Source: an uncultured Methanolobus sp.
GTDB lineage: Archaea; Halobacteriota; Methanosarcinia; Methanosarcinales; Methanosarcinaceae
Direction: 5' to 3'
Assembly: GCA_963675495.1 (NCBI GenBank)
Contig: OY776215.1
Location: 544,001-608,000 of the forward strand
DNA length: 64,000 nt
Part shown: positions 1 through 64,000 of the stretch, in pieces
Position numbering within the stretch: the stretch's first letter is position 1
Layout: each line of letters starts with the position of its first letter
Made by a program: the position numbers and the translations under genes
The notes under the pieces: model-generated
The model's database searches: none
What the model saw: the letters and a program-made list of their open reading frames with translations, nothing else
What the model was told of the DNA's origin: nothing

Positions 1-2175
1 CCATCCACCGGAATAGTAATGCGTGCAGAGGCCGGAATTGCATATCACTTTGCCTGTTGTGAGCACAACAATTTGATCAGAACCGACATTCTGGACCTTG
101 TCATCCGACCCGTAGTTGTAGTTGAGATTAAAAGTGTAAGATTTTGGGAGCAATTCTTTGCTTATTGAACCATCATCTGTATATCCAAAGGTTCGCCAGC
201 CTCCTGAATAATATTTCACCAATCCGGAATCGGTATCTATAAGTTCCCCGGCACTGTCAAGCAGCTTCACTGTAACATGAGTCGTCTGGAAGAAAACGTC
301 ACGATCGTTTGCAATATTCTGAGCTTTTTCAAGAGAGGCATATTCATAGCTCATACTGAAAGTGTAGCTATTTGGTAGAAGTTCTTTCTGAACAATACCA
401 CCACTAGTAGTGCCAAAATCACGCCAGCCGCCACTGTAATATTTTACAATGGAAGAATCAGTATCCATGATAGAGCCACTACTATCCAGAAGCTTCACTG
501 TAACAAGAGTTGTCTGGAAAAAAACATCACTATCGTTTGCAATATTCTGAGCCTTGTTAAAGGATGCATATTCATAGTTCATGCTGAAAGAGTAACTATT
601 GGGGAGAAGTTCCTTCTGAACAATACCATCTTGAGTAGTACCGAAATTACGCCAGCCACCGCTGTAATATGATACAGTGGAAGAATCAGTATCCATGATA
701 GAGCCACTACTATCTAGAAGTTTTACAGTAACAGGAATTGTCTGGAAGAGAACATTACTATCATTTGCAATATTCTGAGCCTTGTTAAAGGATGCATATT
801 CATAGTTCATGCTGAAAGTATAAGTTCCTGGGAAAAGTTCCTTCTGAACAATACCATCTTGAGTAGTACCGAAATTACGCCAGCCACCGCTGTAATACGA
901 TACAGTGGAAGAATCAGTATCCATGATAGAACCACTACTATCCAGAAGTTTTACAGTAACAGGAGTTGTCTGGAAGAGAACGTCACTATCATTTGCAATA
1001 TTCTGAGCCTTATTTAGAGAAGCATACTCATAGTTCATGCTGAAAGTATAAGTTCCTGGGAAAAGTTCTTTCTGAACAATACCACCACTAGTAGTCCCAA
1101 AGTTGCGCCAGCCACCACTGTAATATTTTACAATCGAAGAATTAGCATCCATGAGGGAACCATGACTATCCAGAAGTTTTACAGTAACATGAGTTGTCTG
1201 GAAGAGAACGTCACTATCATTTGTAATATTCTGAACCTTGTTAAGGGATGCATATTCATAGTTCATGCTGAAAGTATAAGTTCCTGGGAAAAGTTCTTTC
1301 TGTGCAACACCACGAGAAGTTGTGCCAAAATTGCGCCAGCCACCACTGTAATATGATACAACAGAAGAATTTGTGTCAATAATAGAACTATTACTATCAA
1401 ACAGACTTACATTTACAAGAGTGGTTTGGAAATCCACAATAGCATCGGCGGTGATATTCTGGCTTAGTTCAGAATAAGCATAATTGTAACTTATTCTGAA
1501 AGTGTATGTGCCGTTGTCCAGCGAATTGATAGCTAAACCATTGATGTCAGTTGTACCAAACTCCTTCCATGAACCCTGATAATATGTAACAACGCCTCCT
1601 GACAGCGGAATACCATCGCTATTTGTGAACCGAACTGCTGTTCCGGACATATTTAGAAGTTCTTCTAAAATAGTGTCATTAACGTAAGAACCGTTGTATT
1701 CGGAATCCTGATCTTGTTCCGTGTCTGATTCAGAACCGTGGGTTAAGGTCACTTCCTCTTCCAGAAGAATGGTTTCTTTAGAATCTATTATTTTGATGAT
1801 AATGGTATCTCCAGGGGACAGGTTTGCTATAGGAGTACCATCGTTATCTACCAGATCTATCTCTATGTCATCCCCCGGATCAAAATGATCCAATGAAGGC
1901 GTATCAAGCTCATATGTTTCCTCTTCAGCAACGACCAGGACCCTCACATCTTCACTGAATCTCAGGTTATCCCCGCCTCTGTGACTTATTTTCAGAGAAC
2001 TACCGTCACCCTGGCTTACATCAAGATTGACCATTGGGGGCATTCTCGGTTCAGAGTAGTGAACGTAGAGAACAGAACCCACAATTATCGAGGTCACGGA
2101 AAGAAGACATATTAAAATTACAACACCAAATATTGGAGATATTGCAGACTCGTTTTTTAGGATACCTACTTCCAT
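1..2175 (-). CDS. Archaeal type IV pilin-like protein fused to tandem 76-aa repeats (3' end outside window)
   Basis: Not in ORF track. Manual translation from ATG at 2175 (GGTGA RBS upstream): MEVGILKNESAISPIFGVVILICLLSVTSIIVGSVL (class III signal peptide), LKISHRGGD pilin motif, then repeats. Translated stop-free to 1321; in-frame repeats continue to the window edge. Confidence 0.85.
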   Translation of the reverse strand, partial: MEVGILKNESAISPIFGVVILICLLSVTSIIVGSVLYVHYSEPRMPPMVNLDVSQGDGSSLKISHRGGDNLRFSEDVRVLVVAEEETYELDTPSLDHFDPGDDIEIDLVDNDGTPIANLSPGDTIIIKIIDSKETILLEEEVTLTHGSESDTEQDQDSEYNGSYVNDTILEELLNMSGTAVRFTNSDGIPLSGGVVTYYQGSWKEFGTTDINGLAINSLDNGTYTFRISYNYAYSELSQNITADAIVDFQTTLVNVSLFDSNSSIIDTNSSVVSYYSGGWRNFGTTSRGVAQKELFPGTYTFSMNYEYASLNKVQNITNDSDVLFQTTHVTVKLLDSHGSLMDANSSIVKYYSGGWRNFGTTSGGIVQKELFPGTYTFSMNYEYASLNKAQNIANDSDVLFQTTPVTVKLLDSSGSIMDTDSSTVSYYSGGWRNFGTTQDGIVQKELFPGTYTFSMNYEYASFNKAQNIANDSNVLFQTIPVTVKLLDSSGSIMDTDSSTVSYYSGGWRNFGTTQDGIVQKELLPNSYSFSMNYEYASFNKAQNIANDSDVFFQTTLVTVKLLDSSGSIMDTDSSIVKYYSGGWRDFGTTSGGIVQKELLPNSYTFSMSYEYASLEKAQNIANDRDVFFQTTHVTVKLLDSAGELIDTDSGLVKYYSGGWRTFGYTDDGSISKELLPKSYTFNLNYNYGSDDKVQNVGSDQIVVLTTGKVICNSGLCTHYYSGGW
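60..1630 (-). repeat. 228-bp (76-aa) intragenic tandem repeat, at least 7 copies
   Basis: Anchor (a/g)a(t/c)attctg recurs at 85, 313, 541, 769, 997, 1225, 1453; protein consensus about FQTT.VTVKLLDSSGSIMDTDSS.V.YYSGGWRNFGTT..GIVQKELLPGTYTFSMNYEYAS.NKAQNIAND. Confidence 0.95.
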
Positions 2176-2304
2176 AAAAGTCACCAATTAGAAGATAACA
2201 TGCCATATTGTTTTAATAATATATATAATCAAACAATATTAGTAATATAGTAAAGTTTATTGTTTGCAACAAGCAGGATGCCTGAATACCAGTAGCTAAA
2301 CAAT

Positions 2305-3651
2305 TTAAATAAAATACAAAATCACGGGCAACAGTATCACTCCCATTGCATGACTCTTTTTTACCTCCAGAAATGGTGCAAGCATCCCTATGGGAATTGC
2401 TATTACAAACACCAGCAATCCGAATAACCCTGTTGACAGCAGCACCATGGTTGCAAGGAAGAAAATAATCCCGTAGCAAAGTTTCGGGTAGTCAAGTTTT
2501 TCCAGCACATGGTGGATGTTATTACCAAGATAGATAGTGGAAAAATATGCTAGTAATGATGTTAGTAGTATTGCACACAAAAAAAGCACCACCAATGAGA
2601 TTTCAAGAGAAACACCGCCTATCAGTTCGTTTATAGCAACCATGGCCCCACTTCTTGTCTTACCAACAAATGCAAGTGCCATCAAACCGAAAATTGCGTT
2701 GCTTGTATTGACACCGGAAATGGACACAATAAACTCTTTTGAAGAACTGAGGAAAGCCTCATTATTCCCATATCCGGAATTGGAACTCTTTTCTTCCTGC
2801 TTAACAAAAAGACGTGCAAACACTGTTGCTATAGATGAAGATATTCCAGGCAACCATGCAACAATGGAACCAAAGATACTGCCGGTAACCAGGCCCCTGA
2901 AGATTTTTCCTGTTTCCAGATCAGGCTTGGAATCATATTGTGTCGGGATCATTGGATCAGAGAACAGGCTTACTACAAGTTGTGATGCTCCAAAGAGTCC
3001 GCTTAGTAATGGGAGTAATATTGAACCCTGACCCCAATCAATTACCGGAACGGCAAGATAATCCATTCTGAATGCAAATATTCCTAAAAAGCCGCTCATG
3101 CCAAAGAGCAAAATGGCATAGACTCGTTTCCTCCAGACTTTTTGTCGTCCTTCGCCATGGAAATACTCACCTTTTTCGGTCATGACCATTACAAATACTA
3201 CGAAAATGAGTATGAGGGCCATATTTTCCTGGATGAGAGCATAACTTTTGACAAACAGAAGTGAAAGAGGGATCACAGTAAACATGGAAAACACTACTGA
3301 ACCTGCACTTCCCAGTGCTGAAAGACGAATAGCCTGTGCACCCTGACCTTCAAGCAATAGTGTATGACCGGGAAGCACTGCAAGTGCCGTATCCTCTCCG
3401 GGTGCTCCAAGAAAGATCGATGGAATGATATCATGAAAAGTATGTGAGATAGCATTTGATAGGATCATTACTGCAATACAGACGACCGGTAATCCATTTT
3501 CAAATAGAAACGGAGAGAACGCAAGCAGTATGAGTGCAAAATTATTGGTATGGATACCCGGCACAAGCCCGGAGATCACGCCTAAAAGGTAGCCTGCAAT
3601 CACAGATACCAGAAATGCCCACATGGGGACATCTGTCAGCACACTCATCAT
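2305..3651 (-). CDS. Archaeal tripartite tricarboxylate transporter TctA-like permease (DUF112)
   Basis: GLVPGIHTN, IPSIFLGAP, LPGH and AWLPGIS motifs; about 11-12 TM helices. Confidence 0.85.
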   Translation of the reverse strand: MMSVLTDVPMWAFLVSVIAGYLLGVISGLVPGIHTNNFALILLAFSPFLFENGLPVVCIAVMILSNAISHTFHDIIPSIFLGAPGEDTALAVLPGHTLLLEGQGAQAIRLSALGSAGSVVFSMFTVIPLSLLFVKSYALIQENMALILIFVVFVMVMTEKGEYFHGEGRQKVWRKRVYAILLFGMSGFLGIFAFRMDYLAVPVIDWGQGSILLPLLSGLFGASQLVVSLFSDPMIPTQYDSKPDLETGKIFRGLVTGSIFGSIVAWLPGISSSIATVFARLFVKQEEKSSNSGYGNNEAFLSSSKEFIVSISGVNTSNAIFGLMALAFVGKTRSGAMVAINELIGGVSLEISLVVLFLCAILLTSLLAYFSTIYLGNNIHHVLEKLDYPKLCYGIIFFLATMVLLSTGLFGLLVFVIAIPIGMLAPFLEVKKSHAMGVILLPVILYFI

Positions 3652-3881
3652 CGTTTTCCTTTACGTTTTGTTCAGGAATATTTGATTAGTACTTAATTTT
3701 TGCTGTTTGGTTTTAAAATAAATATCACTTAATAATTTCAATGTAGTGATCTATGACCCTGTAACTAAACTATAGAATATTTGAAGAAAAACGTACCGAA
3801 CATTTCCCTATTAACAGATACAGACCGGTGGTCTGGAGAAATATGACTTAAGTAATTTTGAAAAATTATCAGAAAATTGTA

Positions 3882-3959
3882 TGGTGCTCCGGCCGGGATT
3901 CGAACCCGAGTCTTCGGCTCGAAAGGCCGGAATGATTGGCCGGACTACACTACCGGAGC
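3882..3959 (-). tRNA. tRNA-Glu (anticodon UUC), CCA encoded
   Basis: Reverse complement GCTCCGGTAGTGTAGTCCGGCCAATCATTCCGGCCTTTCGAGCCGAAGACTCGGGTTCGAATCCCGGCCGGAGCACCA folds into a cloverleaf with a TTC anticodon. Confidence 0.97.
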
Positions 3960-4100
3960 ACGTTGTTTTTGCTTTAGTGAAGCGACTCCAACATAACAGA
4001 CATAGTTATTAAACCTATGCATCCATAAATTGAATTTCAATTGATTTTTGCATATCTGGTCACTAATGTTTATATAATAAGATTCCATGTCCTAAAAGTA

Positions 4101-5021
4101 ATGGATACCGAAATGATCAAATGCAGTAAATGTAACAATGATGCCATTATTTTTCAGAAATACTCAGGCATGCACCTGTGCAGGAAGCACTTCATCGCAG
4201 ACGTTGAACGTAAGATCAAGCTTACCATCAGGAAGCATTACAGCGTCAAGAAAAATGAGGTCATTGCAATTGGTTTAAGTGGCGGTAAGGATAGTAGTAC
4301 TACCCTTCATATATTGCACCAGATATTTGGTAAAAGACCGGACATCGAATTAGTAGGTATTTCCATTGATGAAGGTATTGATGGTTATCGTCCCAGTACA
4401 ATAGAATCAGCAAAAGAGCTGACTGAAAAGCTTGGCATCAGGCATATAGTTCGCTCATTTAAAGATGAATATGATACAACCATGGATGAGATTGCACCGC
4501 AGCAGAGAGAAAAAGGTGCATGCAGCTATTGTGGTGTCCTGCGTAAATCCCTGCTTAACAAGATAGCACTTGAAATTGGTGCTACAAAACTGGCAATCGG
4601 ACATAATCTTGACGATGAAGCACAGACACTTCTCCTGAATCACCTGAAAGGTGATGTTTCACGCATGGTAAGACTTGCTCCCCCAAAAGAACTGGAAGGA
4701 CTGGTGCTTAGAATGAAACCTTTGCGGCATATTCCTGAGAAGGAGGTCGCACTCTATGCTTACCTGAATGACCTACCGTTGGGTTTTGGAGGATGTCCAT
4801 ATGCCCATGAAGCAATGAGAAGGGAAATAAGGGTCATGCTTAACGAATTTGAAGTCAGGCACCCAGGTACAAAATATGCCCTTTTGAGTGGGTTTGACAA
4901 AATATCAGGCATTCTCGGACGTGAATTCCCGCAGGAAGGACTTTCAAAGTGTAGTATATGCAGACAGGCATGTACAGAAGATGTATGTCAGGCCTGCAAA
5001 CTCCTTAAAAGAAATCAGTAG
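4101..5021 (+). CDS. tRNA 2-thiolation protein, TtuA/NcsA/Ncs6 family (TIGR00269-like)
   Basis: N-terminal Zn finger (CSKC..LCRKH), PP-loop SGGKDS, CSYCGVLR, GHNLDD, CPY, C-terminal CxxC..CxxC; start ATG 4101 or 4113. Confidence 0.9.
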   Translation: MDTEMIKCSKCNNDAIIFQKYSGMHLCRKHFIADVERKIKLTIRKHYSVKKNEVIAIGLSGGKDSSTTLHILHQIFGKRPDIELVGISIDEGIDGYRPSTIESAKELTEKLGIRHIVRSFKDEYDTTMDEIAPQQREKGACSYCGVLRKSLLNKIALEIGATKLAIGHNLDDEAQTLLLNHLKGDVSRMVRLAPPKELEGLVLRMKPLRHIPEKEVALYAYLNDLPLGFGGCPYAHEAMRREIRVMLNEFEVRHPGTKYALLSGFDKISGILGREFPQEGLSKCSICRQACTEDVCQACKLLKRNQ

Positions 5022-5923
5022 TCCAACATATAATCCTCAAAGGAGTAAAGTTTCTTCTCTGTCCTGTTAAGGTAGAAACGTGTAAGCCATACGACGATCA
5101 AAGGCTGTATTACGATAGTGCTGAGGATGAATTCTGCAAACGACCATAGCTGAGCTACTACATCCACATAGGACGTTGCTTCTCCTATCAGAGTTAACGC
5201 CACAGTTATTCCAACTACCCAAAGCCACATCAGAAAAACAGAAAACATATTGTTCCTGAAGACAGAGATCCCTTGTTCAATTGCACCGATGGGGTCAAGG
5301 CCATCAATAACTAAAGCATGATCTACAAGGAAAAAAAGAAGACTCAGGCTAATTATGTATAGAACCCATGCCAACATGCCTATCGTCAGTATTGTAACAC
5401 CTGCAACCGCACTGTCAGGATTTGCCAGGAAAATGCTTACATCACCTATTGAGATGATACCCGGAACAAGGAATACCAGGCCTGCAATCGCAAGCAAGGA
5501 AACAAGTACATTTACAAGGAAAAGGTTAAGGAAATTCTCCCGGCCTGCGTTGAACATATCCCCAAGATCTGTATTTCCTTTTTCAGAAGCTGCCCTTGCC
5601 ATTCCTATGGCCCCGGCTGCGAAAAAGGACTGTACCAGCATGTAAAGCAGGAAAATTATAATTCCCACAAAAATCAGCAACCACATATTTTCCAAAAATA
5701 CGTCCGAAAACATGCTCAGCATTTCTTCCGGGGATAAATTATCCGGGTCAATATTCTGCTGTGAAACGACCGGAATGATAAATATCAATGTGAAAATAAG
5801 CAATGAAAAAACAAAGAATGCAATCGCTGTTATCATTTCAAGTATAAACGGGACACAGATATTGAGATTCTTTGTCCAGGTACCAAAACCTTTGCTAATA
5901 ACCGTTCCAATGTCCTCAGCCAT
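5015..5923 (-). CDS. Conserved multi-pass membrane protein
   Basis: 302-aa ORF with about 6 hydrophobic segments. Confidence 0.7.
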   Translation of the reverse strand: MAEDIGTVISKGFGTWTKNLNICVPFILEMITAIAFFVFSLLIFTLIFIIPVVSQQNIDPDNLSPEEMLSMFSDVFLENMWLLIFVGIIIFLLYMLVQSFFAAGAIGMARAASEKGNTDLGDMFNAGRENFLNLFLVNVLVSLLAIAGLVFLVPGIISIGDVSIFLANPDSAVAGVTILTIGMLAWVLYIISLSLLFFLVDHALVIDGLDPIGAIEQGISVFRNNMFSVFLMWLWVVGITVALTLIGEATSYVDVVAQLWSFAEFILSTIVIQPLIVVWLTRFYLNRTEKKLYSFEDYMLDY

Positions 5924-6077
5924 TAATATAACTCCAGAGGGAGTTTCTATGCCTCACTAATATTTATTTGCATCCCATAGGAAAAAAACCGACACTTTGT
6001 ATATACAAAGATGAGCAAATTAAAAATACATGATCAAATCATAAACCTTAAATACCATAGTGACTTTTCATGTGTGT

Positions 6078-6185
6078 TATTGCACGGGTGGCTCTTTTCA
6101 TACATTAAACCCACTCCCACACTTAAACCCCACTCCCCAAATACATTATAACCCACCCGTGCAAAATGGGTTCTTTGTTTTTCTA
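6078..6185 (+). ncRNA. Candidate small RNA: 12-bp closing stem around a C-rich repeated loop
   Basis: TATA box TTAAATA 6048-6054; perfect inverted repeat TTGCACGGGTGG (6080-6091) / CCACCCGTGCAA (6153-6164); T-rich tail. Confidence 0.5.
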
Positions 6186-6575
6186 CATAAAGATCATTAT
6201 GTTGTTACTGCATGGAAAGCAAGAGGATTTGGAAAATTCAATTCCTGAATTTCTTTTTTTTAACATCGTTTTATAAAGGACAGTACAAACTGTCAGATTA
6301 AAACATTATAGGCAAACCAGACATTCACCAAATTATAAAATTAGTTAATGTTATTAATATGTGAGGATTGACCAGTCTGGCATCCTGTGGAAAAAATAAG
6401 CATCTATTGACAATTTCCCCTATTTTATTTTCCAACTTATTTATCCCTTAAACTTTCTTGATCGAGAAATTTGATCTATTTTTAAGTCTATTTTTTTCTA
6501 TAATTTAACGAATAGAATATAAAAAAATACGTAACTTCTATGTGAGAACAAAAATAGCGCAGTGTGAAATAGATC

Positions 6576-6607
6576 AAAAAATAAAGGTTTCCGGCTTTTG
6601 CCGGAAA
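6576..6607 (-). terminator. Hairpin plus T-tract downstream of hppA
   Basis: TTTCCGGC-TTTT-GCCGGAAA (6588-6607), followed by TTTATTTTTT on the minus strand. Confidence 0.6.
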
Positions 6608-6622
6608 TTGAACTTGTTTGTT

Positions 6623-8641
6623 TTAGAATATTCCTGCGCCTATGAACAGTGTTGAGAACAGGATCGCAACCATGTTCACTACTTTGATCAAAGCATTGAG
6701 TGCAGGTCCGGATGTGTCCTTGAATGGATCACCAACAGTATCACCGACGATAGCTGCCTTGTGAGCATCGGAACCTTTTCCACCATATTCTCCGTCTTCA
6801 ATGAGCTTCTTTGCATTATCCCATGCACCGCCACCATTGTCCATTGTAAGTGCGAGCAAAAGCCCACAGACAATGATACCGATAAGCAGACCACCAAGAG
6901 CTGCAGGACCAAGTACAAGTCCCACGAACAGTGGAGTAGCAATAGCAAGGAAACCAGGAATAGCCATCTCACGGATAGCTGCTGCTGTGACGATGTCGAC
7001 ACACTTACCATATTCAGGCTTTCCAGTTCCTTCCATGATACCAGGTATCTCACGGAACTGGCGACGAACCTCGTTCACGATCTCAAAAGCTGCTTTACCT
7101 ACAGCGCGCATTGTAACTGCACTGAATACGAATGGGAGCAGTCCACCAATGAAAAGACCTACAAGAACAAGTGGCTGGTCAAGACTCAGGTCAGCACCAC
7201 TGAGGTCGACCTTGTGTCTGTAATCTGCAAAGAGAGCCAGAGCACCGAGAGCTGCAGAACCTATTGCATATCCCTTGGTAACTGCCTTTGTGGTGTTACC
7301 TACTGCATCAAGTGCATCGGTGATCTTACGGACATTGGAAGGCATACCAGCCATTTCAGCAATACCACCTGCATTGTCAGTGATAGGGCCGTATGAGTCA
7401 AGTGCTACGATCATTCCGGTAGTTGAGAGCATTGCAGCTGCTGCAATTGCGATTCCATATATACCAATAGAAGGATCTGCTGCTCCGCCTACAACGTAGA
7501 ATGAAGCAAGGATACCAGCAACGATGATGACCAATGGAAGTGCAGTACTTTCAAAACCAATTGCCAGACCGGAAATTACGTTTGTACCTGCACCTGTTTC
7601 AGATGAAGCAGCAATTGTCTTTACCGGACGGTAAGATGTTGAAGTGTAATACTCTGTGAAAACCACCATGAGCACCATGATAATAATACCAACGAGTGCT
7701 GCATAGAAGAATGTCAGACCACCCATGAGGGAATTTGTAACGAAATAGAAAGCAATAAGACTCAATATTGCAGAAACTGCAACACCCTTGTACAATGCTT
7801 TCATTATCTTGCCATCACTACCTACCTTGACAAAGAAGACAGATATGATGGATGCAAAGATCGCTACTGCACCAAGAATGAGTGGATAAAGAATTGCGTT
7901 TGGGAATTTATCAAGGATAAGTGATCCCAGAAGCATTGATGCAAGAACTGTTACTACATATGTTTCAAAGAGGTCAGCACCCATACCGGCACAGTCACCT
8001 ACGTTGTCACCTACGTTGTCAGCAATTACACCTGCATTACGTGGGTCATCCTCTGGAATACCAGCTTCGATCTTACCGACAAGGTCGGCACCGACATCAG
8101 CTGCTTTTGTGAAAATTCCACCGCCAACTCTTGCGAAAAGACTGATAAGACTGGCACCAAACCCAAATCCTATTACAAGATCCACATCACCGTAAAGGAT
8201 GTAGAAAGCGCTTGTACCAAGAAGTGCAAGACCTACCACGGCAAGACCTGTGACCGCACCACCGCGGAATGCAACAGACATTGCCTTCTGCAAACCTTTT
8301 GATGCAGCTTGTGCGGTTCTTACGTTTGCTCTTACGGATACGTTCATACCGATATATCCTGCTGCTGCGGAACTGATAGCACCAACAAGGAAACCGATTG
8401 CGATCTTAGCTCCGTCATCTCCAAGGAGAACGAAGATCAGCACAGCAAGAATGACAGCTACTACTGCGATTGTTTTATATTGGCGATTCAAATAAGCCAT
8501 CGCACCTTCCTGGACGGCACTTGCTATTTCCTGCATCTTTTCTGAGCCAGCATCCTCTTTGAGAACACTGCGTGCAAAAAAGCCAGCAAATAACAAGCTA
8601 ACGAGACCAGCAAGAGGGGCAAGATAAATTAAAGGTTCCAT
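6623..8641 (-). CDS. hppA: Membrane-bound H+-translocating pyrophosphatase, K+-independent type
   Basis: [33 protein letters not shown] motifs; GNTTKA carries the Lys of K+-independent enzymes. Confidence 0.95.
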
Positions 8642-8847
8642 ATTAAAACTCCTCTCAATATAATTTATTTCAATGTTAGATTCTAATTAACTTTACTTTT
8701 ATGAATATTCATAAAGTAGTAAATCATCGATAAAATGACTTACTACATAATTGTAACCACGTCGGGTATAATACAGATATATACTATATAAAAGTAGGCT
8801 GCAATAGGACACACATAATATGAATGTGTCGATAGAAAGGGTAATGG

Positions 8848-9303
8848 TTATATCCCGCCTCCTATCTGCATAAGCTCAAAGTCAATTGAATCAGGCACAT
8901 CTACCCTAAAGACAAAAACATTGTATCGGGACCGTCGTGCAGAGGATATAGAAGCTTTCTCATCAGGCGTCAGATATCCATCCGTACTTGCTATACATAA
9001 TGATTTTTTAGTATCCTTTACAAGGAAATCAAAATGCTGACCGTAAGCATTGAGAAACTCCACAAGTTCACTCAACTCATCCCAGTTCTCACACATATGA
9101 ATACTTTTGGTGGCAGAGTTGCTTACATACCAATCCCTGCTCATATAAGGATAAGCAGCATACTGGTCCCTGAGATCATCATATGCCTTGTGTATCTTTG
9201 AGACCTCGGTATTCAGGTCTATCCACTTCCATCCCTGTTCGGAGAAATAACGGGACGCAACTATTGATACTATCCCATCCTTATCTTTTTGTTCGAGCTT
9301 CAT
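8848..9303 (-). CDS. Hypothetical protein
   Basis: 151-aa ORF with GGTG RBS-like sequence upstream. Confidence 0.7.
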   Translation of the reverse strand: MKLEQKDKDGIVSIVASRYFSEQGWKWIDLNTEVSKIHKAYDDLRDQYAAYPYMSRDWYVSNSATKSIHMCENWDELSELVEFLNAYGQHFDFLVKDTKKSLCIASTDGYLTPDEKASISSARRSRYNVFVFRVDVPDSIDFELMQIGGGI

Positions 9304-9468
9304 TTTAACACCTGCTCCCTATAATGAAGCTAATAACATTTAATTATATATCTGCGATCATCCAAAAAAAGAAGTGCGTTAATAGTTGGCCGAAAATTAT
9401 ATGCACAATTCAACTCCTGCAAGACTACGACTACCTGTGTATTGTGCGTCCCAGTCGAACCATAAAGT

Positions 9469-9909
9469 TTACTGGTCAAAATAGGGTATTGTTTGCGTAG
9501 ATGAAACATTTACATAAACAATAGGTTCCAGCTCCATAATTTCTTCCTTTGACACATTTTCAGTGTAAAGCTCAATAGTTCCCTCAACTGTTATAGAAGA
9601 CCCCGATACCACAAGTTTATTTAGTTGCTGACGAAGAGAATCCGTTGATGAGACAATATAAGGACTTTGTGCAGGTACAGGCTCAACAGTAGTTACATAA
9701 ATATCGGGCCCACTATTGAAAAGGGTAAAATTGTATTTGTAAAGATTGCTGGAATTATTGCCATCAGAAGAACCGATCGAAGATGACCCATCGACAAGGA
9801 ACAGACCTTCTACAGGAACAATTCCGCATGACCACATGTTTGCACCGGCTCCGATTATAATGCCAGCAGCAACAATCAATAACACCAAAGAAAGACCTTT
9901 TTCCATCAC
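9469..9909 (-). CDS. Hypothetical secreted or membrane-anchored protein
   Basis: N-terminal hydrophobic helix, NxS/T sequons. Confidence 0.7.
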   Translation of the reverse strand: MMEKGLSLVLLIVAAGIIIGAGANMWSCGIVPVEGLFLVDGSSSIGSSDGNNSSNLYKYNFTLFNSGPDIYVTTVEPVPAQSPYIVSSTDSLRQQLNKLVVSGSSITVEGTIELYTENVSKEEIMELEPIVYVNVSSTQTIPYFDQ

Positions 9910-10350
9910 TCATTCCTCTTTATGAAAACAATACATCCATTTCATTTCATATTGTTGCTTAGGTGTCCTGGATTCGATCAGAAATATTCTCCTTACTATT
10001 CAAAAAGTAAGTAAAAAGTTATCCATTGCTAGCTTACTCTAAAATATATGGAATATGATGCCAACATATTTCAACTTATATAATTCATATTTTTGAACTA
10101 GCTCCTGAACATAAGAAAAAATCATGAATCACGTTTCATGAGGGCAAACTTATTTATTCCAATGCAGGTTTTTATTCCCTAGTCTCACCACCCTGAATAC
10201 AAGTTACTATTATAGTTATTATGGACAGGGAAGATATGTGAATGGATAGGAGTGCCATACGGCACAGGTACTAAACAATTCCGACAGAAAGGTCGGTTTT
10301 GATCTTATATGAATATCATAATTAAATATTGCATTTGAATAGGTGAAATT

Positions 10351-13134
10351 ATGACATGTGATGATTTTAAAGACCCTTTCGGATCCAAACAGACCATCAA
10401 TATAGCTGGTAAAGAGGTAACGATCTATAGTTTGAAAAAACTGGAAGAGGCTGGAATAGCCAACATTTCCAGGTTACCTTACTCGATCAGGGTCTTGCTT
10501 GAAGCATTATTAAGGAACGTGGATGGAAAGGTAATTACCGAAGATGATGTAAAGAATCTTGCCAGCTGGAGTCCTGAAGGGGTTCCTGCATTGGATATAC
10601 CGTTCATTCCTTCAAGAGTTATAATGCAGGATTTCACTGGTGTACCTGCAGTAGTAGATATTGCTGCCATTAGATCGGCCATGAAAAGGCTTGGTGGTGA
10701 CCCGTCAACAATTAATCCTGTAATCCCTGCTGACCTTGTGATCGATCACTCCATTCAGGTTGATTACTACGGCACATCCTATGCACGTAACTGCAATGAG
10801 AAATACGAGTTCCATCGCAATAAGGAAAGATACGAACTGCTGCACTGGGCCCAAAATGCTTTTGATAATTTAAGAGTAGTCCCTCCTGCAAGTGGTATCA
10901 TTCATCAGGTCAACCTTGAGAACCTGGCATCTGTTGTCCACCTGAAAGAAAAGTGCGGAGAACTTATCGCTTATCCTGATACACTTGTAGGTACTGACTC
11001 ACACACAACCATGATCAATGGACTTGGTGTCCTTGGATGGGGTGTTGGCGGTATCGAAGCTGAGGCCGTTATGCTTGGCCAGCCTTACTACATGCCTATT
11101 CCTGAAGTAGTGGGCTTTAGACTCACCGGCGATCTCAGGGAAGGTGTCACATCCACTGACCTTGTACTTACTGTGGTTGAGATGCTCAGGGCTCATGGTG
11201 TTGTGGGTAAATTCGTAGAATTTTACGGACCCGGCTACAAAGCATTGGAACTGACCGACAGGGCAGTACTTGCTAACATGGCTCCAGAATATGGCGCTAC
11301 AATGGGATTCTGTCCAGTAGATGAAGTAACTCTTGACTATATGACCCTGACAGGCAGGGAAAAAGAACATGTTGACAGAGTAAGACAATACTGCAAGGAA
11401 CAGAACCTGTTCCTTGAAGAAGGAATGGCAGACCCTGCATTCACTTCAACTCTGGACCTTGACATCAGCACGGTAGAACCATCCCTTGCAGGACCCAAGA
11501 GACCACAGGACCGCATACCAGTTCCGGATATGTCAAAGGCATTCCATCAGACCATGAAAGACGTTTTCGCTGCAAAAAGTGGTAAACCTGCCAATGGCGA
11601 TGACCTTGATTACAGTCGCTGGCTTGGAGAAGGCGGATACAGCGTTTCAGAGATCACACATCCTCACCATACAGGCATTACAAAAATAAAGTGTGCAGAT
11701 GATGTCGTTGCAGTTACACATGGTTCTGTCGTTATTGCATCCATCACATCCTGCACGAACACATCCAGTCCAGCTCTTATGATCGGGGCCGGATTGGTTG
11801 CAAAGAAAGCTGTCGAAAAGGGACTTAAAGTAAAACCTTTCGTAAAAACAAGTCTTGCGCCTGGTTCCCGTGTAGTTACAGATTACCTCGAGGAAGCGAA
11901 TCTTATGCCATATCTCGATGCACTTGGTTTCCATCTTGTAGGCTATGGTTGTCTGACATGCATAGGAAACAGTGGCCCTCTCAAGGAAGCAGTTTCAAAT
12001 GTGATAGAAGAGAAGGACCTCACAGTTGCAGCAGTTCTCAGCGGTAACAGGAACTTCGAGGGCAGGATCAACTCCCAGGTAAAAGCCAACTATTTAGCAT
12101 CACCAATGCTGGTGGTTGCCTACGCACTTGCAGGTACAGTCGATATAGACCTTATGAAAGACCCTATAGCCTGCGACCCTAACGGTCAGCCGGTTTACCT
12201 CAAGGATATCTGGCCAGGTAAGGAAGAACTCGATGAATATATCCATAAATCCGTAACCCCTGAGATGTTCAAGGAACAGTATGCCAACATCTACGAAGGT
12301 ACAGATCTCTGGAGAAGTCTTGATGCTCCAGAGGGCCTACTCTATGATTGGGATAATCTTTCCACATACATACAGGAACCACCATTCTTCAAGAATTTCC
12401 CACCTGAAGTGGCCGGATTGGCCAATATTGAAGGAGCAAGAGCTCTTGCCCTGGTTGGAGACAGCATAACAACTGATCACATATCACCAGCTGGCTCGAT
12501 CCCGACAAGCTATCCTGCAGGCCAGTACCTTATCTCAAAAGGTGTCGATGAGAAAAATTTCAATTCATATGGCTCCAGGCGTGGTAACCATGAGGTTATG
12601 ATGAGAGGTACTTTTGGAAACGTACGTCTTAAGAACAAACTTGTTGGAAGCAAGGAAGGTTCATGGACCATACACCAGCCTGATGATCAGGAGATGCCTA
12701 TCTATGATGCTGCAATGAAGTATATGGAAAAGGGAACCCCACTTGTCATAATTGCAGGAAAGGAATATGGTACCGGAAGTTCACGTGACTGGGCTGCAAA
12801 GGGTACCCAACTACTTGGTGTGAAAGCAGTAATTGCAGAATCATATGAAAGAATACACCGCAGTAACCTTGTGGGCATGGGTGTTCTACCATTACAATTC
12901 AAGAACGGGGAATCTGCTGAAAGCCTTGGACTGAGTGGAAAGGAAACTTTTGACATCAAAGGTATCGATGTGCTCAAACCGTTCGGTGAAGTCACAGTGG
13001 TCGCTAGATCAAAAACAGGTGAAGACAAGACCTTTGATGTCCTTGTACGCCTGAACTCTGATATTGAAATAGAGTACTACATGAATGGCGGCATACTTCA
13101 TAAGTTCCTGAGAGACGGCATAAAGGGAGAATGA
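10351..13134 (+). CDS. acnA: Aconitate hydratase A
   Basis: QDFTGVPAVVD, GTDSHT, ITSCTNTS, GYGCxTCIGNSG, GSSRDWAAKG. Confidence 0.97.
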   Translation: MTCDDFKDPFGSKQTINIAGKEVTIYSLKKLEEAGIANISRLPYSIRVLLEALLRNVDGKVITEDDVKNLASWSPEGVPALDIPFIPSRVIMQDFTGVPAVVDIAAIRSAMKRLGGDPSTINPVIPADLVIDHSIQVDYYGTSYARNCNEKYEFHRNKERYELLHWAQNAFDNLRVVPPASGIIHQVNLENLASVVHLKEKCGELIAYPDTLVGTDSHTTMINGLGVLGWGVGGIEAEAVMLGQPYYMPIPEVVGFRLTGDLREGVTSTDLVLTVVEMLRAHGVVGKFVEFYGPGYKALELTDRAVLANMAPEYGATMGFCPVDEVTLDYMTLTGREKEHVDRVRQYCKEQNLFLEEGMADPAFTSTLDLDISTVEPSLAGPKRPQDRIPVPDMSKAFHQTMKDVFAAKSGKPANGDDLDYSRWLGEGGYSVSEITHPHHTGITKIKCADDVVAVTHGSVVIASITSCTNTSSPALMIGAGLVAKKAVEKGLKVKPFVKTSLAPGSRVVTDYLEEANLMPYLDALGFHLVGYGCLTCIGNSGPLKEAVSNVIEEKDLTVAAVLSGNRNFEGRINSQVKANYLASPMLVVAYALAGTVDIDLMKDPIACDPNGQPVYLKDIWPGKEELDEYIHKSVTPEMFKEQYANIYEGTDLWRSLDAPEGLLYDWDNLSTYIQEPPFFKNFPPEVAGLANIEGARALALVGDSITTDHISPAGSIPTSYPAGQYLISKGVDEKNFNSYGSRRGNHEVMMRGTFGNVRLKNKLVGSKEGSWTIHQPDDQEMPIYDAAMKYMEKGTPLVIIAGKEYGTGSSRDWAAKGTQLLGVKAVIAESYERIHRSNLVGMGVLPLQFKNGESAESLGLSGKETFDIKGIDVLKPFGEVTVVARSKTGEDKTFDVLVRLNSDIEIEYYMNGGILHKFLRDGIKGE

Positions 13135-13308
13135 CCTGTTCATTCTCCTTTACTTAAAATATTGTGATTTTTATTTAATTTTGTTTTTTTATATAAATAA
13201 TATATAAAAACCATATAAATCCAGTAAACTTTATATATGGACAACAAAAAGATAATATTGACCATATTTTACCAAAACGTATACTTCGATCCATTGGGGG
13301 ATTTTTAA

Positions 13309-14406
13309 ATGGAAGATATGAAAAAAGGCCTTGAAGGCGTAATAGCTTTGGATACCAAAATATCCTTTATTGATGGTATTCAGGGAATCCTGAAGTACAG
13401 AGGGATTAAAATAGAGGATCTTGTTGATTTCCCTTACGATGCAGTTTCCTATTTACTGATCAATGGAAAGGTCCCCAATGAAAACGAGCTATCCGATTAT
13501 TCCCAGGAACTTAAAAACAACCGCTGTATCAATGGAAAACAAATAGAAGTACTCAAGGAATTTGATTTTGGAATCGAAGCTCTTGACGGTTTGAGAACTG
13601 CCATTTCCTGTACAGCTCATTTTGATCTTGAAAATAACCATCATTCGTCAGATGCCAATAAAAACAAATCAATAAGACTTGTTGCAAAATTCCCTACTAT
13701 TGTTGCAGCTTTACATCGTGCAAGCTATGGCCAAAAAACCATTGAGCCAAATGATGAACTGTCCCATGGTGCTAATTTCCTTTACATGCTAACAGGTAAA
13801 ATCCCAACAGAACTTGAAGCTGAAGCAATGGAAAAGGATCTCATACTGAGTGCAGAGCATGAACTAAACCCCTCTACATTCGCTTTGAGAATTGCAGCAT
13901 CAACCCTCTCAGACCTCTATTCTGCTGTTATATGTGGTCTTTGTACCTTAAAAGGGCCTTTACATGGTGGTGCAAGAAAGGGTGTAATGGATATGCTTGA
14001 TGAAGTTGGCAGTATAGAAAATGTACAAAATTATGTTCTTGAAAAACTTGAAAAGAAAGAGAAGATAATGGGTTTTGGACACCGAGTTTATAAGACATAT
14101 GATCCAAGAGCAAGGATATATAAAGATATTGCCAGAAGATTAGCCCTCGAAAATGGAGATACAATCTGGTTTGATTTAGCAGAAAGAATAGAACATATTC
14201 TTTACCATGAATTCGTAGAAGTTCGCGGAAAAACAATCTATCCTAATGTGGATTTCTATTCGGCTGTTGTGTATAAATATCTGGACATCCCTGCTGAACT
14301 TGCAACTTCCATATTCGCAATCGGAAGGGTTTCAGGATGGATGGCTCACTGTATGGAACAATATGCAGATAACAAGGTAATCAGGCCAAGGGCACATTTT
14401 ATCTAA
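13309..14406 (+). CDS. Citrate synthase
   Basis: KGLEGV, EHELNPST, GPLHGGA, MGFGHRVYK, PNVDFYS, RPR. Confidence 0.93.
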   Translation: MEDMKKGLEGVIALDTKISFIDGIQGILKYRGIKIEDLVDFPYDAVSYLLINGKVPNENELSDYSQELKNNRCINGKQIEVLKEFDFGIEALDGLRTAISCTAHFDLENNHHSSDANKNKSIRLVAKFPTIVAALHRASYGQKTIEPNDELSHGANFLYMLTGKIPTELEAEAMEKDLILSAEHELNPSTFALRIAASTLSDLYSAVICGLCTLKGPLHGGARKGVMDMLDEVGSIENVQNYVLEKLEKKEKIMGFGHRVYKTYDPRARIYKDIARRLALENGDTIWFDLAERIEHILYHEFVEVRGKTIYPNVDFYSAVVYKYLDIPAELATSIFAIGRVSGWMAHCMEQYADNKVIRPRAHFI

Positions 14407-14849
14407 GTGGTCCTCTTTTGTTTTTCACATTCTTTTTTTAGGTTTTTGTTCATACTTTCGAAACCCTGTCTGGTCTTTGCACCAACAATATGCAGTATGA
14501 ACGATGCAAGGATGCCCCTGAACCTTTCACACTGTATGAACCTTGTCCGGTCATTTTCAAGTTCTTCTATCCTAAAGACATGTTCACCATCAAATACGCC
14601 TTTTACCCATAAATTGCCCATCCACCTGTACTCATGCACAGGCTCTACTTTTGTTAGAACAGGAGTTAAGTTAATAGCTTTCATGCCAGCTGGCTGCATA
14701 TGAACATCTAGCTTTGAACCAGGTTCAAGTTTTCCTTTTATACTTGTGATAAATGGATTCCAGCGTTCAAAACCTTCAAAATCTGTTAGGAGGTCCCAGA
14801 CCTCGTTAATAGGAGCTTCAATTATGATATCAGTACAAATCTTATGCAT
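14403..14849 (-). CDS. SRPBCC / polyketide cyclase-like protein
   Basis: IEAPINEVWDLLTDF..WNPF, FDGEH, GFESMN. Confidence 0.85.
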   Translation of the reverse strand: MHKICTDIIIEAPINEVWDLLTDFEGFERWNPFITSIKGKLEPGSKLDVHMQPAGMKAINLTPVLTKVEPVHEYRWMGNLWVKGVFDGEHVFRIEELENDRTRFIQCERFRGILASFILHIVGAKTRQGFESMNKNLKKECEKQKRTT

Positions 14850-15212
14850 TGTGAGGTAAACCTCCGATAAAAAGGAAGTTGGAAGAAAAAAATGATATAT
14901 TGTTCACGCTAATTCCCTGCTTTTCTATGCAACTGCTTTAGCGCTTATTAAATATATAATTATAGACACTATGGAAATAGAAAGCATAAAGAATAAGATC
15001 ACCTGCAAATAGGAAAAGGATGAATAAAGTGTTTAGTTGTAAGCATTTATATCGTCGCCTATATCTGCCTAAGGTTTGCATGGATTAAAAGTTTTACTCT
15101 TAAACATGAAATATACAGGAATCTTTTGGACAAAAATAAATTCTGGTAAGTGCTTTTATACGTCATAATTCATTTTAGGTTACAGTTATTGATCCAATAT
15201 AAAGGTAATATT

Positions 15213-15419
15213 ATGAGCAGCAATCAAAAATATGGCGTCCCAGCACTATTATCATTTTTCATACCGGGACTGGGACAGATAATCAAAGGTGAATTATTCA
15301 AGGCAATAGGTATATGGGCGGTTCTGGTCATTTGCATTATATTAGAATTCATTCTCATAGGTTACTTATTGGGAGCTATTGTCTGGATATGGCAGATCTA
15401 TGATGCTTATAACAATTAA
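15213..15419 (+). CDS. Small membrane protein
   Basis: ALLSFFIPGLGQI and WIWQIYDAY motifs; ATG at 15213. Confidence 0.75.
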   Translation: MSSNQKYGVPALLSFFIPGLGQIIKGELFKAIGIWAVLVICIILEFILIGYLLGAIVWIWQIYDAYNN

Positions 15420-15930
15420 TTGAAACAACATGTTAATATCTCGTAGAAGTCTTTGCCCATTTAAAATCAGAACTACAGATAATAAATGCATCAGAAATCT
15501 GTAAAAGAGAATGTGAAAGCTGGTTAATCTAATGTAGGATTTCACAGATATTTTTTTTATTTTTTATACCATTCATTGTTTTTTACAAAACATCCGCATA
15601 CCTCTTAGTATTTAAAAATCCAGCCAAATTTTCATATGAATCATCATTTTTTTTCCTACAATCTGGCTATCCAACATAGAATCGTCCATCGTTTTTTAAT
15701 AAAATCTTGTGCACATCCGTGTTTTTTAAAAAAACATAAATATATAATATATTAACATAAATATAGAAGATATAATACAGAAATCCTTAAAAAATTTCAA
15801 ATCCAGCAATAGATGGGATACAAAAATACCACACATATACCATTTGTAACTGCAATTCATACTTTTCGATTTTTCAGTTACACGATTCTGTACACTTATG
15901 ATTACTATAGCTTAAAACGAAGGTGAACCA

Positions 15931-18837
15931 TTGAAAAATAAAACCACCCTACCAATTGTTATTTTACTAATACTCCTCTTTGCCTTTGCACCAACTGCAC
16001 AGGCAGCAACCACACTGACAACTTCGAATAGTTCTGTGAATTATACTGAAAATGATGATATGTATATAGACCTCGGAATGAACATAACCAGTAATACGAC
16101 CTTTACATCAGCCAGAGTTTACATTGGAGATGGCTATGTAAATAACCAGGATTACCTAAGATATTCAACCAAAGGTAATATTACCGGAAGTTTTAGTACA
16201 TCCACGGGAGTCCTAACACTTACAGGAAGCGGGGATGCGGATGCATATCAGGCAGCCCTCAGGAATGTCCGGTATGAGAATACAAATGAAAATCCCAACA
16301 CAGCTGACAGAAACGTCACATTCGTCATTGGAGGGAATGCACTCTACTTCGAAAGTACAGGCCACTATTATGAATATGTATCATACCACTCAACCTGGGC
16401 CTCAGCTAGAACAAATGCAGCAAGCAAGGAACTGGATGGGATGCAGGGATATCTGGCAACCATCACCTCTGAAGAAGAAAACAATTTCCTGAAAGAGAAG
16501 ACACAAGCTGATGCCTGGGTAGGAGCCAGCGATAGTGCTGTGGAAGGTGAGTGGCGATGGGTCACAGGTCCGGAGGGTACAGAAGCTGCAGGAGCTGGCA
16601 GATTGTTCTATCAGGGAAATGGTCTGACTGGTTCAGTTGTAGGCAGTGAATACAATAAATGGAATGGTCCGATATGGGGCGGTTCCGAGCCAAACAACGC
16701 AGGAGACGAAGATTATGCCCAGATGTATTCAACTAATAATGGAACATGGAATGACCTTCCAGGCACCTATTCACTAAATGGATATTTGCTTGAGTTTGGT
16801 GGAATGACAGGAGATCCGGAAACACCCCCGCAACTCACAGCCACCATCACTATAAATGTAAATTCAGTAAATGACGCACCGACAACAGCCGGAATATTCA
16901 CAACACCAACAAGCGGACAGGTCAAGCAGGGAGGCAGCTCTATGACAGTATCCTGGGGTTCATCTACAGATGTGGAAGGAGACAGTGTGAAATACGACCT
17001 GTGGTTCTTCAATGGAAGCTGGACACAAATAGGCAACCTGCTAAGCAGTACTAGTATGGCTTTCACCCTGCCTGAAGACAATACTGACAGCGCAATGTTC
17101 AGGGTATACGCTAATGATACTCAGGATAACTCTTCTGCAAGAGATGTTAGTTTCACCATCGATTCTGCAGCTCCTGTTTACACATGGATCCAGAAAGTCC
17201 TCAACGCAAGCACAGGTGAGAATGCCACTGTAATAATCAATGCGACTGATGTTTCTATCGATGTGCATAACATTACTGTGGATGGAGTGGACTACGTGAT
17301 GAACGAAAACTCAGGTAATTATTTCTGGAACATTTCCATTCCTTCAAGCAACTCAGCTACAGTCCCAAGTTCTATGACCTATAATTGTACTTTCAGCGAT
17401 GTTCTGGGTAATACCAACATCACAGGGGATGTACTGCTTAACATAACTATTCTACCACATGCAGATTTCAGCTCAAATGTAACAAGAGGAATAGCGCCTC
17501 TTGCTGTGAACCTTACTGATAATTCATCATATTCGAACAGCTATCATTGGGATTTCGGAGATGGAGATACTTCAACCGAGCAAAATCCAATACATATATT
17601 TGATGCAGGGAGTTACACAGTAAACCTCACAGTAAGCAATCCAAATGGCACATCTACCAAACTCCTGAATATAAGGGCAGCTCCTGAACCAGAATATACT
17701 CCTGGACCAAATGAGACTGAACAGATATCAGTATATGGTGAAGAATTTAATTTCAGTATTGAAAGTACACTCAATTCAAGTTTTGCATGGTACATGAACG
17801 ATAATCCGATCAATGGTTCCGGTGTCACGCTATACTCTAACAACAATGATTCAAGTATGAAATCCTATTGTCTCATCAATACGAGCCAGTATATCAACCA
17901 GAGTGATTTCTTCATGGAAACATATAACGTGTCTGTTGCCGCAAGCAATGAAAGTGTAGGCAGAACAGACACACACTCATGGGAATGGACAGTGACAAAT
18001 TCATCTATTGCAAGTAATGCTACAGATATTGCTTTTGTTATGGAGAAAAGTCCTTCCGTAAATACCACAGGTAATGTTTCATGTGTTCAGTTCAACACCA
18101 CTGACAACAGCAGAACGGACAATGATGGCCTGGCGGGAAGCATTGTTGCAGTATCGTTCAACACTTCATCCAATACAACCGGGCTTATGCTGAAGATAGA
18201 AGTGCTTGATAAATCTACCATCAACGAGTCAGAAACCGGTTTTTCAGCTGATTCAGTATACCAGTATATGGATATCAGTGTCAATAACAAAACCCTGGCA
18301 AACAACATGGGTTTCAACAGAAGTGTAGAGTTCAGAGTATTGAATGAACTTAATGGAGAAACACTTATCGTAAACTCTGTTAGCCTGAAACACAAGAACT
18401 CGTCTACCTGGGAAAGCTATGTTCCTGAACTCCTCGATAATGATGGAACCTATTCGTACTACATTGTACGCAGCGTATCCGGATTCTCACCTTTTGCAAT
18501 TAGTGCTAACTATAATCAAAACAGTGCATCTGTATCAAGTTCGGCCGATGATGGTATGCCTTATTACTTGAAACAATTGCTTCTGGAAAAAAGAGAACAG
18601 GCAATTTCAGAAGAAGAGGATACTGTAAATGAACCAGTAAATGCCGGCAGTTCTTCAAACCCGGAAGAAGCTGGTGATTTCCAGAATATCGAGGAAACGA
18701 TAGATGTAAAGAATAACGCAAATACAGCACCTGAAGATGACTACAATGACAAAAAGAGCAATGGAATATTATTCCCGGCACTAATATTGCTTGCTATCGT
18801 TGCAACGCTGTTCTTTGCAAGACAAGCAAAAAAATAG
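15931..18837 (+). CDS. Cell-surface glycoprotein with C-type lectin, PKD and PGF-pre-PGF-like domains
   Basis: Signal peptide; CTL motifs (GHYYEYV, YLATITS.EEN, WVGASD, EPN, WND); PKD WDFGDG; SGFSPFAI; C-terminal TM with basic tail. Confidence 0.85.
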   Translation: MKNKTTLPIVILLILLFAFAPTAQAATTLTTSNSSVNYTENDDMYIDLGMNITSNTTFTSARVYIGDGYVNNQDYLRYSTKGNITGSFSTSTGVLTLTGSGDADAYQAALRNVRYENTNENPNTADRNVTFVIGGNALYFESTGHYYEYVSYHSTWASARTNAASKELDGMQGYLATITSEEENNFLKEKTQADAWVGASDSAVEGEWRWVTGPEGTEAAGAGRLFYQGNGLTGSVVGSEYNKWNGPIWGGSEPNNAGDEDYAQMYSTNNGTWNDLPGTYSLNGYLLEFGGMTGDPETPPQLTATITINVNSVNDAPTTAGIFTTPTSGQVKQGGSSMTVSWGSSTDVEGDSVKYDLWFFNGSWTQIGNLLSSTSMAFTLPEDNTDSAMFRVYANDTQDNSSARDVSFTIDSAAPVYTWIQKVLNASTGENATVIINATDVSIDVHNITVDGVDYVMNENSGNYFWNISIPSSNSATVPSSMTYNCTFSDVLGNTNITGDVLLNITILPHADFSSNVTRGIAPLAVNLTDNSSYSNSYHWDFGDGDTSTEQNPIHIFDAGSYTVNLTVSNPNGTSTKLLNIRAAPEPEYTPGPNETEQISVYGEEFNFSIESTLNSSFAWYMNDNPINGSGVTLYSNNNDSSMKSYCLINTSQYINQSDFFMETYNVSVAASNESVGRTDTHSWEWTVTNSSIASNATDIAFVMEKSPSVNTTGNVSCVQFNTTDNSRTDNDGLAGSIVAVSFNTSSNTTGLMLKIEVLDKSTINESETGFSADSVYQYMDISVNNKTLANNMGFNRSVEFRVLNELNGETLIVNSVSLKHKNSSTWESYVPELLDNDGTYSYYIVRSVSGFSPFAISANYNQNSASVSSSADDGMPYYLKQLLLEKREQAISEEEDTVNEPVNAGSSSNPEEAGDFQNIEETIDVKNNANTAPEDDYNDKKSNGILFPALILLAIVATLFFARQAKK

Positions 18838-18862
18838 TTATTGAAGCTTGAATAAGCAAATG

Positions 18863-18893
18863 AGGTTCTGTTAAACAGAACCTTTGTTTTTTT
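18863..18893 (+). terminator. Hairpin plus T-tract between convergent genes
   Basis: AGGTTCTGTT-A-AACAGAACCT followed by TTGTTTTTTT. Confidence 0.55.
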
Positions 18894-18896
18894 AAA

Positions 18897-19301
18897 TCAA
18901 AATATATCTTTTATTCCAGTAACCTTCTCACTCTTTGCACCCTGAGCAGTTGCTTCAAACTCCTTGAATTTGGGAACACCAGTGCCACCGGTCTCATCAG
19001 GAACAAGAGCATTGGACCATGGGCAGTTCACCATATAGGCAATTCCGGGATGTTCTTTTTCATAACCCGACCTCTGTGCTTTGACAACCACTTTTCCAAA
19101 ACTGTTCTTTAGGATCACTGTGTCGCCTTCCTTAATGGTAAGTTTTGAGATGTCCGTCGAATCGAGTTTGATAACCGCTGAGAGATTCTCATACTCCTGG
19201 CCAAAACGTGAGGATTCCTGGGCAGTGTTCTGGAACACATCCCTGTAAGTGCTGATCTTCAGTTTGATTTCCGGTGCAGTAAGGAATTGTCCGAACCCCA
19301 T
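18897..19301 (-). CDS. fwdD: Formylmethanofuran dehydrogenase subunit D
   Basis: Molybdopterin dinucleotide-binding domain (GKVVVKA, PWSNALV, TGGTGVPKFK); coupled to fwdB. Confidence 0.85.
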   Translation of the reverse strand: MGFGQFLTAPEIKLKISTYRDVFQNTAQESSRFGQEYENLSAVIKLDSTDISKLTIKEGDTVILKNSFGKVVVKAQRSGYEKEHPGIAYMVNCPWSNALVPDETGGTGVPKFKEFEATAQGAKSEKVTGIKDIF

Positions 19302-20551
19302 TATATCGCCTCTGTAATTCGTATAAGTATTTCCTCATCAGACAGATTATCAGTTTCAACTATCTTTTTCAGTTCTATCTCCACACCATCCATACGAACG
19401 GCAGTGCCGCCGGATTCAACCCCACCAAGCGCACATGGAATTGTGACGGTCGACCTTGTTGCTGTCAGGTTCTGGCATGGATCAATGGTGATGAGTGGTA
19501 TCTCTGCAAGATAGCGGGCAACTGAGAGCGGCAGACTTGATAGGGGATCGGAGCCTATTATAAGTGCAGCATCCACAGACCTATTTCGCAGAGCTTCGAC
19601 CACTGAATACTCAGCTCCGTGTTCAGCATCACCTGTTTCATCGTTGAACTTCAGGCGGTTGATGTATCCCGTTTCTGCAAAGAGGTTCTGGTTAAAACCT
19701 CTCATGTTGTACTGACCCACCATGGGTATCAAGTGGAAATTGGAAACTTCATTGAGCTTTTCCATCAATTTGAATAGGGGTTCAAGTTCCTCAAGAGAAT
19801 AGACAAGCCCAAGACCAACACAGATCACACCGAACTTAGCTTTCTTCATTACATTTGCAAGTTCCAGTATCCTCTTCTTGTCGAAATCAAAGGAAGTTTT
19901 AGGAACCTTGCTTGACAGGGCACTTACAAGAGCCTCCATAAACTGGGCATCTTCACCCATGGGAATCTGGTAGAACCGTGTATCCCGACAGATCTGGGCA
20001 GTGGAGGATTTCCTGACGTCGATGGCTATTGCGGTCCTGTCCTCTTCCCATCCTCTCTGGCGCTCCTCACCTCTTGGAAAATAGGAATATCTCGAAAGGT
20101 GACGTGGATGTGAGTTGGAAGGATCGGCTCCCCAGAAAATTATAACGTCAGCCTTGTGCCTGATATCATCAAGGGTGCATGTTTTAAGTTTATCCTGAAG
20201 TATGGCCTCTATTATTGGCCCCTGGCAGAACGATGAAGTATCATCGATGTATGCACCTGTTCTCTTTGCAAGCCCGATGGATATTTTTTGCGCTTGAGAA
20301 CTTGAATTGCCATGACCGAATATCAGCGGGTTTTTGGCATTTTTCAATATAGCAGCTGCTTTTCCAATAGCTGAATCAACATCAACTTTCTCTCCGTCCA
20401 CTGTGCACTCCAGAGGATCACTGCAACCTTTCATGCGTGCAACACCTTTAAGGCAGGCAGCATGTACTTTGGTCAACTTGTTGGCTTCTGTTTCAACCTC
20501 AATATCATCACATAGAAGAGCACAACCCGTACAAACATAATATTCACTCAA
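19301..20551 (-). CDS. fwdB: Formylmethanofuran dehydrogenase subunit B
   Basis: CTGCALLCDD, SSFCQGP, WGADPSNSHPRH.SRY, GTAVRMDGV. Confidence 0.9.
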   Translation of the reverse strand: MSEYYVCTGCALLCDDIEVETEANKLTKVHAACLKGVARMKGCSDPLECTVDGEKVDVDSAIGKAAAILKNAKNPLIFGHGNSSSQAQKISIGLAKRTGAYIDDTSSFCQGPIIEAILQDKLKTCTLDDIRHKADVIIFWGADPSNSHPRHLSRYSYFPRGEERQRGWEEDRTAIAIDVRKSSTAQICRDTRFYQIPMGEDAQFMEALVSALSSKVPKTSFDFDKKRILELANVMKKAKFGVICVGLGLVYSLEELEPLFKLMEKLNEVSNFHLIPMVGQYNMRGFNQNLFAETGYINRLKFNDETGDAEHGAEYSVVEALRNRSVDAALIIGSDPLSSLPLSVARYLAEIPLITIDPCQNLTATRSTVTIPCALGGVESGGTAVRMDGVEIELKKIVETDNLSDEEILIRITEAI

Positions 20552-20587
20552 ATCATCACCACGCTTAAAAATAAGAATAAAGACAGA

Positions 20588-21058
20588 TCAAACGAATTCG
20601 ATTGCCTTTGTAGGACATGTATCTATACAGGCAACACAGAGGATCTTATTCTCTCCGAATCGGCGACATTCCTGTACGTTCCTGGCCTTTACAACTCCAT
20701 CTTCGACCTTGAAGATGACCTTATCAGAGGTCGGTGCCTTTCCGCTTCCTGCGCCAAATGGATCGTTGGCCACATTTACAGGACATGCGACAACACAATT
20801 TCCGCAACCTATACACTTATCGTCGTGAACTATAAGGCCTGTTTCCGTAACATCACCAACAGGACCGATCATCTCAGAGAGCTTCTCGTAGTTGGCCTTA
20901 TGTTTTTCCTTGTTCACAAGTGGAGGACAATCCTCCACCTTTACCTTACGTCCAAGGAGATCAACCGCAAATGCCATACATGTGGCTTTTCCACATTCCT
21001 TACAATTAGTTTTTGGGAGTAGCTGGTATATTTCCATCACATTTGCCATTATTGTCAC
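20588..21058 (-). CDS. fwdG: FwdG-like iron-sulfur protein
   Basis: LPKTNCKECGKATCMAFA Fe-S domain plus CIGCGNCVVACP ferredoxin motif; upstream of fwdB. Confidence 0.75.
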   Translation of the reverse strand: MTIMANVMEIYQLLPKTNCKECGKATCMAFAVDLLGRKVKVEDCPPLVNKEKHKANYEKLSEMIGPVGDVTETGLIVHDDKCIGCGNCVVACPVNVANDPFGAGSGKAPTSDKVIFKVEDGVVKARNVQECRRFGENKILCVACIDTCPTKAIEFV

Positions 21059-21122
21059 CTTTTGGAACTAAGTTAAGTATTATGCCACTTACTGCAACAA
21101 TCGTTTTTACTCCAGAATACAT

Positions 21123-21407
21123 TCAGACCTTGAAGAACAATGAACAATGGCAACTACCATCGTTTTCAATTTCATCATGGTGATAGATACATGGACAGAT
21201 GATCTTACGATCCTGCTCATCATCACCAGTCCTTATTCTGCATGGACAATATTGTTTCCCATGTTCATTCCTGTTCCTGGAAAGACCTTCAATGACCGCA
21301 TTAAGCATTTCTTTATCAGGATTCAGGATAAAACCCTTTTTCTTTGCATAGTTTGAAGCCCATTCATGTGTTTTTTCCATTATTGGTGCAAGTTCGGTCA
21401 TAGACAA
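21123..21407 (-). CDS. Ferredoxin:thioredoxin reductase catalytic subunit
   Basis: CPC, CPC and CHC motifs. Confidence 0.9.
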   Translation of the reverse strand: MSMTELAPIMEKTHEWASNYAKKKGFILNPDKEMLNAVIEGLSRNRNEHGKQYCPCRIRTGDDEQDRKIICPCIYHHDEIENDGSCHCSLFFKV

Positions 21408-21620
21408 TCTCCTGTATAATTAAGTAAAAGTATCAATAGTATATTCAGGATATCATTATTTATGTACTTCGGTTTTTGTAATAATTATACGAAAATTAAA
21501 CCTTATACAAAATGCAAATGCTGTCTATCAGGACAGATCAGACCCAAGCTTAGTCCTCTGGATGATACCACGTTTTTAAGCGCTAAAAAAGAAAAAGTTA
21601 GAATACCGGAGATCTCCGGC

Positions 21621-21959
21621 TTACATCATTTTAGTCTGCTCGGTCTGGCGTGGCACTTTTACCACCATGAAACGGAAAAGACTATCACTTTCATTCATCA
21701 GTCTGTGAGGGATCTTTGCAGGGCTTTCTATAAGCATATCCTTAGTGACGGTTTGCTGTTCATCACCGATCTCTACGATTCCCTCGCCTTCAAGGATGTA
21801 AAAGAACACGTCAACAGGAGTTGAGTGTTTCTTTAGTGCATCACCCGGTTTGAGTTGCATGTGCATTACCTGTGCATGCTCAGTGTCATAGAGCTTGTGT
21901 ACAATGACTCCATGAGGATTGTCTTTCTTTTCTGAATCCTTGTAACTTGTTATTATCAT
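21621..21959 (-). CDS. Cupin domain protein
   Basis: LKPGD.LKKH, FYILEGEG, PAKIPH. Confidence 0.85.
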   Translation of the reverse strand: MIITSYKDSEKKDNPHGVIVHKLYDTEHAQVMHMQLKPGDALKKHSTPVDVFFYILEGEGIVEIGDEQQTVTKDMLIESPAKIPHRLMNESDSLFRFMVVKVPRQTEQTKMM

Positions 21960-22019
21960 CTGGTCACTTCCTAATAAAAAAAGAAAAAAGGGTTTTTAGC
22001 AGTTTTTCCGTTTAAAGGT

Positions 22020-23717
22020 TTAAAGAAGGACCTTGAGGTCTTCTTCAACTGTGGAATTTGGCATTATATTGAAATTCTCAACCAGAACATTGAGAACATT
22101 CGGCGAGACAAATGCTGGCAGTGTTGGTCCAAGCATGATGTTCTTTACACCAAGACTGAGCAGTGCAAGCAGGACAAGACATGCTTTCTGCTCGTACCAT
22201 GCTATATTATATGATACTGGCAGGTCGTTGATATCATCAAGTCCGAATGCCTTTGCAAGTGCCTGTGCTATGACAACCAGTGAATAGGAGTCATTACACT
22301 GTCCTGCATCAAGAACCCTTGGAATTCCACCGATATCTCCCAGGTCAAGCTTGTTGTAACGGTACTTTGCACATCCTGCTGTGAGGATGACAGTGTCCTT
22401 TGGAAGAGCTTCTGCAAAGTCTGTGTAGTAACTTCTTTCTTTATGCCTTCCGTCACATCCGGCCATGACAACGAATTTTTTGATCTGTCCTGCCTTTACA
22501 GCATCAACTATCTTATCAGCAACAGAGAGTGCGGCTACATGTGCAAAACCGCCCATGATGGTGCCTTCCTCAAGCTGCTCAGGGGATTTGCATGTCTTTG
22601 CCTGTTCGATGATGGATGAGAAGTCTTTGCCACCGTCTTCACCTGCATTGATGTGGGTTACACCGTCAAAACCAACTATTCCCGTTGTGTATATCCTGTT
22701 GATGTAGGATTCTCTTGGAGCAACGATACAGTTTGTGGTCATGAATATAGGACCATTGAACTTCTCGAATTCCTCCTTCTGCCTCCACCATGAACCGCCA
22801 TAGTTTCCAACAAAATTATCATATTTCTTGAATGCCGGATAGGAATTTCCAGGCAGCATCTCACCGTGGGTGTAAACATCAACACCTGTTCCCTGTGTTT
22901 GTTCAAGGAGCTGTTCAAGATCACGCAGGTCATGTCCGCTTATGAGGATCCCAGGATTATCCTTTACACCAATGCTTACTGCGGTTGGCTCCGGATTACC
23001 ATAGGTTGTGGTGTTTGCCTTGTCAAGCAATGCCATGGTAGCAACACCCTGTGAACCACATTCGAGTACCAGTGGGACAAGCTCATCGACACCCATCTCG
23101 TCGTCCATTGTTGCCAGGAGCGCCTTCTCAAAGAATGCCATAATGTTATCATCCTTGTATCCAAGGACACTTGCATGATGAGCATATGCAGCCATACCTT
23201 TGAGACCATAAACAAGCAGTTCCCTGAGGGAGCGGATATCCTCATTCTCAGTTGCAAGTACCCCTGTGTTTATGTTGGCAATGCTCTGCGCTGTGACCTT
23301 TGCCATTATTGGAAGTTCCTCACCTGCGTTTGGACTTGCACCAAGGAGTTTCTCTTTGATCCACCTTGGGAAAGATGAGCCGGAGTTCTCATTGAGAACC
23401 TTTGCATCCAACAATTTCTTTTTTATGCCGTCCTTTAGTTCAAAGCCTTCGTTGATCATTCTTTCGAAGTCAACTTTGCTGAAGTTGGTATTTGTAATAG
23501 TTGCAAAAAGCCCGTCAAGGATGAACTGATCGGTCTTCGCATCGTTGAGATTGTTTGCCCTTGCCTTTGAGTTGTAGAACGCGATACTTTTCAGGACATA
23601 GATAAGATCATCCTGAAGGTCTGCAACTTCTCCTTTCTTTCCACATACGCCATTCTTTGTACAGCCAGTGGCATTCATTGTTTCTTCACATTGATAACAG
23701 AACATTTTATTCACCAT
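22020..23717 (-). CDS. hcp: Hybrid cluster protein (hydroxylamine/NO reductase)
   Basis: [46 protein letters not shown]. Confidence 0.96.
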
Positions 23718-24049
23718 GTTTACTACATATGATATCTTTAAGATACTGCTATATATGGGATACTAGCATATAAGGAGAAGAGTTTCCAGGTGGATACCCG
23801 TGCTCGAAAAAAATAAAATGTCATTTACAATGATCGGATTATCATCATTGTCACTCACAAGCTACTTTTCATAAGTACAGATGTCACTGTCCATTCCCTA
23901 CATTTACCCAATTGAACGATTAGTTGTCCAGACTTTATAAGTCTATCTTATGAGATAGTGGGTTTTATGATATTTCCTTGTATAGAATCGGAAAAACTCA
24001 AAAAAATGAACTAGAAAACAGAATTAAGAAAAAAAAAGCTAGAGGAGTT

Positions 24050-25471
24050 TTACTCCTCTTTTCGTCTGTTGATGATAAAGGCAAGTCCTAGTATCGCTAC
24101 TATTGGAAGAGCAACGGTTGGGAACTCAGGGATCTGCTCAGATGGTTCATCAAGTTCATCAGTTACTTCAATTTCCCAGATTTTTGTAACCTTGTTGGAG
24201 GTAACGGTTTCCTGCTGGCTGTCAACAAAGCTGGCAATAATAGTATCAGTCCCTTCATCGGCACCAATGTACGTGAAAGTTGCTTCACCATTGCTGTCAG
24301 TGTATGCTGAAGTGTTCATTCCTGCGTGTGGTCCTGTAACTACCTCAAAAATAACTTCCTTTGATTCTACAGGGTTACCTGCATCATCCTGAACAGTTGC
24401 TGTCACCGTATGGGAAGTTCCAACCAGGTTTGTTGCTGATGCCGGGCTGAGAACTATTCCTTCTCCCACTACAGCTACAGTTGATTTAAGGTCGAAGTAT
24501 GCAAAGAATATGTTGTCATCGTTTGAAGGATTTTGTGTGTGCACAGTGATTGTGCTATCCCCATCCTCTACAAAGTCAAGGATGTTGTACAACTCATCAT
24601 CCAGGCGAGGGTCTGAGTAAGCGGTTTGATTTGGGTCTGCAGGATTTGCATTGCTGTCATCCAGACCACCTACTGTGATCAATTCACCGTTTGAAGATTC
24701 GCCATCATCTTCTCCACCAGCTGCAGAAGTAAGTCTCTGTCCATTCACATTGACTATACTGTATTGGCTGTCACCTGACTGGTAGCTGAAGGATATACCA
24801 AGTCCCATATCAAAACTCATATCAGGAGTACTTGTGTCTATAGGTTCTGCAAGGAGCAGGTTGAATGTGTCTCCGTCAGTGCTCTGTGCACCAAAGAGAA
24901 GAACGATGGTGTTATCGTCTACCTGATCAGGGTCATCAAAAATGACCACCAGTACTGTTCCATCAACGTAGTATGCATCACTTTCGGTTATTGTGAAGTC
25001 TACCCTTCCTGTCGAAGCGCCGTCGATCTTTGCTTTTACAAGGGGTGTGACATCTGCCCAGTGGTTGTAAGTATATTTATTGACAGAGAGATCCCAGTTA
25101 ACAGGTTGACCGTCTATTGTCACTTGGCCATCTGCTATTGGACCAGCGTTCCAAAGAGACACACCAACCATGTATGCTGATCTTACGGTTGCACCTGCAG
25201 GTTTTTCTACCTGAATGATACCAGCTCCATCTGTTCCAAGTCCGTCAACTGAAAGACTGATCTTCCCTGTCTCCGTGACTACTGGAGCAAGACTTGTGGA
25301 TACAGGTGCAGCCAGAGCCATAGGTGCCACTGATGCTGTCCTCAGTGTTGTTTCTTCACCTGTACCAGGTGTTGTTTCAGCTGCACTTGCTGCCATCATA
25401 AAAGCTGATGACAGAACAGCAAAACATAGGAAAATGGTCATTATGTTTTTAATTTGTTTTTTTGCTATCAT
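24050..25471 (-). CDS. PEF-CTERM surface protein with Ig-like domain
   Basis: Signal peptide, Big-1-like segment (TDSNGEATFTY), C-terminal IPEFPT plus TM and RRK. Confidence 0.85.
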   Translation of the reverse strand: MIAKKQIKNIMTIFLCFAVLSSAFMMAASAAETTPGTGEETTLRTASVAPMALAAPVSTSLAPVVTETGKISLSVDGLGTDGAGIIQVEKPAGATVRSAYMVGVSLWNAGPIADGQVTIDGQPVNWDLSVNKYTYNHWADVTPLVKAKIDGASTGRVDFTITESDAYYVDGTVLVVIFDDPDQVDDNTIVLLFGAQSTDGDTFNLLLAEPIDTSTPDMSFDMGLGISFSYQSGDSQYSIVNVNGQRLTSAAGGEDDGESSNGELITVGGLDDSNANPADPNQTAYSDPRLDDELYNILDFVEDGDSTITVHTQNPSNDDNIFFAYFDLKSTVAVVGEGIVLSPASATNLVGTSHTVTATVQDDAGNPVESKEVIFEVVTGPHAGMNTSAYTDSNGEATFTYIGADEGTDTIIASFVDSQQETVTSNKVTKIWEIEVTDELDEPSEQIPEFPTVALPIVAILGLAFIINRRKEE

Positions 25472-26035
25472 ATAATACCACCCTTACTTTAGTACTTTCT
25501 CAAGTAAACAAGTAAGTCTACATGAACATATGAACAGTTAATATATAAATATATTTTTTTATCTACTTTTTTAAATAATTGATCAGCACGAAATCATAAT
25601 GATAATGAGATACAAGCAACCTAGTAACAGTTGATTAAATATTGATAAGTAATGTTTTAAGATGTTTTATTAGATCAGAGACTTCACGCCAGATGTTTCC
25701 AGAGTACCGAGGAACCAGTCTGTAAACAAAGAATATAAAGTCTATATTTTCAAAATTATAGAAAATATACGATTGCACAGGCTTATAATGAACAATGAAT
25801 CAAAAAACAACATTTCCTAATGTTTTAATCTGTGCAATGAAACGACATATCAGCACATTATTTGACTTTTAGAATACATCTGAATATTATCCAATAAATG
25901 ATGCAAATATATATGAAATCCGTAATTTTTTACCAAATATGAATCCTGCAAAACCCGGTTAAATGGTTTTTCACCAATCATCCAAAACTATATCACCCCG
26001 AAAGTCATTTTTTCCTGCAAAAAGGAGCCAACAAT

Positions 26036-28390
26036 ATGCGAATCGGAGTATACATATGTCATTGCGGACTGAATATCGCGCACACCATAAACGTAGAGTC
26101 ACTCAGGGACAAGGTTAGTGAGCTTGATGGCGTTGAGGTGGCCAAGGACATACAGTTCATGTGTTCCGATTCGGGACAGGAATCTATAGTTCAGGACATA
26201 ACAGACCTTGATCTTAATCATATACTTGTGGCTGCCTGTTCTCCTCACCTGCACGAGCAGACATTCAAGAGAGTGCTTGAAAAGGCGGGTCTAAATCCCT
26301 TCATGCTGGAAATGGTCAACATCCGTGAACAATGCTCATGGGTGCATATGGAAAACCCGCAGATGGCAACCCAGAAAGCGTGCGACCTTATACGAATGGG
26401 TATAGCCAGGCTTAAACTGCTGGACCCATTGCAACTTAAGAAAGTGCCTGTAACAAAAGACGTACTTATTATTGGAGGCGGTGTTGCCGGAATAGAGGCT
26501 GCACTTACCCTTGCTAACTCCGGTTACCACGTCCATATGGTTGAGAAAGAGCCCACTATCGGTGGGAAGATGGCGCTGCTCAACGAAGTGTTCCCAACCA
26601 ATGACTGCTCAATCTGTGTGCTGGCCCCAAAGATGACAGACGTGAACCAGCACCCGAATATCGACCTTATAACGCTTGCAGAAGTTACCGGGGTCATGGG
26701 TCCTGTTGGAAATTTCCAGGTAACAGTAACAAAAAAGCCCAGATATATCATAGAAGACAGATGCAAGGGCTGCGTGGACGAATGTGGTCGTGTCTGCCCG
26801 GTGGAAATACCCAACAGGTTCGACAGTGGACTTGGAAAGACAAAAGCCATCAATATGCCGATCCCACAGGCAGTACCGCAAGTGGTCTATATCGACAACG
26901 AATTCTGCGTGGGCTGCGGACTGTGCAAACAGGCATGTCCGGCCGATGCGATCGATTACCATCAGAAAGAGGAAACTATTGAGTTCACAGTGGGTGCGAT
27001 CATCCTTGCAACAGGATACGATCATTTCGATGCATCCCGCAAGCAGGAGTACGGTTATGGCATCTATCCTGACGTTATTACGAACATGGAACTTGAGCGC
27101 CTGCTCAACGCTTCCGGCCCCACAAAAGGTAAAGTGCTCTCCCCGTCAACGTTGGAAATACCAAAGAAAGTTGCTTTCATACAATGTGTCGGTTCAAGGG
27201 ATGAAAAGGTCGGCAACCCCTATTGTTCAAGGGTCTGCTGCATGTCCAGCATGAAGAACGCACAGCTTCTCAAGGAACGCTATCCAGATATTGACATTAC
27301 CATTCATTACATAGACATCCGCGCATCCGGTGAGATGTACGAGGAATATTATACACGCACTCAGGAGATGGGCATCAATTTCGTTCGCGGTAAAGTGGGT
27401 GAGATCCTGCAGGACGGACTGGGAAAACTGAACCTGCGTTATGAAGATACTCTTAGTGGCGAGATTTACGAGGAATCCTCTGACCTTGTTGTCCTTGCAA
27501 CAGGCATGGAGAACGTCAAAGATGCTGACAGGATATCCAGGGTACTGAACCTTACAAGACGCAGCGACCGTTTCTTCTCCATAGCTCATCCAAAGATGCG
27601 ACCTGTTGACTCACATGTAAAAGGTATATACATCGCAGGCTGTGCGTCCGGTCCCAAGGAGATACAGGTATCCATAGCACAGGGAAGTGCTGCTGCTGCC
27701 AAGGCAATACAGCTTCTGGCAAAGGGCGAGATCGAAATGGACCCGCTCTGCGCTCATGTGAACCCGGATAAATGCATCGGCTGCGGTATATGTGTGGATG
27801 TATGCAAATTCAACAAGATCAGTCTTGTTGACCGCAAAGCAGTGGTGGACGAACTGTCGTGTATGGGTTGCGGTGCATGCAGTGCATCATGTCCGGCTGA
27901 TGCCATATGGATGCGCAATAGCACCGATGAGCAAATAATCGCCCAGATACACGCCGCCATCGAAGTCAAGTCAGAATTCCCCCTCATTATCGCATTCCTA
28001 TGCAACTGGTGTAGTTACACATGTGCAGACCTTGCCGGTACATCAAGGATACAATACCCCACTAACATCCGTGTCATTCGCGTCATGTGTGCCGGACGTG
28101 TGGACCCGTCATTTGTTCTTGAAGCACTTGAAAGCGGAGCAGACGGAGTGCTCGTTGCAGGATGCCGACTTGGGGAATGCCACTACACTTTCGCGAATTA
28201 TAATGCAAAAAACAGGATGGAAGCCCTGAAGGAAGTACTTGCAGATGTAGGCATAGACCCTGGACGCCTTAACGTGGAATGGATATCTGCCTCCGAAGGT
28301 GAGAGATTCGCCAGTTCTATTGAAGGATTTGTTGAATATCTTGAAAAGATAGGGCCTATAGGCTCTGAACTCACGGGGGCAAAACAGTGA
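26036..28390 (+). CDS. hdrA: Heterodisulfide reductase subunit A fused to MvhD
   Basis: GVYICHCG, NIREQCSWVH, GGGVAG, CVGSRD, YCSRVCC; C-terminal MvhD (CNWCSY, RVMCAGRVD, GCRLGECHY). Confidence 0.95.
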   Translation: MRIGVYICHCGLNIAHTINVESLRDKVSELDGVEVAKDIQFMCSDSGQESIVQDITDLDLNHILVAACSPHLHEQTFKRVLEKAGLNPFMLEMVNIREQCSWVHMENPQMATQKACDLIRMGIARLKLLDPLQLKKVPVTKDVLIIGGGVAGIEAALTLANSGYHVHMVEKEPTIGGKMALLNEVFPTNDCSICVLAPKMTDVNQHPNIDLITLAEVTGVMGPVGNFQVTVTKKPRYIIEDRCKGCVDECGRVCPVEIPNRFDSGLGKTKAINMPIPQAVPQVVYIDNEFCVGCGLCKQACPADAIDYHQKEETIEFTVGAIILATGYDHFDASRKQEYGYGIYPDVITNMELERLLNASGPTKGKVLSPSTLEIPKKVAFIQCVGSRDEKVGNPYCSRVCCMSSMKNAQLLKERYPDIDITIHYIDIRASGEMYEEYYTRTQEMGINFVRGKVGEILQDGLGKLNLRYEDTLSGEIYEESSDLVVLATGMENVKDADRISRVLNLTRRSDRFFSIAHPKMRPVDSHVKGIYIAGCASGPKEIQVSIAQGSAAAAKAIQLLAKGEIEMDPLCAHVNPDKCIGCGICVDVCKFNKISLVDRKAVVDELSCMGCGACSASCPADAIWMRNSTDEQIIAQIHAAIEVKSEFPLIIAFLCNWCSYTCADLAGTSRIQYPTNIRVIRVMCAGRVDPSFVLEALESGADGVLVAGCRLGECHYTFANYNAKNRMEALKEVLADVGIDPGRLNVEWISASEGERFASSIEGFVEYLEKIGPIGSELTGAKQ

Positions 28391-29718
28391 GCGAAGAATG
28401 CAGGGAAAGCTCGCTCTGTGTCGAGAAAGACATGGACATCGACGGTTCCCACTTCATCTATCGCCAGATAAGCAACCAATCTGTGAAATTCCTTGATTAC
28501 GATTACAAGAGATGTGTGGGCTGTGGTATTTGTGTTGGCCTCTGTCCCACAATGGCTCTGGAACTAGGACCCATGCAGGAGATATCCACAGGACTGGATG
28601 CTCCACCTGTAATGATGGACCTTGATAAGTGTACTTTCTGTTCCATGTGTGCCAACTTCTGCCCAGTCCACGCCTTTAAGATGAGCGAAGAAGGTGATTT
28701 CCCGGATAACGATGAATTCCCAACATACGATTCCTATGTAAGGATGAACGAGAAATGCCTGCCATGTGCGCTTTGTAAGGCTGCATGCCCCGAGGATGCC
28801 ATCGATGTAGAGTTCAGCTTCCTAAAAAAAGAGGACATCGCGCCCTTCAAAGAAGATGTTGAGGGCGAGATAGAGATAGATACTGATAAATGCAACTTCT
28901 GCGGCCTGTGTGCAGAGTTCTGTGAAGCATTTCTGCTTGTAGAAAAAGAAACTACTCCAACTGACCCGCAGCCTTTTGAACTGCTGCTGGTAGACGAGGA
29001 TAAATGCGACTACTGTGTGCTCTGCCAGGATCTGTGTCCTGAGGATGCCATAAAGGTCACTGGAGAAAAAAGAGGCAAAGCTCCTGAGATCGAAGGTATT
29101 GTCACTGTAGATGACGATAAATGTACCCGATGTACCTGGTGTCAGGTTGTCTGCCCCTACGAAGCGGTTGATCTTAGGAAGCAGTTTGAGGGCGAACTTG
29201 CACTTATAGAAGTAAATGTCGATAAATGTGACCCGCAGGGCTGCCACGGTTGTTTTAATGTGTGCCCTTCCCACCTCTGGTATGTACCTGAGGACGGAAC
29301 TAAGATCGCGATAAAGGAAGATTATTGCACCTACTGTGGTGCCTGTGTCAATGCATGCCCCAAGGATGTGATGAAAGTCACCCGTACGAAGGTTCACCAC
29401 ACGGAGATCCCTGAATCACCATGGGCAGAACAGTGGAGAAATGCAGTGGATTCCATGGTCACCGGAAAGAGAGAGCACCCGGATATTTCCAGGACCCTTG
29501 TTGTGGAGAAGGAAGAACAGAAGGAACATGTGGAAGTGGAACTGCCACAGATCGATGGCTCACTCCTCAAACTCGCAAAAGAACGTCTTGAGAAGGCAAA
29601 GCCCTTGCTTGACAATGTAAAAATAAGGAAGATGCTTGAGGATAGTCCTTCTGAAAAGCAGAAGGAAGAGTTCCGTAAAAGGATAGGAGCAGATGCAAGC
29701 AATAAGTCCAAACAATAA
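28387..29718 (+). CDS. Polyferredoxin
   Basis: About eight CxxCxxCxxxCP-type motifs; overlaps hdrA stop. Confidence 0.9.
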   Translation: MSEECRESSLCVEKDMDIDGSHFIYRQISNQSVKFLDYDYKRCVGCGICVGLCPTMALELGPMQEISTGLDAPPVMMDLDKCTFCSMCANFCPVHAFKMSEEGDFPDNDEFPTYDSYVRMNEKCLPCALCKAACPEDAIDVEFSFLKKEDIAPFKEDVEGEIEIDTDKCNFCGLCAEFCEAFLLVEKETTPTDPQPFELLLVDEDKCDYCVLCQDLCPEDAIKVTGEKRGKAPEIEGIVTVDDDKCTRCTWCQVVCPYEAVDLRKQFEGELALIEVNVDKCDPQGCHGCFNVCPSHLWYVPEDGTKIAIKEDYCTYCGACVNACPKDVMKVTRTKVHHTEIPESPWAEQWRNAVDSMVTGKREHPDISRTLVVEKEEQKEHVEVELPQIDGSLLKLAKERLEKAKPLLDNVKIRKMLEDSPSEKQKEEFRKRIGADASNKSKQ

Positions 29719-29831
29719 CTATATACATGCGTGTGCGTTTTCTTGTGTAGATATCCACATGTTGATTACTAAATTACGATCAATCAATTACTATCAATTC
29801 AAATTATTCATTTATATCGGTGAGATTTTCC

Positions 29832-31733
29832 ATGAGTGATAAATTCAACTATGCTGAACTGGGTTTGAAATGCGGTCTTGAGATTCACCAGCAACTTGAT
29901 TCAAAAGAGAAACTTTTCTGCAGGTGTCCTACACGAATAAGGAACATTGAAGAATCCAACCACGAATTCTTCCGCTATCTCCGACCCACAGCAAGTGAGA
30001 TGGGAGAAACTGACAGGGCTGCCCTGGAACAGTCCAAACTCAAACGTAAATACGTTTACAAGGCATACGATAGCACCTGCCTTGTGGAAAATGATGACGA
30101 GCCTCCCACTGAGTTAAACAAGGAATCCCTTGACATCGCTCTTAGCATCACAAAGCTCCTGAACATGGTACCTGTTGACCAGATACACATGATGCGCAAG
30201 ATAGTTGTCGATGGTTCCAACACATCCGGATTCCAGAGAACCGCTTTTCTTGCAAAGGACGGTCATCTTGACACTTCGGTCGGTCCTGTTGGTGTCGGTG
30301 TACTATGCCTTGAGGAAGAGGCATGCCAGAAGATAGAGGACAAGGGAGATTCTATAATATACTCACTTGACCGTCTGGGAATCCCGCTGGTCGAGATAGG
30401 CACAGACCCTGATATCATTTCCCCGGCACATGCAAAGGAAACCGCACAGCAGATAGGTATGCTGCTGCGTTCCACCGGAAAGGTTAAGCGTGGACTTGGA
30501 ACCATACGCCAGGACGTAAACATATCCATCGCAAGAGGTTCACGTATTGAACTGAAAGGTGTTCAGGCTCTGGATATGATAGAGACCATGGTCGAGCGTG
30601 AAGTTGAGCGCCAGGTAAATCTTCTTACAATGATGGATGAACTGCTTGAGCGCGGTGCATCCGTATGTGATACTATTTTTGATGTTACGGAACTCTTCAT
30701 GGAAACAAAGTCCAAGGTCATCAAAAAGACAATCAAGAAGGGGAAGGTATATGCCGTTCTTCTGCATGGATTTGACGGATTCGTGGGCAGGGAAGTTCAG
30801 CCCGGCAGGCGGCTTGGTACCGAGTTCTCAGACCGTGCAAAAACATCCGGTGTCGGTGGTATATTCCACACAGACGAGCTTCCAAGTTATGGGATAAGCG
30901 AAGAAGAGGTCCATGCACTGCGCACAGAAGTTGGTGCTGTTGAGAATGATGCTGTTGTAATGGTTGCAGACCGTGAGAAACGTGCGTGGGGTGCAATGGA
31001 AAGTGTGATCATCCGTGCAAAGGAAGCTCTTGAAGGTGTTCCTGAAGAAACACGCAGGGCACTCCCGGACGGTAATAGCTCATACCTCAGACCGCTCCCA
31101 GGTGCTGCAAGGATGTACCCTGAGACAGATGTCCCTCAGGTGAATATCTCCGGTGATTACTTCGATGCTATAGAAATACCAGAGCTGTTAACTGAAAGGG
31201 CAAAGCGTTTTGAATCGGACTTCGGGCTCCACAAAGAACTTGCCGAGAAGATAGCTTACTCCACATACCTCCCTCTTTTTGAAGAGATAATGCAGATGCT
31301 TGATGACAATGATAATGTCAACGCAACCCTTGTGGTTAGAACACTTACAGGAACACTGCAGGAACTGAAACGTGACGGTGTGGAGATCGATAAACTTGAG
31401 GACAGGAATCTCATAGATGTGTTCAGTTTCCTTGCCGAAGGTGGCGTAGCAAAAGAAGCGATCGATGGTCTGCTTCGTGCTATTGCTGGTGAACCGGGCC
31501 TGTGCGCAAAGGATGCGGCATCAAAGATGGGACTTGGAAACCTTGATATCTCTGAGGTCGAGAACATGGTCGATAAGATCATTGATAAACGCCAGGATTT
31601 CGTTAAGGAAAAGGGGCTTGGAGCTGTTGGTCCACTCATGGGTGTAGTAATGGCCGAAGTTCGCGGAAAGGTTGACGGAAAGGTTTTGAGCGAGATATTA
31701 AAACAAAAGATTAATAAATATATAGATACATAA
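29832..31733 (+). CDS. gatE: Glutamyl-tRNA(Gln) amidotransferase subunit E
   Basis: [45 protein letters not shown]. Confidence 0.97.
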
Positions 31734-31740
31734 TATATTT

Positions 31741-32817
31741 TTGATGTGCTTGTCTTTTACTATCCGGTTTGGAAAAACTGTGAGCAGAGGTTTTCTCCTG
31801 CTTACTTTTCTGATTTTATTTGTATCATCTGTATCTGCTTCTGTGACAATAGAAAGCAATGAGAAACTAAGCAATATTACGAACGCCAACCATCCATCGT
31901 GGAGTCCGGATGGGGAAAAGATCGTATTTGCTGCCAACCAGGCAATATGGATCATGAACAGTGATGGTTCCGGGCAAAAAAAACTATATGACGGAATGGC
32001 CTGGGAAGGAGACCCGGTGTTCAATGATGACGGTACAAAGATATATTTTGCCGCTGAGAGTAAAAAAGCCTATTCCGCACGTTATATCAGTATCCATGTG
32101 ATGAATTCTGACGGTAGCAACGGCCTGAAACTGACCGAAAATGCCGATTCAAGAGGACCTTCCGTAAATCCCGATGGGAGCAGACTGGTATATTCATCAC
32201 GCGTCTCAGGAAATTATGACATATGGACCATGGCAACTGATGGAACAGATAATATCCGGCTTACTGATGGAGAAGGGGATGAAATGTCACCTTCATGGGA
32301 TCCGGAAGGAAACACGATCGTTTATTCTTCTTCCGGAGATATATTTACAATAGGCATCGATTCCGTTAGACCAATTGGACTTATACAGGACCCTAACAAC
32401 AATATTGAACCTGCGTATAGCCCGGATGGCGGAACCATAGTATACGCCTCTGATGTCGGCCGAGACTATGACCTGTGGCTGATGGATCCCAGTGGCAACT
32501 CACAGATCAAACTGACCAGTGACCTATCTTCTGAGAGAGCACCTGCATGGAGTCCGGATGGCAGGAAAATTGCCTATGTATCCAACAGGGACGGGGAATA
32601 CAATATATGGGTCATGACACTTGGAGACGAGGATATCGAATTTGAGCTCACGGAAAAAACTGTGGACATTGAAGAAAATCCGATCAGCAACGCCCAACTT
32701 GTGAAACTACGCGAGTATGCAATAGATAAACCCCGGGAGTTCATAGGTATAGTACTTTTGTTTTCTTTCGTATTTGTTGTGTTGATCGTGGGATCTTTTA
32801 TGCGTAAGATCTCATGA
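31741..32817 (+). CDS. TolB-like (PD40 repeat) beta-propeller protein, membrane anchored
   Basis: Repeated P.WSPDG..I.(F/Y) motifs, signal peptide, C-terminal TM. Confidence 0.85.
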   Translation: MMCLSFTIRFGKTVSRGFLLLTFLILFVSSVSASVTIESNEKLSNITNANHPSWSPDGEKIVFAANQAIWIMNSDGSGQKKLYDGMAWEGDPVFNDDGTKIYFAAESKKAYSARYISIHVMNSDGSNGLKLTENADSRGPSVNPDGSRLVYSSRVSGNYDIWTMATDGTDNIRLTDGEGDEMSPSWDPEGNTIVYSSSGDIFTIGIDSVRPIGLIQDPNNNIEPAYSPDGGTIVYASDVGRDYDLWLMDPSGNSQIKLTSDLSSERAPAWSPDGRKIAYVSNRDGEYNIWVMTLGDEDIEFELTEKTVDIEENPISNAQLVKLREYAIDKPREFIGIVLLFSFVFVVLIVGSFMRKIS

Positions 32818-32912
32818 TCGTTCTTTTTTACATAAGTTCCTGCAAAAAAAAGCAGAGAAGTCCATCGCAATGCTTATAGCCTATTCATCGCATGTATTCG
32901 CAGGTTCTTAAG

Positions 32913-34010
32913 ATGAATGCAGTAATAGGATTAGAAGATGGGACTATTATAAAAGGCACTGGTTTCGGTGCCGAAGGTATCGTTTCCGGGGAACTTGTTT
33001 TCACAACTCAATATACTGGCTATGAAGAGGCACTAACAGACCCTTCATATAAAGGCCAGATCCTTATGTTCACTTATCCTCTCATTGGTAATTACGGTGT
33101 CAGTGACAACTGTTTTGAATCCGATGGTGTAAAAGCTGAAGGTCTTGTAGTGAGGGAGGCTTGTCCCGAGCCATCCCACCACATGTCAAAGAAGACCATT
33201 TTCGAGCTCATGGAGGACGAAGGCAAGCCCGGCATCGCAGGCGTGGACACACGTATGCTAACTATAAAGACACGAGAACATGGAACAATGCGTGCAGCCC
33301 TCATCAACGGAAGTGATGACGGTGAGGAGGCAGTCAGGATCGCCCGTGCACAAAAGAGCATTTCAGATATCGATCTCATATCGCAGGTAAGCTGCCCGCA
33401 GCCCTTTAAACTGGAAAGCCCGACCAGGGATCCAAATAACCCACTCAATGTGGTCCTTGTGGACTGCGGTCGCAAGCTGAGCATTGAAAAGAGCCTGATG
33501 GCAAGAGGTATGGATGTAACCGTTGTACCGGGTAACGCATCTGTCTCAACGATCGAGTCCTATGACCCGGACCTTCTGTTCTTCTCGAACGGTCCAGGAG
33601 ACCCGTTACAGGCACAGGATGCCATCTCAGCGGTCAAGCATTTTTCAGGTGAATTGCCTATAGTCGGCATATGCCTGGGTCACCAGATAATCTCCCTTGC
33701 GCTTGGAGCGCAGACATACAAGATGAAATTCGGTCACAGGGGTGCGAACCAGCCTGTAAAGGACCTGGAAACAGGAACAGTCCACATCACTTCCCAGAAC
33801 CACGGTTTTGCAGTGGATGGCAATTCCTTTGAAGAGGCTGATGTAGAGGTCACACAGTTCAATACCAATGACAGGACAGTAGAAGGTATTGCCCACAAGT
33901 ACCTGGACATATTCAGCGTACAGTATCATCCGGATGCACATCCAGGCCCAATGGATTCTGAAAAGTTATTCTTTGACAAGGTCCTCAAACTTGCAGGAGG
34001 GAAGAAATAA
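32913..34010 (+). CDS. carA: Carbamoyl-phosphate synthase small subunit
   Basis: [31 protein letters not shown]. Confidence 0.96.
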
Positions 34011-37000
34011 TGCCAAAACACGAAGACATTAAAAAAGTACTCCTGATAGGTTCAGGACCTATAATGATAGGACAGGGTGCAGAGTTCGACTTCTCGGGGA
34101 GTCAGGCATGCAGGTCACTTAAGGAAGAAGGCCTTCAGGTAGTGCTTGTCAACTCCAACCCGGCAACCATTATGACAGATCCCGAAATGGCAGATGCGGT
34201 CTACATAGAGCCCATTGAGGCAAAAGCAGTAGAGAAGATCATTGCAAAGGAAAGACCAGACGGGATCATTGCAGGTCTCGGAGGACAGACCGGCCTGAAC
34301 CTTACAAGTGAACTTGCAGAGCAGGGAATACTTGAAAAATACAACGTCAAGCTTCTTGGAACAAACCTTGAAGCCATAAAGAATACCGAGGACCGTGAGC
34401 TCTTCAAACAGACAATGGAGAAAATCGGAGAGAAGGTACCACGAAGTAAGGCAATATCCACACTCAAGGAAGCAGAAGCTGTTATTGATGAACTGGGACT
34501 TCCCCTTATCATTCGCCCCGCATACACCCTTGGTGGTGCAGGTGGCGGTATTGCCCATTCAAAGGAAGAACTCCTGGAGATCACGGAAAGAGGTCTTCGT
34601 CGCAGTCGTATCAGTCAGGTACTTATCGAGGAAAGCGTACTCGGCTGGAAAGAGTTCGAGTATGAGGTCATGCGTGATGCAAATGACACATGTATAGTAA
34701 TATGTAACATGGAGAACCTGGACCCAATGGGAGTACATACAGGTGAATCCATAGTCGTTACACCATCCCAGACCCTCAATGACGAGGAACACCAGATGCT
34801 GAGGACCGCCGCTATTAAGATCATCAGGTCATTCGGTATTGAAGGTGGCTGTAACATCCAGTTCGCTGCCAAGGACGGCGATTACCGTATCGTGGAAGTA
34901 AATCCACGTGTATCACGTTCATCCGCCCTCGCATCAAAAGCAACAGGATATCCGATCGCCAGAGTGACAGCAAAGATAGCTATCGGTATGGCACTGGATG
35001 AGATCCTCAATGATGTTACTAAGAAGACCCCTGCATCATTTGAACCTACAATTGATTATGTCGTTACAAAGATACCAAGATGGCCATTCGATAAATTCGT
35101 CAACGCTGACAAGACACTTACCACTGCCATGAAGAGTACCGGCGAGGTAATGTCCATCGGTCGTACCATTGAGGAATCACTCTTAAAGGCCATACGCTCC
35201 CTCGATATCAAGATGGACTTCGGAACAGATGAATGGTCCAACAATGAGATCAAGACCCTGCTCCAGACACCTACAAGCGAGAGACTGTTCGTAATGTATC
35301 ATGCTCTTTGCAATGGTTTTTCAATTGAGGATGTTTCAAGTCTGACTGGTATTGATATCTTCTTTATCAGGAAGCTTAAGAATATCATCGATATGGAAGA
35401 CACTATCAGGGAAGAAGGACTTTCAGGAAGCCTTTCCAATGACCTGCTCCTTGATGCGAAACGTCTGGGACTTCTGGATTCCCGCATTGCAGAACTGGCA
35501 GGAAAGACCCGTGAGGACATCAATGACCAGAGGCGCAGTGCAGGTGTCGTATGTACCTACAAGATGGTAGATACATGTTCTGCGGAATTTGCAGCGGAGA
35601 CTCCTTATTACTACTCATGTTACGAGCAGATGTGTGAAGCAGAACCATCTGACCGTAAGAAGATACTGATACTTGGTTCAGGTCCCATACGCATAGGACA
35701 GGGTATCGAGTTCGATTACTGTACGGTGCACGCGGTTGCAGCTATCCGTGAGGCGGGCATCGAGGCTCATATCATCAACAACAACCCGGAAACCGTTTCC
35801 ACTGACTACGACACTTCCGATAAGCTCTTTTTCGAGCCTCTCACACTTGAAGATGTGATGAATGTCATCGATAAGGAGAATCCGGATGCAGTGCTTGTAC
35901 AGTTCGGAGGGCAGACCTCAGTTAACCTCGCACTTCCACTTGAGAAGGAACTCAAGAGACGTACTGACCTGAAGACTGTCATTCTGGGCACATCACCTGA
36001 AGATATAGATATGGCAGAGGACCGTGAGAAGTTCAACCTCAGGATGAGCAAGCTTGACATCAACCAGCCGGAAGCAGGTTACGCAACCTCACAGGACCAG
36101 GCAATCGAGATAGCCACAAGGATAGGTTATCCGGTACTTGTACGCCCTTCCTATGTACTCGGTGGCCGTGCAATGGAGATAGTCTACGAGCAGAGTGACC
36201 TTGAGCGTTACATGCGTGAGGCCGTAAAGGTTTCCCCCGAACATCCGATACTTATTGACGACTTCCTTGAAGGCGCAGTTGAGATCGATGTGGATGCTGT
36301 GTGTGACGGTAAGGACGTACTTATTGGTGCTATCATGGAGCACATCGAGGAAGCAGGCGTTCACTCAGGTGACTCTGCATGTGTTATCCCGCCACAGTCA
36401 CTTTCAGAAGAAGTTCTTGAAACTGTACGTGATTATACCCGCAAGATCGCTCTTGCACTCAATGTGGTCGGCCTTGTGAACATACAGATGGCAAAGAAGG
36501 GCGACAAGATCTATGTCCTTGAAGCGAACCCACGTTCAAGCAGGACCATACCATTCGTATCCAAGGCAGTTGGCCTGCCTCTTGCAAAGATAGCTGCCCG
36601 TGTGATAATGGGACAGAGTCTGGAAGAGCTGGGTTATTCAACATGCAACGAACCAAAGGTCAAGCATGTTTCAGTGAAAGAAGTACTTCTGCCCTTTGAC
36701 AAACTTCCGGGAGCAGACCCTGTACTTAGTCCGGAGATGAAGAGTACCGGAGAGGTCATGGGTATTGACTCCGATTATGGAAGAGCATTCTTCAAGGCGC
36801 AGCTCAGTGCTGATAATCTGCTTCCGCTTACCGGGAAGGTCTTTGTGTCCGTGAAGGATGAGGACAGGGAAGAGCTTATCGATGTAGCAAGTGAGCTTGT
36901 GAGCGCAGGGATCGAACTGCTTGGCACCAAAGGTACGGCAGACTTCCTTTCAGAACATGGTGTAGAGATGGGAATTGTTAAGAAGGTACATGACGGCAGC

Positions 37001-37234
37001 CCTAATGTCATCGATATGATGCGCAGGTATGAGGTTGCACTGGTCATCAACACACCTAATGACAAGCTCTCCCGTGAGGACAGCTCAAGAATACGCCGCG
37101 CAGCAGTGGATTTCAAGGTGCCTTACATCACCACGATCCAGGCAGCAGTTGCAGCATCCCATGCTATCGTTTCCATGAAACAGGGCGAGGGAGAGGTTAA
37201 ATCAATAAATGAATATCACAGGGAGATCGCATAG
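34010..37234 (+). CDS. carB: Carbamoyl-phosphate synthase large subunit
   Basis: [22 protein letters not shown], duplicated ATP-grasp, MGS domain. Confidence 0.98.
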
Positions 37235-37258
37235 ATCTCCTATTAAGGATCAGATATT

Positions 37259-38440
37259 ATGACAAAGAAAGTAGTACTTGCTTATTCAGGCGGGCTTGAC
37301 ACTTCCGTGTGCATCCCGCTGCTTAAAGAGGAATACGGCTACGATGAAGTTATCACAGTAGCGGTAGATGTGGGACAGCCACAGGAAGATGTTAAACAGG
37401 CTGAGGAAAAGGCGCAGAAGATCAGCAACAAGCACTTCACACTCGACGTGCGTGAAGAATTCGTCAACGATTATATCTTCCCGCTAATCAAGGCCAATGG
37501 TGACTATGAAGGATACGTTATGGGCACATCCATCGCACGTCCGCTTATCGCTAAGAAGGTCGTTGAGATAGCAGAGCAGGAAGGAGCTGTTGCACTTGCA
37601 CACGGTTGTACCGGCAAGGGTAATGACCAGCTTCGATTCGAGGCAGTTTTCCGCCTGACCGACATGGATGTCATTGCACCCATGAGGGACATGAACCTCA
37701 CACGTGACTGGGAGATCGAGTATGCACAGAAACATGGCATACCTGTGACCGTCACGGCCGCAAAGCCATGGAGTGTTGACGAGAACATATGGAGCCGCAG
37801 TATAGAGGGTGGCAAGCTGGAAGACCCTGGATTCATTCCCCCTGAGGAGATCTACCAGTGGACCGTTTCCCCTGAAGCAGCTCCTGAAGGCCAGACAATA
37901 GTGATCGGTTTTGAGAACGGTGTCCCTGTCTCACTTGACGGTGAGAAGATGGATGGTGTCGAACTTATCATCAAACTGAACGAACTCGCAGGTTCCCATG
38001 GTGTCGGCAGGACCGATATGATCGAAGACCGTGTTCTGGGACTTAAAGCACGTGAGAATTACGAGCACCCTGCAGCAACAGTTCTCCTTACAGCCCACAG
38101 GGACCTTGAGAAGCTTGTGCTTACCAGGGCAGAGCTGAAATTCAAGAAAACTGTGGACGAACAGTGGTCTGAACTTGCCTACTATGGTCTTGTTGACGAG
38201 CCGCTCTACCACGACCTGAATGCATTTGTTGATAAGACCCAGCAGCGTGTCAGCGGTACTGTTACCGTGAAACTGCACAAGGGTAGTGTCATCATACTTG
38301 CACGTACATCCCCGTATGCTCTGTACTCAGAAGACCTTGTGTCCTTTGACAGTGCGACCATTGACCAGAAGGATGCTGAAGGCTTTGCCAAGTATCACGG
38401 GTTCCAGGCAAGGATGTATAAGAAGGTTATTGAGAAGTGA
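37259..38440 (+). CDS. argG: Argininosuccinate synthase
   Basis: [22 protein letters not shown]. Confidence 0.97.
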
Positions 38441-38698
38441 AGTTAAGATTGTGTGCCGTGGAGCATACAATTTTTTTCTTTTGTTTTCTTTTTTGCATTT
38501 GATTGAGCATTCTGGTTGGTTTCGATGTTTCTTTTGTTTTGGCTTTGATGGAATGTGCCGCCTGCGGCGGGATGGATGACTGTGTGTTGGCTATTTTGCA
38601 AATATATTCTATGAATGTTAGCTGATTCTAAATTCATTGGATATCATGCGTACAGAATCCATATATAGTAAAGAAGCAAATAGAGAATGGGATACTGA

Positions 38699-38923
38699 AT
38701 GATGACAAAATTCACTGCATACATAGAGAGAGACCTTGAAACTGACTGCTATGTCGCCATCGTACCAGGAATTCCAGGGGCTCATACTCAGGCTGATACA
38801 CTTGACGAATTACATGCCAGATTAAAAGAGGTGATAGAACTCTGTCTTGAGGAAATGAATCCGGAAGAAAAAGGGTTGATTCCCGAGTTTGTAGGTGTTT
38901 CACAAATTGAGGTTACCGTATGA
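38699..38923 (+). CDS. hicB: HicB-family antitoxin (short form)
   Basis: YVAIVPGIPGAHTQADTLDEL...LKEVIELCLE. Confidence 0.88.
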   Translation: MMTKFTAYIERDLETDCYVAIVPGIPGAHTQADTLDELHARLKEVIELCLEEMNPEEKGLIPEFVGVSQIEVTV

Positions 38924-39153
38924 GTAAGCTACCGTTGGTAGATGCCAAAAAAATGGAAAAGATATTATATCATCTTGGGTTTGAAAAGGTCAGACAAAAA
39001 GGTAGCCATGCATTTTATAGGCACGCTGATGGCAGAACAACTACTGTTCCTTTTCATTCAAGTAAGAAGCTTGCACGACCTCTCATTAGGGTCATACTTA
39101 GTGAAATTAACATTAACATTGAAAAGTATAATGAATTGATTAGGAATATTTGA
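38920..39153 (+). CDS. hicA: HicA-family mRNase toxin
   Basis: LGFEKVRQKGSH..YRH.DGRTTTVP.H; ATGA overlap with hicB. Confidence 0.9.
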   Translation: MSKLPLVDAKKMEKILYHLGFEKVRQKGSHAFYRHADGRTTTVPFHSSKKLARPLIRVILSEININIEKYNELIRNI

Positions 39154-39339
39154 TTCTTTAATGTTGCTTAGATTCCTTAGTAACTATACATTTATGTGGA
39201 AAAATATTACACATCTAACATATCCAAGCGTGTAGACGAGATTATGAACAAGTTTCATAACTCATGACTATATGTTCATCCACTTGCGGTGGAATGCTGT
39301 TTTCGTGGGATACTCATATGAAAAATCAAAACAAGAGGA

Positions 39340-39474
39340 CTATGGATCCAGTTCGTTCAATAAATCCTCAATCACCGGCTTTGCTTCAGGAATACCTTCT
39401 TTTACACTAAGCCAGACAACTTCAAGATTGACGCCAAAATAAGCGTGTATTAATTTGTCACGAATGCAAATCCC
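39340..39474 (-). pseudogene. HEPN (DUF86) toxin remnant with a 216-bp internal deletion
   Basis: Reads ..IRDKLIHAYFGVNLEVVWLSVKEGIPEAKPVIEDLLNELDP*; lacks the middle present in the paralog at 43810-44159. Confidence 0.85.
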
Positions 39475-39783
39475 TCAGATAGCTTCGACTTCTTTCAGTA
39501 TATATTTACCTATATTTGGCTTCAGTGAATCTTTCATGACAAGGTCAACTTTAACTCCCAGGGAATCGGAAAGATAGTTCTCTAAATGAACAAATCTAAA
39601 AATAGTAGGTGTCCTGCTGAACTCTACCAGTACATCAAGATCACTTTTCGGAGTATTCTCTCCCCGCACATAGGATCCAAACAATCCAATGTAACTGACA
39701 TTATACTCCTTTTTTAGCTGCGGTAGCATTTCATACAGCTGCTTTCTGTATTTTTCAATGTCTTTTTTATGTTGCATGATCAT
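39475..39783 (-). CDS. Minimal nucleotidyltransferase (MNT) antitoxin
   Basis: GLFGSYVRGE..PKSDLDVLV, GVKVDLV. Confidence 0.9.
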   Translation of the reverse strand: MIMQHKKDIEKYRKQLYEMLPQLKKEYNVSYIGLFGSYVRGENTPKSDLDVLVEFSRTPTIFRFVHLENYLSDSLGVKVDLVMKDSLKPNIGKYILKEVEAI

Positions 39784-40091
39784 CCTTAAAAAGGTCTTAT
39801 TTGCATATATGTTAGTTTCATATGTATAATTATTTGTCTTGTTTGGAAAATTAATGAATGTTAAAAAGATTGATCTTTACTTGAAATGTAGTATGCAGTT
39901 CTTGCTTATTATTACTCAACAGTTTGGGAATATGCCGCCTTCGGCGTATGCTTGTATTGGTCTTGTAGGGGAAAACAATCACGAATATATATCCTATGTA
40001 TGACAACCTATATACATAAGTAAGGACAATAAATATTTGATGCCAATATGGCTGATAATCCACATAAGTAAGATAACAGGAGAATAAGCTA

Positions 40092-40235
40092 ATGGCAAAA
40101 CCAATTGAACTTGGGCTGGTGCTGGAAGGTGAAGATGCAAAAGAGTTTTGGGAAAACGAGAGAAAGCCAGCTACAAAACAACAGATAAAAATGTTCAAAG
40201 AAGCCAGGAAAATATCAGATCGTATTCATTTTTAG
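40092..40235 (+). CDS. 47-aa putative antitoxin of the GNAT toxin (below ORF-track cutoff)
   Basis: AGGAGA RBS; MAKPIELGLVLEGEDAKEFWENERKPATKQQIKMFKEARKISDRIHF; ends 14 bp before the GNAT ATG. Confidence 0.75.
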   Translation: MAKPIELGLVLEGEDAKEFWENERKPATKQQIKMFKEARKISDRIHF

Positions 40236-40249
40236 TCCTGTTATTTGGT

Positions 40250-40762
40250 ATGTCTAAGTCTCAATTTTCTATTTCTCCTCTTTCTGAGAGAAACGGTGTT
40301 TTGTCTTTTTGCTGTCAGAACAAGGATCTAAACGACTTTTTAAAAAATGATGCCTTTGGTAATCAGGAACAACTCATAAGCAAAACTTATGTTTGTTATT
40401 ATCAGAAAGATTTTGCGGGGTATTTCACTTTGACCACGGATACTATGAAAGTCAAATATATTGATGATTCAGATTGTGTTGATGGTTTTCCATATTCCAG
40501 ATACCCGGCTGTCAAACTCGCAAGACTTGCCACTGATAAGAGATTTGAAAGGAGAGGAGTTGGCTCTTACATGCTGTTTGCAGCAATAGGTTTAGCTTAA
40601 AGGGTCGCAGATATCACTGGATGCAGATATATTACAGTTGATTCAAAACCCGAATCTATAGGATTTTACACCAAATATGGATTTAAGATCGTTAAGACTT
40701 CTCTTAAAAAAGACTATACCTCCCTATATCTGAACATGCAACCCATAGTAAAAGGCATTTAG
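40250..40762 (+). pseudogene. GNAT acetyltransferase toxin (TacT/AtaT-like) with internal TAA
   Basis: F.C...DLNDFL, GYFTL, YPAVKLARLATD.RF.RRGVG; after TAA 40598-40600 the frame continues RVADITGCRYITVDSKPESIGFYTKYGF. Confidence 0.88.
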
Positions 40763-41093
40763 GCAACTATTTTTCATTATTAAGCAGTGCTTACAAATTT
40801 TGTATGATCTCACAAATATTCTTTTTTGTCTCAAAAAATATCTTCTTGGTTCAAAGGTTTGATTATTTTTAAATTACGATATTACCGAGGATTTTGTCAG
40901 GTACATGACTATTACCCATATATTGCCAATCAGTATTGAATGCATCAGCCATGATAACTTCATTAAATGTGTGATCAATGTCCAATTATTTTATGAATAT
41001 GATAATCAGCAGTACAAGAATGTGCCGCCTGCGGCTTATGGCTGCACAGAATTTAAGAAATATACTCGAAAACTTATACGATAAAATACTAAC

Positions 41094-41400
41094 TCATTTC
41101 AGAAGTTCAATAAACTCCTTGACTGTAAGCCCCGATACCCTGATCAATTGCCTCAGAAGACCTGGTTTTAACTACCTGTGCTTTGGGACGGTCAGTGTTA
41201 TCCTGGAGCCTTCCTTTCTCAATACGACATGACTTCCTACTTGCCTGTGAGGATACCAGCCTGCTTTAGAAAAAGCTTTAATTGTATCCATTCCGAAAAT
41301 AACAGGTAATTTCGGTGTTCGGCTATCACTTCAACGATCTTGCAGGAAGGTCTTGTCATGCAGACATTAGATTCGTCCTCAGCAAGTGATTCAAAACATG
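41094..41400 (-). pseudogene. Decayed hicBA: hicA with lost start and internal TAG, plus hicB C-terminal remnant
   Basis: 41318-41094 reads TPKLPVIFGMDTIKAFSKAGWYPHRQVGSHVVLRKEGSRITLTVPKHR*LKPGLLRQLIRVSGLTVKEFIELLK; upstream CFESLAEDES..CKIVEVIA. Confidence 0.82.
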
Positions 41401-41477
41401 CATGTTTCTGTTTTTTTGTCTATATGTGATAATGCAATGTGCCGCCTGCGGCGTATGGTTGCAGTGAATAAACTACT

Positions 41478-41702
41478 CTATTCTCCAATCCACTCATCTC
41501 TGGATATATGAGCCTGTTTCAGGATTCTCTGCAGCAGATCTACACTAATCCTGCCTTTGTGAGGATTAGGGACTGTCAGAACAATATCTCCTTTTGTCAT
41601 GAAAGAATGTTTGCCACCTGAAAAAGGACCTTCGAATTCCAATTCCCTTAGTCGTTTGACAAGGTTTCGTTGGGTGACAGGAGTCAGCTTAGGCAATAGC
41701 AA
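41478..41702 (-). CDS. hicA: HicA-family toxin
   Basis: FEGPFSGGKHSFM.KG...LTVPNPH...ISVDLLQRILKQA. Confidence 0.88.
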   Translation of the reverse strand: MLLPKLTPVTQRNLVKRLRELEFEGPFSGGKHSFMTKGDIVLTVPNPHKGRISVDLLQRILKQAHISRDEWIGE

Positions 41703-41940
41703 CTTCTCCGGAGTCTTTTATTACATGATTGCCCATAGGTGGAAGGGTTAAGCCTTTTCTGAGTCTGAAAACTATCCATTCATCAATGGTATCTTCAAGG
41801 TTTTTCCTGCACTCTTCAAGAGTACTACCTGTAGCCCACACACCCTCGAGTTCAGGCACCTCGCCATAGTAGGGCTCATCATCTTCAATTATCTCATATC
41901 TGGCTTTCTCAAGAGCTGTCTGGATATATTCAATAAGCAT
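41689..41940 (-). CDS. hicB: HicB-family antitoxin
   Basis: MLIEYIQ.AL..A.YE, YYGEVPELEGVWATG.TLEECR.NL. Confidence 0.88.
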   Translation of the reverse strand: MLIEYIQTALEKARYEIIEDDEPYYGEVPELEGVWATGSTLEECRKNLEDTIDEWIVFRLRKGLTLPPMGNHVIKDSGEVAIA

Positions 41941-42157
41941 AATTGGTACCTGCATAAATTTTGTTCTGTGCTATGTATTCTTAATATAGTTTCATGAGTA
42001 TATGAACAATTTGTTTGATGAGATGTACTGGTTTAAAATTATGTATCCCTTTTTGCTACTCAGCAATATGGAAAAGTGCCGCCTGCGGCGTATGGTTGCA
42101 TATTCCAAAAAAATCATGTCCCATCATTAATTAAAGCAGACTATATGAAGGAGAAAT

Positions 42158-42176
42158 TATTAATATCATATTAATA
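42158..42176. promoter_or_regulatory. Palindrome over the TATA region of the antitoxin gene (candidate autorepression operator)
   Basis: TATTAATAT-C-ATATTAATA, 18 bp upstream of ATG 42195; AT-rich, so only modestly significant. Confidence 0.4.
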
Positions 42177-42194
42177 CCATGTTATTATGATACT

Positions 42195-42434
42195 ATGGTT
42201 AAAGCAATAATTAATATTGATGACAAGACCAACCGGGTGCTGAACATAGTTAAAGCCAAGTATGGCCTGAAAGATAAGAGCTCGGCTATTGAACTTGTAA
42301 CAAAACAATATGAAGAGGAACTCCTGGAGCCAAAGCTTAGACCTGAATATATAGAAAAGGCTAAAAGGATAATGGCCCAGGACGCAGTGGACGTAGGTAC
42401 AGTAGACAACTTGAGGGAAAGATTGGGTATCTGA
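42195..42434 (+). CDS. Putative antitoxin (DUF2683-like)
   Basis: MVKAIINIDDKTNRVLNIVKAKYGLKDKS.AI...EPKLRPEY; directly upstream of a RelE-like gene. Confidence 0.8.
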   Translation: MVKAIINIDDKTNRVLNIVKAKYGLKDKSSAIELVTKQYEEELLEPKLRPEYIEKAKRIMAQDAVDVGTVDNLRERLGI

Positions 42435-42435
42435 A

Positions 42436-42699
42436 ATGTATTATTTGAAGATCGAACCTGATCTTGAGAAAACACTTAAAAAACTGGCTAAGAAGAATAA
42501 GAAACAATTAGGGATGATTCTCAGTAAAGCTGAAGAAATTGTTGAAAATCCCCATAGATACAAAAATCTAAGGGCACCACTGAATATGTGGAAGAGAGTA
42601 CACATAGACAGACATTTCGTATTGGTTTTTTCGGTGGATGAGGAAAGCAATAGTGTCACACTTGAAGACTATGCCCATCACAATGACATCTACAAATAA
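42436..42699 (+). CDS. RelE/YafQ-superfamily toxin
   Basis: NPHRYKNLRAPL..WKRVHI...FVLVF...YAHHNDIY. Confidence 0.85.
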   Translation: MYYLKIEPDLEKTLKKLAKKNKKQLGMILSKAEEIVENPHRYKNLRAPLNMWKRVHIDRHFVLVFSVDEESNSVTLEDYAHHNDIYK

Positions 42700-42914
42700 G
42701 ATTGTCAGTATTTGAGTAGCCGGGAATTGGCAGAACTCTAATATTTTTGTGAGTTTTTGATAGTTACTTCTCAGCAATATGGAAAAGTGCCGCCTGCGGC
42801 GTATGGTTGAACTACGTAAAATACCACCTATTTAAAATCGATTTCATTTTGAAATATCCTGCATGAAATTTAATAAGAATGATAACATATGTATGTGCAT
42901 TGAGATGTGATATT

Positions 42915-43205
42915 ATGGTGGAAATGCAGATCGAGAAATACAAAAAAACCATAATCCCGATATTGCTAAAAAATGATGTGGATGAAGCAGGCATTTTTGG
43001 TTCGTTTGCAAGAAATGAAGCAAAATTGGATAGTGACATCGATATTCTTGTTCATTTCAAGGACCGAAAAAGTCTATTTGATCTTGCCAGATTAGAACTG
43101 GAACTCGAAAAGGAAGCTCAAAGAAAGGTAGAAGTCATTACTTACGATTCCATAAATCCCCTTATAAGGAATCGAATCCTGAAGGAAGAAGTGAAGATAT
43201 TATGA
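42915..43205 (+). CDS. MNT antitoxin
   Basis: GIFGSFARNE...DSDIDILV. Confidence 0.9.
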   Translation: MVEMQIEKYKKTIIPILLKNDVDEAGIFGSFARNEAKLDSDIDILVHFKDRKSLFDLARLELELEKEAQRKVEVITYDSINPLIRNRILKEEVKIL

Positions 43206-43546
43206 AAGATGATGAAGTGTTCATTGAACATATTATTGATTCTATCGAGAAGATAGAGTACTTCACAAACGATAAGAAAAAAGATGATTTTCTGGAAGAT
43301 GTGCAACTTCAGGACGCAACGATAAGGAGAATAGAGATTATCGGTGAAGCATCAAAAAACATCTCCGATGATCTCAAAGGACAACATCCAGATGCCCCAT
43401 GGAGTGAAATGGCAAGAACGAGGGACAAATTGATACACGGTTACTTTGGAGTAGACCTTGGACTTACATGGGACATTATTGAACATGATCTGCCTGAACT
43501 CAAGACTAAAATGAAACAAATACTTGATGAAATTAAGTATAAGTAA
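43202..43546 (+). CDS. HEPN (DUF86) RNase toxin, intact
   Basis: QDATIRRIEIIGEA, PW, RDKLIHGYFGVD (RX4H). Confidence 0.9.
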   Translation: MKDDEVFIEHIIDSIEKIEYFTNDKKKDDFLEDVQLQDATIRRIEIIGEASKNISDDLKGQHPDAPWSEMARTRDKLIHGYFGVDLGLTWDIIEHDLPELKTKMKQILDEIKYK

Positions 43547-43809
43547 GGAGATGGAGCTATTCCATGATTCTTCTTTGCGTGTTCATCCACTTGCAGCAGG
43601 AGAAGTTAGTCTGAGTGAGATCGAAGCTGAGAACTGCTAAAGATCTCTTTGATATTTCTACTGGGAAGTATTGCTTTTGATTTAAAATATTATAACAAAT
43701 TATTGTTTTCGCTCCTTAGCAGCTCAGCAAAATGCCGCCTGCGGCGGGTGGTTGTTTTCTAGAGATAAACAAAAACAAGAAAAACCTTGAAAACTACAAA
43801 AAAATAGAA

Positions 43810-44159
43810 TTATGGAGGTAATTCGTTCAGCAGGTTCTCGATCACCGGCTTTGATTCCGGAATACCCTTTTTTACACTGAGCCAGACAACTTCAAGATTA
43901 ACACCAAAATAAGCATGTATCAGTTGTCCCGGATGCCTGCCAGATCCTTCCATGGAACTGAGGTGTATGTTTGCCTTATATCATCAGGAATGTTCTTTGC
44001 TGCTTCACCGATTATTTCCAGAACCCTTATAACAGCATACTGGGTTTTGACATCTTCGAGAAAATCCTCAAAGGTGCATTGATCCACAAAGCTCTCAGCT
44101 GCTTCCATGGAATTGTATATGTCCTGTACATAATCTCTTACGTCACGAATGCAGATCCC
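43810..44159 (-). pseudogene. HEPN (DUF86) toxin with a 1-bp frameshift at the RX4H motif
   Basis: IRDVRDYVQDI..VIRVLEIIGEAAK..PWKDLAGIRD, then GAC AA CTG ATA CAT GCT TAT TTT GGT (LIHAYFG) in the shifted frame. Confidence 0.88.
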
Positions 44160-44471
44160 TCAGAGAACTTCTACTTCATTCAGTATGTATTTGCCTATGT
44201 TTGGTTTCAGCGCATCCTTCATGACAAGGTCTACTTTTACCCCCAGAGAATCGGAAAGATAGTTCTCTAAGTGAACAAATCTGAAAATCGTATGTGTCCT
44301 GCTAAATTCTACCAATACATCAAGATCACTTTTCGGAGTATTCTCTCCCCGTACATAGGAACCGAACAATCCTATATAACTGATATTATACTCCCTTTTT
44401 AGCCGCGGTAGCATCTCATGGAGCTGTTTTCTGTATTCTTCTACGTCTTTTTTGTGTTGTATGGGTATCAT
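44160..44471 (-). CDS. MNT antitoxin (close paralog of 39475-39783)
   Basis: GLFGSYVRGENTPKSDLDVLVEFSRT identical in both copies. Confidence 0.9.
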   Translation of the reverse strand: MIPIQHKKDVEEYRKQLHEMLPRLKREYNISYIGLFGSYVRGENTPKSDLDVLVEFSRTHTIFRFVHLENYLSDSLGVKVDLVMKDALKPNIGKYILNEVEVL

Positions 44472-45085
44472 TTAAACGGTCTTATTTGCTTTATATGTTT
44501 GTTTCATATGTATAATTGTTTGTCCTGTTTGGAGAAACAAATGAATTTTAAAAAGATTGATCTTTACCTGAAATATAGCATGTACTTCTTGCTTTTTACT
44601 ACTCAACATGAGAGTGCTGCTTGTAGGATCAAGACTGAAAATTGCTGAAGATCTCTTTGAAGTCTGTATTAGAAAGTGTTGCTTCAGATTAGATATTAGG
44701 CTGGAAATGTAGGATCGTTACCTGATCGATTTTTGTTTTAGATATTTTATGCCTCTTCTTTTATTTTACTAGGCAGCAGTATAGGAACGTGCCGCCTGCG
44801 GCGTATGGTTATGTTGGTCTTGAACACTTAGTTCGGTTACTTTGCTAGTTAGTATCAAGGAAACTTTTGTTTTTAAAACTATAAAAGTGCCTTCAAACCC
44901 CAGTTAAATAGCCTTTTTACTACGCTGATCCACCTAACAGGCCATCAAAATCTCAGTTCATATCAATTATTTTTATCTTTATCCTAAACAGTCACTAGTG
45001 ATCGAATTATATTTTTTTGAAGAAGAAAAACAAAACGAACATTTTATAAAAGTGTTCTGTCTTTTCCTGCAACGAGGAGTATCAT

Positions 45086-46168
45086 TTGTCAGAAAAACAA
45101 GAACCCTGTTACGTAAAAAGATCATTTTACAATGAAGATATCCATTATGGGATACATTCCAGGAAGACGTACACAAGCTCACCTCAGGATGCTAAACCGG
45201 ATAATACCCTCGAGCTTCCAACATTTATCCCGAATGCACCCATGAGAGTATACTTTGACCCGACATACCGATGTAACCTCAGATGCAGACATTGCATTAC
45301 TTCCTCATCACCTGACATACAAGCTGAAAATGAACTGGACATCCTGCAGATAAAGAAACTCCTGAACGAACTGGAATCCATCGGGGTACTGGAGCTGGCC
45401 ATCACCGGAGGAGAACCGTTCATACATAAGGATATCTTTGAGATAATCGAATTCGTGCAGGATGGCAACATGAACCTGAGCATTACAAGCAACGGAACAC
45501 TACTAAGCCCGGAAAAAGCAAAAAAGCTTTCTGAGCTGGATGTATCCGATATAAGGATCAGCCTGGATGGTTGTGAGAGTGTGAACGATGACATCAGAGG
45601 CGATGGCTCATACAAAAAAGCCATGACAGGACTCAGAAACCTGATACAGGCAAATGTCCCAGCCACCGTAAGAATGACACTCACCAGTAAGACTCACGAA
45701 GGACTCGAACACCTATTCCATGACCTGCAGGACGTAGGAGTTACAAAACTCAAAGCCGCCATCATCAAGGAAGCAGGTAACGCCACCCTGGAAGAGAACT
45801 CAGACCTCTTCGGCTACCAACCCACAGAAGATGCTGTTCAAAGCTTAATGAAACTCGGAGAAGAAAATAACATATCTGTGGAACTGTCAAGCGAGGATTT
45901 TAATCTTGAACCTGAGCAATCAGGAGACAAAAGATTAAGAGCTGCTGAACACCATACATGCGGAGCAGGACATGAAACAGCCTACATCTCACCAATTGGC
46001 AATGTATTACCCTGCTCATCCATGCCCCACGTGATTTTAGGAAACATAGGAAATGACAGTTTCACAGATGTCTGGGAAGGTCGAGTTACAAAGAAATACA
46101 AGACTTTAGCTCGCCTTTCTGAAGAAAAAGCGATGTGCAAGGCAAATTTTGTAAAACTCTGGCTATAG
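45086..46168 (+). CDS. Radical SAM protein with twitch/partial SPASM domain
   Basis: CNLRCRHC, TGGEP, SLDG, CGAG....ISP.GNV.PC, LGNI..DSF..VW; GAGGAG RBS before TTG. Confidence 0.88.
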   Translation: MSEKQEPCYVKRSFYNEDIHYGIHSRKTYTSSPQDAKPDNTLELPTFIPNAPMRVYFDPTYRCNLRCRHCITSSSPDIQAENELDILQIKKLLNELESIGVLELAITGGEPFIHKDIFEIIEFVQDGNMNLSITSNGTLLSPEKAKKLSELDVSDIRISLDGCESVNDDIRGDGSYKKAMTGLRNLIQANVPATVRMTLTSKTHEGLEHLFHDLQDVGVTKLKAAIIKEAGNATLEENSDLFGYQPTEDAVQSLMKLGEENNISVELSSEDFNLEPEQSGDKRLRAAEHHTCGAGHETAYISPIGNVLPCSSMPHVILGNIGNDSFTDVWEGRVTKKYKTLARLSEEKAMCKANFVKLWL

Positions 46169-46373
46169 TCTGATATTGCAATCGAACAATTCCCAGAAAA
46201 GATGGAAGTAGAATCACCCATCTAATCCCCATACTAATATATATGTACATACATTATTTTGTGCTAATTTCACAAAACTTAAATATGTATAGATTGTTTA
46301 CTGTACCCATTGGCGTACATATAAACAGGCATATCTGGAATGCCTGAATAAAAACATTTGGGTGGATTAAAAA

Positions 46374-47336
46374 ATGGTGGATCACAATAGTTTATCTGAA
46401 AGTAACATACTCGTTACCGGTGGAGCCGGATTTATAGGCAGCCATGTAGTTGACAGGCTTCTGGACATGGGAAACAAGGTAACGGTCTTTGACGATCTGA
46501 GTTCTGGAAGAATGGATTTTATCGATCAACATCTTGACAACCCCAATTTTAATCTCATAAAAGGCGACTTACTTAACACTACAGAAATAGAAGCAGCCTG
46601 CAAGAACATGGATCTCGTTTTCCACATTGCTGCAAACCCCGACGTAAGACTTGGCGCAACAGACACAAAAGTACACTTCGACCAGAACATCACAGCCACA
46701 TACAACCTCCTTGAAGCCATGCGCAAAAGCGGGGTAAAGAACCTGGCCTTCACATCAACATCCACCATCTACGGAGAAGCCACGATAATTCCGACACCTG
46801 AAGATTACGGACCCCTGGTACCAATCTCACTCTACGGCGCATCCAAACTAGCCTGCGAAGCCCTGATCACATCCTACTCCCACACCTTCGACATGCATTC
46901 CTGGATCTTCCGCTTCGCCAACATAATCGGCGACAGAGGCACCCACGGGATCATAGTTGATTTCATAGAGAAACTAAAAAAGAATTCTGCTGAGCTGGAA
47001 ATCCTAGGCGATGGAAAACAATCAAAATCATACCTGCATGTAAGGGAGTGTGTGGATGCTATGATGTTCTCTGTATCTAATAGTAATGACGAGGTAAACA
47101 TCTTCAACATCGGCTCAGAAGATGCGACCAATCCCACCCGTATCGGTGAGATCATAGTCGAGGAAATGAATCTTCAGAATGTTCAGTTCAACTATACCGG
47201 CGGTTCCCGTGGCTGGAAAGGTGATGTGCCAGTAATGATGCTGGGAATCGATAAATTGAAGGAAATGGGCTGGAAGAATGAGTGGGAGTCTGAGAGGAGC
47301 GTTAGGGAGACTGCAAAGGCATTGCTTGGGATGTAG
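46374..47336 (+). CDS. NAD-dependent sugar epimerase (UDP-glucose 4-epimerase-like)
   Basis: TGGAGFIGSH, YGASK, GWKGDV. Confidence 0.9.
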   Translation: MVDHNSLSESNILVTGGAGFIGSHVVDRLLDMGNKVTVFDDLSSGRMDFIDQHLDNPNFNLIKGDLLNTTEIEAACKNMDLVFHIAANPDVRLGATDTKVHFDQNITATYNLLEAMRKSGVKNLAFTSTSTIYGEATIIPTPEDYGPLVPISLYGASKLACEALITSYSHTFDMHSWIFRFANIIGDRGTHGIIVDFIEKLKKNSAELEILGDGKQSKSYLHVRECVDAMMFSVSNSNDEVNIFNIGSEDATNPTRIGEIIVEEMNLQNVQFNYTGGSRGWKGDVPVMMLGIDKLKEMGWKNEWESERSVRETAKALLGM

Positions 47337-47377
47337 AATGATGTTAGTTTCCTCGAGAATTACTCAAAAGGTGGACT

Positions 47378-47965
47378 ATGTTGCTTATTGAGTTGCTAGT
47401 TATGTTAAGTGGTGGTCTTTTTAATTTAAAAGAAAAATGTAGTGAAACAAATATCTTGCCATTACGCTACATATTTTTATTATTATATGTCTCATACCTA
47501 AAAGCAAATGGTAGTTTTATTGGGTATAAATCACAGTTCAAAAGTCCCCCTATCTTCCCCCATGGCATAAATGGAATATTTATTTCGGGAGATGCGAAAA
47601 TAGGATCTGAAAACGTCATATTCCAGAACGTGACTATTGGCTCTAATACTCTACCGCATTCTAAAGGTTTAGGAGCACCCATTGTTGGAGACAATTGCTA
47701 CATAGGGACAGGTGCTGTTATAATAAGTGGTATAAAAATTGGAAACAATTGCAGAATAGGTGCAAATGCTACAGTCGTTCAAGATATTCCTGATAATTCT
47801 TTAGTAGTTTCCCCAAAGTCTGTAGTTATAAAAAAAGAGCAGTTGATGAATAATGCCTTTTTCACAAAAAAGAATGGTAAATGGGGATGCTTTAAAGACG
47901 GTTCATTTTCTGAAGAACGTGATACTTTTGTTGTAGAACAGTTAAATGATGCTTTTTATAAATGA
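47378..47965 (+). CDS. Hexapeptide-repeat O-acetyltransferase (SAT-like)
   Basis: PHG..GIFI, FQNVTIG, GAP.VGDNCYIG, IGANA.V..DIP. Confidence 0.8.
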   Translation: MLLIELLVMLSGGLFNLKEKCSETNILPLRYIFLLLYVSYLKANGSFIGYKSQFKSPPIFPHGINGIFISGDAKIGSENVIFQNVTIGSNTLPHSKGLGAPIVGDNCYIGTGAVIISGIKIGNNCRIGANATVVQDIPDNSLVVSPKSVVIKKEQLMNNAFFTKKNGKWGCFKDGSFSEERDTFVVEQLNDAFYK

Positions 47966-48041
47966 TGATTTGTACAGGTCTAAATTCTGATAATGAAATT
48001 TTAATTGGATCTATAAAAAAAGTTGTACGTTGGTGAAATAA

Positions 48042-48626
48042 ATGAACAATAAAGAGTTAAGATCACTATGGCTATCTGATCTCTATAGATATTCAGGAGA
48101 TAGTACATTAAAGTCATTTGTCAAATGCATACTCTTTGTTCCAGGTTTTAGATATTCATTTTTTATGAGATTATGCAGTACATTAAACACTAGAAAAAGT
48201 TCATTTTTTGTTATTTTGTGTATAATATTTAGAGTATTTTTGGTGCATTATGAAGTAAAATATGGTATTTCTATTCCATATAATACAAAAATAGGAAAAG
48301 GATTTTACATAGGCCATTTTGGAACTATTGTAATTAATCCAAAAGCAGTAATTGGAAACAATTGTAACATAAGTCAAGGAGTTACAATTGGAGTTTCAAA
48401 TAGGGGTGAAAAGAAAGGCTGTCCTTCGATTGGAAATAATGTTTTCATTGGTCCTGGGGCCAAAATATTTGGTTCAATAAAAATCGGAAACAATGTTGCT
48501 ATAGGTGCGAATTGCGTGGTTACAAAAGATGTACCTGATTATGCAGTTGTTGTTGGAGCTCCAGGAAAAGTAATTTCATATAAAGGTTCGATGAGCTATG
48601 TAAACCACACGGATTATTCTATGTGA
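48042..48626 (+). CDS. Hexapeptide-repeat O-acetyltransferase (SAT/WcaB-like)
   Basis: IGKGFYIGH, QGVTIG, P.IGNNVFIGPGA, VVGAPG. Confidence 0.85.
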   Translation: MNNKELRSLWLSDLYRYSGDSTLKSFVKCILFVPGFRYSFFMRLCSTLNTRKSSFFVILCIIFRVFLVHYEVKYGISIPYNTKIGKGFYIGHFGTIVINPKAVIGNNCNISQGVTIGVSNRGEKKGCPSIGNNVFIGPGAKIFGSIKIGNNVAIGANCVVTKDVPDYAVVVGAPGKVISYKGSMSYVNHTDYSM

Positions 48627-48764
48627 TTTATAATCATAAATAATCAAATTATACCACAAAACTACAAAAATAGTAATGTATGAACCCTAACACTACAAAA
48701 TGAAAAGAAAGCAAAACAGAGTAAATGACATGACCATCTTCTAAACATCAGTAGGATTATTATT

Positions 48765-49316
48765 ATGAAAGTAGCTAAAACAAAAATCAAAGATCTCTAC
48801 ATAGTAGAACCAGATGTTTTCGGTGATGAAAGAGGCTATTTTTTCGAGAGTTACACCAAGAAGAAACTCGACAGCTTAATTGATGAAAATTATGTCTTTG
48901 TCCAGGACAATGAATCCAGATCATCCTATGGAGTTCTCCGTGGGTTGCACTATCAATTAGCACCATACAGCCAGACAAAACTTGTCCGTGTTATACAGGG
49001 TACAGTGTATGATGTAGCTGTGGACCTGCGTAAAGAATCACCAACATTCGGTGAATGGGATGGAGTAGAACTCTCAGAAGAGAACAAAAAACAGTTCATG
49101 ATTCCAAAGGGATTTGCTCATGGGTTCGTGGTTTTGAGCGAGACTGCTGTTTTTGGCTACAAATGTGATGAATATTACAATCCTGAAGCTGAGAGGGGCA
49201 TTGTTTTCGATGATCCTGAACTTGGCATTGACTGGAAAATTGACATTGATGATCTCATAGTAGCTGAAAAAGACCGAGAATGGCCTGTGATGGCTGAAGC
49301 TGAAATGAACTTTTAG
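48765..49316 (+). CDS. rfbC: dTDP-4-dehydrorhamnose 3,5-epimerase
   Basis: DERGYFFE, VQDNES, LRGLHYQ, PKGFAHGF. Confidence 0.95.
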   Translation: MKVAKTKIKDLYIVEPDVFGDERGYFFESYTKKKLDSLIDENYVFVQDNESRSSYGVLRGLHYQLAPYSQTKLVRVIQGTVYDVAVDLRKESPTFGEWDGVELSEENKKQFMIPKGFAHGFVVLSETAVFGYKCDEYYNPEAERGIVFDDPELGIDWKIDIDDLIVAEKDREWPVMAEAEMNF

Positions 49317-49318
49317 GT

Positions 49319-50278
49319 GTGGGAAAAATGAAATTATTAGTAACAGGTGGAGCCGGATTCATAGGAAGCAATTTCATAAGGATGATGTTTGCAAAATATC
49401 CCGGAATTGAAATTGTCAATCTTGACAAGCTCACATACGCAGGCAATCTCGAAAGTCTGAAGGATATCTCAGAAACAGGATACAATTTCGTTCAGGGTGA
49501 TATATGTAATCCTGATGTTGTCATGAATGCAATGGAAGATGTGGACACGGTATTACACTTCGCAGCCGAGAGCCATGTGGATCGCTCAATCGATGACAGT
49601 TCCGTTTTTGTCATGACCAATGTAGTTGGAACAAACAACCTCCTCAAATGTGCCATGGATTCCGATGTAAAGCAGTTCATCCATGTTTCTACCGATGAGG
49701 TCTATGGAAGTACCAATGATGATTCTTTCTGTGAAATTAACAATCTGAACCCATCAAGCCCTTATTCGTCAAGCAAGGCAGGTTCTGACCTCTTAGCATT
49801 ATCATATCACAACACATACGGACTTCCTGTAACTGTGACCCGTTGCACGAACAATTTTGGTCCTTACCAGTTCCCTGAAAAACTTATTCCCCTTTTCATT
49901 ACAAACCTTATGGAAGGCAAGCAAGTCCCGGTATATGGCACCGGCCTGAACGTCAGGGACTGGATACACGTTGAAGATCACTGCTCAGGAATCGAATTTG
50001 TCAGAGAACACGGCAAAGCCGGAGAAATATACAATATCGGCGGCGGCAACGAACTCACAAACCTTGAGATCACCCACAGGATCCTCAAAGCCCTTGGAAA
50101 AGATGAATCCATGATCCGCTACGTAGCGGACAGAAAAGGACATGATTTCCGCTATTCCCTTGACTGCAACAAGCTAATGAAAATGGGCTGGAAACCTGCA
50201 TACGACTTTGATTCAGCACTTGACCAGACTATTCAATGGTATATTGATAACAGATGGTGGTGGGAACCATTAAAGTAG
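49319..50278 (+). CDS. rfbB: dTDP-glucose 4,6-dehydratase
   Basis: DKLTYAGN, AAESHVDRSI, STDEVYG, PYSSSK. Confidence 0.95.
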   Translation: MGKMKLLVTGGAGFIGSNFIRMMFAKYPGIEIVNLDKLTYAGNLESLKDISETGYNFVQGDICNPDVVMNAMEDVDTVLHFAAESHVDRSIDDSSVFVMTNVVGTNNLLKCAMDSDVKQFIHVSTDEVYGSTNDDSFCEINNLNPSSPYSSSKAGSDLLALSYHNTYGLPVTVTRCTNNFGPYQFPEKLIPLFITNLMEGKQVPVYGTGLNVRDWIHVEDHCSGIEFVREHGKAGEIYNIGGGNELTNLEITHRILKALGKDESMIRYVADRKGHDFRYSLDCNKLMKMGWKPAYDFDSALDQTIQWYIDNRWWWEPLK

Positions 50279-51063
50279 TGATTCTGGGTGCAGGTGGGAT
50301 GCTGGGTTCTGATCTCTGTGAAGTATTCTCTGATGCTATACAGTTCACACACAAAGAGCTGGACATAACCAACAGAGAGCTTGTGATTAATGCAATCAGA
50401 GAGAACAAGCCTGATGTGGTGATCAACGCTGCTGCTTACACAAACGTAGATCAGGCAGAAGACGAGCAGGAACTGGCGTTTGCTGTGAATGGATATGCAC
50501 CTGGCTATATCGCAGAAGCATGTTCAAATGTTGGTGCAAAGCTCATCCACTACAGTACCGACTACGTTTTTGACGGTACAAAGCAGGAATACATCGAATC
50601 CGACAAAACTAACCCCATTAATGCCTATGGCAGATCAAAGCTACTTGGGGAGCAGGAGATTGCCAGATGCACTGACAATTACATGATCATACGTACTTCC
50701 TGGCTTTTCGGAAAACACGGAAAGAACTTCATTGATACAATGCTGAGACTTTCTCCTCAGGTGGATAATGTAAGGGTAGTGAATGACCAGTTCGGTAAAC
50801 CCACATATACTGCAGATCTGGCATGCAAGACAGCAGAGATAATATATTTGGAGCCAGGAATTTATCACATCACCAACGATGGTACATGCTCATGGTACGA
50901 GTTTGCATCAGCAGCAATAGACAACACATCACCCTGTGCCAGTGAAGAATATCCCACCAAAGCAAAACGCCCTCAATACTCAATTTTAACTAACACCAAA
51001 ATAACTCCAATGAAACATTGGAAAGAAGCCCTAAACGATTACATAAAGGAGTGGAAAAAATGA
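50254..51063 (+). CDS. rfbD: dTDP-4-dehydrorhamnose reductase
   Basis: GAGGMLG, AAYTNVD, STDYVFDG, YGRSK. Confidence 0.95.
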   Translation: MVVGTIKVVILGAGGMLGSDLCEVFSDAIQFTHKELDITNRELVINAIRENKPDVVINAAAYTNVDQAEDEQELAFAVNGYAPGYIAEACSNVGAKLIHYSTDYVFDGTKQEYIESDKTNPINAYGRSKLLGEQEIARCTDNYMIIRTSWLFGKHGKNFIDTMLRLSPQVDNVRVVNDQFGKPTYTADLACKTAEIIYLEPGIYHITNDGTCSWYEFASAAIDNTSPCASEEYPTKAKRPQYSILTNTKITPMKHWKEALNDYIKEWKK

Positions 51064-51770
51064 AAGGAATAATACTTGCAGGTGGTACAGGCAGCCGTCT
51101 CTATCCCCTTACAAAGGTCACAAACAAACACCTTTTGCCAGTTTATGATAAGCCCATGATATACTATCCTCTGCAGACCCTCATAGATGCAGACATCAAG
51201 GATATTATGATTGTTTCAGGTCGGGGACACGCAGGTCACTTCTTGGAACTACTAGGCTCTGGAGCAGATTTTGGTGTGAAGTTCACCTACGAGATTCAGG
51301 ATGAAGCTGGTGGTATTGCTCAGGCACTTAGCCTTGCTGAGGACTTTGCTGACGATGATAACGTAACTGTGATTCTTGGCGATAATATCTTCCAGGACAA
51401 CATAAAGAAAGCAGTTCAGGAATTTGAGATGGGTGCTCATATTTTCCTGAAGCCTGTGACTGATGCTCATAGATTTGGTGTTGCTGAAGTTGATACTAAC
51501 AACGGATCTGTTTTAGGTATTGAAGAGAAACCTATTAATCCAAAATCTAATCTTGCAGTGACAGGGTTGTATATATATTCAAATGATGTCTTTGAAGTTG
51601 TGAAAACTCTCAAACCATCTGGCCGTGGTGAATTGGAGATTACAGATGTCAACAATGACTATATTCGGAAGGATGCGATGAAGTTCTCGATGATGGATGG
51701 TTATTGGAGTGATGCAGGTACATTTGAAAGCTTGATGAGAGCATCATTAATGATTGAAAGCAATAGATAG
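51060..51770 (+). CDS. rfbA: Glucose-1-phosphate thymidylyltransferase (short form)
   Basis: KGIILAGGTGSRL.PLT, KHLLPVYDKPMI, RGELEITD. Confidence 0.92.
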   Translation: MKGIILAGGTGSRLYPLTKVTNKHLLPVYDKPMIYYPLQTLIDADIKDIMIVSGRGHAGHFLELLGSGADFGVKFTYEIQDEAGGIAQALSLAEDFADDDNVTVILGDNIFQDNIKKAVQEFEMGAHIFLKPVTDAHRFGVAEVDTNNGSVLGIEEKPINPKSNLAVTGLYIYSNDVFEVVKTLKPSGRGELEITDVNNDYIRKDAMKFSMMDGYWSDAGTFESLMRASLMIESNR

Positions 51771-51794
51771 TTAAAAGCACAATGGGGAAACTGA

Positions 51795-53225
51795 TTGAAT
51801 ACAATTCGAAGAATTGCTAAAAACACTTTGGTATTATTAATATCTAAAGTCACTATTATTTTCTTTGGATTTTTTTATACTATCTATGCAGCTCGATACC
51901 TCGGAGTCGAAGGGTTTGGAGTATTGAGCTTTGCAATTGCTTTTACTGGAATAATAGTCCTTTTGGCAGATATTGGAATCAAGAACTTGACCATCAGAGA
52001 AATAGCACGTGATAAAACTCAAGCTGCTAAATATCTTGGAAATATTTCTATATTAAAATTGCTTTTAGTTTTAGTAACATTTTTTGTTGTGATTGTAGTT
52101 TCAAATTTTCTTGGCTATCCTCATCAAACAACAATGGTTATCTACATAATTACTGCTTCTTTTGTTTTGAGGAGCTTTTCAGAAATGTTTTACTCTATTT
52201 TTCAAGCATTTGAAAAAATGGAATATGCATCATTGGGAGGAATTTTGGATTCCATTTTAATGTTTTTTGGTGTGTTAATTGCAATAAAGCTAAATTTAGA
52301 AATAGTAACATTTGTAACAATTTATTTAATAACAAGTATCATTACTTTATTATACAGCAGTTTTATTTGCATCCACAAGTTTGCAATTCCACAAATTGAA
52401 GTAAATCTTGCTTTTTGGAAGCAACTTCTTGAAGAATCAATACCATTTTGGTTAACAAGCGTTTTTATAATAATATATTTTAGAATCGACATGGTGATGC
52501 TATCAGTATTGAAAAATGATATGGTTGTTGGATGGTATGCTGCACCTTATAGACTTGTAGATAGTCTAAGTCTGCTTCCAAGTCTAATCATGGCTGTAAT
52601 GTATCCTCTTTTTTCGAAGTATTATATTAATTCAACTGAATCACTTAATTTAGCTTTTCAAAAATCACTAAAAATCTTGATTATTATTGCATTACCAATT
52701 GGACTTGGAACCACTTTATTGGCAAAAGAAATAATATTATTGATATATGGGAGTGATTATTTCGAATCTATAATTGCTCTTCAGGTTCTTGCTTGGGCAG
52801 GTGTATTGGGAATTATTAACTTTACTCCAGCTACTTTGCTAAATTCAATCAATAAGCAAAGACCTCTCATGATTTTTACATTCATTGGAGCAACAGTAAA
52901 TATTATATTAAATTTTTTATTAATACCAACAATGAGTTATGTGGGTGCTGGAATTGCAACAATAATCACAGAATTTATTGTGGGAGTGCTTATATTATAT
53001 GAAGTTTATAGATTTCAGCCGGAATCTCTTATTGATGCACCTATAACAATTGCTAAATCAGTTACAGCAACTATTTTCATGGGTTTTTTCATATTTGCCT
53101 TTAAGCAATATACTATATTATTATTAATACCACTGGCAGCAATTTTGTATTTTATTTTGTTGTTTATGCTAAAAATACTTAGGAAAGATGAATATATTTT
53201 AGTAAAACAAATATTTAAAAAGTAA
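51795..53225 (+). CDS. Wzx-type oligosaccharide flippase
   Basis: ARYLG.EGFG, RIDMVML, VGWY.A.YR; about 12-14 TM. Confidence 0.9.
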   Translation: MNTIRRIAKNTLVLLISKVTIIFFGFFYTIYAARYLGVEGFGVLSFAIAFTGIIVLLADIGIKNLTIREIARDKTQAAKYLGNISILKLLLVLVTFFVVIVVSNFLGYPHQTTMVIYIITASFVLRSFSEMFYSIFQAFEKMEYASLGGILDSILMFFGVLIAIKLNLEIVTFVTIYLITSIITLLYSSFICIHKFAIPQIEVNLAFWKQLLEESIPFWLTSVFIIIYFRIDMVMLSVLKNDMVVGWYAAPYRLVDSLSLLPSLIMAVMYPLFSKYYINSTESLNLAFQKSLKILIIIALPIGLGTTLLAKEIILLIYGSDYFESIIALQVLAWAGVLGIINFTPATLLNSINKQRPLMIFTFIGATVNIILNFLLIPTMSYVGAGIATIITEFIVGVLILYEVYRFQPESLIDAPITIAKSVTATIFMGFFIFAFKQYTILLLIPLAAILYFILLFMLKILRKDEYILVKQIFKK

Positions 53226-53471
53226 ATTTTAAATGGATTATCCAAAAGTTGTTATTAGTATTAGCATGGAAAAGAAGATACGATTGAAAATCTTTAATTT
53301 TCAAAACATGTTACTTATTTAAACTATGAGATTAAGTAATTGACAATATGTCCACATATGGGTTAGTTGAATGCTTACAGAATTAAGATATGGATATACA
53401 ACTAATAGTAAATAAAGAAAAAATAGGATATTCAGAAGGTATTAATGTTCGCAAATTGAAAGCATTTAAAA

Positions 53472-55074
53472 CCCAAGTTTGACAGTCAAAAGTAATAAAA
53501 GTGTTCTTAATTCTGTTGTATTCGACCAAAAATGCAAACAAAACTAAGAACATTTAACATTATTCCCAATGGAAATATATGTTTTCCCATTGGGACGATT
53601 TTGGCTGTAAACCAACTTTATGGTATCCTTGATTTATCCACTGTTTTCAGCAAACACAAAAAGAATGGAATTGACATCAACAGCTTGCTGAAAGCTCTTG
53701 TCAGCTACAAGCTGACAGATAATTTCAGCATAAGTAAAACTCACGAATGGATAAATCGTGATGAAGTTCTTGATATTTTCAGTCTTCCAGAATTTAGTGA
53801 AAGAACTCTGTACAGGGTTCTTGAAACCCTGGGAAATAATCGTGAAACGATTATTTCTGATATTCAAGACAGGCTGTTTGCCAGATATGATTTTGAGCAT
53901 ACCTATATCAACTTGGACTGGACAAGTATCGTTCTACATGGTGACAAATCACCGTTAGGAAAGTATGGATATAGTCGTGACCATAGGTCAGATAAGAAAC
54001 AGATAACTTTGGGAATAAGTGAACTTGCTGATCCCATAAATGTCCCCATAGGTATTACAGTAGAAAAAGGGAATATGCAGGATCAGAAACATTTCAGGAA
54101 AACATACCAACAGGTAAACAAACGATTGAAACAAGAATCTCTTGTTGTTTTTGATAAAGGAGCACACAGCATAGGAAATACTTCTCTGATACGAGAGGAT
54201 AAGCTGCATTACCTGACTGCAAGAAAACTCAACACAAGTGATGATAAGAAAATATTAACATTCTGGAAATGTTCTCCTGAACTGATCGATCCAAAAAATG
54301 GAAAATATGGCCTAAAGATCATTAAACCAAGTAGTGTCAACTACTTCTATTTTTCAGAAAAACTCCAGAAGGAACAACTTGACTCCAAAGCAAGAAAAGT
54401 CATTAGACAAATGAAAGAAGCAAAGGCAATACAGGAGTCAATTGACAAGAAAAAGAGGCTTCCTAAAAGATTCAGGATCAATAATGTCCTTGTTGATGTT
54501 ACTTATTCTTTGCAGACTAAACTGATGAAACTTGATGAACAAGAAGCAATCAAACTCCTTGAAGAACACTTGATTACAGGTAGAGAAGGATTTTTCTGTT
54601 TGAAATCAAGCAAGAATTTGACACTAAAAGAAGCTCTTCAAACTTATCGAAAAAAAGATTCTGTTGAGAAGATCATCAATTCACTGAAGAATGAAATCGA
54701 GATTAAACCACTAAGAGTGTGGACGGATGCTAGCATTTATGGTGCCGTAATCATTGGATTCATTGCACAACTTTTCATATCGCTAATGCGATATGAGTTC
54801 AATGAACTCAAACATAAGTCTACAAAATTCATAAAAAATAGCCTATTGAATTTGACAGTAACCGTAGATTTCACGGGAAATGAGCAAAAAAAGTACATTT
54901 ACGCCAATTTCGATGAAATAAATTCACTGATATTAAGGCAAAAGTGGGTAAAATCGTAGAAAAATCTATGAAACTGACCTAACTGCCAAATAGGTTTTCC
55001 TGACAAAAAAAGAAAAATTAGGGTAAAAGAGAAAACATTCTCTTTATCAAGGAGTGAAAACTGTCAAAGTTGGG
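53472..55074 (+). mobile_element. IS1634-family insertion sequence
   Basis: 15-bp TIRs CCCAAGTTTGACAGT / ACTGTCAAAGTTGGG (one mismatch), flanked by 6-bp TSD TTAAAA (53466-53471, 55075-55080). Confidence 0.92.
53532..54959 (+). CDS. IS1634-family DDE transposase
   Basis: DWTS, GYSRDHR.D.KQ, VFDKG, YRKKDSVEK...LK. Confidence 0.92.
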   Translation: MQTKLRTFNIIPNGNICFPIGTILAVNQLYGILDLSTVFSKHKKNGIDINSLLKALVSYKLTDNFSISKTHEWINRDEVLDIFSLPEFSERTLYRVLETLGNNRETIISDIQDRLFARYDFEHTYINLDWTSIVLHGDKSPLGKYGYSRDHRSDKKQITLGISELADPINVPIGITVEKGNMQDQKHFRKTYQQVNKRLKQESLVVFDKGAHSIGNTSLIREDKLHYLTARKLNTSDDKKILTFWKCSPELIDPKNGKYGLKIIKPSSVNYFYFSEKLQKEQLDSKARKVIRQMKEAKAIQESIDKKKRLPKRFRINNVLVDVTYSLQTKLMKLDEQEAIKLLEEHLITGREGFFCLKSSKNLTLKEALQTYRKKDSVEKIINSLKNEIEIKPLRVWTDASIYGAVIIGFIAQLFISLMRYEFNELKHKSTKFIKNSLLNLTVTVDFTGNEQKKYIYANFDEINSLILRQKWVKS

Positions 55075-55217
55075 TTAAAAATAATACAGATTATGTAATG
55101 GTTCTAAACAATGACACGTTTGTTGGTTCCAATTTTTTAGTAGAATTATTTAATATTGCAGAATCGGATTCAAAAATCGAAGTGTTGGTTCGAAAACCCA
55201 TTAGGCAGATTCAATTA

Positions 55218-56279
55218 TTATATTAAATCCACATCTTCAAGCATTCTTTGGACACGATTGACATACGTATGATCCCTATAAACTCTTTTTTGTCCCCTTT
55301 TAGCAATTTTTTCCCTTTCATCTCCATTTTCAATATAGTAATTAATTTTATCGAACAATTCTTTTTCAGTACTATAGCATTCGATTTCTGTTCCAATTTC
55401 AAATAAATCATTCAAACTCGCTTTATAGTCTATCAATTCAAATCCTCCTGAACCTAATATCTCAAAAGTTCTTGGATTTAAACCTTCAAGAGATTGAGAG
55501 TGATGCATATTTAAACATATTTTAGATTGATTATAAATGTTGTTTATTCGATTATAATCTATATCATAATTATTAATTTTAGATGATAATTTTTGTGTTT
55601 TTACTTTATAATTATAGTACGATAAAGGATTATACCAAGTCCAACATCTTGACCATATTTGCAAATTAAGATTCTCATTTAGAGAGCAAACATTATCCAA
55701 TAATTCTTTTCTGGCAGGATATAAATTGCCAATAAAAGAAATGTCAATAGATTGCTCTATATCTCCCTTAAGTTTGAAATAGCAATCTGGATCATATGCC
55801 ATTGGAAGAACCTTTGCTTCAACTTTATATTTCTTCAATTTACTAACATCTGAAGGTTCAAAAGTATAAAAATAGTCATATAGTTTAGCGCTGTTAAGTA
55901 TATTCTTATATCGAAAGGGACTATCATAGCACCAAATAACATGAGGAGATGAAGTTATACTTTTTATAGATTTTACTGTTTCTGGAAATAAAATATCTCC
56001 CCTTAATGTTAATATCAAATCAGGTTCAATTTTTTTTATTTGTTCAATTAGTTTCTTATTAAAATCGATAATTTCATTTCTCATAAATTTGTTCAATCGA
56101 TCAGTTTCATCCATTTTCATATGAAGAATCTGGGAAACAAAAGACTTCCATCTATAACCAACAGCAGAATACAAATCAGGCCAATCTAATAATTCAGTAG
56201 TATCTGCAAAACTATCTATTGCTTTAGTAATCATAGAATTATATGTATAAAATATAGGACCATTCACTAATATTTTCAT
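55218..56279 (-). CDS. CgeB-like glycosyltransferase (GT-B)
   Basis: DISFIG..YP.R, SKICLN.H, NPRTFE....GGF, HTYVNR. Confidence 0.82.
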   Translation of the reverse strand: MKILVNGPIFYTYNSMITKAIDSFADTTELLDWPDLYSAVGYRWKSFVSQILHMKMDETDRLNKFMRNEIIDFNKKLIEQIKKIEPDLILTLRGDILFPETVKSIKSITSSPHVIWCYDSPFRYKNILNSAKLYDYFYTFEPSDVSKLKKYKVEAKVLPMAYDPDCYFKLKGDIEQSIDISFIGNLYPARKELLDNVCSLNENLNLQIWSRCWTWYNPLSYYNYKVKTQKLSSKINNYDIDYNRINNIYNQSKICLNMHHSQSLEGLNPRTFEILGSGGFELIDYKASLNDLFEIGTEIECYSTEKELFDKINYYIENGDEREKIAKRGQKRVYRDHTYVNRVQRMLEDVDLI

Positions 56280-56288
56280 AATCTACCC

Positions 56289-58148
56289 TCATTCAATTTG
56301 GTATAAACTCAATCCATCATTATCATATATTTTGAAAACATATGAATCTCTTTCGAGTAAACTAAAGTCACTTGGAAGTAACCTCCAATTTTCTTCATAC
56401 TCAGGAAAAACTGTTTGATAAAAATACTCCATTTGTAAAGGTATAACCATATATCTTTTATTTTGATAATAATTCCCTAGGGATACATTGCTTGTATACC
56501 CAAAATGATATGGAATCATTGTGTTTTCGTTCCTAATATCATTTTTTCGTGCCGCTACGCCAAACAACATATCATGAAATCTATTTTGATTAGTACCTAA
56601 TTCTTGGATTAAGTAACCTTCATCTCCATAATCAAAAAGCCACTTAAACCCAGTTACTTCCATTTCAGAAATTTGATGATTAGATAATCTGGCGTGGGGG
56701 GATGGGTAGAAAGTAATAACTGACGTAAAGACGAATGATAAAATTATCATATAGGTACATAATAATTTAAAAGTTGTCATACAATCAATTTTCTCTACAA
56801 ATTCATGCACAGATACTAGGTTCTTTTGTGTAAATGACTGAAGACCCAGTCCAACTACAATCGTACCAAAAAACATTGCAAATTTGTAAACTCGCCAAAA
56901 ATCAATTATGAAATCATTGAAGAAAAAGACTATAGATAATAAAACAAAAAGTAAAAAGCAAAAAGAATACAAAAAGTGATAATAACTATAATTTAGTGAT
57001 TTTTTCTTTCTCAATATAATGGCTATAAAGTAAATAGAGAATATACCTCCAATTATACTCATGATGATAATTAATCCAAACTGAAAATATGCAATTTCTA
57101 GCAATTTTGAAAAAGGTAACGTAATTTGATTACTGATGCTACTATACATTTGATAATTTGATGATTCTGAGCCATAAAGTAAAGAACTCAAAGCACTTTT
57201 AAGACTTCCAATTACTGACGAAAATGAGAAATACCAACTAAAAAAAAGAATAAAGGAAACTATTATTGCATTCAATCCACCGAAACCTGGCGATAAATAG
57301 TTTTTATTTTGTGAAAACTGAATATTATTAGAATAGGTTATAGAAGTTATTAGAACAGCCATAAAAATAGCCATAAAAAACAATATAGTCACTGGATGAA
57401 AGAAAGTAATGCAAGCCATTGTAATGAATAGCAAAATACGGAATTCTACACAATTATATATATCAGAATATGATTTAAAAAATAAATATAGTGTGAATGG
57501 TAGCAATAAAAATGATTGAAAGCTTGGAACAAAAATTAATTCACTACCGCCGAATAATAAAATTGTAGATAAGTTTAATGCAAATACAAAAAAAATTCTG
57601 TTTCTGAAAGTAGTCTTCATTAGCAAGTAAATGGAAATCATATAATAGATAGAAAATATGACTGGCGTAATTAGTATTATTTTTTCAATATTCAAATTCA
57701 AAAAGTATGATAAAGAAGTAGCAAATATATGATCAAGAGGATAATAATTCGACCCAATGCCTGCTGTTTCCATTAAATCTCGAATAATTCCGATATGGGT
57801 TGGAGGATCTCCTCTGCCATAAGTATAATAGCCCCGAATTAAAGGTAGAAATAATAAAATAGCATTTGTTAGTAAAATTGCTGTATAACCATAAATCCAG
57901 TATTTATTTTTGTTAGAAAATAAAGATGTCCTAATAAGAATTAATTGTCCAATAGAAATCGATAATAAAATTGATAGCCAAAAATACCATGGATAGACTT
58001 TATAAATTGAGATTTCATATCCATTAATGTTAGAAGTTGTTGCAAGAATACATAGCGCAAATTGAATTAAAGAAAATGAAACGATGCATAAAATCTTATC
58101 AAGATTTTTATTTGGCAAAATTAATAAGTCAATGTTCATATTAATCAT
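56289..58148 (-). CDS. Polytopic membrane protein of glycosylation locus (GT-C/polymerase-like)
   Basis: About 13 TM; GRGDP.TH, YYP..H and FFHP motifs. Confidence 0.65.
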   Translation of the reverse strand: MINMNIDLLILPNKNLDKILCIVSFSLIQFALCILATTSNINGYEISIYKVYPWYFWLSILLSISIGQLILIRTSLFSNKNKYWIYGYTAILLTNAILLFLPLIRGYYTYGRGDPPTHIGIIRDLMETAGIGSNYYPLDHIFATSLSYFLNLNIEKIILITPVIFSIYYMISIYLLMKTTFRNRIFFVFALNLSTILLFGGSELIFVPSFQSFLLLPFTLYLFFKSYSDIYNCVEFRILLFITMACITFFHPVTILFFMAIFMAVLITSITYSNNIQFSQNKNYLSPGFGGLNAIIVSFILFFSWYFSFSSVIGSLKSALSSLLYGSESSNYQMYSSISNQITLPFSKLLEIAYFQFGLIIIMSIIGGIFSIYFIAIILRKKKSLNYSYYHFLYSFCFLLFVLLSIVFFFNDFIIDFWRVYKFAMFFGTIVVGLGLQSFTQKNLVSVHEFVEKIDCMTTFKLLCTYMIILSFVFTSVITFYPSPHARLSNHQISEMEVTGFKWLFDYGDEGYLIQELGTNQNRFHDMLFGVAARKNDIRNENTMIPYHFGYTSNVSLGNYYQNKRYMVIPLQMEYFYQTVFPEYEENWRLLPSDFSLLERDSYVFKIYDNDGLSLYQIE

Positions 58149-58163
58149 TATTATAGCACATTG

Positions 58164-59330
58164 TCATAATTTATTTACCACAGTTTCATACATTTCTAGT
58201 GTCTGTTTGACTACTACATCTGGATGATACTTTTTAATAGCAGTTTCTTTTGCATTTTCACCAAACTTGAATCTTTGATTAGATTTTTCAAGCAGTTCTA
58301 TTGTATATTTAGCTATTTTTTCATAATCATTATTTTTTACAATATATCCTGTTACTCCATTTTCAACAACATATCTATTGCTATTAATATTAGAAGCAAT
58401 TACAGCTGTTCCTGATGCCATTGATTCTATTATTGACATTGGTTGCGTTTCCTGATGAGAGAGAAGATATACAATTGATGTCTTTCCATACAGATTGATA
58501 ATTTTCTCTCTCGAAACACTTCCTAAATATTCGACATTTGCAGTAATATTATTTTTAACAATAGCCTCATTTACTTTTTTTAAGTATATTTTATCAGAAC
58601 TACCAGTCATTATCAGTTTTACATCAGGTATTTTTTCTTTTACTATTTTAATTGCTTCAATTGCAGCCAATTGATTTTTTCGTTCAATGATTCTAGCAGG
58701 ATAATAAATTAAATTATTATCTTGTTCATTTATAGTATTTGAAAAGAAAACATCATCAATAGGATTATTTATCTGAAAAATGCTATTCATTTCATCGTAT
58801 AAATTCAATTCTTGAAGTACATCTATTACATAAGGGCTGATAGCAACGAAACCATCTAATTTTGGCAAAATTTTTTTTAATATAAGCATATTATAATCAC
58901 TATATAATATATGAGATAAAGATTTTCTAGCAAATTTCTTTTCAATATGGAACATCCCATGCAAGGTCAATACAATAGGAACTTCCATATCTATGATTTT
59001 AGTTAGTGCTGTGGGATAATGAGCATGTATTAAGTCGAAAGTATTTGACTCTATGAATTTTCTCACTATCACTGAATCTCCAAAAATCCGAGGTAAAAGA
59101 TTTAAACGTGCAAAATAATGCACTTGCACTTTAGGAAAATATTCGTGAACAAAACTATCTTTGACAGTACTATGGATAGTTAGTATAGTTATGTCTATTT
59201 TTTGATTAAGGCTCATGTTTTTGACAAGATTATACAGCACATTTTCAGGTCCTGCATTCGGGCTATTATTTGGCAATGGAAAATCTCCAATAAAACATAT
59301 TTTCACTAAATTCACCACACTATTTTCCAA
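58164..59330 (-). CDS. GT4 glycosyltransferase
   Basis: RKN, ETQPMSIIESMASG. Confidence 0.9.
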   Translation of the reverse strand: MENSVVNLVKICFIGDFPLPNNSPNAGPENVLYNLVKNMSLNQKIDITILTIHSTVKDSFVHEYFPKVQVHYFARLNLLPRIFGDSVIVRKFIESNTFDLIHAHYPTALTKIIDMEVPIVLTLHGMFHIEKKFARKSLSHILYSDYNMLILKKILPKLDGFVAISPYVIDVLQELNLYDEMNSIFQINNPIDDVFFSNTINEQDNNLIYYPARIIERKNQLAAIEAIKIVKEKIPDVKLIMTGSSDKIYLKKVNEAIVKNNITANVEYLGSVSREKIINLYGKTSIVYLLSHQETQPMSIIESMASGTAVIASNINSNRYVVENGVTGYIVKNNDYEKIAKYTIELLEKSNQRFKFGENAKETAIKKYHPDVVVKQTLEMYETVVNKL

Positions 59331-59339
59331 AAACTGAAT

Positions 59340-60452
59340 TTATCCTAATAATTTAAAGTACTGATTAGAGATTTGATTGGCAACATTTTTCCAATCATAC
59401 CTATCCTTGATTTTTTGTTTATTGCATTTACTCATCATCATTCTTAAATTAGGATTTTCAATCAATTTAATAATCCGATTTGCTAATTCAAGATGATCTC
59501 CGGGAGTTATTAGGTATCCATTTTCCCCATCATCAATGACCTCAGGAATACCACCAACATGAGAGCTAATTACAGGCAAACCACTAGCCATTGCTTCCAA
59601 CATGGCTATTGGTAAGCCTTCGGCATACGAAGGTAACAAAAAAATATCAGATACCGCAAACAATTCATACTTTTCTTCATCACTTATGTTAGGTTTGACT
59701 GTAACGTAATCTTCTAATCCTAAGTCTTTACAAGTTTCTCTAAATTCATCAATTTGCCCTTTTACTTCTTCTGAACCCGCAAAAGTAAAGTGTACCTGTT
59801 TGTTCTTTTTGGTAATACTGTTTATAGATTTTAAAACATCATAAATTCCCTTTCTTTCAACAAGATTTCCCAAAAATAAAATATTCGTATTATCATGATG
59901 GTACTTTTCAATTTCTGTATTTTTATTGTATGATTCATATTTGGAGTAATGTACTCCATTAGGAAGGACAAAAATTTTATTTTCATCAACAATCTTCCTA
60001 AAAAATGATTCCCAACTAGATGACAAAACAATAACTGTATCAGCGCAATTTAGAAGATATTTTATCAATCCTTTTTTAAGATGGTTGCTATTATTATAAA
60101 ACAAATCAAATTTTGCTCCATGAACATGCATTATTGTTTTTGATCCAAATATTTTAGCTACGATTAAAAGGAGGGATTTATCCCAGAATGCTAAATAAGA
60201 AGATGTATGAATATGGACAATGTCGGGCTTTTCGGTGGCAAGTATCTGACTTAGCCTTGAGAGTATGTTTAAGGAAAGTATCAAGTTCTTGATGTTCGAT
60301 TTTTTAATTGAAAGATCTCTTGCAGTATTGAGATGCATAATTGAAAATCTATCTTTTATTTCTGAAGCTAACATATCCTCTACGTATGTTGAGATTCCTC
60401 CCATTGGGGGGGGAGTTGGTCCCACTATAAGAACAGATTTATCTTGGTTCAT
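59340..60452 (-). CDS. GT4 glycosyltransferase
   Basis: GP.PPP.GGI, RKG, EGLPIAMLEAMASGLP. Confidence 0.92.
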   Translation of the reverse strand: MNQDKSVLIVGPTPPPMGGISTYVEDMLASEIKDRFSIMHLNTARDLSIKKSNIKNLILSLNILSRLSQILATEKPDIVHIHTSSYLAFWDKSLLLIVAKIFGSKTIMHVHGAKFDLFYNNSNHLKKGLIKYLLNCADTVIVLSSSWESFFRKIVDENKIFVLPNGVHYSKYESYNKNTEIEKYHHDNTNILFLGNLVERKGIYDVLKSINSITKKNKQVHFTFAGSEEVKGQIDEFRETCKDLGLEDYVTVKPNISDEEKYELFAVSDIFLLPSYAEGLPIAMLEAMASGLPVISSHVGGIPEVIDDGENGYLITPGDHLELANRIIKLIENPNLRMMMSKCNKQKIKDRYDWKNVANQISNQYFKLLG

Positions 60453-60535
60453 ATGAAATTTTCAACATCCTTATATAAGTTTTTAAAAATATGTTCTGCT
60501 AATTATACTGACATTTTTTATTTCACAATATAATT

Positions 60536-61891
60536 TCAGCTATTGTTATATACCTGCGAAATCACCACACGATGCTTTCCTGAAGGAGGAGTCTTAATCG
60601 AGTCCACATAATTGATATGAATCGTGCAATCGTCATTAAAATATTTGTACAATGACTTTTTAATAGCTTCTGTTACTTGCTCATTATAAGTTTTCTTCTT
60701 CACAAGCAACAGTTCTAACTTATCTATATGTGTTTGAATCACTTGATATTTTTGAATGTCTTTTTCAAACATCTGAAAAATATCTGGTATAAGTGTACTT
60801 GGAATTAATTTTCCATCTTTTGTAACTAAAATGTCATTTTTTCTTCCGACAATAGAATGAATTAATGGTAAGCTTCTTCCACATTCACATTTTTTGCTTG
60901 TAGGAATTCCTAAATCACCATTTTCATAACGTATCAAAGGCATGCCTAAATTTGTATAATCAGTAACAAGAATGCTACCTATCTCTCCATCATTCACTCT
61001 TTTTCCATTATTGTCTATAAATTCTAAAAATACATTTTCTATTGCAATATGATATCCTGAATGATTATCACATTCCTGTGCATAAGTGGCTTCTTTACTT
61101 CCATAATGATCAAAGACTTTACAGTTCAATTGTTTTTCTATTGTTTGTCGATAATGTGGATGTAAAGTTTCAGAATCTGAGATTGCAGAACTTACATTTA
61201 AACAAATATTATTATTTTCTAAGAATTTCGAAAATAAGTATAGTGATGAGGAATAACCATAGAGAACTTTTGGACTAAAATTTTTAATAGTTTCAGTATA
61301 TTCGGCAAATATCCGGTCATTAACTCCAAATGTTGGTAATCTTTTTTGTCTCATCAATTTTAGATAAGCTTTTGCTTGGATTTTTCTAAAAATTTCATCA
61401 TCATATAATGATGCAGTCAAACTAATCCACTTGTCACCAAAGAAATCTAAACCAGCCCACTCAAAAAACCTGTATTGTGCAGCTCTTACGTGTCCCATAG
61501 ATGCCTTGTCACGTGCAAACCTCAAAGGAATACCTGTTGATCCACCTGTAGTTTTATAGAGCAATTTACTTTTTGGAATATTTTGTGCTACAAGTGAATC
61601 AAAATTGTTTCGAATATCTTTTTTAGTTAATAGTGGAAGTTTTATTAAATCGTCTGTTGTTTTAATGTCAGCAGGAGTTAAGTTCAGTTCGTTAAATAAC
61701 TGATGATAATATGGTACATTTTTATATGCATGATTAATGAGAATACGAAGCCTTTTGTTTTGTAAGTTCTGAATTTGTGCAGGAGTGTACCATTGTGTTT
61801 TTTTCAGATATTCTAAGTTCGATAGTGTTTTCGTTCCAAAATATAATTCCATTAAAGGGTATATGCATTTTTTTAGTAGATAATCATACAC
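60536..61891 (-). CDS. Phenylacetate-CoA ligase-like (CapK-type) adenylate-forming enzyme
   Basis: NVPYY, TGGSTG.P, YGS.E, PLIRY..GD, GR..D, SGKHR. Confidence 0.87.
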   Translation of the reverse strand: MYDYLLKKCIYPLMELYFGTKTLSNLEYLKKTQWYTPAQIQNLQNKRLRILINHAYKNVPYYHQLFNELNLTPADIKTTDDLIKLPLLTKKDIRNNFDSLVAQNIPKSKLLYKTTGGSTGIPLRFARDKASMGHVRAAQYRFFEWAGLDFFGDKWISLTASLYDDEIFRKIQAKAYLKLMRQKRLPTFGVNDRIFAEYTETIKNFSPKVLYGYSSSLYLFSKFLENNNICLNVSSAISDSETLHPHYRQTIEKQLNCKVFDHYGSKEATYAQECDNHSGYHIAIENVFLEFIDNNGKRVNDGEIGSILVTDYTNLGMPLIRYENGDLGIPTSKKCECGRSLPLIHSIVGRKNDILVTKDGKLIPSTLIPDIFQMFEKDIQKYQVIQTHIDKLELLLVKKKTYNEQVTEAIKKSLYKYFNDDCTIHINYVDSIKTPPSGKHRVVISQVYNNS

Positions 61892-62882
61892 GCATTATCC
61901 CTCCAATCAAATTGAAAAGAGTGCCCAATCCATACATTATATGTTGTAAAGGAATTATCAAAAGAGTTAACAATGCTGCAGGAGACTTCATTTTAAGTAT
62001 AACACTTAAAGTTGAGTGCAAAACTAAAACAATATAAATCAATGTGAGTGCTCCCAGTATCCATAAAAAAAAGATATATTTCAACGAAGCAATTAACGCA
62101 ATTATAGCAAAAACTATGCAACTAGCTGGTAAAACCGCATACCACCTTACCATGTCTTTGTGTTTTTGGAATAATTTAGTCATCCATGTTCCATACTTAA
62201 ACATCCTTATTGAAAAAGACTTAACATTCCCTCTTCTATGGTGCAAAACGATTGCTTCAGGAACATATAGAAAACGATAACCCTTCTTTCCAATTCTATG
62301 ATTAAGGTCACCATCTTGACCTATTACAAAACACTCGTCAAAGCATCTAACTTCTTTAATTATGGACTTTCTATATAGTGCATTACAATTTGGCAACGAT
62401 GGGACAAATTTCTTTTTAGAAGAATTATTAGCTTGGGCGGAACCGCCTGATCCTAAAAAAGTTTCCTGTGCATAACCAACAACCTTTGCAAATGTAGGGT
62501 CCGTATCAAAAATGAGATTTGGACCGCCAACACATGCTACATCTTCGGGAGCTTTTGTGATTTCCTTAATTAATGTTTTAAGCCAAAGTTTATCTGCTTT
62601 GCAATCTCCGTCTGTGAATGAGACAAAATCTCCTTTAGCTGCCTTTACACCAAGGTTTCTAGCAGCAGCAACGTTCTTTCTTTCATTGAGTATCAGTTTA
62701 ACGGGATATTTTTTAACGATACTTTGAGTATTGTCAGTGGACATCCCATCAACAATGATAATTTCATAAAGTTCTTTAGGGTATTCTTGGCTGAGAAGTG
62801 ATTCGATACATTCAACAATGTATTTTTCCTCATTTCTAATGCCAACTACAACTGAAACAAAAGGATATTCCACGTTTTTCAC
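61884..62882 (-). CDS. GT2 glycosyltransferase
   Basis: VDGMSTD, AARNLG, FTDGD, C-terminal TMs. Confidence 0.9.
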   Translation of the reverse strand: MKNVEYPFVSVVVGIRNEEKYIVECIESLLSQEYPKELYEIIIVDGMSTDNTQSIVKKYPVKLILNERKNVAAARNLGVKAAKGDFVSFTDGDCKADKLWLKTLIKEITKAPEDVACVGGPNLIFDTDPTFAKVVGYAQETFLGSGGSAQANNSSKKKFVPSLPNCNALYRKSIIKEVRCFDECFVIGQDGDLNHRIGKKGYRFLYVPEAIVLHHRRGNVKSFSIRMFKYGTWMTKLFQKHKDMVRWYAVLPASCIVFAIIALIASLKYIFFLWILGALTLIYIVLVLHSTLSVILKMKSPAALLTLLIIPLQHIMYGLGTLFNLIGGIMRV

Positions 62883-62894
62883 CCACCCTGATTA

Positions 62895-63980
62895 TTAATT
62901 CTTAATCTCATTCACTAATCTAGTCATAGCATGCAAATTCAAAGCTGTAGACAACGCTAGCAATCCCAGAATGAACAATAAAACCATCAGGATTGATGGG
63001 CCAAAAGGTATGTAGCTTTCAGAATTATAATGTGAAAGAACAAACCATCCATCAATCAACCCTGCAAACAACATCAACAACCCAGGAACACCAATATAGA
63101 ACAAAGGATGCTTATACTCTATCTCAGTGATAACTCCAGCAAGCACCTTCATACCATGAACCACGGGGTTATGTGTTGATGTATCTTCAATGTCATACCT
63201 GCAACTGATAGGCACCTCTTCGACCTTCAGGTCATGCTCATTGACCTGTAACAGAATCTCCGATCCAGCTGACATACCACTATTTCCAATCTTAATCTTA
63301 TTGATGGCTGAATTAGAATAAGCCCGGAAACCGCTCTGAGTATCACTGAATTTCACACCACCACCATGATTTGTGGCAACATCCAAAACCTTCATACCAA
63401 CTGTACGGTAGAATGGGATATTCTCAGCCTTATGTCCTTCTAAAAATCTAGAACCTATAGAAACATCAGCTCTGTCAGCCAAAATAGGCTCAAGAACCTT
63501 CTTGATCTCTTCTGGATTATGCTGGCCATCTGAGTCGATTATTACCATTGCCCTAGCTTTCATACCTTTAGCTGTTTCGAAGCAAGTTCGTATGGCTGCT
63601 CCATAACCTTTGTTTTCGTCGTGGTAGACTACTTTGGCTCCGCAGGCTGTGGCTATCATAGCTGTGGCATCGATGCTGCCGTCGTTGACAACTACTACCT
63701 CGTCTACGTAGGGTTTGCAACCAAGAACTGTCTTTGCTATGTATTTCTCCTCGTTGAAGGCAGGCATTGCAGCTATTACTTTGCCTGACTTTGTAATATG
63801 ATTATGATTAGAAGCTTTTGTCTTAGAAACAGAAGCAAAGATATCCGATTCTTCCGGGATGATCTCATGTTCTTCTGTGCTTGAGGATTCAGGGGAAATA
63901 TCAGAAAGATGTCCATTACCAGGAGCATCAGAAAGAGTATGCTTAGTAGGAACTTTGGAGTCTATGATTTCAGAAGACAT
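62895..63980 (-). CDS. GT2 polyprenol-phosphate glycosyltransferase (DPM synthase-like)
   Basis: PAFNEE, DGS.D, NKGYG, DSDGQH, DTQSGFRA, two C-terminal TM. Confidence 0.9.
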   Translation of the reverse strand: MSSEIIDSKVPTKHTLSDAPGNGHLSDISPESSSTEEHEIIPEESDIFASVSKTKASNHNHITKSGKVIAAMPAFNEEKYIAKTVLGCKPYVDEVVVVNDGSIDATAMIATACGAKVVYHDENKGYGAAIRTCFETAKGMKARAMVIIDSDGQHNPEEIKKVLEPILADRADVSIGSRFLEGHKAENIPFYRTVGMKVLDVATNHGGGVKFSDTQSGFRAYSNSAINKIKIGNSGMSAGSEILLQVNEHDLKVEEVPISCRYDIEDTSTHNPVVHGMKVLAGVITEIEYKHPLFYIGVPGLLMLFAGLIDGWFVLSHYNSESYIPFGPSILMVLLFILGLLALSTALNLHAMTRLVNEIKN

Positions 63981-64000
63981 AACGCACCGCCCCTGACGAA

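What the first reader, a model, noticed from the sequence alone, without database searches (positions are those of the whole stretch)
38540..44815. Repeat-delimited toxin-antitoxin cassette array with no attC and no local integrase
Seen: eight TA modules from four unrelated families (HicBA x3, MNT-HEPN x3, small protein-GNAT, DUF2683-RelE) lie between argG and a radical SAM gene. Each sits between two copies of one motif (core TGCCGCCTGCGGCG, often extended to CTCAGCAATATGGAAAAGTGCCGCCTGCGGCGTATGGTTG) at about 38555, 39277 (variant), 39932, 41022, 41439, 42076, 42787, 43584 (variant), 43732, 44614 (degenerate), 44789. All copies face the same way while the modules point either way. I did not spot the motif elsewhere in the window. 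Known: integron arrays also collect TA pairs between co-oriented sites, but attC sites have RYYYAAC..GTTRRRY ends, which this motif lacks. Inference: an archaeal gene-capture or shuffling system whose unit is repeat-to-repeat, with the recombinase acting in trans.
Basis: partly seen in the sequence, partly recalled or inferred. Interest (0 to 1): 0.92.

Follow-up and report, generated by a model that had tools for sequence, protein, structure and literature searches.

The report
Repeat-punctuated toxin-antitoxin cassette array
A short GC-rich hairpin repeat sits, always facing the same way, between small toxin-antitoxin gene modules in this methanogen's genome; the layout looks like an integron but lacks all integron parts, and the same repeat also occurs scattered across related genomes.

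Summary
Eight copies of TGCCGCCTGCGGCG (2 mismatches or fewer), all on the + strand, separate eight TA-type modules between argG and a radical-SAM gene. Chance expects 0.04 copies.

The motif is not private to the array:
- It is the near-invariant core (about 50 nt) of a Methanolobus-wide repeat family.
- In sister genomes that family mostly occurs as a roughly 320-nt MITE-like unit scattered in ordinary intergenic DNA.
- A second, oppositely oriented array starts 786 nt beyond the window end. The two arrays bracket a variable glycan gene cluster.

Co-oriented arrays recur across the genus, with related cassettes in shuffled order and fixed polarity.
- A metagenome strain whose argG flank is about 95% identical carries cassette 5 at 99.8% identity. 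Its breakpoints lie 0 and 14 nt from motif cores.
- One 6.4-kb indel against the closest relative lies between two motif copies.

It is not an integron: no IntI and no attC-type ends. The genome also has no Y1, serine, IS110 or Cas1 recombinase.

My best reading is that the arrays are built and shuffled by recombination between motif copies, starting from MITE-derived anchor copies, with the enzyme unknown. Against this, about half of the cassette homologues in relatives have no nearby motif, and the motif itself comes and goes around syntenic genes.

The parts
37259..38440 (+). argG (argininosuccinate synthase), the conserved left flank of the island
   Evidence: Pfam Arginosuc_synth and Arginosuc_syn_C. 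Present in 36 of 36 genus genomes.
38531..38581 (+). Motif copy 1 (core 38556-38569), the anchor copy 116 nt after the argG stop
   Evidence: It matches the MITE model at positions 192-274. The X6 contig diverges exactly after 38569.
38699..39153 (+). Cassette 1: HicB-like antitoxin (38699-38923) and HicA toxin (38920-39153)
   Evidence: Pfam HicB_lk_antitox E 8e-8 and HicA_toxin E 3e-17.
39233..39289 (+).
   Evidence: nhmmer match to profile positions 2-58. A 15-nt exact repeat links it to 43580-43594 (D19). The hybrid reading is my inference.
39327..39783 (-). Cassette 2: MNT nucleotidyltransferase (39475-39783) with a truncated HepT remnant (39327-39455); a paralogue of cassette 8
   Evidence: Pfam NTP_transf_2. 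Repeats D1 and D5 are 81-88% identical to 43797-44441.
39908..39958 (+). Motif copy 2 (core 39933-39946, TTCG loop variant)
40092..40762 (+). Cassette 3: a 47-aa ORF with no family match, plus a GNAT acetyltransferase with an in-frame TAA at 40598-40600
   Evidence: Pfam Acetyltransf_10/7/1 when TAA is read as X. There is a 93%-identical copy in G080.
40998..41048 (+). Motif copy 3 (core 41023-41036)
41100..41294 (-). Cassette 4: HicA pseudogene with an in-frame TAG, no start codon and no intact HicB
   Evidence: Translations. Pfam HicA_toxin E 1e-16 with TAG read as X.
41415..41465 (+). Motif copy 4 (core 41440-41453)
   Evidence: The X6 contig resumes at 41468 with 1 difference in 621 nt.
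41478..41955 (-). Cassette 5: HicA (41478-41702) and HicB/UPF0150 (41689-41955)
   Evidence: Pfam.
42052..42102 (+). Motif copy 5 (core 42077-42090); shares an exact 40-mer with copy 6
42195..42699 (+). Cassette 6: DUF2683 (42195-42434) and a ParE/RelE-like toxin (42436-42699)
   Evidence: Pfam. The toxin matches are below the curated cut-offs.
42763..42813 (+). Motif copy 6 (core 42788-42801)
42879..43546 (+). Cassette 7: MNT (42879-43205) and HepT (43202-43546)
   Evidence: Pfam.
43540..43640 (+).
   Evidence: nhmmer E 2e-25. Full genes in relatives translate to an 87-aa protein. Pfam MqsA_antitoxin is weak, E 9e-4.
43708..43758 (+). Motif copy 7 (core 43733-43746)
43813..44471 (-). Cassette 8: HepT split over two frames (43813-43953 and 43920-44108) and MNT (44160-44471)
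   Evidence: Pfam HepT-like on both pieces, and NTP_transf_2.
44609..44648 (+).
   Evidence: Repeat D8, 75% identical to 43619-43682. Reading. No nhmmer hit.
44765..44815 (+). Motif copy 8 (core 44790-44803), the right end of the array
   Evidence: Homology to the G059 array starts at 44790.
45086..46168 (+). Radical SAM/SPASM gene, the first gene of the glycan cluster that separates the two arrays
   Evidence: Pfam. The cluster (genome 589067-609233) is absent from G082.

Best explanation
What the motif is. The 14-nt core with about 25 nt to its left and about 12 nt to its right is the conserved module of a repeat family found in Methanolobus and one sister genus. Across the genus this module mostly sits inside a MITE-like unit of about 320 nt that lodges in gene 3' intergenic regions.

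The proposed mechanism (inferred, not shown).
- At this locus, copies next to the conserved flanking genes act as anchors. One lies after argG. One lies after a YdjM-like membrane-protein gene on the far side.
- DNA segments that carry a copy of the module recombine with a resident copy and integrate.
- They can also be lost or exchanged by recombination between two direct copies.
- Such integration always leaves co-oriented copies on both sides of the insert. This would explain three things: the uniform polarity within each array, the fixed polarity of each cassette type relative to the motif, and the two arrays pointing inward from their anchors around the glycan cluster.

The inserted segments are small, self-contained TA modules and AAA ATPase genes. 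Many then decay: 4 of the 8 modules here are broken.

The enzyme is not identified. It could be host recombination acting on the short repeat, or an unrecognised site-specific recombinase. The system is not an integron.
For: - Own genome. 14 of 19 good profile hits lie in two arrays, 8 on + and 6 on -. Adjacent copies 3 kb or less apart: 12 same-oriented, 0 opposite.
- Co-oriented arrays recur in the genus: 7/7, 5/5, 7/7, 5/5, 5/5, 6/6, 8/8 and 4/4 copies per locus. Adjacent pairs in those loci: 23 same, 1 opposite.
- Cassette homologues at 73-93% nt identity occur in a different order. All 23 of 23 motif-to-cassette pairs keep the window's relative polarity.
- The window copies sit in 3 divergent, 2 convergent and 3 tandem intergenic contexts, so they do not avoid promoter regions (my reading). 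MITE-type copies do: only 5 of 42 lie between divergent genes.
- X6 contig of 31.7 kb. The argG flank has 102 differences in 2067 nt. The contig breaks after 38569, the last core base of copy 1. It holds 1940 other letters, then resumes at 41468, 14 nt past core 4, with 1 difference in 621 nt. Cassettes 6 and 7 show 0-8 differences. Cassette 7 is followed there by a diverged cassette-6 copy.
- G082 (ArgG 98.7% identical) has one motif where G000 has motif + 6.4 kb + motif. The motif's 3' flank matches 20 of 25 nt.
- Anchors. G088 has a full MITE unit right after the argG terminator, and G090 and G063 have a motif there. Copy 1 extends into MITE model positions 192-274.
- The same layout, argG / array pointing right / glycan cluster / array pointing left, is seen in G090 and G065.
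- Cassette 6 is flanked by an exact 40-nt direct repeat.
Against: - No circular or excised form was seen. All laid runs are contigs, and no 'goes back' joint appeared in X1 or X4.
- 25 of 45 cassette matches of 200 nt or more in relatives have no motif within 250 nt. In G080, cassettes 6 and 3 abut with 24 nt between them and no motif. G068 has paired modules with no motif at all.
- The motif is gained or lost around a syntenic DUF234 ATPase. It is present in G063 and absent in G072 and G082. So copies can arrive without cassettes.
- The 20-kb glycan-cluster indel against G082 breaks at a TTTCCTGC-type microhomology, not at a motif.
- Exact identity between most copies is only 8-25 nt, which is short for ordinary homologous recombination.
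- No dedicated recombinase was found.
- Divergence of about 75% between species hides the exact cassette ends.
- Related genomes are not independent, so the orientation counts overstate the support.
Confidence: 0.45

Rival explanations
1. Passive selfish repeat. The motif-bearing element (MITE- or REP-like) inserts on its own into intergenic DNA. TA islands simply offer many tolerant spacers. The cassettes were assembled by unrelated processes such as illegitimate recombination and horizontal transfer of TA modules.
For: - About 100 scattered copies in G088, as a unit of about 320 nt. Copies are 72-86% identical among the 40 of 170 candidates that were scored.
- Full units occur in several species.
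- The motif is present or absent around a syntenic ATPase.
- TA modules cluster without motifs in G068 and G080.
- Microhomology junctions are common in the island, and a HepT-to-zinc-ribbon gene fusion is seen in L037.
Against: - It does not explain uniform polarity within arrays (12/0 and 23/1) when dispersed copies lie on both strands (57 forward, 47 reverse in G088).
- It does not explain the fixed cassette-to-motif polarity (23/0).
- Array copies are only the core of about 50 nt, without the rest of the unit.
- Array copies do not avoid divergent promoter regions (3 of 8, against 5 of 42 for MITE-type copies).
- The X6 breakpoints lie at motif edges.
Confidence: 0.25
2. A dedicated gene-capture system. 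An unidentified site-specific recombinase encoded elsewhere recognises the hairpin site of about 50 nt, and excises and integrates cassettes in a way analogous to integrons but unrelated to them.
For: - The 14-nt core is near-invariant across 146 distinct copies and two genera while the flanks drift. This suggests recognition by a protein.
- Exact identity between copies is too short for efficient homologous recombination.
- Breakpoints fall 0-14 nt from the core's 3' edge.
- Sites at 39277 and 44614 could be products of recombination with a look-alike sequence in the zinc-ribbon gene (inference).
Against: - This complete genome has no Y1 transposase, serine recombinase, IS110-type transposase, Cas1 or IntI.
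- Its zinc-ribbon tyrosine recombinase family also occurs in motif-free Methanosarcina (41 of 59 genomes). At E 1e-40 it was not found in the array-rich genomes G065, G074 and G086.
- The stem is only 4-5 bp, with no extended dyad symmetry.
- Many cassette junctions lack the site.
Confidence: 0.15
3. A functional punctuation element. The hairpin serves the host or the TA modules as an RNA 3' stabiliser, terminator or insulator between adjacent operons, and selection keeps it there.
For: - MITE-type copies prefer gene 3' ends. 20 of 42 lie between convergent genes, and the upstream gene is co-oriented in 30 of 42.
- In the MITE unit the hairpin is followed by a T-run.
- The core is conserved in an old, diverged family.
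Against: - Array copies have no consistent T-run.
- 3 of 8 array copies lie in divergent promoter regions.
- A palindromic stem would work in either orientation, so this does not predict co-orientation.
- There is no covariation beyond invariant pairs: the covariation term is -0.06, with 1 of 20 pairs compensated.
- Folding is unremarkable, with z between -2.5 and +0.9.
- There is no Rfam match.
Confidence: 0.1
4. A true integron remnant, that is a cluster of attC sites lacking an integrase (CALIN).
For: Co-oriented sites between small cassettes rich in TA genes. Archaeal integrons and CALINs are reported in PMC9668308 (I read passages only).
Against: - 0 RYYYAAC..GTTRRRY pairs in the array, against 1.7 in shuffles.
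- The motif is about 50 nt with a 4-5 bp stem, not a 57-141-nt imperfect palindrome.
- The best IntI score is 39 bits, against a cut-off of 265.
- Cassettes point either way.
Confidence: 0.01

Closest known systems
Sedentary chromosomal integrons and CALINs (for example the Vibrio superintegron with its VCR/attC repeats)
   Same: Arrays of co-oriented short repeats separate small cassettes, many of them TA pairs. Cassette order differs between relatives. Arrays occur without an adjacent integrase.
   Different: There are no attC ends and no long imperfect palindrome, and no IntI. Cassettes lie on either strand. The repeat also occurs as a dispersed MITE-like element. Many junctions lack the repeat.
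REP/BIME and REPIN-RAYT repeats of bacteria
   Same: A short GC-rich palindrome in extragenic DNA, with tens to about 190 copies. The family is old and diverged with a conserved core. Inverted doublets occur in G174. Copies prefer gene 3' ends.
   Different: No RAYT or Y1 gene occurs in this genome, in G087 or in G174. The one in G088 has hairpins of its own. There is no GTAG or CGTC tag. Co-oriented arrays with one copy per gene module are not a REP feature as far as I recall.
MITEs that carry internal hairpins (Correia, ERIC and RUP types; named from recall)
   Same: A unit of about 320 nt with conserved blocks and end repeats of the GGATTTCTACAGAG type seen by eye in alignment A1. Copies are intergenic and multi-copy.
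   Different: The window copies hold only the internal core of about 50 nt. Terminal repeats, target duplications and a parent transposase were not established.
IS200/IS605-derived elements (PATEs) with directly oriented subterminal hairpins
   Same: Hairpins in direct orientation bracket a cargo, and tandem growth is conceivable.
   Different: There is no TnpA (Y1) in the genome. No conserved cleavage tetranucleotide was identified.
TA or defence islands in variable genomic regions
   Same: Clustered HicAB, MNT-HepT and RelE/ParE modules, a GNAT module and AAA ATPase genes sit beside a variable surface-glycan cluster. Many are decayed.
   Different: The modules are regularly punctuated by one polar repeat, with the same architecture in several species.

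Membership tests
Integron / CALIN | Integron integrase IntI | tested here: not met
   TIGR02249 on the complete genome: the best score is 39 bits against a cut-off of 265, and 0 matches pass the cut-off.
Integron / CALIN | attC sites with RYYYAAC ... GTTRRRY ends around an imperfect palindrome of 57-141 nt | tested here: not met
   0 such pairs in 38441-45085, against a mean of 1.7 in 200 shuffles. The motif folds into a 4-5 bp stem only. IntegronFinder's attC model was not available.
Integron / CALIN | Co-oriented sites, one per cassette, with cassette order varying among relatives | tested here: met
   8 of 8 copies on the + strand. Shuffled order in relatives. Caveat: 25 of 45 cassette matches in relatives lack a nearby motif.
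REP / REPIN-RAYT | A single-copy RAYT (Y1 HUH) gene flanked by the repeat | tested here: not met
   PF01797: 0 matches in G000. The only complete copy in G088 is flanked by different hairpins. None found in G087 or G174 (G174 is 83% complete).
REP / REPIN-RAYT | A short extragenic GC-rich palindrome at high copy number, often as inverted doublets | tested here: inconclusive
   1-104 copies per Methanolobus genome and 3-189 in genus g16. Inverted pairs 183-300 nt apart in G174. In the window all copies are direct.
MITE | Terminal inverted repeats, target-site duplication and a related autonomous IS | tested here: inconclusive
   Unit of about 320 nt defined. End and internal repeats were seen by eye only. 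No target-site duplication or parent IS was sought successfully. Array copies lack the unit's ends.
IS200/IS605 / PATE | TnpA (Y1) acting on directly oriented subterminal hairpins | tested here: not met
   No Y1_Tnp in the genome.
Structured RNA family | Rfam match, or covariation supporting a fold | tested here: not met
   0 Rfam matches at E of 1 or less on the array and on 5 G088 loci. RNAalifold on 22 units gave a covariation term of -0.06.
Type II TA modules (HicAB, MNT-HepT, RelE/ParE, GNAT) | Pfam domain matches in adjacent small genes | tested here: met
   The ParE/RelE matches of cassette 6 and the MqsA-like match are below the curated cut-offs. The 47-aa partner of the GNAT has no match.

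The most novel reading that the evidence does not exclude
Methanolobus has an integron-analogous but unrelated gene-capture system. An unidentified recombinase would use the hairpin site of about 50 nt, seeded around the genome by a MITE, to insert, excise and swap self-contained TA and ATPase cassettes at anchor sites on both sides of the variable surface-glycan locus.
Probability: 0.17. Interest if true: 0.9.

Novelty: new variant of a known kind. Interest (0 to 1): 0.6.

Why it matters
If recombination at this repeat really assembles and shuffles the arrays, it would be a second, independent route to cassette-style gene capture in Archaea. It would use a site that a dispersed mobile repeat spreads around the genome. 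It would also tie TA and ATPase cassettes to the hypervariable surface-glycan locus.

The idea is directly testable in cultivable Methanolobus strains, and public data already hold strain variants.

If the repeat instead proves to be a passive MITE or REP-like element, the finding still documents an undescribed, long-lived repeat family in a methanogen genus. In that case it becomes ordinary island biology.

My searches of the held paper library listed no description of this repeat or of these arrays. I read only the listings and abstract openings, plus passages of PMC9668308. Supplements were closed.

Tried and rejected
- Rfam on the array and on five G088 loci: 0 matches at E of 1 or less.
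- Extended 22-mer motif in viral contigs: 0 hits.
- Array against PLSDB plasmids: one 166-nt RelE/ParE match in a Methanothermococcus plasmid, no link to the repeat.
- Metagenome contigs: 6 loci, none a near-identical strain. L102 repeats the G074 arrangement.
- Recombinase hunt. Y1_Tnp, Resolvase, DEDD_Tnp_IS110 and Cas1 all gave 0 in G000. IntI was below the cut-off. The zinc-ribbon tyrosine recombinase family showed no phyletic link to the motif. Only one of the four zinc-ribbon paralogues found among the six tyrosine-recombinase hits was used as query.
- Replication-strand explanation for polarity. Cumulative GC skew has its extremes near 1.76 and 2.86 Mb, not at the island. Dispersed copies nearby are of mixed strand.
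- Coding explanation for the motif. A frame with apparently synonymous differences among window copies did not hold in MITE copies, which have stop codons in that frame (my reading). I dropped it.
- Exact cassette ends from cross-species alignments: not resolvable at about 75% identity.
- RNA structure of the 320-nt unit: no covariation.
- Reads. No RNA holder was listed. X5 joints 38570>39928 and 38570>44773 have sides of only 21-22 nt and run motif to motif, so I treat them as unreliable. X5 joints 40203>40838 and 42038>45011, and X6 joint 41461>44775, are likewise short-sided. Parts of the stretch without cover in X5 and X6 say nothing.
- Supplements of papers were not seen. The data files of PMC9668308 could list archaeal CALINs that I could not check.

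Full report
**The observation.** The core TGCCGCCTGCGGCG occurs 8 times in the window at 2 mismatches or fewer. All copies are on the + strand, between 38556 and 44790. Shuffles expect 0.04, and 0 of 100 reached 8. There is no copy elsewhere in the 64 kb. Conservation extends about 25 nt to the left and 12 nt to the right. The other 27 of 28 pairs share 8-25 nt. The stem is just 4-5 bp, and folding is unremarkable, with z between -2.5 and +0.9.

**The genes between the copies.** The flanks are ArgG and a radical SAM/SPASM protein. Between the motif copies lie eight small modules:
- HicB+HicA.
- MNT with a truncated HepT.
- A 47-aa ORF plus a GNAT that has an in-frame TAA.
- A HicA pseudogene with an in-frame TAG.
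- HicA+HicB.
- DUF2683+ParE/RelE-like.
- MNT+HepT.
- A frame-split HepT plus MNT.

Four of the eight are damaged.

Its Pfam MqsA match is weak. The site at 39277 matches that gene up to profile position 58 and then reads like the right half of the motif. The site at 44614 is ambiguous. These two could be products of recombination with a look-alike sequence, or microhomology junctions. I could not decide.

**The motif beyond the array.** In the complete 2.87-Mb genome, a 51-nt profile finds 19 good hits:
- 8 in this array, on the + strand.
- 6 in a second array on the - strand at genome 608.8-616.0 kb. This array begins 786 nt past the window end.
- 5 elsewhere.

The second array holds ParE/RelB pieces, a DUF234 ATPase, an acylphosphatase-domain gene and two AAA_14-DUF4143 ATPases.

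Across 177 genomes of the family, the 14-mer (1 mismatch or fewer) is present well above control level (controls 0-1 per genome) in two genera. One is 32 of 35 other genomes of the window's genus, with 1-104 copies each. The other is 10 of 10 genomes of a sister genus, with 3-189 copies. Record titles name the window's genus as Methanolobus: 27 of 28 exact 22-mer hits are Methanolobus or Methanosarcinaceae.

In G088 about 100 copies lie scattered on both strands, inside a conserved unit of about 320 nt that carries two GC hairpins. Full units occur in several named species. Copies are only 72-86% identical among the 40 of 170 candidates that were scored. These units favour gene 3' ends: 20 of 42 lie between convergent genes and 5 of 42 between divergent genes. 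In G174 the core sits in outward-facing inverted pairs.

The array copies match only the core of about 50 nt of that unit. There is no Rfam match and no covariation for a larger fold.

**Arrays in relatives.** Loci fetched because they hold cassette homologues show runs of co-oriented motifs: 7/7, 5/5, 7/7, 5/5, 5/5, 6/6, 8/8 and 4/4. Adjacent pairs 3 kb or less apart are 23 same and 1 opposite there, and 12 and 0 in the own genome.

Cassette homologues at 73-93% nt identity occur in different orders, for example 5,6,8,1,4 in G074. In 23 of 23 motif-to-cassette pairs the relative polarity is the same as in the window.

Against this, 25 of the 45 matches of 200 nt or more have no motif within 250 nt. 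Some junctions have none at all. G090 and G065 show the same overall layout: TA array pointing right, then glycan cluster, then array pointing left.

**Indels against close relatives.**
- *G082 (ArgG 98.7% identical).* It shares the argG flank up to window 38487. It then has 5.4 kb of unrelated genes, and resumes at 44873-45066. From there it jumps to genome 609233, so the 20-kb glycan cluster is absent. That junction is a short microhomology, not a motif.
- *The second array in G082.* G082 has one motif where G000 has motif + 6.4 kb (five modules) + motif. The 3' flank of the motif matches 20 of 25 nt. The other endpoint lies within about 80 nt of a motif.
- *The X6 metagenome contig (31.7 kb).* Its argG flank is about 95% identical. 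It diverges exactly after the last core base of copy 1 and carries 1940 other letters. It resumes 14 nt after core 4 with 1 difference in 621 nt. Cassettes 6 and 7 are 98.5-100% identical, and cassette 7 is followed by a diverged cassette-6 copy. A random breakpoint would fall within 15 nt of a core's 3' end about 2% of the time; this is my estimate.
- *G063.* Here the motif flanks a syntenic ATPase that has no motifs in G072 and G082. The repeat can therefore come and go by itself.

**Enzymes.** The complete genome has no Y1 transposase, serine recombinase, IS110-type transposase, Cas1 or IntI. Its tyrosine recombinases lie far from the island. Their zinc-ribbon family occurs in 106 of 177 genomes, including motif-free Methanosarcina, and was not found at E 1e-40 in three array-rich genomes. 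The one Y1 gene in G088 has different hairpins.

**Reading.** The array is real and integron-like in layout, but it is not an integron. I favour recombination between motif copies as the process that builds and shuffles the arrays. It would start from MITE-derived anchor copies beside argG and beside the YdjM-like gene. Integrating a motif-bearing segment at a resident copy necessarily leaves co-oriented copies on both sides, and this fits the polarity data and the breakpoint data.

None of these steps is shown directly, and the enzyme is unknown. A passive selfish-repeat reading remains a serious rival, because the motif is dispersed, moves on its own and is missing from many junctions.

The paper searches listed nothing that describes this repeat or these arrays. 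I read listings only, plus passages of PMC9668308.

Noticed in passing
genome 608786-616009 (starts 786 nt beyond the window end; loci L010-L014): A second array of 6-7 motif copies, all on the - strand. It separates ParE/RelB pieces, a DUF234 ATPase, an acylphosphatase-domain gene and two AAA_14-DUF4143 ATPases. With the window array it brackets the glycan cluster in convergent orientation.
   Followed up: yes
window 45067-64000 and on to genome 609233: About 20 kb of glycan genes: radical SAM, epimerases, dTDP-sugar genes by ORF similarity, flippase-like genes and glycosyltransferases. The block is absent from the closest relative G082, with a microhomology junction. G090 and G065 carry different glycan genes at the same place.
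   Followed up: partly
window 53532-54959 (+): A 475-aa DDE_Tnp_1 (IS4-like) transposase inside the glycan cluster. An 81-nt stretch just downstream recurs in a metagenome contig (L101).
   Followed up: no
G088 and other Methanolobus genomes (loci L016-L035, L103-L130); own genome 1471471-1471689: A conserved dispersed unit of about 320 nt with two GC hairpins and GGATTTCTACAGAG-type end and internal repeats. It is an old family (72-86% identity), prefers gene 3' ends, has no Rfam match and shows no covariation.
   Followed up: partly
L037:3400-3772 (G059): An in-frame chimera of a HepT N-terminal part joined to the C-terminal part of the zinc-ribbon antitoxin gene, at a GEA/GET microhomology. 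It is an example of illegitimate deletion inside such arrays.
   Followed up: no
genome 248324-249535, 483545-485002, 862250-863419, 2353437-2354573: Four paralogous tyrosine recombinases with a C-terminal CxxC...CxxC zinc ribbon. The family is widespread in Methanosarcinaceae (106 of 177 genomes).
   Followed up: partly
window 41100-41294 (-): The HicA reading frame is interrupted by TAG where homologues have Glu. From recall, this is a lineage that can read TAG as pyrrolysine. I treated it as a pseudogene and did not test read-through.
   Followed up: no
window 38445-38475: A hairpin plus T-run directly after the argG stop, conserved in G082, G090, G088 and G066. It looks like argG's own 3' end signal and is distinct from the motif.
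   Followed up: no
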